NCBI GenBank assembly: GCA_051294905.1
Contig: CM119386.1
Location: 4,960,001-5,024,000, forward strand
From: Botryllus schlosseri
Taxonomy: Eukaryota
Direction: 5' to 3'
DNA length: 64,000 nucleotides
The translations under genes and the position numbers were made by a program. The notes under the pieces are model-generated. The model did no database searches and was not told the DNA's origin. It worked only from the letters and a program-made list of their open reading frames with translations. Below, one piece after another: positions 1-64,000 of the stretch (position 1 is the stretch's first letter; each line of letters starts with the position of its first letter).

Positions 1-74
1 GATATTAATGATAGTATCATTTTATTCACAGAAAATTTCTATCCACATAGTTGCCTGTGACCGTATTTCACGAA

Positions 75-3000
75 ATGGCTTTTGTTGGTCGCAACGCTTT
101 TCGTCGACTTCTAACTCGAATGCAGCACTTTCAACAATCGGACGTCCAATGCAGGTTTATTGAGAAGAAGAATTTCAGAAGCATATCTGTCTTCATGCCC
201 ACCACAGGAAAGGTACTTGCATTTTATAAGAGAATGTGCCACCTTGTCAAGAAAAACGATTTTTCACTTGCAATGTTTTTAGACTTCATTCCTGCAGTCC
301 AGACGAATGCGTAGCTCTGCCCCATCTGATCAAAATGGTATGTGGTCTTCTATTTTGCTACTGTGATCATAGTGTCGATATGAAAACTTACGAGATCCTA
401 TCGGGTCGGTGGAATCGATGTACATTTTACAGCTTAAAATGTCCATGTTTTAATGCATTTTTCAAATTGACAAAAGATCAAGTTTTTGTAAAATCATTTT
501 TTTAGTTTTAAAAATCAGATTTAGTCGATGGTGTCGCTAAGTTGAAGCAATTTATCCGAGTTGACTTCATTCGATGTTGTAAGATGAGTACCAAAACGAT
601 TAATGACACTAGGAATTGGTGCAATTATACTCGGTCGGCATGGTACAAGGGCTATTCTCTTTTGGTATTACAATTTCACCTTTAACAGCTGATGCAAACA
701 ACCCAAACTTTTTATACTTTACAAAATCCTAAGTGTGAAAAAATAGTTTTTTTTTGCTTGAAAAATGTAAAGTGTGTATAAGTGTAAGTAGCTTAAGGCT
801 AAAAGGTAGGCCAAACCTATTTGTGTAGTCCAAAATTTGAAAATCACCTCATTATTGACCATGACCAGTTGACCTACTCTGTTTGACCATTTTGTCTTCT
901 ATTGATAGATCAAGTTACAATCGTGTACAAGTACGGCTTGCCTGTCATAACCTTACTGCTACCTTCAAAACATGAAAAGTGTTCGTTTACGTTGAAACCT
1001 CTCATGTCAACTGTGGGACAGTTCTTGGATGATCTCAAGGCTGAAGATAAAGGAATAGATACAGCTGTAATTCATCGGGCAGGTAATGTAACATTTAAAG
1101 TTGGTCAATGTTGAGATTTTATCTGGATTGGGTATGGATTAGAATTAAAGTAGTCAGCATTCACAAGGACTGTGCAAAATTAAGTATTATCCAAGTGTTG
1201 CCAGTAATCAATTCAAAACATATAGAAGAGCAGATAATAGTGTCATGCAAGCATGAAATATGTTGTCGTGATAATAAAACATAACACACCAATTGACGGT
1301 GGTTCTCATTGATTAGCTCAATGCTCGTCCTGTTTTACACTGAGAAATGCGAGATGATTCCGAATTTCACTGGTCGTTTATTCTTAAAGCACTGAATCGG
1401 ATTTATGAGCTTGGTCACAAAGCTAATGATTTTGTGGCGAAGATGTTGTTTCGGTAATTGAAGGAACACAGGAAGTCTGCTGCTACTTGGTTTCATTCAA
1501 TAAGAATTTGACTCGATAGCTATTGGGACACATTTCCACTTCCCTGTTATGTTACCACACTGTGTGCTTACACTTTGGTATGTTTGGTAGCTGGAATGGT
1601 TGTTATGCAATTCATCTTTAGGCTACTTGTAATTGTCCAAGATTAATCATCAGCTGCCTTAGTCTTGGAAGCAATCTTGCTTGAGTTGAGGCATCTTTTC
1701 ATCTGTCACCCAATAAGTACGATCTACAATATCTGCTCTCTTGTGATAATGAAGTCGACTTGACTGACCGATTGGACTCAGTAATTTAATATCCACCTTG
1801 ATAACTGGGTTTTCAAGACCTGTTAACTTATGACCAGAAGGGGAAATAAATCGATGTAACCTGTCATGAATCCACTGGACTTAATGTTGACATTTATCTT
1901 ATCTTTATCTCTGTTCGTTGGTTGAAATATTTCAATTACCGTTTTTCTGTATGTCTGCATATATGATGTACCTCGGTAATGTGAAGATTGACTTGCGCTA
2001 ATCTCATGGAGAATTCAACTTTTGAATCACAACATTCTAGTGTTTGTGGTGAATGGATTTTAAGAAATGAAGATTGCGAGAAAAGTCATCATTTTCCTGC
2101 TCGAATATTTAGTATGCATCGCATAGATGAGCCTATTAATCGATTTGATGCAAGGACAGTAGTTTTATTCTCGAGTGATTGTTGCAGTAAATCCGTATTG
2201 TTAAATGAAAAAAGGATTTCATATATTTTCGGATATAAAAGACAAATTGTGTGCCATAACAAAATAGTCTTGCCTGTTTCCTGTGCCCTTTCGCCCTCAA
2301 GTTTTCATCATTACCTGTTCAGACGGGGTCCGAGTGTCTTCGAGCACAAAGATAGAACACTTGTTACTGGAAGGATTCCGACTCACCATCAACAACACTA
2401 CACACGAAGTCAATCCTCCCGCGGCGCAGCTCGGTAGGTATCCTTGAGAATATCCTCATCAGATCGAAATATCACGCTCACCGAACCTTACCAGGTGGCA
2501 CCTCGTCAGAACACGTCCAAACGATGGACGACATGAGGCATGTAATCGCAAGGCTTTACAATGATTTGAACGTGGATCAGCATTGCTTGGCGAAGGAACA
2601 AGAGCATCTTGGAAAATTGGAGGAGCTCAAATCGCAGTTAGAACCTCTGGAGAAGGTTTGTTGATATTTTTCAGTTTAGGTTTGGTTAGCATTAGACTAA
2701 AAAGGTGCAATATCTGGGTTGGGATATTGAACTGATACCAGCAGACTAGTCATTGTTGATAGTTGATTGCAATTAGAATTAACTCTGCGAATTTGCACTC
2801 AATTAGAAATAGAAGTAGTAATTTCCAAGACCTAACAAAATGACTTGAGTGGGAGTAGAAAATGAAGATAATTTGTAAAGTATTCGGCAAGTAGTTTCAG
2901 AAAAGAGATTTGGTCAAGATGTCGCATACTCTAAGTAGCCTATCGAAACTGTTACTTTCAAAATTGCAGAGTGCATCTATGCGACTAACGGAAATGGATG

Positions 3001-6000
3001 ATGCCACTAGAAATCGGTGCAATTTCCGAAAATATATTTAGTTACCGTGATACACTTCATTTTTACTCATAGACGGGATGAAAACATCCCAAGACTACTT
3101 TCTACTTTACAAAATCCAAAGGTAGTTTAACTGAAAAAAAACTTTGATAGAAGTAGTCGAAAGGCATAACCACATTCATTATACACATCATCATGCTCAT
3201 ATGCATTTATTTATAACTGTTAAACATAAAATTTGGCTGGGGGTGACGGTATGGCGTGTTATTATCTCTGTGACAGTGAAGTAATAGTGTATTAATTTAA
3301 AGAATATAACAGTGGACACTGGACAGTCTGCAATTGTAGGACAGGGAAGAAAAACTGAACACAAATATATAACTAAAACAGCAGTAATGGCACCACACTA
3401 GGTAAAGCTATATGTGGAATCAATAAACAAAGGCATAATATATCAATCATCAGGCACAGACTTTCAGTTCTTGTCACTCTTGGTAAAAAGGTAATCCAGG
3501 TCCGAAAAAATAAAATTACTTCATGACCGACCGACTCAGAGTAGCCATCAATGTAATTGACTTGATAGTATCCAAGTTTCGTGGTGATGACATCTGTGCT
3601 GGTTGGTTACTGCAAACATTGACAATGTGATGCTGTTATGTCACAATGTCTTAACTGTGATTGTCTTTGAAAAGAATATATATTTCACTGGGAAATGTTA
3701 CGGGATAACTTGAACTTATGGTAGCCAGTTAAGATGAAAAAAATTGTCTTGTTATATTGAGTAATGTGTATGTGGCTTTGGTGGAGAGTTCTAGTAAACA
3801 TGAGCAATGTTCCCTCTAATTTTTCACTAGTCTGCGCGCACTCATCAATTCACGGCGTGGACAACAGTGCGTAACAACTAAAAAAAGGTCATAACTTACT
3901 ATTTTTTGTGCGCAGCGTGCGAGACCGTGTCAGCGCACGTGCTCAAATTAGAGGGAACATTGAACATGAGACTTATAATATATTTTCAGAAAATTCTGAT
4001 ATATAGTCCGAACCTATATTTGAACCGTTAAAGCAATGTGATTTAAAGTTCCAATTAATGATGAAAATGTCAATGTGTTAATTCACAATGGAAAATGTTA
4101 ATTTTCATGAACATTGTGTTTTGTAGCTGAAAAAAGAACTCGACAGTAAAGCAAGTTTTCGTACCAATTTGGTGGTCTGGGGCGGTTTAGCGTACATGGC
4201 GGTTCAATTCGGAATCCTGGCAAGGCTGACGTGGTGGGAGTATTCCTGGGATATCATGGAGCCCGTGACTTACTTCATAACGTACGGGACTGCTATGGTC
4301 ATGTATGGATATTTTATCCTCACAAAACAGGTAAAAAATTTGCGTTCCAACCAATTTATTATTTATCAAGTTTTGTTGCGGATTTAAATTATTCAGTTCC
4401 GTTTCATAAAGAAAGTGTGTGTCAGATATTCGGAGAATTAATTTCTTGTAATTGTGTGCAACTGACTGAGTCTATAGGCCAGGGCTGACCAACCTTTTCA
4501 ATCAAAGGGCCACATTCGATTGACGAAACATTGCGCGGGCCACTAGCCGCGCGAAGCGCGAAAATTTTTCCAAGTTTATAGCTCAATATTATTGTCACTT
4601 GACTATATTGCGGGCCTGCAGTATATCGCTGGGCTCAGTTTGCAAGGACTGGACTATTCAGCGCCTGGAGATATCAATTTCGAAAGCTTCGACCAACATG
4701 CGTCAATCATTTTGTGCCTAGGTCTCGTAGTCGATGGTCTTTCTGCGAGCGCAAACGCTAGGTCGCATATGTTGAACGACACTTTGAGTCTAACTATATT
4801 CTCAATTACGAGACAATCTGATACATTAGGCGTTCTTTCATTTTCTCAAAGGGTTAACAATATCAAAAGCAAGAAATCGAGTGACAACATGTTGCGCGAA
4901 GCGTGTAGAAAATATTTACTTTTGATAAATTTATCGCAAATTAGTCTGCTTTATTGTAGTGTACGAAGATCTACCAAAGTGTGACTGGCTCATGGAAATG
5001 CCAGCGTCGTAACTGATATTTTAGTCATCACATCTCAAGTGTTGCTTCCAGACTAATCAAATTTTTGGTTGGCCCTGCAAGTTCACAATCTGTGCAATTC
5101 ATTTTTGATAACATTACCAATTTCGAAAATTACCTCGCGGGCCACGGGTTGGCCGGCCCTGCTATAGGCCCTATTGTTCTATGTAAATTAGAAATTCTAA
5201 GATTATTATAGAGAGAACTATATTTGTGAACTAAATCCAAAAATGCTGCAATTAACATCCAGCAGTTGATTTTTAGGGCTTGCTCATAGAAGAGTTTAGA
5301 GTTTGTGTTTACCAAAACAAAGTCAATGATGTCAATTCCATTTTGACGCAATATATGCTGCTGGTGTGAGATGCATGCTGGAATGAAGTGATGCAAATCA
5401 ATGTAAGGTCGGAATCTGGCGACTTAGATTATTGTGAATAGCTTATGATAAACCCACTTCCAGATAACATTGCATTTGCATGTGTTGAGTATTGTATGCA
5501 GTTTCACCATTTCTGACAATCTCTCGTGTGAATCAAATATATCTTATTCTCTTGACTAGCAATAATATTTTGTTTTGAGCAATGTGTTGGCTAGGGTTAT
5601 GACTAGAAAAAAAATTTCAAAATTTTGTGTGTCCTGTAGTCACAAATGATGAGCTTTTGTGTCCTGATTTCAAAACTCACAAAAGTTAAGACTGTTTGAA
5701 CAAAAACCTCCCGCACAAAAATTTTCCAGTTTTCACTGTATGGAGGATAGGCTTTCTTTTGTAGATACAGACTATATAATTTATTTATCGACTGATCTGA
5801 ATTTAACTGACCCAATTCCAATTGCGAAGATTTGAAATAGTATTTTGGTACATTTTGATCACCCAGATTGAATTATTCCTATCTTGTTCTTGTTTACAGT
5901 CAATATTAAATAATTAATAAATAATTATTAATTCCGATTTTAGATGTAGACAGTATATATCGTATAATTTCAATTTGTCTGGCACAAATCAAACTGGGTG

Positions 6001-7689
6001 CTCGAAAAGGCGAAAGTAGAACAACTCTAGGTATTTTCAGCGGTCAAGAAAACCGCTTAGAAGAATATGATGTACAGGAAAATTTGAAAATCTCATATAT
6101 CATATGTGACACCGTAGCATCTGTTGATACTGGACGTCAGAATGGCGTTGTTTCGAAACTACCAAATGCAATGATGAGCATGGGTTTTCATATCCCTTGC
6201 CAACATCATATTATCGATTCTTAAAGCATATATTAGAGTTCTTTGATCCAATGTCTTCAAGAAATCCAACTCTCAGCTACAAATTTGGAGATGGTGTGGA
6301 AAAACACTACGAAAACTAGGTGCAATCCACCAAGCACGAATTTCAGATGAAAATATTAGAAAACCGAGGATGTAGGGATGATTTTAAGTTTATCTATGGC
6401 ATGTGCAGAACATGCCGTTCTTTCAATGAAAATAGTATAGATTACCACTAATCAAATGGCATAAACTTCCATCTCTACGCAATGCGAGAGGGTGCTCAAG
6501 GGTTGCGTTGCGTACTTCCACTTCCCCAGATAGAGAATAACTCTGGAGATACTTATTTATCGCAAATGCGTCTCAGGAAGATTGGTATTCTAACCAGATG
6601 TCTAAGGATGGAATATACTAGAGCCCAACCGATTATCGGTTCGTCGATAATATCGAGACGATATCACACTTTGAAAGAATTATCGGTATCGGCCATTGGA
6701 GTTGAAAAATTAACGGCAATTTTTGTGTGTTGTCACAACATGGCGGAAGGAAGCCAGAAAACTATAATCTTTGATCGCTAGACTGAGAATATTGATAAAT
6801 TTCATATAGCTTACACTTTACAGGTGTCCAGATGCAGCCTTTCTAGTTCATTTCATGTTCAAGTATAACAATGGCTGTAAAGATGTTCTAATAAATGCCC
6901 TCTGAAGATTTGAAAATGTGCTTATGTATACATCCAACTTCTTTTGAATATCGGCTGAATGTATTGGGGTTATCGGCTAAGGTGTGAGATATTGGTTTTA
7001 TCGGTATCGACTCAAAAATCAAATATCGGTCGGGCTCTAGAATATACCAAAGATCATTTGCTGCTATCTTTGCGGTCGAATGTCCTGCAGCGATAAAGTG
7101 CCCCAAAACCCCATTTGAAGTCGGATATGTCCGTCGTAGATATCCCTGGCACTAACATAATAACAGAAAGGGAGGTCAAATTGATGAATGAACTTTACAA
7201 TAAGTGGAAAAGGACATATATTTGAAGATTAAATTTGTAGCAAAGAATATCTTTGAATTTGAAATTTTTTCCATATTTGGGCCAGTGTCGAAAATTTGAT
7301 TTTAGTTTGTGCGGGACATTTTTTTCGATTTGAACAAAATGATTATGATTTTGATAATTTATACCAAAATGTTCATCAATTCCTGCTACAGGCAACAATT
7401 TTTTTTTTTAGTCATAACCCTAGTGTTGGCCCGCGACTGTGTCCAATGTTTGACGAGTTGAAAGGCTTCCCAGATAGCATCAATGATAATTTTTCAGGAG
7501 TACATGTATCCGGACGCGAGAGATCGGCAATATCTGCGATTTCTTCACCAGGCCGCCTCAAAATCTAAGTTTGACATCACAAAATACAACCAGCTGCGAG
7601 ACGAAATAGCTCACGTTGAAGCCGATTTGGACAATGCCAGAAAACCGTTGATCCGTTCTACCAAGACGGAAGGCATTGCAAAAGAGTGA
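75..7689 (+). CDS. MCU: Mitochondrial calcium uniporter (pore subunit), 7 coding exons: 75-212, 283-337, 909-1082, 2323-2433, 2495-2655, 4127-4330, 7498-7689
   Basis: All introns are GT-AG and phases join (0,1,1,1,0,0). The Arg-rich N-terminus resembles a mitochondrial presequence. NTD motifs [26 protein letters not shown] and DGVRVSSST are present, as is TM1-selectivity filter-TM2 ([37 protein letters not shown]) with an intact DIME motif. The last exon [31 protein letters not shown] matches the MCU C-terminal coiled coil. Exon 2 (283-337) is the least certain. Confidence 0.95.
3805..3962. mobile_element. hAT-type MITE, 158 bp, in an MCU intron
   Basis: TIRs CAATGTTCCCTCTAAT / ATTAGAGGGAACATTG; perfect 8-bp TSD AACATGAG (3797-3804, 3963-3970). 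Internal sequence resembles 14570-14718. Confidence 0.9.
4127..4330 (+). CDS. MCU: MCU exon encoding TM1, the WDIMEP selectivity filter and TM2
   Basis: ttttgtag|CTGAAA...AAACAG|gtaaaa, 204 nt, phase 0-0; encodes [19 protein letters not shown]. Confidence 0.97.
4480..5161. mobile_element. Non-autonomous hAT-type element, 682 bp, in an MCU intron
   Basis: TIRs CAGGGCTGACCAACC / GGTTGGCCGGCCCTG; perfect 8-bp TSD CTATAGGC; subterminal GGGCCAC motifs; no transposase ORF. Confidence 0.88.
6619..7039. mobile_element. hAT-type MITE, 421 bp, in an MCU intron
   Basis: TIRs TAGAGCCCAACCGAT / ATCGGTCGGGCTCTA; perfect 8-bp TSD GAATATAC; internal ATCGG/CCGAT repeats. Confidence 0.88.
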
Positions 7690-9135
7690 CGTGTAGTAGC
7701 CTATTACTTATGCCTATCCACTGAAAGCCTAAGAAATCATGCATGTGAATAGGGTAAAAAAGCGGGTTATCTGTGTTGTGCATCAGACTTGGAGGTGTGC
7801 TATCTCTAACATAAGGGTAGCGAATGACTCATGATCAATGTCAATGACCTTTACCTGGTGCTGTGATCTAATATATACTAGTGGCATTGTGTTGCAAGTT
7901 ATAACTGGTCCTGGATACAAATGTTGTGTTGGTTACCTGACTTATTTTACCATAAAATCCATTTCTATTTTGAAATCAAGGCAGTTATATAACGGAACTT
8001 AGATTCAGTTAGTAATTTTTTGTAATCTGCTCATTTTTCTAAAATTGACCTGTACTTCCCAGATTATGACCGTTGAATTGATGTCGTGTATCTGTATTCT
8101 AGTCCGAACTTAAATTGGTTTGAATTAACTTGCCTGACATTGATAGAGGGAAACGTTCATCAGCTCTGATATAACCCTATCAATACTGTTCCTCCTAGCA
8201 AACCAATGGTTGAAATCGTAGCTGTAGTTCTGTAGCAGTCTAGAATTATATGCCTATTTTGTCTAACGTGAGAGTTACTTGGCTTGTTCACGAAAGATTT
8301 TATTACTTTACCTTGATTAGTCCCCAGTTATCTTGTAGAATATGTGACACTATATTTATCCAAGCTTTCTTGTCTGTAGTATCGAATCTTCCAGAGTCCT
8401 AGGAAAACACTATGCTCCTCATCAAGTCTGGAGCTGCTAGTGATTGGTAGTATATTGCACTTGTGGTTTACAATGTTTTTCGTGTTCTGCACAATCTTGA
8501 AATAAATATCACATCTGTATTGGAATATTGTCAATGTTTAGTGATAGTTGTGTGTTTGGGATGGTGTGTGACTTAACAAATTCTCTGTGAGGAATGGGAC
8601 GCCGTATTGTGTTTTGCGGCATATACACCGGCTCATATATATATATGCAGCATACATACACACGATCCGTGCAATGCAGTGAGGGTCCTCACTAGCAGTG
8701 TGCTGCATTTGCCCGAGGGTTGGTGTCTTAGAGGCGAGACCAACAGTGGATCACGTCAGTTTAAGTTCAGGATCCGCTCTCAGGGTAGATGTTAGCCAGG
8801 GCAGATTTAAGAGGAACTGCGCGATCAGTGTTCACCAAACTATGATCGATATGATGGAGTTAGACATGCCTGTAACGTGTGATACTCGTACTGTGCAATC
8901 TTAGCGTACTTTACATTAGAAAGTATTGAGGTTGTAGTGCTTACTGCAGTCCTACCGCAGGTGGAAAAACAGGTTACAAAGCATTCCGCGATTGTCGCTG
9001 TGAGGTAACAATGGGAAACAAATTACTACGATCTTGCAAAATCACTTGCTGTCTTTCATAACGCTAGTCTAAAATCGTTCTGCTCGAACCTGTATAAATG
9101 ATCCTGTTTTGGTGAAGTTAGATCGGAACCCCGAT

Positions 9136-10002
9136 ATGACGATGATGCTTTCAAAGAAAGCCAAAGTAGTTCGAGGCGAGGCATCGAAACGTATAAGCGT
9201 TCTATTTCAAGAATGGAGATCATTCAAGGAACGAGCTGAGGAGGAGTTGAGAATCAACATCAGGAAGCAAGAGCGTTTGCAAGAGGAAATAACACTGAAA
9301 AATCAACATCTGGACAAATTGACAACCGAATTAAATTCCTACAGAGACATCGTCATTGAGCAAAGGCAAGCAATCGAGGGATTGGTAAAGCGATGTACAG
9401 ACGTCGAAAAGTACAAAGCCTCGCATACCGAGCTTGAAACCAACCTCACCAAAGAGAAGGACACTGCGACCAGTCTTGCCCAGAAAGTCAAGTCACTCGA
9501 GGCTCTCCTACAGAAAGCGTCAACAGAAAAAGAAGCCCTCACAACTTTGAACAATGAATTAAAATCCGTCAGTCAAGAGCAGAAAAGGAAACTAGCTGCT
9601 TGTGAGAAAGATGTCGTAGAAACCACTCACGAGTTGGAAATGCTCGAAAAGATGGTGGGAGATTTGAACAATCGCAGATTAGAGTACGGCATTACGTTAC
9701 TAAACGTTGCCGCCGGCGAGACCAGTTCTGCTTCCACCACTCCTCCGCCCTCAATGGGCAAATTTAGAAAAACCCGGAAGGCGCGTTCCGAAGATTCAAC
9801 ATCAACTATTGAATCCCACGTAAGCAAGAAGGATACGACCGTAACTGGAAAGTCCGGTGGTGATGCAGACTGCGGTAACAGCGCAACAGAAGAGCTTGAC
9901 CAAGATATCGATCACACAGCCGATTTGTCGCAAGCTATAGACTCACTTGAGAACCTGCTATCTCATACCATGTTTAGTAAAACTAGCTTAGAAACGCAAT
10001 AA
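9136..10002 (+). CDS. Uncharacterised single-exon coiled-coil protein (~288 aa) with an S/T/D/E-rich disordered tail
   Basis: 894-nt open frame (9109-10002); first ATG at 9136, just after a possible acceptor (gaagttag| at 9121). The first ~185 aa are E/K/L-rich and heptad-like. No family recognised. The start codon is uncertain and an upstream exon near 8950-9007 is possible. Confidence 0.65.
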   Translation: MTMMLSKKAKVVRGEASKRISVLFQEWRSFKERAEEELRINIRKQERLQEEITLKNQHLDKLTTELNSYRDIVIEQRQAIEGLVKRCTDVEKYKASHTELETNLTKEKDTATSLAQKVKSLEALLQKASTEKEALTTLNNELKSVSQEQKRKLAACEKDVVETTHELEMLEKMVGDLNNRRLEYGITLLNVAAGETSSASTTPPPSMGKFRKTRKARSEDSTSTIESHVSKKDTTVTGKSGGDADCGNSATEELDQDIDHTADLSQAIDSLENLLSHTMFSKTSLETQ

Positions 10003-10895
10003 ATGCAAACCGCGCGGATATGGAGTTCTGAGTGCTCGACCAGGGTATCCTGTAACCCCGGTTCGACAGAGAACCAAAACCTCAGTACCTCGCTCAGTAA
10101 TTTGGGTAGTGCACTAGCACAAGACCTCAATGAATCTGACGATTGTGAGAATTAATAGCTGCTATCTGGAAGAGATGCCTGCTACAAACAGGCCAGTTGT
10201 GTTCTTCCCTAGCGGGCTAGCGCTGGTGTAGGCACACAGTTTTGTAATATCCAGAGCCTTCGAAGTTTCAATTCATTTCAAATCCCACATGGTATTGATA
10301 TTACACCTCTCAACACTGCTTTCGATCTCCACAACACCTATTGCACGAATGCATTTATATATTACTATATACTCATTTATATATTAGGCTACTACATACT
10401 ATGTTGTGATGCAAGCTATCTTCAGGTTCTGCGCCACGAACCAGATACTGGTGATGTTAGCAACACGCTTACATCCATCCAAAATCCTTACCCCATTCCA
10501 AATAGTTGAAAGTATTGAGCACGTGACATTGCTCCGAATTTACCATTGGCTCTTCCTCTCCACCAAAAACTTCCCAAGTTTTTGGTAAAACTGTATTCTA
10601 GTCTCATATATTGGAAAAAAGGCTAATGTTGAAAAGAACAATGTTCAACAATAACCGTGCGCAGTATTTGCATACAATGTAAACATGAAACAACCAATTC
10701 GGCTTGCAAGTCAACAGTAAGCACACAAATCACAACTCGGGCTGTCCACAGAACTTCCATGTACTGTTGGAATTCGTCGAGGCAAAATAATACCCATAAA
10801 AACGTTGCTATTATATTCCTCCACTTGCATGCAGTCACCCGGCGTACTGGGCGTCCGTCATATTGAGATTTATCGATAACATGGATCATTTGTAC

Positions 10896-12825
10896 TCATG
10901 TCTTGGTATACTCCGATATGTAATCGGGTGCTTTTCTCGAGTACAGACAAAGCAAGCCCCCCATGGTCAGTCCTATAGCGGAGCCTACGAAAATACGTCC
11001 GGCAGGCGGCATTCTCCTGAAAAATTATTGCTTTTTTTATCGAGGGTTTGTCATGAGATCACTGAAACAAAATAACGTACCTGAGAAACGATAGTTTACC
11101 CTCGATATTCTTTACGTCTGATTTTGGATTGATGATGCCTAGAATCAGCAGACACGCCGGTTGGATCGATATCCACTAGACGGCTATATCAGCATAACGC
11201 TTACTTGGAAGTACAAATAATCCACCTGCCATGGCCCCACCGACGAGAGTGTTTATTTCGTCCTCGACCCCACGGGACTTTTCGCAGATTATCGAGCACG
11301 TGCAGTATAGTACTGCAATAGAGCCGAATCTTTGAGCCATACGCCCACCGTTTTTCAACAGGCCGCTGGTGAACTGCATTCTGGCAGACTTTGCCTGAAA
11401 TAACATTTGATAATGTGAAGAAGTGGTGAGAAACTTGTCCAGCGACATTATTTCGTGAAGTATACAACATAGAAAAATAGATGAGTACGAAATGAATTTT
11501 TCATGTTGAAAACTTTCAAGATATCAAACTCCGCAGAAAATTGAATGGTTGAGGATCAGGCTTTACAAATATTTTAATCAAAATAGCACAAGGGGTGGCC
11601 AAAGTGGTCACTCACTAGGACAGGTAAAATAATCCTGTGAATTCCTACCCAAGTACCAGACACAAAGAATTACAAATAGTTCTCTTGGGTTCAATTTTAA
11701 GCTATATCGCTCAGTTGTCATGGCAACTTCACACTAAGAATGAAAGTGATGCCGATCTGTTCATATCAGAGATGAGTGTATTTGGAATTTCTACGTCCTA
11801 ATCCAATTCCAAATCCGAAACTTGAAAACCTAATCCTGAACTTCTGTTTATTCAAATCCGTGTCCAATCCAACTTGAAATTCAGTTAAAATGCTAAATCA
11901 ATCATGGGAGAAATTGGAAATTTTCTTTCACAACCAACAATTCTTTCGATTTATGATAACTTTGCATACGGCTGCACCACTCATGTTCATTGGCACCTAG
12001 TTTACCATAGTGTAGTGTACCATAAGTACATTATTAGCTGATCTGAGTAAAGTTTGTAGCCATTCGCCCCACGACATATCAATCTCCCAGAAAATCGGTA
12101 AATCCAATCCAAATCTGTACAGAAAAAATCTCTAATCCTAATCCAACAAAATGTCACAAATCCGTTTTTTTTCGAATCCTAATTCATGCTCATCTCGGTC
12201 ATATGCTACCTTCTATTAGCTGCAGAATTCATATGTGACTGAAAAAAAACATATATGACTACAGTAGTGTTATTTTTATTCAGTGAGCCAGCAAAATAAC
12301 TTTCTCTCCAGAATAGCCGAATGGAAGATGCGTATGATGATATGAATAACCTACTTCACCTACAATAGGAGTGAATCGAGGGGAGTGTTGGTGCTGAGCT
12401 GAGTGTGTGTAGTATAATTGTATAATACTCCGAATTCAGACTCCTCCTGGCCTTATAAAGGTATTGCAAATATGATCTACTAAAGAATCAGGGATTTCTA
12501 TGGTTGACTGCATACAGAATATGTTCAGCTTCACAAAACAATGAAAATACATGACCAAGTACTGTGTGCAACTCACCCTTAGCCAACCAAGACCAGAATA
12601 TCGGAATGTCTGGAGTCCACCAAATCCAGCACCAATAACAGTAGCTGATCCTATTGTAGAGAACATCATCTGCGCACGTGACCGAACCGGCCCAGCGTCT
12701 TCGGGCAGGATATACTGATCCATCGTGTCAAGGTAGTTTGGGTTAATTCCCATGTAAGGTGAAGTTTGCATGCCGGAAAAGGTTGGCGTATCTTCATTGT
12801 CGCTACTCGATCCAAACAAGCTCAT
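10896..12825 (-). CDS. TIMM23: Mitochondrial import inner membrane translocase subunit Tim23 (205 aa), 4 exons: 12577-12825, 11205-11394, 11081-11138, 10896-11016
   Basis: SPYMGINPNYL..QYILPED..RSRAQMMFSTIGSATVIGAGFGG..., then NGGRMAQRFGSIAVLYC..EKSRGVEDEINTLVGGAMAGGLF, form the Tim17/22/23 domain with the Tim23 N-terminal IMS segment. All introns are GT-AG and phases 0,1,2 join. Confidence 0.92.
11767..12197. mobile_element. Degenerate MITE (probably hAT) in TIMM23 intron 1
   Basis: Imperfect TIRs CAGAGATGAG / CTCATCTCG; near-TSD GTTCATAT / GTCATAT; internal AATCC(A) repeats. Confidence 0.55.
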
Positions 12826-14157
12826 TGTGTTAAATACTGTAACTAAAGCTATAGTCTGAAAGACAAACTATTCATGAAAAATAAATAAAAAGCCCAACAC
12901 ACCAAGAAGCGGAAATGATCCTTAGGGCCTAGAACACGGAAAACCTAGATTTCAAAAGCTATTACCTATATAGCAGAAACGTTGGAATTTCCAAATTGAC
13001 AATTACACATATGGCAATGGGCTGAATGGCATTTCCCCCCAACTTAAGGTAACAGAAAAACAATTCTCAAGTGCAGAAACCATATGGAAACATAGAAACT
13101 CATCAACAGTATTATTCCACTTTCCCGTCTTTTAAAGCCACACCATCTCTAACGCATAGTATACTAACTGTAGTAATCTAAATTGACGCGAAATTGATAA
13201 GCTAAAAAGCTATGCAAAGACTAATCTTCTGTAGATCAGTCTAATTGGAGTTTAAGCCTTATGATTTTTCATTGCATAACTCAGCGCTCAGTCCAGTTTT
13301 GAGGCACTGGGTTATTCTTGTATAGCACGCCAAATAATGCAAGTACTAAGCTTCGCCCAGTCATTTCCTTCCACTACACTGCAGTTCTTTTTGCGATTGG
13401 ATAAAAACGATTATAGAGACCAAGCGTTCCTACCGACCTTTACCGAAACACGCCGTCCTTGCCTTGCCTGCACGCACAGCTGATTTTCTCAATCCAAATG
13501 CTTGGATCCGTACGCCCACTAGTGCATATGGAATCATGAACCATGTTTGCATGGATAGCGCTAGAGATATGGCATCAGTTCCGTTTAATTCGTAATTTGA
13601 AGACCCGACAATATGATGACGAAATGGCAGGTTAAGAATGAGTCAAAACGAATGAGAGTAGAGTCGTTTAATCTAAATCCACCCGTATTGCCCTAGGTTA
13701 TTTTAACATGTAAATACAAGCTATGCATGGCCTGGACACATCGCACAGTACACACTACACAGATAGGGTTACCTATGTCTATGAGGATTTGTCCTCATTT
13801 TTCAGGAAATCAAAAATGTCATCCAAGGACGCCATAATGTCCTCTTTATAGATTGGAAACGCACAGCTCACAAAACCCCATATAAAACGCGAAATCTGGA
13901 ATATGGACGCTTGAGTGGGTCTATTGGGAGAAGGGTCGGAAATATTACTTTTTTGCAAATCAACACCACAGCAGCTTATTATAAAGTCGAGTCGAAAAAT
14001 GACCATTTTTCTAGTCAACACTGCAGGATTGCCGGCACAAATTTTAGAATCAGCTTTTTTCTGGTCGGGTAATCTAACTTTTGTGATTTGTAAAATTAAT
14101 TAAGTGTCCTCCTTTCCAGCGCCCAAAATATGGTAGAGTAGGTAGACTAACCCTAGC

Positions 14158-14197
14158 CAGGGATATCTAGAACTCTAGAACTTTCTAGAAATCCCTG
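14158..14197. mobile_element. 40-bp micro-MITE
   Basis: CAGGGATAT...AAATCCCTG inverted termini flanked by the perfect 8-bp direct repeat ACCCTAGC. Confidence 0.65.
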
Positions 14198-14569
14198 ACC
14201 CTAGCACTGAGAGTAACATAAAAATGGGCAAGCAATGAAAAGGCATGTGTCGGTGCGACGTAATGCGAAATCGATGTAAAAGACGTTATCCCATTACGCG
14301 AAATGCCGGCCGGAATCGATTTAGTAAAAGCCACATGAAATTTGTCTAGAAGATCGATCTAGCCAGCTAAATACCAATCTCGGTGTGTAATAGTTCATCG
14401 ATTGACCATTCCAAATCGTTTCGACTCTTTCCCATTTTTTCATTGTATCGTGGGATAATCTAGTGGTGTTTCGAATCGATAATAATACCATTAATAAACT
14501 AATAAACGTTTCTCAATATGTGGGCAGCTGATTCGTATTTCGAAGACGAGGATGTCTTATACTCATAAG

Positions 14570-14718
14570 CACTATTCCCTGTAATTTTCACTTGTCTGCG
14601 CGCACTCACTAGCTCACTGCGCGGCTCCTTGGACAACAGTGCGTAAGGACTAAAAAAGGTCATCACTTCAGTTTTCTTGTGCGCGGCACACGTTTTTCGC
14701 AGCTTACAGGGAACAGTG
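14570..14718. mobile_element. hAT-type MITE, 149 bp, same family as 3805-3962
   Basis: TIRs CACTATTCCCTGTAA / TTACAGGGAACAGTG; perfect 8-bp TSD CTCATAAG; shares the internal GTCTGCGCGCACTCA...GGACAACAGTGCGTAA..CTAAAAAAAGGTCAT. Confidence 0.88.
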
Positions 14719-14796
14719 CTCATAAGCGGCTATTGTATGACGATTTCTCTTCAACGCGGTCCCACTGTAGCTTGCTCATAGCAATAAAGCCTCTAG

Positions 14797-14941
14797 CCTA
14801 CAATGTTCTGTTCAGTTCTCTACTAGTTGCTGATGATTACCCCTGACGAGTGTCAGCCGAAAATATTCGGGTTCATTTCAATATGAATATATACTAATCA
14901 ATTGTATAGGCCTGTTGAAGTTCTGCACCTCCAAGAAGTTC
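14797..14941 (+). mobile_element. Penelope-like element 3'-end fragment (~150-bp dispersed repeat)
   Basis: High identity to copies at 43630-43790, 44310-44410 and 62995-63300; homologous to the sequence just downstream of the GIY-YIG ORF at 57120-57225. Confidence 0.75.
14829..14872 (+). ncRNA. Minimal type I hammerhead ribozyme (intact core)
   Basis: ACCC-CTGACGA-G-TGTCAGC-C-GAAA-ATAT-TC^GGGT: stem I ACCC/GGGT, CUGANGA and GAAA core, 1-bp stem II, 1-bp stem III capped by a palindromic tetraloop, UC cleavage site. Confidence 0.75.
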
Positions 14942-15675
14942 TTTAAATAAAGCCTCTTCTCGACAAAACTAGAAACATAGGGAGCGTGCATTTTCATCAC
15001 TACCAATACATAAGTACCACGGCAGTTTTTCCCATTACCACAGGTAGTCCTGCTCGGGGTAGATTTTGCCTACATTCTCAAGTTAATATTTTTAGACTAC
15101 TTCTACTCAGTTTTCTAAGCAAAACTAGGCGTTACTTATACTTCATCGACGCTGACAACTTTGACCACCTCTAGTTATTGCGTAGGGTCTGCAAATCACC
15201 GAAACACTGTTGCTGCTTCCCAACCTCTGCGGCTATTGAAGAAATCACACTCAGAACCTCGTACTGCCAATACATGTCTAATCTACACCTGCCAATAACT
15301 CCACTGACACCCAACCACGACCGCCACGTTTGCAATTAATGCATCGGGATCATGTTTTCAACCTTGATTTACCGTAAAATGAGGTGCACAGAGTACGTCA
15401 CAACAACAACAACAACCAGTAATAATCCTAAAATGAGTAATTCTACGTAAGCAATTTGAAGATCTACAGGGCAACATCAAAACACATCAAGTCATTTCAT
15501 AAAGCAGCGTACAGCGTCCAATATGAAGTAATAGGTACAGTCACGAAGCGATGAGCATGCATGCACGGTGCGCTAACACACAATTCTTGATGTCAGATAG
15601 AGGCTTCTCTATGCGGCCCGGTAGAGATTTCATGATTGTCTTCTGCTTTTCATACAAAACGATTCCGTAAGCTCG

Positions 15676-18600
15676 TTACGACACGTCGGAGACGTCCTTC
15701 GCCACAACGCGCCGTACTACTTCAACATTATCACCGTCATTCACAGCCACCATTACCTCCGGAATTTCAACCTGCATAAAATTTAATAAGGGATAAAAAA
15801 GTGTCTTATAAAGTGTGTCGCCGACTTTTATATCTCAGTCACTTTTAAACTACTATCAAAACTGCAAGCTGAGTGAGTAGTGCGTATCCGAGGCAGGCGG
15901 GGAATGCATGATGGTAAAACGAATCACAGCAATAACGTCCCGTAGACATAACGATTTTATCCACAAAAATGAATCACACCACATCGACTTTTAGGTGGAA
16001 GGTAATGTTACGTTACATGAAATTGTGAGAATTCACAAACCATGGAGTCTAGCTTATAAAAATTAATGAATGTTTTTCGTAAATTGCTTTCTATACTATA
16101 TTCCAGGCTGTCACAATAATTCCTTTGTCCGAAATTTGGGGAGGGATTTCAGCTGGAAGGCTGGTGCAGGGAGAAGCCTGCCTCTTCAAGGGATGCTACA
16201 AAATTACAATGCTTGACTAAGTTTCCAGATGCCTCAAATCTAAGCACAGGGTATAATAAATGTGCACTTGTGTGACTTGTTTTATGTTGCGAGATGTACG
16301 GCATCTTGACGCCTGCCCAATCAGAATTGCTGATGGATATGATCTGCTTACTAATATGAGGGCTGCCTAGCAGTTCCAACAAGCGGTCTTCGATATTGGC
16401 ATTAGATCAAAGGCCATGCATCTTGATATTGGTTGTGAATGGGTCAAACCATGATTTGTGCAGCAATGATCTTGTGTGAATTGCATACGTCGCAGTCAAT
16501 TCTTTCTTTTATGCACGGAAAATGGTCAAAAGTGTAGATGAAAATGCGCACACACGATGGTGAATTTTGACATTCAAAATCCACCTACTTTATGTGGGTC
16601 GTCAACTTCAATTACGTAGGATCTGGTAATTCTGGTCACATACATTTCTGGTGCCGCTACACAATTGTCAAGTGGTCCATTCTTCAAACACAGAAATTTG
16701 TTGAAGAAATTTATGGTGCCAACAGAACGAATGCATGAATTCGTACAGGACGTCAATGCCATTGATAATTGTTCCAGTGGTATACAAATCTAAAACAGGC
16801 CGAACAAGAAAATTAAAAACTTCATTTACCTCGGTGCTATTTGTTTGTTCATGATAGTCGCCTCCTGAAAAATGAAAAAAGAAGATCGTAAACATGGCGG
16901 GCTGGTAACGCAGTTGGACATTACAGTCTTACAGAAAGTACGTCAATTGTAAACTTATATGAAGCAGTATAAAAATTTCTGCCCTACCATAGTTGAGAGA
17001 TCAAATGACATTTAACTTTCATTACGTGGATAGGTGAAATTTTACAAGCGGCAACGTGCCATAACAGATTCATCATGACGTTTTTGATGTCATAATGTTC
17101 AAGTATATTGTCCCTTGGGCCTGCCATGGATCACATGACAGGTGATAATGTCAAAACGAATGTCAGATACACAGATGCTCAGTATAGTCATTTCTCCGTA
17201 CACAGAGACGCTAAAAACAGTCTGTGCATACAGACAGTTTCGCATCCCAGAAGACGGTTTTAGTCTCGGGCCATAATAGAATTCTACTCCGGGCATTCAG
17301 CTTTCCGAACAACCCTGACAGCGAAGAGAAGACCGCTACTTGATACCAGATGTCATCTTCAAACCAAGTCACTTGCCGTACCGTTTGATTCCGCACGCTT
17401 CGCGAGATTTCGCATCACTTCCTCTTCCAGTTCCTTGTCATAGGTGGAGTTGCTATTTTGTCTAAATGTGAATTGAGATATGTGTCACAATGTCAGACAA
17501 AGCAAAGCAGAACGTAGAATCCATCTATCCGAAGAATACCTCAACAGTGATCTAGTATGGATCTAGAGGTACCAGTAACGGAGTACCTTTGCGCCACTTA
17601 CTCAAACAGTTTTGAAGCAAAACTACTTCGTTTTCGCACTTCGAATTTTGTGTAAGTACAAAGTTTTTAGATAGGTACACATCTCTCTCATATGAAAATT
17701 GCCACAACAGCACCCGCGTCACAGCAATTCAATACATACTTTGGACAATTGCACGTAATTTCATTGACATCATTCGCAGAAACGGATCTTGCAATTTGGC
17801 CTTAATCTACTTTATAAAACTATTTGTGTATTTCTAAGGGTTAGTCATACTCGTACAACTAGATGACTCTGGTTCTATAATGAGACTTATTAGAGTGAAA
17901 TGATTCTTTGCTCTAAGTCTAATCTAAGCGGCGAATTGTCTCCATGCTCTAATTTCAATTCAAATATCTGGGTTTCTTGTAAATGCTGCAGACCTGTATA
18001 GTGCGAAACGCGCCAAGCTTGTCCTGCAGACATTTGCTATTCCCAATCTCATGACAATAAACTATGATTTGATATGAACTGAAAAATCTGTGCAGCTATA
18101 ATTCTAATTCTAGGATGATTTGGAAACAACTGTGTAGCTGGAATTCTAATTCTAATTTTTTAAGTCTTCTGGTGTCGCATTCTCAAATCTCGACACCTGC
18201 ATTTCTACGTGAAGTTGCTACTTCCAAGTGAGAAAAAGATTAAAGCAATACTTTCTACTTGAGATCAGTAACACTGAATACTTTCGCCCTGGGACTGAGT
18301 AGAATTGCAATGGCTACATCCGTCGGAAGCAAAAAGGAAGACACAAGCAAAGCTCACCTATCGTTGTCTTGGGAAGTGCTGTGGCGCGGAGTGGGCGCGC
18401 CGTTGGAAAGGCCTAAAAACACAGCCGCATGAAATCTACGTCTACAATAACACACACGAACGGAATACCGTCTTCGGGATAAACAAAGTGAGGTTTGTTG
18501 GGGTCGTCCTCGTCGTCACGTTCGCCAGAGTAGAGCGGAAGCGGTTCCTTGTCGAAGCTGATTGTTTCCTGCAATATCGATGGAAGAAACAGTGAGATGG

Positions 18601-21600
18601 TGATTTACTAGCTTTCCACAGCTCATGTTCTACGCCGGTGAAATTGCTCTGTCCACACTATTTGAGGTACACGATTTCATGAGGACAGATACAATTCGTC
18701 ATCATTGGTACCAATGTAGCAGTTCCCAAGTAAAAAGATTTCCAAGTAACTATTCTAGGCCTACTTCAGTTTTGAGAACTGGATGCACTTTGGAAGTCAG
18801 AACAACTTGAGTCAGTAATGCAAGCAGGCAAAACCTATCAGACTACTACAAGAATTACTTGTTACAATATTGAATTTTGTCTACGGCCAGTTCTTTCCGA
18901 TCCCCTTAGCGAGCAATTGAACCTCTCTCAATAGTCTAATGTCATTAGATCGTATCTCACCATGGCTCCCGACGCGAACGGGTAAGGGGTGCTGACATGA
19001 TACGGCGTGCCCCGTGGCGTGCCCAGGTCGTCTGCCAAGTCGTTGAACGCTGTAATTTAAAGATAAGAATATTTTCTACTCTTTCCCACCAACAGACCGT
19101 ATACTACTATACTAGCCTGATTCGTCGTGTCTGTAAGGAGACGGCTGGTTTCCAGGACCGGTACGGATATGCCTCGCCAGGTCCTGCCGCTTGATTTTTT
19201 CCAGCGCATCTTTTAGAATCATTTCTGTCGGAGAGGTTCAAGTTATTTTCGTGAAACGCAATAAAAAAACGCTATTATTACACCACGAAAATGCACGAAG
19301 TAACCTCACTTTGGTTCAACGGGCAAGGCAAGAATTGATAGTATGAAATAAGAAATGAAGATTAAGGAGTCTTACGTCACAGAACAAGACAAATCACAAT
19401 ATTTGCTCGAAAAGGAAAGATAAATTTGAAGGTGGAATTTCATTAGCAAACACATATCCGTGTCTAATTGATTGCAGTCAAGCATAAAACAAGGCGTTAG
19501 CAGTGAAGACACAACTTTTAAACGCAAGTACACAGATTGGAAGTACAAGTCCTGTTGGTGATTTAACAATAGCGAAAATGGGTTAGTTGTCATGACAATT
19601 TCAGTCATAAACGTGATGAAAACATATCCCGAAACTGATTGATATTTTATACAAAATTAGTCGGAATCACGAGTAGTAGAAATCTCACCGCATTCGTATT
19701 TTTGTCGATTCTTCTCGTACCAAAGCGTCAGCAGGCAGAAGCCCTTTTCACCGTTATCGCCGCCGCACTCTTTCTGAATGTTCCACACGGAGCTCTCGCT
19801 GATGTCCAAATTCCTGGCCAGCTCCATCCATTGCAGGCCCAGCTCAGACGCTATGGCGTGGAACGACGCTTCCAGATTACCTGTAAATGGATGTTGCTGC
19901 TTGATGCTTTGCTCTTCCAGATATTATCATTGCTATTAGCTGTCAAATTTGAATATCACGGATAAAACACTAGCTAAGTCAACTTGATATGGTCCCTACT
20001 TAACACCCATGTACCTGGCCTCCAAGACAAAATGCTTAACGTAGCGATATATCAGCTTACCACGTGTTGCATATTAACCCACATTATGGTTATTTCACAT
20101 TACCAGTGCAATGCACAAACTCTGTGGAATTCTCTTGTTACAGACTACATAAACTCATTGTTTTTTTCGTTCCAGAGACTAATTTTAACACAAACCTGCA
20201 TATATCTCTATTGAGTGAATCTGTGGAATTAAAAATTCACACACCTCAGGGTAGCAGGACTAAATAATAAGCTAAATATTGGTACAGCTCAACTTAAATA
20301 TTTGATTGACTACTTTACAGTTTCAGTTTTATATTTCTTGCATTAGATATAAAGCATCACAATATATGCGCTTGTGAAGTCTCGAGTTACAGCTATACAC
20401 TGTAGCGTCAGTTTGGTGGTGACATCTTTCGACAGCATGGACCAGGTATAGGCCTACGAGTGAAACAGTATGAGATGATCGTACGTTGTACAAGGCGCAA
20501 GCACGGTGTGTAAATTCACCAACTGTACTGCCACAAAGGCTGCCCTGGTCTCAAGGACATTGTATAGCAATGATGCTGATTGACATCAAAACGCATCAAC
20601 CCACACCGATGACATGCAATCCATAAAATTCGCACATAACGGCAAAAGATACGAGGATACAGAAGCAACATATACATGAAATTATGCGAACGACAAATCG
20701 CGAAAAAACAACGTACCATGTTACCCACAAGTAACATGGTCGACATTACCCTGCGAATACGCCATACAAGCACAACGATTTCAGCACAACGTCCAACAGT
20801 TCTACTAACTCTGGCACCGAGCAGCGTCAGAAGTTCCAGAGTATTCCCGCCTGACCGATGACACATCAATTACAGAGCTCGAAGCAGACTCTGCAGTTTC
20901 GGAAACATTGCTGATTTCTTCACAAACATCCGTCTGTGACGAAACAACTGTGCGATGCGCCGTTTCAGAATGTAACGCGCGGCTTTGGCAAAACGCGGCC
21001 CATTGATGATCCTGAACAGTTTGGAGTGAGCCGGAAGTCCGTGAAATGTCACGCACAGAAGTTTCGTAGGCGACTTGATTGTCCCACCACTGCGTCATCG
21101 GTATGACGGGATTATAATCGCATGGTTCCGGCGTAGACTCAAATTGTGAAGATGTAACCAATTCTTTCCGCATTTCCAAGGTCTCTCTCTCAGAGCTGAC
21201 AACACGAGTCATATCGTGCCTTGTATACGAGGCATGACACTCTGCTTCAAGAGATAGTTCTCCAAACTGAACATTAGGCATATCTATATCTTCAACGTGT
21301 CCTGACACATCAGTCTGTGTAACTGTACGTAGAGTACTGTGGCTTCGTGAAGACGATTCAGAAGAATTAACCGATTGTACATAATGTTCGTTCGAATCTC
21401 TGCGACTAATCGCCAATCCGTCGGACACAACGCAATCCGTAACCGCACCAGACCACACAAAGCTCGTCACTTCGCTCCCGACATTTGTTACCGGTATTCC
21501 AGTAGAATAGTTAGCAAGCTTGGACTTGTATTCGGCCTCTTGTAAACCATAGTGATCGTAGCGCGAATCTTGTGATGCGTAGTACTGGTGGATGTCGCCG

Positions 21601-24600
21601 GCAAACGGAATGGTACGTGAAATGGGCTGGGTAACATTATCTGTAAAGGGAATCGTTTCCATACTTGTAGAGCGTATTCCGGATGCTTGGTCGCTGCCTA
21701 TGCATTCCGCATCTGTATTAAACATATTACTGCTGGCGGGCTGTGGAGAAGTACACAGGTCTGTTGCGAAATTGATTAGATTGCGGGATGTTTCCTTTTG
21801 ACTTTCAGAAGACAGGCTATCAGTTTGACTCGCAAACGTCGCCAGTGCCAAATTGGTAATTGCTCTTTCCTGAGGACCGTGTGAGCCATGATTTTGCATC
21901 TCGTCGCCATCATTTTCAGATATGGTCCATGACACAGACGCTGATTCGCGTGTCTCGCTGTAGAAATGGCTTTGTGTATTGTCCGTATCACGAAATTCAT
22001 GAAATTGTGATTTCACATCGTCTTTTACATCTTCAAGATTGGACAGTTTTAATCCACCACTTGCTAAACCTGTTACCGATGTCAATGCAGAATACAAAGT
22101 TGCGTCCTTTTGTGGCAGAAAATCAGTAACGACGGACCCAGTCATCGATTCATTCGCTAAATCAATGTCCCGAGAAGCAGCAGTGTCTATAACATCTCGG
22201 CACGGACTATTTCCTGCATATACGTCGTCGTATTTGTTTGAAAACAACACAGATTCCACAGCTGTTGATTCCGTGCTGTGTTGATTACCCAGAGTTACAT
22301 CTGAACTGTATTCCTGGGTAAGTTCATCATAATTTTTGTCGCGGCAATCCGATAACAGAGGAGCCGAAGGTATGACACCAGCGTTGGATCGCGGACTGAC
22401 ACAAAAATCAGTCTCTCGGTCTGAAGCTAATCCATAAAAGTCAAGCTCATTCACAGCACCTGTGCCTTTACGAAGACACAAAACATCGACGTTACCATCA
22501 CCCGCAATATCTTTGTGTAAAATAAAATCGGAATGAGCCAGCACACGTAAATCTGAGCGGATATTTTGCGTGGCGAGTGAAGGATCCCATTTTTCATTCG
22601 TTGCAGTGTGCGCCATGGAGACGTTGACATGGATATCCGCTGTTTCGGGACAGCTGTAAACAGCACCAGATAAATCTCGAAGATTGGCTTCCTCCTGGCA
22701 CGCGTCATCATTGCATTCCTCAATAGAATTGACCTCATCGTTACAATCTGCATTTTTATTAGAAATACCCGACAAGCTTCCCGCAACGGGGGATTCTGAT
22801 GCTACATTTTCATCATCGGGATAAATGTGCTCGTTTTCCTGATCTCGATCATCAATCGGATGAAATTCCCCGCATTCAGAAGAAGACGAGCTAGTTGAAG
22901 TGTCAGATTCGGCGAAATTATCTGTCCGTTCATTGGTTTTATGCGCGTCGTAACCCGCACCATCGACAGCACAGATTGTATCACCCTCCAACGAGTCTAG
23001 CGACACGTTCGATTGATAAGCTTGCGATTGGAACAAATTATCAAAGCGTTCGCGATTCTCAACGTCCTGGGCAATATCTTGCTCACTCTGCACGCATGCA
23101 TCACTTTCTGAATTTTCCGCTTCCGACGCGTTAGCATCGTCATCGATCGCTGTACTGTCGCGGGCTTGACAGGATCCGTCTGTCGACGTGACTACGACGG
23201 TGGGAATAGCGGTATACGCAGCCGCAGTGTCTGAAACCCGTTGACATTCAGAGGGCTTCGATGTTTCAGATGGTGTTCCATCTGTGCCTTGTTCAATATT
23301 AGACTCGGAAGTCAGCTCGTAAGATTCCCTCCTGTATTGTGCAGTGCTCCATAACTTATCGTACACGTCGTCTAAATCGACGTCTGCCTTTGTGTTAGCA
23401 TCTGACCGGGCTGTGGCAGTTGAAATGGACGAATCGACAGCGATGGAGTTGCTTATTCTGTCATCATCATGAGAGGTTTCACCCTGGTGTATTTCATTTG
23501 AGCTTTTTTCGGACCCCGGGTTCCACTGGTCTGAAATACCAGCGCAGTCGGTAGACGACACAATTCCAATCTCAGTTTTCAAATCAGATTTGTGATCTGT
23601 ACTACCATCTGTTTGCACTAACGCAGGGTATTCTGCGATACCTTGATTTGTCGTAGCTACGGAAGTATTGGATTCCGATGATTGTGTGTCAGGAGAATGT
23701 AACATGTGCGAGAACGCAGCTTGTTCTTGCGACACAGGAGAAACTGACTGTAGCGACAGCACAGAGGCGACACACTCGGAATCGGAATCAGAATGATCGC
23801 TTTTGTCTGTATTTTCATCCGACGAATAGTGGCTACTGTCTGGTCTGACTTTTGGGGCGATTGAATTTCCGTCGGAAGGATGCGAATCACGCAAAGACGT
23901 CGAAAAGAGATCGTTCCTAGTATTGTAGGTGTCCGTGTCGTACACACGTGTGGCGGTTTGAGACAGCAACCCGTAGTGTACCAGTGGCGTTACATTATCA
24001 ACACTATATCGTTCTTCAAAACATTTTTGTTCGCTTGATATTACAGTTGTGACATGCTCAACGTGGGCAATATTTTCAGTCAATTTGTCATGAGCAAAAT
24101 CGTCTTTGCACGGTTCCGCGCATTCTTGTACATTACAGACTGCGGTTAGCGGTACAGGCGTTTCCTTGATGTCAATCAGAGCATCTTGGGCGGCGTTGTG
24201 ACCCGTGTTCTCGGTGGTGCCTCCAACATCATTTACGCTGTGTTCAGGCGGCACGTCATCAAATTCTTCGAGTTTGAAATCTGTTTGTATGTCGCGATCT
24301 TTATTTTTGGAACCACTATCATCAGACGTAACACTGTCGGTATCATCATTCGGGATGATTTGCGTTGAATCTGATTCTTGCACACTGATGTGAGGTGATA
24401 AGGTTCCATCAACAAATTCATGATTTCCTCCAGCATTGACTTCACGATTCCTGTATATACTCGACATGGTTGCGAGCGATTCACCAGGCGGCAAAAAACT
24501 ACCACCACTGTAAGGAGTCGGGTGTACATCAGTCCACACGATGCACATATCTTCATGCGCGCCAGCACCTTTTTCGAGTTGCCCTGGATATTCTTCTTCG

Positions 24601-27600
24601 CCCAAATTACTTTGTGCCGCTTGATCACAAGATGGGTTGAACACTTGTTGGAGTTTCCACAGTAGATTATCTTCCGCATCGACAGCCTTGTCAATTTCAG
24701 AGATTATATCATTATCCGCTAAGCCACAATCTATTGGACGTTCCAAAGTTGGTGCTGTCAATAGTTCTAAGTTCGATTGCTCGGCGGACACAATATTCGT
24801 CGCAATGTTATTTTTGACACCATCGCCCTGTCTCTTGTCATGAATTAGATTTCCGATGCCTTTCGACAGAGTTAATTCCGAGTCTTGATAACACTCAGTT
24901 GACTGCTGTAAACACGCATTTGCATCCTGATTTCGTCTGCACATCTCATCTGCTTCCTCATTCCAAGTACTTTCCGTTTCATCATAAACTGCGTATACAT
25001 CAATGTCACGATCACTAGAACATGCTTCATCAGGGCTTTGCGCAGGGGTGTTATCTAAACCTTCGTCTGCGTCCAATGTTGAAGTCTGTTTAACGGTGCC
25101 GAATTCTTCAGTGACAGGCGAACTGGTTACAGCTGAAAACGTTTCTGTGACGTCACACTCTGAAGTAGAATACAAGATACTTTCGTTTTCATCATTGACT
25201 TGGTTTAAACAGTTTGCCGTTGTTGACTGTTCTGACATTGTAGTTTCAGATATGCAGCTTTGATCAGTGAAACCAGCTTCGATTCCAACAGTGTTGATGA
25301 TTGCAGGGTCAACTGCTTTTTCAGTTTCAAAGTCCACGACACAATCACTAGCCTCAAAAACTACGTTGGGTGAGTCATCTACAGGAGAATGCTGTTCTAC
25401 CACCGACGTGTCGGTCGAAGATTGTTCGGAAGTGGAATATCGATGTTCGTCAGCGTTACTGTCTTGGCCTGAAATTTCTCGTAGAATCAGCTGGTCTTCT
25501 GTTGTAGTTTCTGTAACGGAGCTGTCCCATTCCGAGGCAGATTCCCTAGGTTCTGAATCAGACATCTCCACAAACTGTACACAATCGAAAGTGCAAGGGT
25601 CACGACCGATTTGATCTAAATTCGGAATTGAAAATTCCAACTGTCCATCTACAGCAGCAGCATTTGTGGTGTCATTTCCGATAGCTACATTCAAATCATG
25701 ATTGCCAGCGTCCCCAGTTAGCGCCTTGGCTTCTTCCAGAGCAGGTGGATCAACATAAACCGTTTCTGCGAGATGATACTCTGTATGTATTTCACTCTTA
25801 ACAGCATTCCGGTGCACAAGTACAGCTCGATCTTGGGAGCAATCCAACTCGGTTGTATCAGATTTTTGATCCAAGCTCTGAAGAGAGGTTTGTTTTTCAC
25901 TTTCCGCAACTGCAAGTACACGATGTTCGTCAGTTACATCAGAGTTACTTTCGCCTTGTGATAGTGAACGCTCAGTGTGATCATACCCCATGACAGGTTG
26001 ATAATCTTCAAAGACGTGTACAGGTTGTACACAGTGCCCTGCATCGCTGAGGTTAGAGGGTAGCGCCTCTTCCGGCGTCACTGTTACGGCGGTGCAGTAA
26101 TCTTCACTGTCTTGTAGAGTAGTATTGGAAACTAGTGTTGAAGGACGTTTCATAGTTTGTTGCGTGGGTGGCACGAATTCAGCCTTGTCATTGTTCTTGG
26201 TGTTATTAAAGTCATCTTGAATTAAACATGCGCCTTCATCACAGATCTTTTCAGCAGGCGTCAATTCCGTGCTACTGGAACTACCTTCAATGACAACCAT
26301 ATCTTTCACAGTAGCGTGAGGGATTTGACTAGTCTGTTTTTCGTCAGACGTAAATTCCGCAACGTAGCCATCTTCGGTCGCACCAACAAGGTCCTTGACC
26401 ACACAAGGAATTTGTATAATAGAATCAGAGATTTGAATTGCCCCTTCATCTTCAGTGATACCAAAATGATCTTCGCTGATACCTGCACTCTCTGAGATAG
26501 CATCGGGGCTTTCAGTAGTCTGTTTTTCAGGCGACATAAATTCAGTTAATTCTGTCATGTTGACATCATCCGCTGTTCCAAAATGATCTTCAATGACACA
26601 AGTCACCTCTTTTGCAGCATCTTGGCTTTGAGTGGTCTGTTTTTCACGTACCGCAAATCCTTGGATGTGGCTATTATCTTCACCCGTACACGTGCCCTCT
26701 GCAGCATCAGAGCTGCCAACTATCCATTTTTCAGATTTCAATTCTGTGACAAAGCCATCTTCATCAACACCGAAATTATCTTCACTAACATACAGGACAT
26801 GCTCAATAGCAGCATGAATTTCGGTTATCTGTTTTTCAGGTGATGTTAATCCTGTGGCATCACAATCTTGAGTGCTGTCAGCTGCTTGTCTTACAGGGAT
26901 CTCCGATGATTGTTTTTCAAGTGATGACAACTCTGCGACATAGCCATCTTCGACAAGACCGAAATTATCTTCACTGACATAGAGATCATGTACTGTAGCA
27001 TCAGGGATCAGGGTTGGGTTTTCATCAGGTGAAGTCAAGTTATCGATGTAGCTATCGTCTGTTGCATCAAAATGATCTCCGGTGACACTTTCAATGCGTA
27101 CTGCGACGTTAGAGATCTCGTTATCTTCAGTTGTATCAGAGTGATATGCACCAACACCCTCAGCTTGTACAGCAGCATTAAGGAACTGAGCTGTCTCTTC
27201 TTCAGGTGATGTTAATTGTGTGATGCAGATACCTTCAGTTACATCTTCGATGACACCCTCAGCTTGCATAGCAGCATTAGGGATCTTGAGTGTCTGTCCT
27301 TCAGATGATGCCAATTCGGTGACATAGGCATCTTCAGCAACATCGAAGTTGTCTTCTCTGGCATACATACCATGTGCAACAGCATTAGGGATCTCAGTTT
27401 TCTGTTCTTGAGGCGATGTCAATTGTGTGACACAGCTGGTATCAAAATGATCTTCACTGACACTTTCAGCTTGTACAACAGCATTAAAAATCCCAGTTGG
27501 CTGATCTCCAGGCGATGTCAATTGTTTGATATAGCAATCTTCAGCTTCATCAAAATGATCTTCACCGACAATTTCAGTTTGTAGAGTAGTAATATGGATA

Positions 27601-30600
27601 TCAGTTGGCTGTTCTTCAGGTGATATCAATTGTGGGATGTAGCTACCTTCAGTCTTACCAAAACTATCTATTCCGACACACGCATCATCTACAACAGCAT
27701 CACGACTTTCGGGTACCTGTTTCTCCTGTGATGTCAATTCCTCAACACAGCCATAGTCAATGCTACCAACATCATGCTCAGTTTTCTCGGGAGCTTGACT
27801 CACAAATTGATTTGTCCCAATTTCAATAACCGAAGACGCGCCTCTGACGTAGTCGGGGGCAGTATCACACGAATCCTTTTTCACGGCATCGACATCATCA
27901 CCATGAATGTCACCATAAGTTTGTTGCTCCGCTGAAACAATCTTTTCCACACAAGTACCTTCACATCCAGAAAGGTCATCTGAAGTAGCGATAAATAGGT
28001 CGGTATTCGCATAATCATTCCCAGCTAGTTGTTCAGATGGAGCGGTCACTGCGATACCAGAATATTCAGCATCCACAGACATTGCAGATTCCTCATAACA
28101 ATCGGCAATTGGGTTTTGAGAGTATTCAAGCTTTGCATGGGTTTCATCTTCCGATATCGCAGTTTTTTCAACAACACTCGCGCCATCAGCAGCAGTGTCA
28201 AAATTCAAAATTTCATGTTCATCTGGGCTAGTTTTTTCATTTTTAGAGAGAGAAGACTCACCATCACCCCAACGCTGCTGCTGTATATCAATATCAATAC
28301 ACTGATGTGTGATGCCTTGTCGTGCAATGTTTTCAGAGAGAGCGGGTACCGTGCTTTCAGAGTAGAGGAGCGGTTCATACGTGGTTGAGCGAAGATTTGG
28401 TTCTGAAAATTCAGCGGGAATAGGCTTTGCTAGCACTATGATGGAATTGTGCTCACTGTCATCTTGATTTTGCTCCACACGATTTTCCAACACCAATTCC
28501 ACAGCTGAATTTTGATCTGCGACTTGATCATTCTCATCGTAAGGTGGATCATGTTCGTCGTCAATATTTTCCTTAATGGCGTCAAGACCACGCTTGGCAA
28601 TGTCCAAACTTTGGTTTGTGAATTCTTCATGCGCGGCTATCACATCTTGATCAGTACTTATACCAAGCCCCTCTTTTGAAATAGGTTTTGCATGCGGATC
28701 GGGTGAAACTAAGTCATGATCAAGTATTTTACAGGTTTCATCAGTACTGATGAATTTCTGTGTTGCCATGTCTTCTTGACGAAATCTTTTGGCGTCATCT
28801 GCCTTGGCCGTGGTATATCCTTCGAAGTATTTTTCATCTGGTGGGCACGCTATACTTGGCTGAGCTTGAAAATCTTCACAAATATCATCCTGTGAACTTT
28901 GAATTGGAACCAGATTGACGGTAATCTCTATACAATCGTCGGCGGTAAGCGTGTCTTGTTGAGTGGCGCCCAAGGTATGTGCTGAGATATCTGGCACAGA
29001 AAGTGATCCTACAGTCGCTTCATCATTTGAGTCTTCTGGAGATTGACATGTAGCCTCATATTGACTTGTTGGCTTTGTAGCGATTTTATCAACAACAAAG
29101 TCATTTTCCCCACTAATGAAATCGTTTGCTGTCGATCGCTCAGTCATTCCAGATGCGATGATGTGACTTTCTTCTGCTACATGCAGATCAGGTACAGCAC
29201 CATGACAGTTGCCCTGCGTCTCTTCTAGAATCAATGCCTCAGCTGTGCTTGCGTTGATAATATCTTCATCTGCACGTAATCGATCTTCAGTAATATCATC
29301 ATTTGAAGCATCTTTCACAGCAGATTGCAGAGCGAAGTTCATTTCAGTGGTGTGACAATCGCTATCACGATAATGGTCTTGTAAAGCATCAACGCTACTT
29401 TGACCGCAAAAGTCTTCGGTAGCAGGGTTTTTATAGGGGGCAGTCTCTGTAATAGCATCTTGAACACTGACAGGTAATTTCTGATTGCACTCATCAAGGT
29501 TGTGGCGCTGATCATCTTTTGGTGTCATTTCCTGAAGTTGTTGGAAGTGCGTGACGCAATCATCTTCAATAGTGGAGTGATTCTCATCAAGCAGATTATC
29601 CTGTGTTGTCTGTTCGTCAGTACAATCTTCAACAAAGTCATCAGCTTCAGACCGATCTTGCCGTGGAGTGGCTTGAGATGAAACCTCTTTCGGAAACGGT
29701 TGGTCACAATGGTCAGTCAAATGTGATTTTAAAACCCAACTATCAGCAGTTTGATCAACAGCACCACTAGGAAGTTCGTCAGGAGTCATATTTTCAGCTT
29801 GTTCGATAAGGTTTTTCGCAGCTTGATTACTTGCTCCTGATTCTATTTTGTCATCAGTTTCACCGCCATCACAATCAGCATCACCAATTTCTGCATCAGC
29901 TGAAGCTCCTTCATTCATTGTATATTTAACAGTACTTGAATCAAACTCAGCAGATTCCACTACTTGGTCAGTAGTTCTGCTGGCAATGATAACGCCAGGG
30001 ATTGGAGTTGACAGTTCTTCGGAAACCTGTTGCCCAATCGAAGCTTTTTCAGTAGTGCTACAGTCTTCGACGACGCCCAGATCACAGTCAACGGGTTGTT
30101 CGTCCGAGATATTTTGTTGTTCCACATTCGCATGTACTGGCGACACTGATTTTGCGTAGTGCAAACCGCCATCGAAACACTGCTCATTTTGGAATGAACG
30201 CTCTTCTACAACTACTGCCGAAGAAGTTTTCAGTGCGAGACCATATGCATCATGTTTCAAAACATCTCTATCATTACTGGAAATAATTTCCGTTGCTAAT
30301 TTTTCATCGAAAGGCTGTTTCAAGTTTGCTTGATCTTCAACAGTCTGAAAACGATCCAACTTTGAAAATTTCAAGATCATTTGCTTGACCGAGGTCGTTC
30401 CGCTAACGCACCCCGTATCATGCTCTGCGTCAGATGTATTTTCAACAGACCCTTCACCAGCATTACTCCGTAGGACAGGCTCTAACACGCCATCATCTTC
30501 TGCAAACAAACTACCTTCTGACAGATATTCTTCATCCGAAACCGACTCACACTCCATGCCACGTTCGAGATCAACATCTTGAGATGCAGGACATTCAGCA

Positions 30601-33600
30601 ATATCATCATCTTCTTTACACTGGTCGACACTGTTACGATTTTCCTCCGAACTTTTGTATGAATCAAGCTGATGACCAGATGAGGATTCTGCGCGCCTAT
30701 CACATTCATAACCGTCTGCCTTTTGAGCAGACATACTCTTTTCCTTGAGTTTAAAATCTTCATCGCAGCCATGTTGCTCAGTATGGCGGAACTGGGCGAT
30801 TGGTTGCTCGTGTGCTGTTAGACTGTGATTTTGTTGGACAGGACTTGGCTCCCCGTGTTGCTGTTGTGAGACTACCCCTTCTACCGCAGGCTTTTCGAAA
30901 ACTTGCTTTTTGACAGAGACCGATACCTCTGTACTCTGGCACGAGGTTTGGTTCGAATTCGATTTTTGCGCTTCGAGCAAAATCATTTTGTCAAACTTCT
31001 GCACCATTGTCGCGGTATTGACAGGGCCATATTCTTCATCCGAATCAGAGCAAGGCTTTACCTTGGACACATGATGTACATGGGCTACATCTGCGTTATT
31101 TTCAGAAGATTGCCGAGACGTGCGATTTGCATCGACACACTGGTCTTGTTTCACATCATCAAGGTTTTCAACGGAACACATTTCTTTATTGCGCTGCTGC
31201 TGTGAGACTGCCTTCATAGGCTTTTCGAAATCTTGCTCTTTGTCAAAAATCACGACCTCGGTATTTTGACATGAAGCTTGGTTCAAACTAGGTTTTTGTG
31301 TTTTAAGCGAAATCATTTCGTCAAACTTCTGAACCTTTTTTGCAGCGGTGACAGTATCGCATTCTTCATCGGAATCAGGGTTTAACTGTAATTTGGAAAC
31401 ACTTTGTATGTGGGCTACATTGTGTGCAATGAGATGTTGTTCAGTATCATCAAGATTTTCAAACCGACAGGTTTCTTCAGAACACTGCTGCTGTGAGACT
31501 ACCTCTTCCACAACAGGCTTTTCGAAATCTTGCTTTTCGTCAGAGACGGACGCCCCGGCACTTTGGCACGAGGCTTGGTTCAAATTTGATTTATGCGCTT
31601 CAAGCGCAATCTTTTCGTCAAACTTCCGAGCAATTGTCGCGGTGTCAACGGAACCATATTCTTCGTCAGAATCGGGGTACGGTTGTACTTTGGAAACACT
31701 TCCTGCGCGGGCTATATCGTCTGCGATACGATGTCGTTCGGTATCGTCAAGATTTTCAACTGAACACTTTTCGACAGCATGATGCTGCTGTAAGACTATC
31801 TCTTCTATCGCAGGCTTTTCGAAATATTTCTTTTTGTCGGAGATAGATACCCCGGTACTCTGGCACACGGTTTGGTTTGAATCTAATCTTCTCGTTCCAT
31901 GGGAAATTATTTCGTCAAACTTGCGTACCATTCTCGCGGTACTGAGAGGGAAGTATTCTTCATTTGGACTTACGTGGGCTACGTCGTCTCCAATACGACG
32001 CTGGTCTGCATCATCAAGATTTTCAACGGGATACGTTTTTTCATCATGCTGCTGCGAGATTAATTCTTCTACAGGGCTTTTAATATCTCGCTCTACACCA
32101 ACGACAGATTCATCGTCAATACTGTCTTGCTCCAGCTCACAATCAGTGTCATCGTAATCTTCACTTCGAGACGAACACTGTGACACACGATCTGCGTTAA
32201 AATTCCCACCGGAAAACACCGAAGGCTCCATCATGTAACCGATCCTGCAATTCTCAAACTCAGCATACGCTTCCACCAACGACATGTCCCCGTCGTAAGC
32301 CGTAACACTAGAACTGCCTTCACCGGCTGTTCTTTCCACGTCGTGCATGATCTGATAGGCTCTGTTCACGACTTCAGACGGGCCCGACTGGCCCTTGGCG
32401 GATTCTTCCATGGGGCTATGCATGTGATTTTCAAATTGCTTCAAAAGACGACGTACAGACGTGTGGCTAGTAGCGTCTACTGCAGGTGAAGTGTTAACTT
32501 TACAAGAGACAGATGAAGTATCGCTAGTAGCATTAATGGCGTGCAACGCGCCCGCTTTACCAGAAAACGATGTATCGCGTTTTGAACCACCCGTATTTTC
32601 GATTGCCGAAGACGTTTGCGTCTTATCGTTAACACGCAATTCGCGTAGTCTCTCGCGCTGATAAATCATTTCCGATTCCAGTGAAGACACGTCCGTGCGC
32701 AGTTTAGACGAGCCTTTACTAGCGGTCTCAAAGGCCTTCACTCTGTCAACCACAAAAGCATTCGACGCGATTACCTCTAAAGTGGGCGATCTGTGCGCAG
32801 ATGCCGCACAAACCAGTCGAAAATTTGAAACACCTTCGGAAGATTTCAAGTTTTGCTGTCCGTCAACCAAGTCTCGGGCTAGAAACTCAGAAATATCAGA
32901 CACATCGCCAAACGCGCCAGGTGACTTTGCGGGCGCTACGTCCTCGATATATTCATCCACACCAGCCGGACCAATTCGTTTTTCGCCACGCCTGCCAGAC
33001 CGACCGGCCCGGTCCAGATTTTTAGACAAAAACCCAGCCATGTTATCTACGGCGTTTACGTCGCGCTTTACCACCTGGCGTAAAATATCTTCAGATAACT
33101 GTACGCTTTCTTGGCACCACGCCACAAATTCATTTTCAACGTCTGACCTTTGAGATGGGCTGGTATGGGTTGATGATTCGTTATCTTTACTCGAATTAGG
33201 GGTGGGTGCCGAAATTTTGACGATTTCATCAGATAGATCACTTTTCCGTAATTCTACATCTTTGTCTCTGGTTCTAATCTCGTTTTTATAACTTTTTTCG
33301 TCGTTCATGAAATTTTGATTATTATCCTTACTAATCTCAGTGGTAGTGACAGATACACTTTGGATTTCTCTCACTTTTCTGCTTTCAGATAACTTTCTAT
33401 AGCACGCGGTCTTTTCTTCCAGCAAAGTCTTCACCTCAGCAAGACTGCTCTTCATCTCGGCGATGAGCTCGGCGCTTTCGTCGAAGCTCGCAGAGCGACT
33501 CGGCACTTTCCCGAGATCTGACGAATTCGAGCCGGCCGACTCGGGGTCTAGAATTTGACGGACCGCGACCAGTTTGCCCATCACTTCGGCCACATCGACC

Positions 33601-36600
33601 GGGGACAGGCCCTCGTTGACGTGACAATCGTCGCTGTCTTGAAGTTCGGCCACTGTGATCCCCGCAACAGCAGCATGATTGAAAAAATAGCGCGTCACAC
33701 TACTTCCGATTAACATTTTTAACAAAATTTAATTTTAAAATGATTTAAAACAAATGTAGATTGCTTACCCATGCTGGGGTCCACCAGGTAATATCGTTCT
33801 TTCGTTTGCGTCAAATCGACGGCGGGTTCTTCGTCGCGCGAGACATCCGCGAATTCCGGATCCTGAAATCCAGATTTGTTCAGTAACAAAGTACTTTTAT
33901 TGAACTTACAAAGTAGTTACTGGGGTGGATATGTTTTTAGACTACTTTCGTTTGTACTCGAAGATTTTTAAGAAAAACTACATGCCGTACTTTTTACAAT
34001 TTGCATTTCATAAGGCAGAAGGTAGTAACCAAGTCACAAGGATTCGAGTCACAAGTCAATCTCACTTTTATAGTTTGGACTCGAGTCAAGTCGAGTCATT
34101 TTCAGTTCACCGCCAAGTCACTCCAAGTCACTGTGTTTACTGTTCAGTTGAGTTCAATCTGGTTCAACCCACTATTCTCAACTCTGCTCGAGTCATATGG
34201 CTCGCATTCATAATATCGTAATTTTCCTCGGTATTAACAGTTACTGGCCCTATTTCCCAACTATCAGGACTGATAGACGAAATACCGATAACATGGTGAC
34301 TTTCCTATTCTTTGAAGTTACAATGAAATGTCAGTCTTGGCCGTCCCAGTCTAGAGTCATGCACGTGAAAAAAATGACTCGAGGAAAGTCGAGTCACCAA
34401 AAAATCGTGACTCGAGTCGTTACAACCCTGTATAGGACCCACGTGAAATAGTACCTATGTGTAGTGAGTGCTTTTAGTTGTTTTGTGTTAGTCCCGATGA
34501 TATATATTCAATGGATGCTAAAGTATGAGACCCAGCAACAAAATCTACTTTGTAAAACTACTTCCTTAGTACTTTAACGGGCTTTCATTTTCTACGTCCA
34601 CATGAAGTAGTTTATTCATGACCGCAACAATAAATAGATAAGAAACCTTTGGAATGGAAATGCTAGTTTTTTTGGTCTGGTGCAGTTTGGTTGTAAATAA
34701 ACGAAGTCGAAACAGGATGTCTTTTGAATACGGATTAGTAAAATTACAACGCTTTGTGCTTTTTGCTCTTGTGTCAATTGAAATACAATAGACATAATCA
34801 AAACAACCGTAACTGCTTGCATCATCTGGCAAAATCAACGTAAACTCGAACAATCATATGATATGTGATTGTACAATGTACAGTAAAGAATCATCTACCT
34901 TCAGTAACGTCGGAAGCGTGATATTCAGATTACACATCGCTTTTCTTGCGCCGTGAATCTTCACACCTCTTTCGTCCCGATAAAAACTCAACCGGCCCGT
35001 CACGTCTTGGCTCGCGTCACGCGTCTGCAACAATCCAAACAGTCCAAGTACTGGATCTGCCACCAACTTCAATTTCTGTCCACATTTGATTTAGAACGCA
35101 ACGCACCCAACGTACATAGATCACAAAACCACAAACTTCTCTTATCAACTCTAAACACTCACCCGGACCGAGAAGTGCAAGCGGTTTTCACGGAACGGCT
35201 CAAACACGCAAGTCGGCTGTGTTTGTTTCGTCAACCCCAAATTTCCGGCACATTCCACAAAAACGGACGACCCCTTCAATATTTCGATATCGCGACTTCT
35301 TGCGATCTCAACAAAGTGCTCTTGATTTTCCAAGGTTCTTTCAGACCTGAAATTTGAAAGAATGACGGAATGAAAAAGATAAAAAGAAATAAGTCGTATC
35401 ATACTTTTCATCCGTGATGCAAAACACTCTCAATTTCGTCTCAGTAGCGTCAACCCTTTTGGCCAGAACCACGAATTTAGCCAAGTAAGGCACCAGCATC
35501 GCTTCTTCGTAGATTTTCTCGGCTATCGCGACAGAATCCGCGCTCGGCAGACAGTTGACCAGCCAGAATCTGTTTGCAGAACGCATTCGGGTGATAATAT
35601 TATCAAAAAAGCCACAAAGGATCGCTTACTTGGCTGATACGGTGGATGTGAATGACACGTGGTCGTCGTGAAATTGGAGGGGCGTTGGAGTCGTTATGTC
35701 TTGCCAAAGGGCAGGGTCGGTGCCACCTGTCGAATGCGGCATAAGGTAAAATGCCATAAATATCTGCATTGAGCTATGTGGGCTATCTGATGGTATACAC
35801 AGAAGCAACTAATACTATGGAAGTGGTTCTCAACCTGGTTAGATGCTTGTCGATTAACAAGAGAAACGAAACATAAAATATTCAATTTAGAAATTTGGAA
35901 AGTATATTTCAGAATGTATTTCCAATTAGAGTTTGTGGTCTACCCACTGATATAGAAGAAGTGGTTCCTGGGCTTCGGTCATATCTCAAATCCTAAAAAA
36001 GGTGCTCAAAAAGTTATCAATAACTGTATTTAATCATTCAATGCCTGAAAATACATACCGATATATATACGTTATGTCACTAGTATAGTGAATATACAAC
36101 AAAATGCTACATCAAAAACCATACCTGATATACTACAAAGCAGTCTCAACGATGACTCTTCAGAAGTGCTAATGAATGATTTCATATCTGATCCCTCTGT
36201 AAAATAATTAGGACGCCGCGTAAGGTTAAGCGAACACGTTATACTGTTTTGACGATCGCTTACCAGGATACGGCAGACCAATAACAATAGATTTGTGGAA
36301 CTTTCGTCTTCTTGGCTCAACAGTGATGATAGGACTCGCTTTGGCGGTGTTGCCAACGGCACGCTTGCAAAGGTCGGAGGAAATAGGGCATGCCTGCATT
36401 GAAAGTAGTATATGAACAATTTGTATAAATTCAACAGGCCAAGTAGGCTGTGCTGACAGGATAGCAACAAATTTGCTATCCATCCATAACTGTGTCAGTA
36501 AAATGTCAGTCACAGATATAATATCCAAAGATTTTCAGGTATTCCACCAAGTATTCTATTTAATCTCAGGCATCAGGCATGTGAGATGGATACTGTGATT

Positions 36601-39600
36601 ACGTTGAAAATTTGTATAACAGGAATTAATCTACAGTGTATGACATAGCTATACGGTCAAAACCAGTATGTCTGCTGATATGAATGTAGGCTTGTGGGGC
36701 ACTAGCGAAACATGGAGAGATTAAGAGAAGAGATTCACGACAATAGTTTTAAATGGGGCACATGGCGCAATGGCAGAGTTGGCAGGCTTTCAGCAGACTT
36801 TATTTTCTGCAAGTTACAATTGATTCTTAGGCATGTGGGGCATGCAACAGAATGGTATGTGAGAATTGTGCAGGTGTCAGGTTTAAGGCCAACTTTGAGG
36901 CGTCATTATCCATTGTGGCAACCGTTACAGTTATGCGGTGAATGCGATACAGTGAATATCATATAGAATTAAATAGTATATTCAAATTGAAATGAACCCA
37001 AATCTTGTCGGCTGGCAATTATCAGGGGTAATCGTCAATAGTTATTAGACAATTGAAAAGAACATTGTAAATCAACAAATGTATCATACTTGGGTTCATT
37101 TCAATAGGAACATACTATTCGATTCTACATTGAAGTTCTGTACCATCAATATATCGTAACAATCGTACCTGAAGTCCCACACGGATCTCTTTGGTGAGAG
37201 CATTTTCGGGAAAGGTGGCAGAAACGTGCTTCACAATCCGAGACGTCAGGATGCCGCCGGCCGGGCCGACGGCGCAGAACTCTTCTTTGGTGCGCGAATA
37301 CAACGCAAAGTACTTGGGCAGGTCTTTGGAAATGACTCGTACCACGTGTCGTTTGGAGAGTTCTCCGGCCGACTCGAGGTCTAAGATTACAAAAGGAAAG
37401 ATGAAACAACTTCCAAATCTGACGAATCTGCGGTGAAAATTGAACCCAATCAATGCTGACCTATCTTCCCAAGCGTACAAGCATATCAATTTTTCTGTGA
37501 TTTCTTCAAGTGTTTCAGATTTAGCGTTTGGAAATGCGTGCTTCTTCCACCGTTTTGAAACTTGTATTAGTAATAGTAGACCGAAGAGGGCGTTTGAATA
37601 ACGGACTTCACCAGATTGTTTTGACTATCAGCTATACTACCAATGAACATACAGACCCACTTTAAATAACAAGTTCTGCTTCCCTGAACAGTGAACATTT
37701 CATGCCAAAGAAGCATCATCACAGGCCTAATATTCCTACATTAATTCAGATAAGTTTGGCAGGCTGCATCAAAAAGTGACCTGAGAGCAGAGATTTTGAT
37801 AGAGTATTTCGCAGTACTGTAAATCTCAAATTGGTGCACAGCTAGATATGAACAGTAGCTATTTCATCAAATTCGATATGTGTCATATACAAAAATCACA
37901 GCCAGTAACCAAATTCGTCTTTTCTTATGCGGGATCCCAATAGGTTATGGCTAATCATTGCACAAACTGTGATTCTTAACACTGAACGGCGTGAATTGGT
38001 AAAAATTAGACAATCTTCAAGTTAGCTCACACCGGAAGATTTCACCATACCAGCAGAGTCTGTTTGCTTCAGAAACTCTTCGTCCGAACACGCTTGCTTA
38101 TGTTCCCTCCAGATCTCGCCGTCGTCGGACCTGATCACGACAATCTCTCTTTCCGAGCCCCGCAGGCTTGCGAAGTGCGGGATTTCAATGGCGATAGGTC
38201 TAAAATTCCCATAAACCAGTTACCGGCAAGTGAAAGCGCAATAGCATGATAGTAGCTCAAAATCATAGTATAAGGTGCATTTGATCCAGAATTTCAAAAG
38301 CGGTGAAGTCAACTTTGATTACCAACCCACACAGAAATCATCACATTTGGTTGTGTCATTAAAGCAATTGAACCAGTACACTTCAAGTTTGGGGCACATA
38401 CATTTCATATTTAATGACACAAGAAAAAGTACTATGGCAGTCTTTGGGTAGATCAGAAAAGAAAGACAATTTCGTTAATCTAAACATCTATTGCAAAGGA
38501 GTGTGCAGCCAAGACTGAACTATGACTACTTGAAGAATGCGAGCATTCATCCTACAAGGATATCATCTACCATAAATTACATTGTAGAATATTTGACTAG
38601 TCACCATTGCGCTACTCTCAAAAGTGATACCAGGGAGAAAATACTGACCTCTGAAAGTCTGGGCAGAATATTTGAGACATCTACATATCTACACGCTTAA
38701 GGGTAGCAATTTTGAAGGAAAGGTTCAAGTTCGGCATAACATGCGATTTGTACGTAACATCGCACTGGTCTACGAAAGTGACTACAACCTTCTAATGAAC
38801 GCTAAAAAAGAAGAAATATAAAAACAAGACTACGTATATATTATACATCCACGTATATCAAGCAACCACCGACATACCCATAAATAACACCGACACCACG
38901 TATCACAATGACAAATAATAATCAAAAATAATCAGGATATCCGATTTCAATTTCTGCATCGGCGTAATTACGATAACGACGCACTTACAACATGCATAAT
39001 TCCAGCTGATCGACTGTGGTCGATTTTACAACAAAATTCCAGAAATTTTGGAACTTTCACATTCCACGAGGTGTAAAATTGCACAAAACATTGTCGGAAT
39101 TTTCCAAATTAAAACAGCGGGGGAGTGCAGCGTCTCAGCTGATGGCATGCGGTCGCATATAGTCGACAAATTACTACGGATGTGATGCATACACAATTAC
39201 CGTCCTGGCAGTGTATTTACCTACGAAACCGGCACGACCGGGGCCCAATCGCCATGACTTTGGCCACTAGCTTCTGCCCCTCGTTCAAAGGGATACGTAC
39301 GGGCGCGCGACTGCATCAACACCAGAAAACTTCGATAATTCGTAATGGCAAACGCAACAGCGCGCAATACTTACTGCAAGAAATGTTTCCCTTTACCACC
39401 AAAGTCTAGAATGCGCGAGCTTTCGCCTTCGTCTTCGCAAAGGGGTAGTTCGTCTGTCGTCGCGTTCCCGTCAGGTCGGTATTGTCTTTTTCGCGCCAGC
39501 CTGCACGTTATTCTGGTCGGAGCATTGCAGGCGCTAGGCGGGACGTAGATTCTCAGATTTGGATATCTCGTTCCGCGCATGCTGCCTCCGCGAGCGTCGA

Positions 39601-42600
39601 CCAGGAATGAAACAAGGAATCTGAAAAAGACAAAAATTTGTTTGAAGAGATTCTCGGAGGTAGAGAACTTAAGAATATAATTGAATAATATATTCATATT
39701 GAAATAACCCCGAATATTTTCAGCTGAAAGTTGCCAGGGTTATTATTTCCAAAAATGGCCAAAATTCCAATTCGGTTTTGTGACGCTTCCACTGGTTTGA
39801 AAGGAGTCAAATTTGCACATTTCAACAAAACCAGGTCCAGTAAGACAAACCGCCGCAAGGCCCGACGTATCTCTGACACGATACATTGTTAGTAAGGTAG
39901 GGCAAAGTGAACGTCTTTGAAGTTGGTCGGGAAGAATTCTTACAGCAAATTTTGCAAAAATACATAGAAGTACAAAAAACGATACCTACCCGCTAGTTTT
40001 TCTGTTCACCATGCTACAGTTATCGCTGCCGCTGGCCGACGAGGTCCATGAATGTCTTTTGTTATCGACCACGCTGTCCGTTTCCGTCACATTGCTGCAA
40101 TTTAAGACAGATGGCGTCACATCAAACAAGTCAGATAGCGCGTGCCCAAAGAAAATCAATATCGAGCAAGGAGCGGACTCGTTAGACGTATGACTAGATT
40201 AGATCCGGCCTTTTAAGCAGAGTGGATGATGTCAGCAATGTAAGCTATTAATGTGCAAAAAAAAAAGGCATGGTGGCTATTAGTATATGCGGTATAGCAT
40301 TAGTCATTGCAACGAACTTGATATAATGTCAATTCTGACAAATTACTTTATTTCAAACCACATTATATTTAAAGTGCAGTGGCATTAGAGTTGAGATTTC
40401 TCAGCTAAACGACAGTCAATTTACCTTTGATTCATCAGCACGCCCACGTTAGTCGCCATGATACTGTCGTCTCCCAATTCCTGGAGTTCTTTCCCAGTCA
40501 AATTCTCATCCCCAGCAACAACGGCATGATCTGAAATGTAAAACCGGGCGTGAGAATTATTCAAGCTAAATCGAAGGGTGGTACAGTAGTCGCTGGCGTC
40601 GCCAGACTGGAACTGGTACCACGAATATGCATATGAATATCAGTACAACTGCTACAGGCATACTAATTTCAAAAGTGCTGAAATATTCTTGGTAGTAAAA
40701 TTCGGAGACCAAAGCCACAAACTGAATCTCCTCAATCAACATGAAATAAATTACGATCTGCCATGGGATCTTCTTCTATATTCTTGTTCATTACTAGTAA
40801 AGACAGTCACCAATACCGATTACTGCAGCCACCGCAAATCTATCCATAAGCTACGATTGAAGGTAAGGCTACTTGGTAAAGGTACGGTAAATCTGTTTTG
40901 TTTTGTCGCACTTCTCTACTACGTTGCAAGTGATTCTTGGAAAAAGCAAGGTCATGCATAGAATAGCACAGAGAAATAGCTCTGCTTCAATTTAGTGCTT
41001 GGACTAATTAATATCCCCAATGACGTGTTCCTAATGCGGCACAATGCATTACTTCGTAAGTATCTGCCTCTGCCACGACACGTCAATTGCCTCATGCACT
41101 CAAAAGCTATTTAAAAGTATGCATATGTCTTTACATTTGTACAGGATGAGTGGATAATCAGAGATCATGTCTTTTATTCAACCTAATGGCAGATTAGCTT
41201 CGCTACATCGTCTAATAGTAATGTTTCGTTACTTGGTGCCGTGGTATGGCTCTTCTGAAAATCAAATGGTATCAATGTGCCATTACAGAAAAAGGACAAT
41301 TTAAGTTGAACAAACAAATAATCCTGTCCACTTACCATGATTACCTTACATATTAGAAAGTATAAAATACCCTACCCGATAACATGCTACAATTGTAGTC
41401 ATTCTGATAGTGAAAATCGTATGGATTTGCACACAAATTATACCAACAAATCAAAAATAGTCGGACAATACAACTTTGGATCACATATCAGCCAGCAAGT
41501 TAAACCTATGCTATTGAGCAGGGGTTCTTAACCTGGGGTCGATGGACCCCTTGTTGATCCGCAGACTAGTTTTATGTGGTCCAAAAAAAGGCCAATGTTG
41601 ATACTACAACTATATAACTCACATAGAATATCAAAACGGACATGCGAACACTGATATTTGCACTAAAACCGTTAATCAGGTCGTTGACAGGCCACATAAA
41701 AGTGGTGACCTCATTTTTAGTCATCTGGTAGCTTTTCAGGCCTCATCTTTAAGACCAACGAAGGTAATCACCTTTTTTAGGCAAAGGTGGCATCAATTGG
41801 CCCGTTTCATAATGAAAGTGGGCTGCCAGCCGAATTATCAAAACTTCAACACCACTTCACGAAAGAAACTCGTACGGTGCTCCTATCCAAATCACCAATT
41901 ATAACCCAACTTACCGTCATCGTCTGAACCGTCAGACATAAACTCATCCGCCAAGGTCTCTGGATTATCAAGCGGCTGTTTCTCCAATTCCTAAAAGAAA
42001 TCCGCATACACATCTCCTTATACCAATGCCTATTAATATAACAAATGCGCAAGCTTACCGTCTCGATAATTTCTGTGGTGACCTCCGTCAGCGTATCAAC
42101 CACAGTAATATATCCAAATTGATTTGCCAACGACAATGCGGTGTGTCCGTTCTGAAATCAATAGTACCTTGACAACCGTGTATGAATCACAAAAATATAA
42201 CAACCTACATTTGTCAGTTCATCAGGCAGAGCGCCGTGACGCAGCAATAAGTTGATGACTTGCGAATGGCCTTGCTGTGCCGCTAAATGCAATGGAGTGT
42301 AGCCAGTCTGTAAATACGCAACAGTTTAAACAAAGTTACGAGTGTCCCAATGCAATGCTACTTATGATTGATGCTCAAAGCCACTTACAGTAAGGAGTAA
42401 AGCTGATATCAAGACTCATAAAATGCCAACATACATACTGCATAATGAGAAATCCTATTTGAATTGCAGCTACTCTACCTAGACTTCAAAATGAAATGGG
42501 GCCTACAAAGAGCCTTTGTGAATATTCTTCTGATTAGCGGTCAACACATTTTAGTATATTACCCCTAATATATAACTCGGCATTAAAAAATTTGAAAGTG

Positions 42601-45600
42601 CTCATATTATGATTGTGATAGTGTAGGGTAATATTGTTGCTCATTGAGAAACAAGCTTCCCGATGATACGCAAAAGGCTCGAGGGTAATTTTGGTGCCAT
42701 GCTCAAATCATCTGATTACTATGTTCTGTGTATGAAAAGCCATCGCATCGAACATCTATTAATATTGAAGTATATAGTGAATGGAATTGCAATTAACGAT
42801 TTATGATGCGAAAATCCCACGTCTGTCACCTTTCAACCACACACAAATACCTGCTCGTTACATTTAGCACGATGGTAGCAGTTACAATCTGTTTTATGGA
42901 CCACATCATTGTGCATTATCAAACAGAGTACACTAGAGCTTGCCTTGCACACAAAACAATCAAACAAGGTGCCTCTATCACAGGTACGGTAGTATTCTAT
43001 ATATTGTTTACCAACTCGCGATTGTCACATTAATAGCATGATGCAGCTGATACTGTTGTTGTGAAGTAGCAAGCATCTCACCTTCGTCTTGGCGTTTACG
43101 CGTGCGCCGAGCAGCAGCAAGCATTCGACAGTCTTGTGATTTCCTTTGTGGCTGGCAACATGCAGTGGCGTGTAACCTACGAGACCTCGGTGATAAGTGT
43201 CGAATTTGTGAGAAATCGTAAAATTTACTAACCAGATTTACTCAGCGAGTCCAAAAGGGCGCCGTTATCATAAAGCAGCTTTACGACGAGCGTCCTGTCC
43301 TCCTCAGCCGCCAGATGCATTGGTGTTAAATTGAACTGCGAACAAAAGAAGTTCAACTCCCGAACTGATAACGTAGATTTTATGATTTATAAGAAAGTGC
43401 TTGTGGTGCAGAAACAATTATAATATGAATTAAAAAAGATTTCGTTTGAATTTAATTCACCAACACTACAGAAGGTTAATTTGGTGATGACTTGGTGGCC
43501 CTGGCCAGTAGCGAAGCGCTTCTACGAAGTAGATTTTTCAATACTTATTCAAGTGATTTTGTTTTTAAATTACACCCCTTTCACTTGAACAAATTTTCAG
43601 GCACTTACTTTTGATATTTTGGATTTTGAGGAGCTTCTTGGAGGTACAGAACTTCAATGTACAATTGAATAGTAAATTCATATTGAAATGAACCCGAATA
43701 TTTTCGGCTGACACTCGTCAGTGGAATCGTCAGCAACTAGTGGAGAATTGGAAAGAACACTGGTACAACAATGGTATATCACAAAATATGATACTTTGGA
43801 TTTTGAACAGTAAAAGTAACTTGGGGATAACTTTGCACCACTTTCATGTGTGATAACGCAAGAACCGTGTGACAGTAACTTTTGAACATATTCTCAAAGA
43901 TTGCACGTGTTTGTAGCGTCATCAGTCGTTTTGCGTTAGTCGAGCAGATCCATCTTGCAATTTTCAAAATTTCTATGCGAGCTTGTAAACAAATCTACTT
44001 TTCGTAACTACCCGACTACTTTTAGAGCCTTATCATTTTCTGCCTCTACTGTGCAAGTAGTTTTGACTTGTCTTGGGTATTGCGACTTATAATTAAGTAG
44101 AAATTTACAGCATTACTTCTACCGGAGTGGCAACTACTTTTACCACCTCCGCTATGATCCTTCCATGGGCAAATTTTAGGGTTGGCCAGCCACATGTTAA
44201 AAAGATAATATGAAACATTAAATATTAATTCCCATGGGATTTGTTCAGAGAAAAGGAAGCATATCTCAAGCAGCTTCCAGTTGGTCATATAAATTCGATA
44301 ATCTAGTTTCTAATTGAATAGTATATTTTCGGCTGACACTCGTCAGGGGTAATCATCAGCAACTAGAAGAGAATTGGAAAGAACATTGTACATCAACAAT
44401 CGTATCATCTACTTTCTGCGACGCTGCCTTCGACCATTTGACCTTTGAGTCTTACCTTGGCAGTATCGTTGACGTTTGCATCTTTGGCCGCTAACAAGCT
44501 GCACATATCAATATGGCCTCCTTGTGCGGCGAGATGGAGAGGGGTGGTGCCCATCCGTGTCTTACACCCTGTGCTGGCGCCATATTCCATTAACGACATT
44601 GCGATGTCAATCTGGTTCTTCTTGGCGGCAATATGTAACGGCGTGTATGCATTCTATGAAATGAGTTATTATGGCAATCAGGTAATATCTATAAATAAAA
44701 GTGTGTAAATTCATATAATAAAGGTCTGAACAGCATCTGTCTGGCAATAATTATTATGAAAACTTCTAAATGTCATAGCTTACTGTGGAACCTAGTCTAT
44801 ACATGCATTATATACCATATGAATGTTGCCAAGAAATGTACCTCTCTCTACTACAGTGATATTCTTAATGCCAACAACCTCAGAGAAGGGTATGAAATTT
44901 TATTTGAGCTGGAGAAGAGGGATAGAATTTGGTGGGGTATATGGAATTTGATATAATACTGTCTTGTCTTAAATATGTGAATATAGTAGCCTATAATATA
45001 TACTTCATCACTAACTGACCCAAAAGGTAATGAAAAATTGTAACCTAAAACACATTCAGTGTTCCCAATAACCATATCCTGGCCAGGTCTGTGGTGTCAT
45101 AATAGAAATCATTACACAAGCAAACCTTTGCCGGTGTGTAAGGTGAAGCACCGCTCTTCAGCAATAGCAACGCCACGTTTTGATTGTCGTAATGTGCAGC
45201 CACATGCAACGGTGTGAGGTCATCCTGCAGCGACGACACAATGAAGTGATGGAGCACTCAACGCGAATTTTACCATATTCCGAAATACCTTGCCGACGGC
45301 GTCCGGTGACGCAGATCTTTTCAGCAACAAGTTTGCCACGGCTAGCCTCCCGTACTTTGATGCAAGATGAAGGGCAGTGAAGCCGCTCTGAACGCATGCA
45401 GTGACATTGTCAAGTTATGTGGAGCATGAAGGAATAATATGCATCATAAAACCAACGGATGGATGGATGTGAATAGGGATGCATAATAATTAGGCAAATA
45501 TATGGGAGGATATGCATTGAGGTCAATTCCAAAGTGGTAGCTCAAGTGTGAAAAGTATTAAAGAGTGAGACAGGATATGTGATTTCACTTTTAGTATCAT

Positions 45601-48600
45601 ACCATGTTTAAAAATTGGCATTATACTTGTGACTAACACACTGAGTACAGGGATCGATCCCATTTAGCGTTCAAGGATTGATATTTGTACAGGGAACTGT
45701 GATTATTTACCCTCTTATGTGAGTTATGAGAGAAAATGCAATCTGTCAGAGGCTAACTCAGTGATTTCAATAAGCAGGCCTTGTTGTTTTAGGCTACCAA
45801 GCATAGGCAAGTACTTCAGTGTGAAACCTCAAATTAGAATATATTTAAGCTACATCTTTGCCGGTGCATTGCCAAAACCATTCGCTAAGAAGATCTTCTA
45901 GCTACATCAAAAAATTGAGCAATTTAAACTCAAACAATTGCACACGAGTTTGAAGAGACACTGGTTATCGAAATTTATTAAATAAGTTATCAATCAAAAC
46001 CCGATTACGCAAATTAAACCAAGTATATGGCACAAAGTCTATATGAAAGATAATGAAATGGGTATGTTTATTAATATATCAATCTATCATGCAGCCTGAA
46101 TGTATATATGAATGTAGCACTGCTTACAAGATGCCAACCAGTGATATATTTGATAAAATTCAGACACAAATCCCAGAGCCCTGTATAGAATCATACCGGT
46201 AACAATAATAGATGATACAAACCTTGGTTTTTAGTGTGACTGAAGCACCATAGTCCAGCAGTAACATACAGATCTCGACGTGACCCTCTTGACAAGCAAC
46301 GTGAAGAGGGGAATAACCGTTTTCCATCAACTCGTCAACTTTGGCGTGAAACTGAAACAGAAGCCTTTCTCTCAAAGCTAATTAAGCGGAGCTGGACAAA
46401 GATAATTATGCATTTGTGTCAGGAACAACAGGAGACCCTGGCAGTAAAGTGGATAATTGCAATTCAACAATGATGTTCACAACAGTAGGCCCATATAATA
46501 AAATAAATCACAAGTCTCAGGATAATTGATGGTTATTTTGAGGACAGTAACATATCCAATGCCTATTCTTCAAAGTTTGAAATGCCAAAGTGTGAAAATT
46601 CAATACTGTAGATGCGCTATTTGTACTGTCAAATGTCTGACAAACATTTCAAATTGAGTTGAAACAGTCAGATTGAACTTTATGAAGATCCCAGCAACCT
46701 TAAGCAAACAAGACACTTTTCAAGTCTATGTGTTGATATTAATGCAACACATAGACTACAATATTCGAGTGTGCATTTCGTGAGTGCTCTGATGTATTCA
46801 TGGTAAGATTTAGGCATACTATTTTCAGCCTAGGGTGAATAAATGTATCAAAATATCTGAACTATTTGACAGAACTTATGCTTCCCGAAAAGGTCTGATA
46901 TTGTCTTACACCAACACACAGGGTATTTTATACGGCATGTACGATTATCAAGACTAAAAATCAGTCTCTTATTAAATAACAAGTAGATCGTGAAATCCAA
47001 AGTTGATACTGAAAAAATACTCCATTGAATCACTAAAGGTACCATTGTATTCTGAGAATAAATCTCACATAAGTAAGTCATATGAAAAGACAGTAAATCA
47101 GATAACAGGCCGTTAAGTTACCTCCAGTAAAACTTTAACAATGTCCAATTTATTGAGGCGGGCTGCCAGGTGTAGGCACGTCTGCGTTTCCTGTAATAAA
47201 TAACAAATGGCTGAAAAACACAATTCTCCCAACCGCTTATCGGCCACAGTTCAAATACTGTACACACACACCCATTCATGCATGACAACAACAATCTCAC
47301 CCCCAGGTAGAAACCATCCCATTCCTCCATTGACAGCAAAGCATAAAATGGGTATATAATAGCATCCGATATACAAGCGCTTGTAAGAATTTTCATTATT
47401 ATTTAATCCTTTTCGTTATTACTCGAGAAATGTATAGTTGTTTCAACAAAATGACACGCAAACTGCACAAAATCAGCGAACCATTTGAAAAAATCAATAA
47501 CAATATTTAGCTGGTTACTTTGACCATTCAATGCGGGGTTCCGCACACCAATCGATTGTGAATTCACAATTAAACACATACCTTCTTCCGTAAATCGGGC
47601 TGTGCCCCATGAGACAAAAGTAATTTTACTGTCGTAGCTCTGCCGGATCGAACAGACATATGCAAGGCTGTCTCCCCTCTCTGCGAAATGAGAAATATCA
47701 CAATACAAAACGATACTATAATTGATCTGACCGGCAATAGCAGGCCTACAATTGCCAGTGTAAAGCCACTTATGGTATTGATGTCCGATTTTGCCATTGC
47801 ATACCGTTCATTTCAACCATACACCAATACGCTTGACATTATTTTAAACTACACCGATATTACTATGGTCAAAGGTTGATATCAGATAACTAAGGTAAAT
47901 TTCAAAGCTAAATAGTCAATTCTACATTACGCCTGAATACGATCAAAGGCACTTCAGTGCAGTGCAGCTAAAATAGGGATTTTGTGCATAATTTTGGACT
48001 CACTGATTTTTCTTTAGGAGCAACATTGTATGGGCAGAACTACTTACGTATTTGATTTTAAGACCAACATGACTACTTGAACACCAATATGGTGGGGAGG
48101 ATTGGAAACTGCGCACATAAAACATGGGACGTTTTAGCTTACACGAGAATATCCCAATGAACGCACAATGAAAGCACGAGTGTTAATGGTCAAAAAGCAA
48201 CACACACATTGTTCATAACGTTCAAACGCGCTCCCTTCTCCAGCAATATCTTGATGATATCCGAGTGTCCCATGAAGCAGGCAATGTGAAGCGGCGTCAG
48301 CCCGGACTTGAAAACAATAATTAAATTAAAAAACATATCGCGAAAAAATTCGTGACGCAAGTCCCGAATCGCAGAATCAATGAAAACGCATAAATATTTC
48401 ACGACAAAATGTCAAGACCGGCGCAGTACCGCCTTAAAAATTTCGCATGACATAGATAGATCTACGACTTGCAGCATTAAAGCTGTTTGCAACGGCTCAA
48501 GAAGAGATGAATAATGAAACAGGATGTGAATAATTTAGGAAATCGATGAAAAAAATAAGACGGGCGGCGCCCGCGTTACCTCGGTGATGGCTTCGGTGTT

Positions 48601-51600
48601 TGCGTTCACGTTCAAAAGCAATACCACCATGCGCAGTTGATGCTTTTTGCAAGCCACGTGCAGGGGTGTGAACCCATTCTGAAATGTACAGTCATACCGT
48701 ATCTCAATCGGTACTTAAATACAATCAGATACTTGAATAACGGCAACACTAAATGCACAAATTACAGCAAGTCAAATATACTGTCCAGTGATTTCATAAT
48801 TTGCAACATATCAATATAGAGGGGAGAGTCAGTACCGTATGGGCCATCAAATATCATACTACTCTTGCCTAGCTGCCATTTGGCACAATTCTGCAATTTC
48901 CAAGCTCAGACGATAACCTGCCATTCGCAAACTACTACCAATACTGGTAACGTATATGGACGGGACACCAAATTTTGCAATGATACGCAAATTTTAGGCA
49001 GGGTAGTGTTGTGGTTTTGGTCATTCTCTGTGAACAGTCAATCAATGCTATTCATCAGCTGTAAAACATTAATCCTCAAACCTTTGGCTCGATTAGTTCA
49101 AAATCCATTCATAAGTAGAGGATTTGGTCATTTTAATCCTTGCAAACATCAAACATTCAAACTTCAAACTGAGATGTTAACCTACTGGTAGAAGCTGCTT
49201 AGCTGCACGCTATATATTTAAAACATGTGCAATAAACCAGATATGAATGGGTTCCAATATACGTGTGCGGCATGGGGTATCTATTTGGAATATTCAGCTG
49301 GGGTCCAATTTAATACTGTGCAATGGATTTTTGCTGAACATGCCAACTCAGCTAATAGGTAGAGACTCGGGCATTTGTATATAACCTATATCAATATTAC
49401 AGAGCCTACACGTAAACACGTAATCATAAGAGCCACTGTAATCCCACAAGAATATATGTTCATCAGACCGGCAAGGCAGCATAATATAATAGGTTGTAGC
49501 TACCCGAACACCAAACATATATAGCATCACGTATGTGATGATTATCAGAAGATTAGGTAGAATAAGAATGGTTCGACTGTGAAAAATCTTTAGAATCAAA
49601 AACTTTCGACTCAAAAATACACAGAAACCAACAATGCTATCGGTACTTTCCGGGATAAAACACAAAAGCAGACCTACCATAGCCTGGGCGTCGACTTTGG
49701 CGTTTTTAGATAACAATACTTGGGCAACTTTTTCGTGACCACAGTGTGATGCGATGTGAAGTGATGTTAAATAATCCTGAAATAACAGCAGGAGTCAGAA
49801 ACTGATCCAGACAATGCCCTAGTGAACTGACCAATGTTGTATCGTCTACTGGGTATCCTCTGTTGATCAGCAATCGAACTACGCTGACATGCCCGCCCTG
49901 GGCAGCCATGTGTAAGGCGGACAGCCCGTTCTAAAAGCACAATATCCGATTGTCAAAAGTAAAAAAGGATATTTAACACAACAACATACCTTGGTTCTGG
50001 CTATTTCATTGGTCTTCATCCTGTCCAGTAGGAGTTCAACTACAGGTTTGTGACCGGACCTTGCGGCACAATGCAAAGGTATTAAGCCATCTCTCGTTTG
50101 AGCATTTAAGTCGGCGTCACGGTCGATGAGCATGGCACAAAATCTTGTGTGGCCTCTCTTACTGGCAACGTGTAACGGTGTGATGCCAGTCTGATCGATA
50201 AATTGCATATTAGTAATAAATAAAAAATAATAACATATTTTGTATTCCGTACCTTTGTTGCCATATTATGGGCTGCTCCGCGGTTGAGTAGCAACGACGC
50301 GACGCCCACATTTCCATAATGTGCGGCGATATGTAGTGCCGTGAATCCGCTCTGAAAGTCGAAAAATGAAATATTGATGAAAAGCTTTTAGCATTATGTT
50401 ACCTCAATCGCTCATCCTTTCTAGCGATGGGTCAAGTCCTGGAATTCAGCATTTAGTCATTATTGTATTTTGTGAATTGGATCATATTAATCAGAAATTT
50501 CCTCATCATAGATATTTCTGTAATGTTCTACTTGGGTATCAGAAAGGCAATTGCTACTTTGACCTCCTCTAATATCCAGAGATGTATGAATTTTGTATCA
50601 TGACCCACAACTAATTTTTCTAACAGCTCAAGTATAGCCTACCAATCATAGACAATCTACTGTAAAAGATTGATCACTTGATACCTGAGACATGGATAAA
50701 TCAGTGCAAAAGAGGCTGGGTATTCAATATTCATCATCAAAATGATCGCGAAGGAATATTGATCAACAACAATCAATACAACATAATTGCAAACAGTAAA
50801 TTAGTATATTAGACACTAGCCAGGACATATTCATTCCGTCTCATTACTATGATTTACTATCAGTTCTCCGGTAACCTTGAATTTATGCACAGGGCTGGTA
50901 TCAAGAGAGTATCAGCCACAAGCAGAATGACAAATTTGAACCGGACATACAGTAACAACACCGTTTTCCTCTTTTGAAGTGAACAAGCCATATAGGAAGT
51001 CATCGGAATTGGAAATTGAACAATAAATAATTTCAAAGATATCAAATTACTTAATAGTTCCAATAGATAAACTTGAAACAACAGGTAACTTTCTCAGTAC
51101 CGGCTGCAAAGAAGTACAGTCTTGCGTGCCAATGGCTGCTATGTTATGATATCGGATTACCCTGCTACAATCACCACAATCAATACTAAATTTCACATCA
51201 GAACACAAAGAAGGATAAATCAATAAAATTTTATTGCCAAGAGTGGATAAGTCAAGGTGTCGTAGTGAACTCACATAAATGACAGCTGATACGTGCCACA
51301 CGAAATAAATCCCCAGGGATACCCGCCGGTTGAAGTTATTAACTTATTTGAAGGTTGCAATTCAAAATTCAAACAGTACAAAGAAAAGTTAAGTATATCA
51401 AAGTCAATAAACAACAACGTTCAATAATGTAGACTCACCTCCGTTATCCTGTTCACGATTCTCTATATCCCAGATAGCCCATGAAAAAGAATGGATAATA
51501 CTTTGATAAAGTGTACAGAGCTATACGACAAAGTGCAATGGATGCCTTTGCATCATTTACTATATATGAAAGTGCCACTAGCACTGAGCAGTGAGCAATA

Positions 51601-54600
51601 TATCGCGCACACAAGTCAATAACACAATACTCGAGTTTTTTTACCATACCATTCTGTCCAAGTCACTAGAATAGCATGTCTATGGTTGGATAATAATTGA
51701 CCATATCAAGTATTCGGGCTAGATAGATTAGAATCACGCTCCTATGCTGCAATTCTAATCCCAATGACACAAATATTGATTGTGACGTGTACAGTTGTAG
51801 GGAATCAAACAGATTGTAGAGTGATCACAATTTTCAACTTTATGGGAACTAATTGGAAAAGATATAATGAGAAAATCAACACACATCGTTATAGGTATTT
51901 TAGAAGTTATGAAAATGCATAAGCCTACAAATATGTCTTGCACTTGTAAAATGTGATGAAATCAAAATTTGTAAGAACTTACGCCGAAATGTAGTAAGCC
52001 GCATTTAAAGGGTATCAATTTCGTCCGCAAATGTTACAGCAAAATTCGATGCGTGAAAACCTATCCCCCAATACCTTAGAGCTGACTTCGGAGGAGTGAT
52101 CGTTATGCAGAATCAACGCGGCGGCTTTTACGTCGTCTTTTCTAGCAGCAATATGCAGGGCTGGCAATTTCACTCTGCCTTTCACGTCGTCTTCCAACAG
52201 CAGGCTGACGACCTTGCTCCTTTGCTCTTGCAACGCAACGGCGAGCGGAGTGAAACCGTCCTGAAATTACCAACATATCAATGTGACATCAAGTTCATCA
52301 AATCAATTAAAAAAAACTTCGAGATCAAACATCAGAGAATTTTGGCTTCTATTCAAAACTTTAATTTCATAGGAATTTGTAATACTAATACCAAAGAAGT
52401 GTTGAATGAGATAAAGTATATTGGAATAGTAGGGCCATACAGAATTTGGGATCAGATATTAATGAAAGAACAAAGGCTTACATCATAGTCAAGGAGCCGC
52501 TAACTGATGAGCAGCCTGGTATGACAAACACAACCTTAGTCTTAACTCTACACTATAAGGATACTTAAGATAACACCACGATATAATTACCATTTGTAAA
52601 TACCACTAGTGAGAAAACAACGCAGAGAATCTTTTAATATGCAAGCTGTCACAATCATCGAGTAATAATTATTTGAATAAGAACATATGGCTAGGAATCG
52701 AATATCAGCTGATAAACACGACCGCTTGTTGAAGCACCAAATGCAACGCTTAAAACAGGATACCAGTAGGTATACGAACACTTCATATATTTGGTTAGGT
52801 TAATGTCACGGTAATGTGTTTGGGTGAATCATATGGGAAGGGAATCACCGGTAAGGTAATGACACATTTTAATGAGTAGTTCCTCTGTAATTTTATTACA
52901 TTATTACCAGACAAGTTTGTGCTGTTACGTATGTTTGGTACGGTCGTCACTTAAAACGGGATATCTTATGCTAGACCTTGATTCCAGTAAAATATTAATA
53001 GTTAACCGAATATAAAAGTAGTAGTAGTATGCAAGATCGAGAAAATGATATGTATGCAGAATGAAAAATCGAACAGCAAATTACCTTTGTTCCAATGCCT
53101 TGGTTAGCCCCGTTTTTCAACAACTTTTCTACAATGTCTTCATGGCCTTCTTGAGCTGCCATATATAGCGGAGTGAAGGCATTCTGAACACCGGATGAGT
53201 TATTGAGCCATACAAGAACACAAGCGATTTTATGAGAATGCCTAGATCAAATTATTAGATTTCAGATAGATATTTTACATCAGAGTTGACAGTGGTTGAA
53301 ATAATTCATCATTGACAACAGTAGTAGTATGGTAATCTTAAATACTAGCCTATAGTTCACAGGAGTTAATTCGGTCATTATGACAAGTATAATATCCCAC
53401 CTCCTTACAGACATTCTAGAAAATTAACAGGGAGCGGCCCAACTAACCAATTTCAGCCTCAATCAGTAATGAATAAATTTCCGTGTAGCAGACTTTATTG
53501 TTTTCAATAGACATGCAAAATATGTATAGAAAAAAATCCTAACAGTGTCAATCAGCATCAATATGTAAAGAAAACGCATATATATAGCAAAAGCAAGGCA
53601 TGCAGTGATAGCATTGTAAAACAAAAATATAGAAGACATAGCAATGTGTACCAGTTCCTACATCCTAGTAACTGACCAATACAAATAACGGGAGACAATG
53701 CTCAATGTTTCAATGCAAAATAGAATCCCTCAAAATCTAATTATCAAGATTGTGCCGGGAATAATGGCACAGTTTATCCTCAATTAAGTTGTGGGATGTT
53801 AATTCACAACGTCAGATGGTAGAATACAGACTACAGCGGTTAGGCACAAATGTATCTAAATCTGTTATTCAGGAAAATTTGCCCTCTTCAAGAGAGGGCA
53901 AAATCTCAAATGTAGCCTACTAATATGGACTGGTAATAAGACAAGGTCGTGTCGCGAGACATAATATTTTTACACCAAAATGTTTCCGTAATCAAATATT
54001 CCGCTAGCATCGCAACATTCAGCCTACAGGCATGTTATACTCGCAACATAGCATTGTCCATAGTTTACATGTAAATCATGTACGATAGTATCATGCAAGC
54101 ATATATTATTCACGGGTTTCGTCCCCGAGATCATTTTTAAATATATATTTCAAAGTGGCAGTCACCAAACCAACTCAATTCGAAATGCAAGAAAGACCAA
54201 ACGAAAGCATTTGCCACACTGTGAAAACAGAGCACCCGATAGCGTGTTGAAATAAAATCCACCATCACATTGTTACCGGGTTAGTTGGTAAAACTGCATC
54301 CTGCTTGAATTCTTAAAGTAATTAGATTATGTTCTCAGGTGAGTCTGCGTATTATGTTGCTGAAGTAGTGAAAGAATTACATTCCATTACCGGTGCGATA
54401 GCTTTACACAAGAACAAAAATACACTACTCTCATGAGATCGGTCTTGATAGTTATCAACGACCATAGCAACCCTACTTCAAGTAGATGCCAATAAATTGT
54501 AACTCAACGCCAGTTAAGTTCACCCATTCGACCATGAAAGACTTGATAGAATGACAGTATGTGGAAATCTCATGACAAGGTAGTTAATCTCAGTCTACAT

Positions 54601-56189
54601 ACAATTGACTAAAATGTACAATATGCTTTACAGTGCGTTGCATCAGCTTATCAGAAGCTTAAACAAACAGCCTACCCGTGTAGGCCTATATATTTCATGA
54701 ACTTTGCACACATATATATATAAAGCATGTTTGTTCTCTATTAAAATTGGAGCCATGAAATAAAAAATCAACAACTACCAATTTTAGTGTTCCTGTAATA
54801 AATAGCATTCGTCACTGTTACTCAGTGCGTTCTCAGATCTACAAATAAAGTATGTGTCATCGCCAGTCATAGGTGGGCCGTCAAGGTTATTATGTCTACA
54901 ATACGGAGATATTTACTTTCAATGAAGTGTGACAACAATAAACCTACTATGTATGGCTGATACTTTCACGCATATCCTGTGTAAGTTATGCAAATGAGGG
55001 CCATGATTCATGTCAGCAACGCAAGGATGTGATCATGCAGAAACATCTCATGGATTTATAATGGTTAGTTTAATAGTTCGACTTATCAGAGGATTCATAT
55101 TGAAATTATCACCCACCTGAGCGATCAAATTTGGGTCTGCATTGTTTTCAAGTAAAAATGTTACAATGTCCAATTTCCCAGCGAGTGCCGCGATGTGCAA
55201 GGCAGTGTTCCCTTTCTAAAATAGGAAATCTGTTATCAAATCTCACTACTCGCGGGTTAAAATGATAACAAAAGTATGGCGTCAACTGGAAAATATCCAG
55301 ACTTGTAATTTGAAAACAGGTAGTATTTCCTCCAAGTAGTAGGCCTACACAATACACATTCTTCTCCTTCTTGAAACCTATGATAATAATCCAACTATTA
55401 ATGAATAATGATCACAACCAACTTCACTCTAAAATAACAGGAATATTTCTATACACATTAGAAATTAGATCAAAGCAATCAAGCATAATAATGTTACTTA
55501 CAAATAGTTTCATAAAAGTATACCAGATGTAACTATTTGTCGTCAACCATTATTATGGTATAGACATCTAATGTCATTAGTTGTATTTTTATTGATTACA
55601 AAATCCAGCAAACTTACTTTCGTAGCAGAGTTTACGTCCAATTTTCGTTTTATCAACTCTTTCACAATCGACAAATTACCATCTTTCGCAGCAACATGGA
55701 GTGAGTTGAGACCACTCTAAAACGCAATGAAAAATACAAATAAAAATGATTACAAATAATTAGATTATACACAACTAGTTTAACTTGGAATCATTGTGTA
55801 AACCATGTGATAATGGATAGCAAATAAATCAGACAAGCAATTATTTTTAAACATTCTGTGATATAGGCAAATACCGGGTTGGTGATATGAACCTCAAGCA
55901 ACGACAAAATTATGTCCTACATCACAAAATTTTGGGTCAGAAAGTGAAGTATTCGAGTTCTATAAAGCATCATAAACATGCATTAAGTATAGCTAAGTTC
56001 ATACTTTGAAATAACACACACCTGTTATAGTAGAGATTTTCTTAAAACTTCAATACGTAGCATATTAATTGCAGTTCCAAAATTACTTACGGGATTCGTA
56101 GCTTTTATGTCGATATTTTCCACATCTAATAAATGAATCAATTTTTCGACATTTCCAGTTTTGGCAGCGCGGAAGAGACTACCAGTGGT
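15676..56189 (-). CDS. ANK: Ankyrin (ANK1/2/3 co-ortholog): 24 ANK repeats, ZU5-ZU5-UPA, optional giant exon, death domain, short tail. About 1,633 aa without and about 5,914 aa with the giant exon, excluding the unlocated first exon
   Basis: Exons in transcription order: 56091-56189, 55618-55716, 55117-55215, 53085-53183, 52075-52260, 51439-51462, 50253-50351, 49990-50190, 49832-49930, 49678-49776, 48580-48678, 48208-48306, 47582-47680, 47122-47190, 46223-46351, 45289-45387, 45126-45224, 44456-44653, 43233-43335, 43082-43176, 42209-42307, 42059-42151, 41915-41990, 40425-40530, 39990-40094, 39375-39620, 38051-38199, 37169-37380, 36264-36393, 36125-36196, 35630-35726, 35405-35569, 35163-35346, 34899-35024, 33769-33862, [giant 20810-33652], 19689-19880, 19117-19224, 18961-19049, 18469-18568, 18358-18412, 17382-17461, 16830-16864, 15676-15771. 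All phases join in frame. The last four or five tail exons rest mainly on splice signals and phase. Confidence 0.93.
19117..19880 (-). CDS. ANK: Ankyrin death domain (exons 19689-19880 and 19117-19224)
   Basis: [32 protein letters not shown]...[11 protein letters not shown] and [17 protein letters not shown] match the ankyrin DD pattern (IADHLG.SW.ELAR.L...LL..W...L..I.R.DIV). Confidence 0.9.
20810..33652 (-). CDS. ANK: Giant ankyrin cassette exon, 12,843 nt / 4,281 aa, acidic and S/D/E-rich, predicted disordered
   Basis: Stop-free 12.9-kb frame. Acceptor gatcacag| at 33653 (phase 1) and donor |gttagt at 20809 (phase 1); length divisible by 3. Flanked by a phase-1 donor (33768) and by the phase-1 acceptor of the death-domain exon (19881). 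Confidence 0.88.
26250..27750 (-). repeat. Coding tandem repeat of ~108 nt (36 aa), about 14 degenerate copies, inside the giant exon
   Basis: Units such as [72 protein letters not shown] and [36 protein letters not shown]. Confidence 0.88.
30850..32080 (-). repeat. Coding tandem repeat of ~297 nt (99 aa), about 4.3 copies, inside the giant exon
   Basis: The anchor GGCTTTTCGAAA recurs at 31813, 31516, 31219 and 30889 (spacings 297, 297, 330). Protein units read EKP..EEVVSQQ..ENLDD..DSDEEY..KFDE..NQ.SCQS..F. Confidence 0.9.
34016..34430. mobile_element. MITE rich in GACTCGAGTC repeats (same family as 58334-58899, opposite orientation)
   Basis: Right terminus TTACAACCCTG; left terminus degraded (CAGAAGGTAGTAAC). 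Internal sequence is the reverse complement of parts of the 58.3-58.9 kb copy. Confidence 0.7.
34899..39620 (-). CDS. ANK: Ankyrin spectrin-binding ZU5-ZU5-UPA region
   Basis: [84 protein letters not shown] and [10 protein letters not shown] are canonical ankyrin motifs. Confidence 0.96.
36965..37110 (-). mobile_element. Degenerate PLE 3'-end / hammerhead repeat copy
   Basis: GAAATGAACCCAAATC...TCAGGGGTAATCGTC...GAAAAGAACATTGTA aligns with the family consensus; the catalytic core is mutated. Confidence 0.65.
39660..39745 (-). mobile_element. Truncated, degenerate PLE 3'-end repeat copy
   Basis: ATATTCATATTGAAATAACCCCGAATATTTTCAGCTGA matches the family. Confidence 0.55.
42059..56189 (-). CDS. 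ANK: Ankyrin membrane-binding domain: 24 ANK repeats
   Basis: Mostly 99-nt phase-0 exons, each encoding one G-x-TPLH-x-AA repeat (e.g. [50 protein letters not shown]); 24 repeats counted. Confidence 0.96.
43630..43790 (-). mobile_element. PLE 3'-end / hammerhead repeat copy in an ankyrin intron (sense to the pre-mRNA)
   Basis: Near-identical to 62995-63147. The hammerhead core at 43692-43733 is intact, but stem I has mismatches (TCCA/GGGT). Confidence 0.75.
44310..44410 (-). mobile_element. Internally deleted PLE 3'-end repeat copy
   Basis: ATTTTCGGCTGACACTCGTCAGGGGTAATCATCAGCAACTAG present; the segment carrying the UC^GGGU cleavage site is missing. Confidence 0.7.
51439..51462 (-). CDS. 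ANK: 24-nt ankyrin microexon encoding RIVNRITE
   Basis: gggatatag|AGAATCGTGAACAGGATAACGGAG|gtgagt, phase 0-0, between repeats 6 and 7, where vertebrate ANK2/ANK3 carry MMVNRTTE (recalled). Confidence 0.85.
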
Positions 56190-57119
56190 CTAAAATCAAT
56201 AAAGAAATGTAAAACATGATTCCAATATTCATATAAAGGCATGGAGCAGGTGCCGCAAAGCACCAGGTAGGCAAGCCTTCGACACGCCCACCACATCTGG
56301 AGAATTGCAATCTCTCCAGATATGCAAGATTTTGGCAACACAACACAATACTTGACATTGACCACAGGTTAATTTTTTGATCGGGCACTGCTCACAGCGT
56401 ACTGTAGATCGATTTTGCTTTATAAGTTACATAAACAGTATACGAACTATAGAGGAAAAATATCCAGCCAGTGGTTTGTTATGATTGATACCAATTTGCA
56501 CAGCATAATCATTCAAAGACCCTAACCTAGCCTATATAGTTGGATTTGAAATAGACGCTTGAAGAATTCGTACAAATGTAATTTAACCTAAACTACAAAG
56601 TTCGATCAGGTACCGTAATGTTAATAGCCCTGCCTATAGCTATGATACAGCTGTTGCAGCGAAGGGAAATCATTTAACAGAATCAGGCCTTGTGAATAAC
56701 AGGTAACAATATAATAAATGAGATTCGACACAGATACAGAATCTTAAGTAGAAGAAAAAAACATTGCAACAGTGGACTTACACTACTGGAGGTGGATTCT
56801 GACTTGACCATACTCATGGCAGGGAGTTTCTGACTTCACTGCTTCATAGGATCTATATTATTACAATAAATAAATTACGATACACCCTGCAAAAGCATAC
56901 ACTTTCAAACAATCTCAAATTTCCTTCTACAAATTTTGAGTACGGTGATACAAAAAGTTCGTACTGAGTAACAATATCAAAAGATATGAAGATACTACAG
57001 ATAGCTTATAACCATGGATAGCAAGAAGCGTAATCCTAGCTAATTGCATTAAATGGAAAATGAAGGAAGACATATCAAATATGCTTTTACTTTGCAAACG
57101 TTCAACATAAATATATGAA

Positions 57120-57830
57120 GAGACTCTTTGGGGTACAGAACTTTAATATACATTTTAATAATATATTCATATTAAAACCCGAAGCTTTTCGAGCTGACAC
57201 TTCTCAAGGGCAATCGTCAGCAAATGGAGAATTTCAAAAACATGCATCTAGCTACATTGCATACAACCAATTATGACGTCATAGAAACAAACAACATGAA
57301 ATACAGGCGAACCGCGAGCGCAGCTAGTGGACAATTTTTAGATTCACTACAAATTCCTTCTGCTGACACATGCGCGGTCGGTGGATTTTAATATAAGTCG
57401 ATTCCAGTGCAGACAGATGGAAATTAGTGAGGCCTCTACCTAATATCGAAAATCTTTCATCGCGATAGTTTTTAGCGCAAGTTGCATTCTCAGCCAAATG
57501 CTTGCCGATGGCAGAGTTCATAGCCATGGCCTGATTACGTTCTAGTATTCGCCTATTCGGAGATCAGTTACGGCTGCGTCTTCGCGAGAGTCCAGTATGC
57601 GTGATCTAATAACGCTAGGGACATGTTGTTTGATGCGTTCCTGCAAGCGCTGAGTTGTTCTTCCCACGTACCGACAATCACAGTGGCACTTGAAATCATA
57701 GACTATATTGCTTTGTTGAAAAGCAGGAAGAACATCTTTGCGCGTTGCATAAATAAACATAAATAAACATTGCATAAATAAACATTGCATAAATAAACAT
57801 CTTTGCGCGTTTCATAAATATATGAAAACT
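57120..57830 (-). mobile_element. 5'-truncated, frameshifted Penelope-like retroelement (GIY-YIG endonuclease remnant plus 3' end with a degenerate hammerhead)
   Basis: KDVLPAFQQSNIVYDFKCHCDCRYVGRTTQRLQERIKQH (57542-57790) and SAIGKHL..FSILGRG..LSALESTYIKIHRPRMCQQKEF (57324-57527) form a PLE-type GIY-YIG domain split by a frameshift and stop. The family repeat follows about 100 nt downstream. Confidence 0.88.
57740..57812. repeat. Short tandem duplications (GCATAAATAAACATT x ~3; AAACATCTTTGCGCGTT x2) at the PLE 5' truncation
   Basis: Read directly from the sequence. Confidence 0.7.
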
Positions 57831-58333
57831 CAATTCACAATATGAAAGTGTAATAAGATGGAATCATGGTCCCCTTTCTGCAATTATTTGCATGCAATTC
57901 GAATTTTACCAGATCTAATATTGTAGCGTAATAGGACTAGCATGACAGTTTCTAATTCATCGCGTTAAATCTGACTGACTGCGCAGTGTCATTTCATTGG
58001 GACTACAAGTCTTCCCGGCTGATCAATAGAAACAACATAGTGTTCATGGTGACAGCTGAGTTGACAGAAGAACACTCTAAAATAAATGAAAGTAATGGCC
58101 CAGGCAAAGTTTTTGTTGCAGTCAAATCCGTGGAAAGTTGCACTCATTTTTCACAAAAGTTCCAGTAAAAAGTTGCATTTAATTTTCACAAAAGTTGCAT
58201 TTATGAGCAAGTTCCTTGAAATTATTAGGGTATGAGACACTCGAATCGTTCTGTATTCAAGGCACTGCAACAAAACTCAATGTTGGCGACTGCAACAAAA
58301 TCAATAGCCTGAAAAAACTGACACAGCGAAAAC

Positions 58334-58899
58334 CAGGGTTGTAATGACTCGACTCGAGTCACAATTTTCTGATGACTTGACTTGAGACATTTTCTCAAAA
58401 TACGGAAACGACTCGACTCGAGTCTATTTTTGTATTGACTCGACTTGGACTCGAGTCATTGCGCATGACTCGAACCAAGTCATACGACTCGAGACTCTGA
58501 CGGCCAATACCGACATTTCATTGTAATTTCGAATAGTAAAGTAACCACAATATTGGGATTTCGTTTATTGGTACTGGTACTTGTAAATGCGACCAGAAAC
58601 TGCTAAAAGTGAGGAAAATTAGTGTATGGTATTGTAACTGCGAACCAATCGATATCACTAAACAGATTTATAAAGAGTATGTTTAACAAAAATTTAACTG
58701 GAAACTGAGCAGTCAACACAATGACACGGACTCGGACTCGAGTAATAAAACCGTTACTCGGACTCGACCCTCTGCTCGCTGCCTTGGACTCAGACTTGAC
58801 TCGGTGGTGAATTGAAAATGACTCGACTTGACTCGAGTCAAAACTATAAAAGTGAGATTGACTTGTGACTCGTAACCTTGTGACTTGGTTACAACCCTG
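58334..58899. mobile_element. hAT-like MITE, 566 bp, with many GACTCGAGTC/GACTCG repeats
   Basis: TIRs CAGGGTTGTAA / TTACAACCCTG; flanks GCGAAAAC / TTGAAAAT (degraded TSD). Confidence 0.8.
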
Positions 58900-59360
58900 T
58901 TGAAAATATATTTTAGGCGGTCCAACCTGAATGTGTGTCAAATCAGAAAGCCGCCGGAAGTTGTGAAAAAAAAAGTTGCAAAAACTTGCCCTAGGATTTG
59001 CGGTGGCCAGACAAGCTTTTAGTGCTCGTGTTTCATATAAGGCTATTCAACCGTATGGGATAGTTCACGAAATTGGCGGAATTGCCACAGACATGGAAAT
59101 CATACTGCCAGGGCGAGTTGTAGCATGTGCCTCGCTATGTGCCTGGTTCCTGTGTTAGCTGCCTCCATCGTTATATGTAACATGGATGAGTGCACGAGCC
59201 CGTTTTTGACAGTTCGAGGGTCATGATTTCTGCAACAGGGGTAAATGGAGGTGTGTCAGGACCTCAACCCTTTGGACACACACCCTCAGATCAGAAAGCA
59301 CACCCTCGTGTCCTCATTAGTCGCCAAACAATGTCTGGAAACAACTGCATGTCCCTAGAT

Positions 59361-60786
59361 CAGTGGTTCCCAACCTTTTTGTCTTCATTCCCCACTTCAG
59401 ATTTATTCCGAGCCTTCATTCCCCACCAGGACCGGGCGTAACAGCTCTTTGTCAGCTCCGCCAAAAAACGTTGGTCTTGGGCCCCCAGAACCCCCTCGGC
59501 CCCGCTGAGCCTGTACGAATTTCCCTGCAACTTATCAGCTATACATTGAGTCTACTGTCTAATGCGTCGCCTTACTTCGACTAAACGCGCGAACCGCGAA
59601 AAATTTCTATAATTCGTGTTTGCATCGATCAATATGATTGCATACATTTTGCTATCAATTTTTTATCCCCTCGCTGCTCACATAATCAGATTTACCGGTA
59701 AAGCTGAGTGAGGTGTGCTGGAAAAAACATCTTCGGGTACACCCGTTGGTATATTGACTTCGTTACATTATGCTATTTCGTTACCTCCTATAATCTGCTG
59801 TGTCAAAAGATATGGAAATCGCCAAAACTAAAACGCACACACGATTTCAAATTGGTATCGCTTTACTGGCAAATTATTTTTCCCTGCGGGATGGCATTTG
59901 TCCTGTGGGGTTCAGATCGCAAGAACAGGAACATTCGGCGCCAGCCATTTAGCCAATTAAACATGTATGTTGTATATTGTATATATATCGAAGTTTTGGG
60001 TCACCACAAGGGCATTCCTTCTCGATCAAGGTCTTCTCGTTGCTGATCGTTCTGGCACACTTCTCGGAGTTGCATGTTACATGGCCTATAACCTCATATG
60101 CCTTGGTGCGTCGTGGCGCAGTAATGACCGACGCCGAAATCTCCGTTTCTATAAATTCTACGTATTTTCGTGTGGGAAGGGTACCCAATAATCAGATATT
60201 CGGCATTATTAAATCGCGTACCCAGCGCAGAGCGATTTTTTTTTGCAAAAGTGGCACAAATTTCAAAAAAAATACTTTAATTTATATTAATTCACGAAAT
60301 AATTTTGGGCACCTTCGAGCTCGCCCCCCCCCCCCAATTGATGGTTTGGGGTGCGGCAGTTACGGTCCTGTTCTCCACTATAGCCAGCACTTTTGTCATC
60401 ACAGAGCAGCTATTTGCTTGTTTGAGTAGGCCTACTCAAGACACACAACCACACCGGTACGCAAGACAACCGCCTATAACTGCAACATAAAACGTATTCT
60501 GAACCGATACCAGTAACGCTCAAAATTTCGCGAAAGTGTTATTTCACGTCAAACTAGTCGTGCTGGATGCGTTTGTGAGTTAAAAAATGAGGTTTTGTGA
60601 ACAACACGCAATATAAATTTCGATACATACATTCCAGAGCAGTCACCTGGGAACGGTAATTGCGCATGTGTCTCCGTGAATATGTTAACTGTCCTGTATA
60701 TAATTTTGAACAAATGCGTCTATTCCCCACCAGAAACCGTTGAATTCCCCGCCAGTGGGGAATTCCCTACCGTTTGGGAACCACTG
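59361..60786. mobile_element. Non-autonomous hAT (Charlie-like) element, 1,426 bp
   Basis: TIRs CAGTGGTTCCCAA / TTGGGAACCACTG; perfect 8-bp TSD CCCTAGAT with a central CTAG; no recognisable transposase. Confidence 0.88.
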
Positions 60787-60799
60787 CCCTAGATAGAAC

Positions 60800-61982
60800 G
60801 GCACTTCTTCGATGGCAGTCAGAGATCGAAAAGTGTTCACCATGATCACCAATGAATGTTTTCCATGAACACAAATAAAGTTTTATAAACGTCAAAATAT
60901 ATTGCTTTGCGTTTGGAGAGGGTTAGGGGGGATATCAGGGTTGCGGGAGGGGGTTATTAGGGTTGTGGGAGGGGGGTGTTGGGGTTAGGGGTATATTAGG
61001 GCTGCGAGAGGGAGATGTTGGGGATATTAGGGTTGCGGGAGGGGGATATTAGGGTTGTGGGAGGGGGGATGTTAGGGTTGCTGGAGGGAGGATATTAGGG
61101 TTGGGGAGGGGGATATTAGGGTTGGGGTTAAGGGGATATTAGGGTTGCGGGAGGGGGATATTAGGGTTGGGGTTAGGGGGATATTAGGGTTGCGGGAGGG
61201 GGGATATTAGAGTTAGGGGGATATTAGGGCTGTGGGAGAGGGGATATTAGGGTTGGGGAGAGAGGGAGATTGGAGGTGGGTTAGGGTTGGGGGATATTGG
61301 GGTTAGGGAAGGGGGGATTATAGGGTTGGGGGAAAGGGGGGTTGGAGGTGAGTTAGGTTCAAAGTTGGGGTTGGATTACCCCTAACCGGGGCTTAACCCA
61401 CCTCCAATCTCCCTTTCCCCCAATCCTAATATCCCCTCTCCCACAGCCGTAATATCCCCCTAACCCTAATAACCCACCTCTCGCAACCTAATATCCCCCT
61501 TTCCCCCAACCCTAATATTTCCCTTTCCCCAACCTTAATATCCCCCCTCCCCAATCCTAATATCCTCCCTCCAGCAACCCTAACATCCCCCCTCCCACAA
61601 CCCTAATATCCCCCTCCCGCAACCCTAATATCCCCAACATCTCCCCCTCGCAGCCCTAATATACCCCTAACCCAAACACAACCCTACTAACCCCCCTCCC
61701 GCAACCCTAATATCCCCCCTCCCACAACCCTAATATCCCCCTCCAGCAACCCTAATATCCCCAACATCTCCCTCTCGCAGCCCTAATATACCCCTAACCC
61801 CAACACCCCCCTCCCACAACCCTAATAACCCCCTCCCGCAACCCTGATATCCCCCCTAACCCTCTCCAAACGCAAAGCAATATATTTTGACGTTTATAAA
61901 ACTTTATTTGTGTTCATGGAAAACATTCATTGGTGATCATGGTGAACACTTTTCGATCTCTGACTGCCATCGAAGAAGTGCC
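60800..61982. mobile_element. Foldback DNA transposon (1,183 bp, almost entirely palindromic) with TTAGGG-containing G-rich tandem repeats; possibly Merlin superfamily
   Basis: About 120-bp near-perfect outer TIRs beginning GGCACTTCTTCG; inner arms of ~21-22-nt units (GATATTAGGGTTGCGGGAGGGG) and their reverse complement; perfect 8-bp TSD GATAGAAC (60792-60799, 61983-61990). Confidence 0.88.
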
Positions 61983-63055
61983 GATAGAACTTGGGAACTA
62001 GCAGTAGCCCTGATTGGAATCGCTGGCCTTTTTGCCTGATATATCAGGGGAGCAGCGACGATTTTCCAAGTTAAATTAATTTAATAAAAAATAATTAAAA
62101 AATGAAATATAGTGTGAGCACAGAACAGCGATTCCAAACAGGGCAGTAGCCTACATGGTAAATAGCGCAAATCTCTAGAACCTGACCAAGTAGCCTATAC
62201 TAGTACTATGAGCTTGGCATTGGTATGTAACTGGTATCAAAATAAATAAACAGTAGAAAACAGAAAAATAGTCCATCCAATTCTCGCAGCAGACCTATAG
62301 CAGTACATATATAGAATCATTCATTTACACCCTGATACAACTGTAGAAGCCTGAACACTGACGAGTGACAGAAACAGGTTGTCAATATTATAACAAGTTA
62401 AAATCCTGATTATTTCATTCATTTCCATATTCTATTCGTTTTTCTGGAAATATTAAATATGACGAGTTATCGTATAGGTAGAAAACTATGAAGTCTATAA
62501 TATTAACACTTTTTAATTTCCTTACGTAAGAACTTGTGCAGCAATTTACATGGGTGGCGAATCTAATCTGCCAACAAAACTGCTGCGGTTCGAGATCTTT
62601 CTTGAATCTACCCTCCTCATAAATACGCCCACGATACCCCGACAATCGATCCTGACATATTGTAAACCTGATCTGAAACGCGTCGCATTGACTTACTAAT
62701 CGAGCTCGAGTAGCCGTTGTTTTGGGTTGCGAGACATTCTGTTGTAATGCGTGACAATAAAACAGAGCTACCAACGCATAAAGTTTACACATTCAAAACG
62801 GGCGCGCTGCTACCCACTGGGCTTTTCATTCGAGTCAAGCGATGTGGCGCTCCATTGTTCGTTCGGCTCGTATTAGTGATTCATTCATACGTATCTCGAT
62901 TATATACAAAAACATACGTTCCCGCAAAAATGACGTAATTAGATTCTGACGACCGTCCCAAACGCCGGAATTGTCATTCGATTTGATATCTGAAGAGCTT
63001 CTTGGAGGTACAGAACTTCAATATACAATTAAATAGTATATTCATATTGAAATGA

Positions 63056-63099
63056 ACCCGAATATTTTCGGCTGACACTCGTCAGGGGTAATCGTCAGC
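63056..63099 (-). ncRNA. Minimal type I hammerhead ribozyme (intact)
   Basis: The reverse complement reads GCTGACGATT-ACCC-CTGACGA-G-TGTCAGC-C-GAAA-ATAT-TC^GGGT. Confidence 0.75.
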
Positions 63100-63230
63100 A
63101 ACTAGTAGAGAATTGGAAAGAACATTGTATATCAACAACTGTATCACAATCGGGTTCATTTCAATATGAATACGATTTCAATATGATACGATTGTTGATA
63201 TACAATGTTCTTTCCAATTCTCTACTAGTT

Positions 63231-63274
63231 GCTGACGATTACCCCTGACGAGTGTCAGCCGAAAATATTCGGGT
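63231..63274 (+). ncRNA. Minimal type I hammerhead ribozyme (intact)
   Basis: GCTGACGATT-ACCC-CTGACGA-G-TGTCAGC-C-GAAA-ATAT-TC^GGGT; predicted cleavage after 63270. Confidence 0.75.
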
Positions 63275-64000
63275 TCATTTCAATATGAATATACTATTTG
63301 ATTTGATATCTTGAGGCTTATACACTTTTTATAAATCCTTCAGTTTCGTCATCAACTTTTCCCAAACATCGCTATACTGTGCCAGCATAAATAAAAATAG
63401 TTGAAACGACTTGACGAAGCCTGTCTATCAATCCGATTGAAGGCACCCTGTCACCGCAATTCCTTCGACGTGTAGATCCCGCGTAGATACAGTGGCGCTA
63501 AATCGTTTCTCAATGACATCCCGTCACCACAACAGCGATCTATCAGTACTTTGCAATCTCATGAATATCATTACCTCTAACGACCCACCGCATATCGCAT
63601 TCTAAAAACGCTTGAGCGCAACATATCAAAACAAACCGCGCGCAAATCAGTGCACACCGGCGTTAGCGGGAGTTCAACGACTGGCTTATATTGACGCGTT
63701 ACCCTCCGCCACCCCACTCCCTCCGCCACCCCACTCAACTTGTATAATACAATTGTTTCGAGAGCCGAGACTCCGACATATTATGCAGTATCGCTCCAAT
63801 TGAACTATTTCGGCGAGCGGCGCACGACTTCTCGAGTGATCGATATCTTTGGTCGATAAAAAAAGAACGCCCTTGACTCAAAGTACATTTCTTAATTATT
63901 TATTGTGTCAGCCTCATGACGCAACGCTCTTCTTCATCAATTCAAAAAGTGGAACGGCCGGCATTAGCGGGAAGTAGGCTACTAGTGCTGAAGGGCAATG

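What the first reader, a model, noticed from the sequence alone, without database searches (positions are those of the whole stretch)
20810..33652. 12.8-kb giant ankyrin cassette exon in the vertebrate AnkB/AnkG position in an invertebrate-type genome
Seen: one stop-free 12,843-nt exon, phase 1 at both ends, between the post-UPA exon (33769-33862) and the death-domain exon (19689-19880). Skipping gives a ~1,630-aa ankyrin and inclusion a ~5,900-aa one. Established: giant AnkG and AnkB arise from one exon of roughly 6-8 kb between UPA and DD, and giant AnkG organises the axon initial segment; giant ankyrin isoforms have been reported across bilaterians. Inference: if this is a tunicate, it has a much longer exon in the vertebrate slot, which bears on whether an AIS-type scaffold predates vertebrates. 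Gene predictors would probably miss it or split it off as a separate gene.
Basis: partly seen in the sequence, partly recalled or inferred. Interest (0 to 1): 0.85.

Follow-up and report, generated by a model that had tools for sequence, protein, structure and literature searches.

The report
Giant ankyrin exon in Botryllus
This is the 12.8-kb "long exon" of the single ankyrin gene of the colonial sea squirt Botryllus schlosseri, sitting where vertebrate giant ankyrin exons sit; it is real, but a near-equal exon in the same slot was verified in the sea squirt Ciona in 2016.

Summary
A 12,843-nt stop-free exon lies on the minus strand (33652..20810), with an AG acceptor, a GT donor and phase 1 at both ends. 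It sits between the last UPA/post-UPA exons and the death-domain exon of a canonical ankyrin gene. The chance of such an open frame is about 1e-111.

The gene matches the published Botryllus schlosseri ankyrin transcript almost residue for residue, so the host is a tunicate. The insert is 4,281 codons: acidic (pI 4.25), with no Pfam domain, no PDB relative and no confident predicted fold. Its only detectable relative is a colinear 4,160-aa ORF from one related organism.

RNA-library contigs cover the exon at about a tenth of the depth of neighbouring exons and skip a control intron. No contig or read across either junction of the giant exon was obtained.

Jegla et al. 2016 (PMC5135030) PCR-verified a 13,344-bp exon in the same slot in Ciona and argued that giant ankyrins are ancestral to bilaterians. 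They had only the short form for Botryllus.

Verdict: a new member of a known kind, of modest interest.

The parts
20810..33652 (-). Giant (long) ankyrin exon: 12,843 nt, 4,281 codons counting the split codons, phase 1 at both ends
   Evidence: Stop-free in one frame only. AG acceptor at 33654-53 and GT donor at 20809-08. Covered patchily at depth 6-8 by contigs of RNA runs X1 and X2. Its 3' half is held by 12 RNA-labelled runs.
32091..33650 (-). Conserved N-terminal module of the insert (aa 1-520): blocks of near-invariant sequence separated by variable linkers
   Evidence: 75% identical to P0001 residues 2-524, with long invariant blocks. In 100-aa windows, 60-85% identity, against 62% over aligned positions for the whole exon. 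6 of the 7 listed variants here are synonymous. No fold predicted: mean pLDDT 34.5.
30859..32015 (-). Array of 4-5 tandem units of 297-330 nt (99-110 aa) inside the exon
   Evidence: Families D1 and D5. TRF period 297, 2.4 copies. Copy number differs in P0001, shown by a gap at aa 700-1000.
26734..27737 (-). Array of about 10 units of 99/108 nt (33-36 aa, '...TSPEEQTTEIP...EDHFD...') inside the exon
   Evidence: Families D2 and D3. TRF periods 99 and 108.
21351..21650 (-). Conserved block near the C-terminal end of the insert (aa 4001-4100)
   Evidence: 72% identity to P0001 with no gaps.
33769..33862 (-). 94-nt post-UPA exon directly upstream of the giant exon ([31 protein letters not shown] + 1 nt)
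   Evidence: Sequence and frame. Its acceptor is confirmed by an X1 RNA contig joining 33861/2 to 34898/9, with GT..AG intron ends on the minus strand, at depth 62.7.
34899..35024 (-). Last UPA exon ([14 protein letters not shown]...[12 protein letters not shown])
   Evidence: Pfam UPA_2 profile positions 91-130. Its start is confirmed by the X1 loose end at 35163: the 8 loose letters, reverse-complemented, equal the first 8 bases of this exon. Its end is confirmed by the X1 joint.
19689..19880 (-). Death-domain exon 1, directly downstream of the giant exon
   Evidence: Pfam Death E=4.2e-06, profile positions 3-62. Acceptor ...catttacAG|GTAATC and donor |gtgaga. In frame with both the giant exon and the 94-nt exon.
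19117..19224 (-). Predicted death-domain exon 2 (108 nt, apparent GC donor; an in-frame TAG follows if it is not spliced)
   Evidence: Sequence reading and exon-chaining script only. Not verified by RNA.
56782..56817 (-). First coding exon of the ankyrin gene (MSMVKSESTSSS)
   Evidence: Identical to the N-terminus of Botryllus schlosseri transcript Bsch_comp567235 in Jegla et al. S2 Table.
34899..56189 (-). ANK-repeat, linker, ZU5-ZU5 and UPA exons (34 curated exons between the start-codon exon and the 94-nt exon)
   Evidence: Pfam Ank, ZU5 and UPA_2 hits on stop-free segments. Curated chain has 0 internal stops and consensus splice sites. The first ~400 aa match Bsch_comp567235.

Best explanation
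The ORF is the long exon of the single canonical ankyrin gene of Botryllus schlosseri, or a very close relative. By position it corresponds to the PCR-verified 13.3-kb long exon of Ciona ankyrin and to the giant exons of vertebrate AnkB and AnkG.

Skipping it joins the 94-nt post-UPA exon straight to the death-domain exon and gives an ordinary ankyrin of about 1,690 aa (185 kDa). Including it inserts about 4,281 residues (468 kDa, pI 4.25, 19.5% D+E, 19% S+T, no recognisable domain). The insert lies between the spectrin-binding ZU5-ZU5-UPA module and the death domain, and gives a giant ankyrin of about 5,970 aa (650 kDa).

Shown here: the anatomy, the phases, the host gene, the identity of the organism, conservation of the open frame in a relative, and presence of the exon sequence in RNA libraries at lower depth than the constitutive exons.

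Inferred from the Ciona, vertebrate, fly and worm giant ankyrins: inclusion is neuron-specific. The long, disordered, acidic insert would let membrane- and spectrin-anchored ankyrin reach axonal partners such as microtubules, helping to organise the proximal axon. The conserved N-terminal ~500 aa would act as a set of short binding modules, and the rest mainly as a length- and charge-dependent spacer.
For: 1. Exact ORF, splice sites and phases. P(no stop) is about 1e-111, and the other frames carry 153-474 stops.

2. Pfam finds Ank, ZU5 x3, UPA_2 x3 and Death, in that order, around the exon.

3. The window's exons equal Bsch_comp567235, including the start peptide and a 24-nt micro-exon. Jegla et al. 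list that transcript as a short form, so a skipping isoform exists.

4. P0001, from another organism, is a 4,160-aa ORF that is colinear from the first residue after the acceptor (AELQD...) to the last before the donor (...CQS*). Identity is 62% over aligned positions. The frame has therefore been kept open over 12.5 kb in two lineages, and conservation starts and stops at the predicted splice sites.

5. X1 and X2 RNA-run contigs cover the exon at depth 6-8 and neighbouring exons at 62-93, while the non-repeat intron 34501-34897 is at 0. Twelve RNA-labelled runs from at least 4 studies hold 7-34% of the sampled words of the exon's 3' half.

6. There are no transposon or other Pfam domains and no copy elsewhere in the window.

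7. There is no AATAAA or ATTAAA in the 929-nt downstream intron and no strong internal donor.

8. The acceptor has a weak pyrimidine tract (8/17 against 10.6 +/- 1.8 for 36 other acceptors of this gene), as is common for regulated exons.

9. Precedent: the Ciona 13,344-bp exon in the same slot has PCR-verified junctions and is expressed in the larval CNS (PMC5135030; restated in PMC8192821).
Against: No read or contig crossing 33769->33652 or 20810->19880 was seen. The two raw-read RNA runs were almost empty on this gene. The runs are labelled 'RNA?', so the library type is a guess.

Searches for protein fragments spanning the junctions found nothing.

Codon usage of the exon differs from the constitutive exons: GC3 is 0.38 against 0.58, and the RSCU correlation is 0.05. 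The listed variants are 23 nonsynonymous to 11 synonymous. Constraint on most of the insert is therefore weak.

Neuronal expression and any role in the proximal axon are untested in this species.
Confidence: 0.82

Rival explanations
1. The exon is used as a terminal or read-through exon. The donor at 20810 is not spliced, translation ends one codon later (CQS, then TAG at 20807-20805), and the result is a giant isoform without death domain or C-terminal tail. This would resemble the protostome and echinoderm arrangement, where the long exon lies at the 3' side.
For: The in-frame stop overlaps the donor consensus. P0001 ends the same way. The 3' junction was never observed.
Against: There is no AATAAA or ATTAAA in the 929-nt intron that follows. 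The phase matches the death-domain exon exactly. In Ciona the 3' junction to the DD exon was PCR-verified. A stop soon after a donor is expected by chance in any intron.
Confidence: 0.07
2. The ORF is an independent gene nested in an ankyrin intron and transcribed on its own.
For: The junctions were not observed. RNA depth differs about ten-fold from the flanking exons. Codon usage differs from the ankyrin exons.
Against: The ORF begins only 24 codons upstream of a consensus AG and ends one codon after a GT. Both phases fit the flanking exons, and the length divides by 3. Conservation with P0001 starts and ends exactly at those sites. The first in-frame ATG inside the exon is residue 24, in the middle of a conserved block. 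The positional equivalent in Ciona is spliced into ankyrin mRNA.
Confidence: 0.04
3. The RNA signal is unspliced pre-mRNA or DNA carry-over, and the exon is an evolutionary relic no longer included in mature mRNA.
For: Variants look weakly constrained (23 nonsynonymous to 11 synonymous). GC3 is near the genomic background. The library type of X1 and X2 is a guess.
Against: A relic would not stay stop-free for 4,280 codons, nor stay open and colinear in a relative at 38% amino-acid divergence. The control intron 34501-34897 has zero depth in the same runs. The N-terminal module has long invariant blocks and mostly synonymous variants.
Confidence: 0.05
4. The ORF derives from a transposable element or another repeat.
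For: The window is rich in repeats, and the exon carries internal tandem arrays.
Against: No reverse transcriptase, integrase, transposase or any other Pfam domain was found. It shares no repeat with the rest of the window. RNA contig depth is 6-8, against 16,000-32,000 for a true repeat 300 nt upstream. Only one relative exists among 1.84 billion representative proteins.
Confidence: 0.02

Closest known systems
Ciona intestinalis ankyrin long exon (13,344 bp; GenBank KU495921; Jegla et al. 2016, PMC5135030)
   Same: Both lie in a single-copy tunicate ankyrin gene. Both are one giant ORF between the post-UPA exons and a two-exon death domain, upstream of the DD. The sizes are nearly equal (12,843 against 13,344 bp). 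In both cases the available gene or transcript models contained only the short form.
   Different: The host belongs to a different ascidian order (Stolidobranchia rather than Phlebobranchia). A phmmer scan of the first 520 residues found only P0001, so no similarity to any other protein was detected; whether the Ciona protein is in that library is unknown. The Botryllus exon has two internal repeat arrays, while Jegla lists none for Ciona. The Ciona junctions and neural expression were shown experimentally; here they are not.
Vertebrate giant exons of AnkG (480/270 kDa; 7.7-7.8 kb) and AnkB (440 kDa; 6.2 kb)
   Same: Same slot between UPA and DD. All are alternatively included and encode a long low-complexity insert without globular domains (for sizes and position; established knowledge for function).
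   Different: The Botryllus exon is about 1.6-2 times longer. No sequence similarity was detectable by phmmer against 1.84 billion representatives or against PDB chains. Its composition is strongly acidic (pI 4.25). SxIP-like motifs number 9 against 3.0 +/- 1.7 expected, but they sit in acidic repeat context, unlike the basic Ser/Pro-rich EB-binding context. No AnkB-type 12-residue repeats are present.
Protostome and echinoderm giant ankyrins (Drosophila Ank2-L/XL, C. elegans UNC-44L, sea urchin)
   Same: All are a very long exon in a canonical ankyrin gene that encodes repetitive, acidic, disordered sequence and gives a neuronal giant isoform.
   Different: Their long exons lie downstream of the death domain, and the repeat units are unrelated.
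P0001, a 4,160-aa ORF on a 13,958-nt Logan contig of run SRR25569784 (organism not identified)
   Same: It is colinear over the whole exon, with 62% identity over aligned positions, the same first and last residues, and the same composition.
   Different: It has fewer copies of the ~100-aa repeat and several indels. Its flanks could not be fetched, so its gene context is unknown.

Membership tests
Giant-ankyrin long exon (as defined by Jegla et al. 2016) | Host gene is a canonical ankyrin: ANK repeats, ZU5-ZU5-UPA, death domain | tested here: met
   Pfam Ank, ZU5, UPA_2 and Death in order on the minus strand. Near-identity to Botryllus ankyrin transcript Bsch_comp567235.
Giant-ankyrin long exon (as defined by Jegla et al. 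2016) | One exceptionally long uninterrupted ORF inside the gene, downstream of UPA | tested here: met
   12,843-nt exon within a 4,306-codon ORF. The next longest ORF in the window is 297 aa. P about 1e-111.
Giant-ankyrin long exon (as defined by Jegla et al. 2016) | Bounded by splice sites that keep frame with the flanking ankyrin exons | tested here: met
   AG|TG and GA|GT boundaries, phase 1 at both ends. The inclusion and skipping models both have 0 internal stops.
Giant-ankyrin long exon (as defined by Jegla et al. 2016) | cDNA evidence that the exon is contiguous with UPA on the 5' side and DD (or the tail) on the 3' side | tested here: inconclusive
   Exon sequence is present in RNA-run contigs at depth 6-8, with the control intron at 0. 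Fragment searches were empty.
Giant-ankyrin long exon (as defined by Jegla et al. 2016) | Alternative use: a short isoform without the exon also exists | tested here: met
   Bsch_comp567235 is listed as 'short form' from a transcriptome. Depth arithmetic on the X1 contig over the 94-nt exon (30.4 = 62.7 x 97/200) fits a continuation into GTAA, the first letters of the DD exon. This last point is inference only.
Chordate (Ciona + vertebrate) subtype: long exon upstream of the death domain | The long exon lies between UPA and DD, not after DD | tested here: met
   UPA_2 hits at 34857-35625 and the Death hit at 19660-19923, with the exon between them.
Giant ankyrin as neuronal proximal-axon (AIS) organiser | Neuron-restricted inclusion and localisation to the proximal axon | not testable with these tools
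   Run tissues are coded. No in situ or antibody data are available here.
Vertebrate 480-kDa AnkG / 440-kDa AnkB insert (sequence family) | Detectable sequence homology of the insert, including the giant-ankyrin LIR/GABARAP-binding segment | tested here: not met
   phmmer of aa 1-520 against 1.84 billion representatives found only P0001. phmmer of aa 1-1200 against all PDB chains found 0 hits at E<=1. Jegla et al. also found no homology between the mouse, Ciona and urchin inserts.

The most novel reading that the evidence does not exclude
The slot has been conserved since the common ancestor of tunicates and vertebrates, but the insert sequence has been replaced completely, even between ascidian orders. 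Botryllus and its relative share a private ~500-aa N-terminal module followed by a hyper-acidic tail of ~3,700 aa (insert net charge about -525) with its own repeat arrays. If so, giant-ankyrin function would depend on length, charge and a few lineage-specific short motifs rather than on any conserved sequence. The botryllid module would then bind partners different from those of vertebrate AnkG and AnkB.
Probability: 0.3. Interest if true: 0.45.

Novelty: new member of a known kind. Interest (0 to 1): 0.25.

Why it matters
It fills a gap left open in the 2016 survey of giant ankyrins, where Botryllus was listed as 'short form only, no genome data'. It adds a second ascidian order with the long exon upstream of the death domain. 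[quoted passage not shown]

Practically, it flags a 12.8-kb coding exon that annotation pipelines are likely to drop. It also gives exact coordinates for probes and primers in a colonial chordate whose nervous system is rebuilt in every budding cycle.

It does not open a new question. Whether an AIS-type giant-ankyrin scaffold predates vertebrates was already addressed in Ciona and Drosophila. What remains open is where the protein sits in ascidian neurons, as PMC8192821 also says.

Tried and rejected
1. Raw-read RNA runs X19 and X21 were laid to see the junctions. They had almost no reads on the gene, only on an intronic repeat, so they gave no junction counts.

2. Word-index protein searches used the 65-aa segment holding the 94-nt exon and the last 201 aa of the giant exon. 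The hope was to find transcript-derived fragments crossing the junctions. There were no hits. The tool's length window may exclude long transcript-derived proteins.

3. The contig of P0001 could not be fetched because the sample file is too large, so the relative's flanks are unknown. Its run accession appears in no searchable paper.

4. The ESM Atlas look-alike search gave only weak generic hits (top score 0.75) to disordered cytoskeletal proteins. I rejected these as uninformative.

5. The AlphaFold2 model of aa 1-520 had mean pLDDT 34.5. I used it only as weak support for disorder and did not search folds with it.

6. Rfam found nothing in 13000-36000.

7. My exon-chaining script split the giant exon, because its codon usage differs from the training exons. 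At a low intron penalty it also added false micro-exons. I kept only exons supported by the Botryllus transcript, Pfam, RNA joints or strong consensus. The tail after the death domain is unverified.

8. I considered Branchiostoma as the host, given the high heterozygosity. I rejected it because its published long exons carry more than 160 copies of a 16-aa repeat that is absent here, and because the ANK exons match Botryllus.

9. The sequences in Jegla S2 Table are stored truncated. A direct comparison with the Ciona insert was therefore not possible.


Full report
**Observation.** The window holds one very long ORF on the minus strand, 20805..33725 (4,306 codons). The next longest ORF anywhere in the 64 kb is 297 aa.

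Read on the minus strand, the sequence ...ggggatcacAG|TGGCCGAAC places an acceptor so that the exon starts at 33652. The sequence ...GGTGCCAGA|GTtagtag places a donor so that it ends at 20810. A TAG follows one codon later. The exon is 12,843 nt, which divides by 3.

It is open only in the frame that continues the 94-nt exon 33862..33769. That exon ends with one spare base, so inclusion gives G+TG = Val and skipping gives G+GT = Gly. Both routes run in frame into [14 protein letters not shown]..., encoded by 19880..19689.

With the exon's own base composition, the chance of 4,280 stop-free codons is about 1e-111. The other five frames carry 153-474 stops.

**Host gene and organism.** Pfam scans of stop-free segments on the same strand give these hits, in order:
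- Ank at 44408-44653
- ZU5 at 39374-39739, 38025-38219 and 36229-36534
- UPA_2 at 35344-35625, 35154-35429 and 34857-35090
- Death at 19660-19923

The exon thus lies between UPA and the death domain of a canonical ankyrin.

The S2 Table of Jegla et al. 2016 (PMC5135030) holds the start of the Botryllus schlosseri transcript Bsch_comp567235. Its first ~400 residues match the window's exons almost letter for letter. The match includes the start peptide MSMVKSESTSSS (56817-56782) and the micro-exon KRIVNRIT. I saw two small differences, K/R and TA/AT. The Ciona sequence in the same table is clearly more distant.

RNA contigs differ from the window by 2-4%, which fits a highly polymorphic species.

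**Gene model.** I built a chain of exons from consensus splice sites, frame continuity and the Botryllus transcript. It has 36 coding exons upstream of the giant exon (4,174 nt), then the giant exon, then two death-domain exons (192 nt and 108 nt, the second with an apparent GC donor), then an unverified tail.

This gives about 1,688 aa (185 kDa) without the exon and about 5,969 aa (653 kDa) with it.

Two neighbouring junctions are confirmed by an RNA-run contig. One is the intron between 34899 and 33862. The other is the start of the last UPA exon at 35024, shown by a loose end.

**What the exon encodes.** The insert has these properties:
- About 468 kDa, pI 4.25, with 19.5% D+E, 7% K+R and 19% S+T.
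- Two internal repeat arrays: 4-5 units of 99-110 aa at 30859-32015, and about ten units of 33-36 aa at 26734-27737.
- No Pfam domain, hence no transposon signature.
- No relative among PDB chains.
- No confident AlphaFold2 structure for the first 520 residues (mean pLDDT 34.5).

A word-index search of 5.8 billion proteins and a full HMMER scan of 1.84 billion representatives each found only one relative, P0001. This is a 4,160-aa ORF from a Logan assembly of another organism.

P0001 is colinear from the first residue after the predicted acceptor to the last before the predicted donor. Identity is 62% over aligned positions and 60-85% in windows across the first 500 residues, where long invariant blocks alternate with variable linkers.

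Two lineages that differ at 38% of residues both keep about 12.5 kb open. Conservation starts and stops at the splice sites. This is the strongest sequence-level argument that the exon is functional and coding.

Constraint on the bulk of the insert is weak:
- The listed variants are 11 synonymous to 23 nonsynonymous with no stops. Six of the seven in the N-terminal module are synonymous. Some variants in the repeat array may be cross-mapped repeat copies.
- GC3 is 0.38, against 0.58 in the conserved exons, and codon preference is uncorrelated.

**Transcription.** Contigs from two RNA-labelled runs (X1, X2) cover most 200-nt bins of the exon's 5' 4.3 kb at depth 6-8. Neighbouring constitutive exons stand at 62-93, and the non-repetitive intron 34501-34897 stands at zero. 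Twelve RNA-labelled runs from at least four studies hold 7-34% of the sampled words of the exon's 3' half.

This fits a minority isoform that includes the exon. It argues against DNA or pre-mRNA carry-over as the source.

The two raw-read runs were nearly empty here, and two protein-fragment searches found nothing. Inclusion is therefore inferred, not shown.

For skipping there is a published short-form transcript. There is also an indirect hint: the depth of the X1 contig over the 94-nt exon equals 97 aligned letters, that is the exon plus GTAA. GTAA is shared by the intron and the death-domain exon, as expected if that contig runs on into the death-domain exon.

The giant exon's acceptor has a purine-rich tract (8 of 17 pyrimidines, against 10.6 +/- 1.8 for 36 other acceptors in this gene). 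The downstream intron has no canonical poly(A) signal. The exon has no strong internal donor.

**Comparison with what is known.** Jegla et al. 2016 examined exactly this question. In Ciona intestinalis they found a 13.4-kb ORF in the gap between the post-UPA exons and the two death-domain exons. They verified both junctions of a 13,344-bp exon by PCR on larval cDNA. They also pointed to in situ data showing expression in the larval nervous system.

Their survey table places long exons upstream of the death domain in vertebrates and Ciona, and downstream in echinoderms and protostomes. The position is undetermined in amphioxus. Botryllus is listed as 'short form; no genome data'. They found no sequence homology between the inserts of mouse, Ciona and sea urchin. 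They concluded that giant ankyrins are ancestral to bilaterians. A 2021 paper on ascidian sodium channels repeats this and names the subcellular location of giant ankyrin in ascidian neurons as the open point.

The present exon is a second tunicate example, from another ascidian order, with the same slot and nearly the same size. I found no paper other than Jegla et al. that mentions Botryllus together with giant ankyrin.

**Mechanism.** The anatomy is shown; the function is inferred. By analogy with the Ciona, vertebrate, fly and worm proteins, neurons would include the exon. The product would be an ankyrin whose membrane-binding ANK repeats and spectrin-binding ZU5-ZU5-UPA module are separated from the death domain and tail by a ~4,300-residue extended acidic chain.

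The conserved N-terminal ~500 residues look like a string of short binding or helical modules. The remainder looks like a spacer in which length and charge matter more than sequence.

SxIP-like motifs are somewhat enriched (9 against 3.0 +/- 1.7; three are conserved in P0001). They lie in acidic repeat context, so I do not read them as EB-binding sites. I found no support for sequence-level colinearity with the vertebrate insert, which another note on this window proposed.

**Verdict.** It is unproven for splicing-in, and it overstates the evolutionary news. I class the exon as a new member of a known kind, of modest interest.

Noticed in passing
window 33900-34450 (intron upstream of the 94-nt exon); related piece at 58797-58896: A repeat with summed depth of 16,000-32,000 in contigs of RNA runs X1 and X2, with many loose ends. 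It shares a 100-nt stretch at 93% in inverted orientation with 58797-58896. This looks like a highly transcribed interspersed element, and Rfam gave no match.
   Followed up: partly
window 14799-14891, 36922-37110, 39634-39740, 43618-43724, 62982-63309: A family of short interspersed repeats in ankyrin introns and beyond. Its 93-nt core contains CTGACGAG...GAAA, a hammerhead-like core.
   Followed up: no
window 19117-19224 (-): The predicted second death-domain exon seems to end at a GC donor (CAG|gctagt). If it is not spliced there, an in-frame TAG follows at once (...RHDESG*). That could give an alternative short C-terminus right after the death domain.
   Followed up: no
window 20811-33650 (-) compared with the constitutive ankyrin exons: Third-position GC is 0.38 in the giant exon against 0.58 in the conserved exons of the same gene, and synonymous codon preference is uncorrelated (r = 0.05).
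   Followed up: partly
window 51439-51462 (-): A 24-nt micro-exon (KRIVNRIT) lies inside the ANK-repeat region. It is present in the published Botryllus transcript and has good splice sites.
   Followed up: yes
window 11179-12867 (-): Downstream of ankyrin on the same strand, stop-free segments read by eye like a Tim17/Tim23-type mitochondrial import protein (...GINPNYLD......GGAMAGGLF...). This was not tested with any tool.
   Followed up: no
window 39221-39310 (-): A 90-nt in-frame ORF piece with good splice consensus lies between the two exons of the first ZU5 domain. My exon chainer picked it up at both intron penalties. It interrupts a contiguous ZU5 sequence, so I treated it as a false or rare exon.
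   Followed up: no
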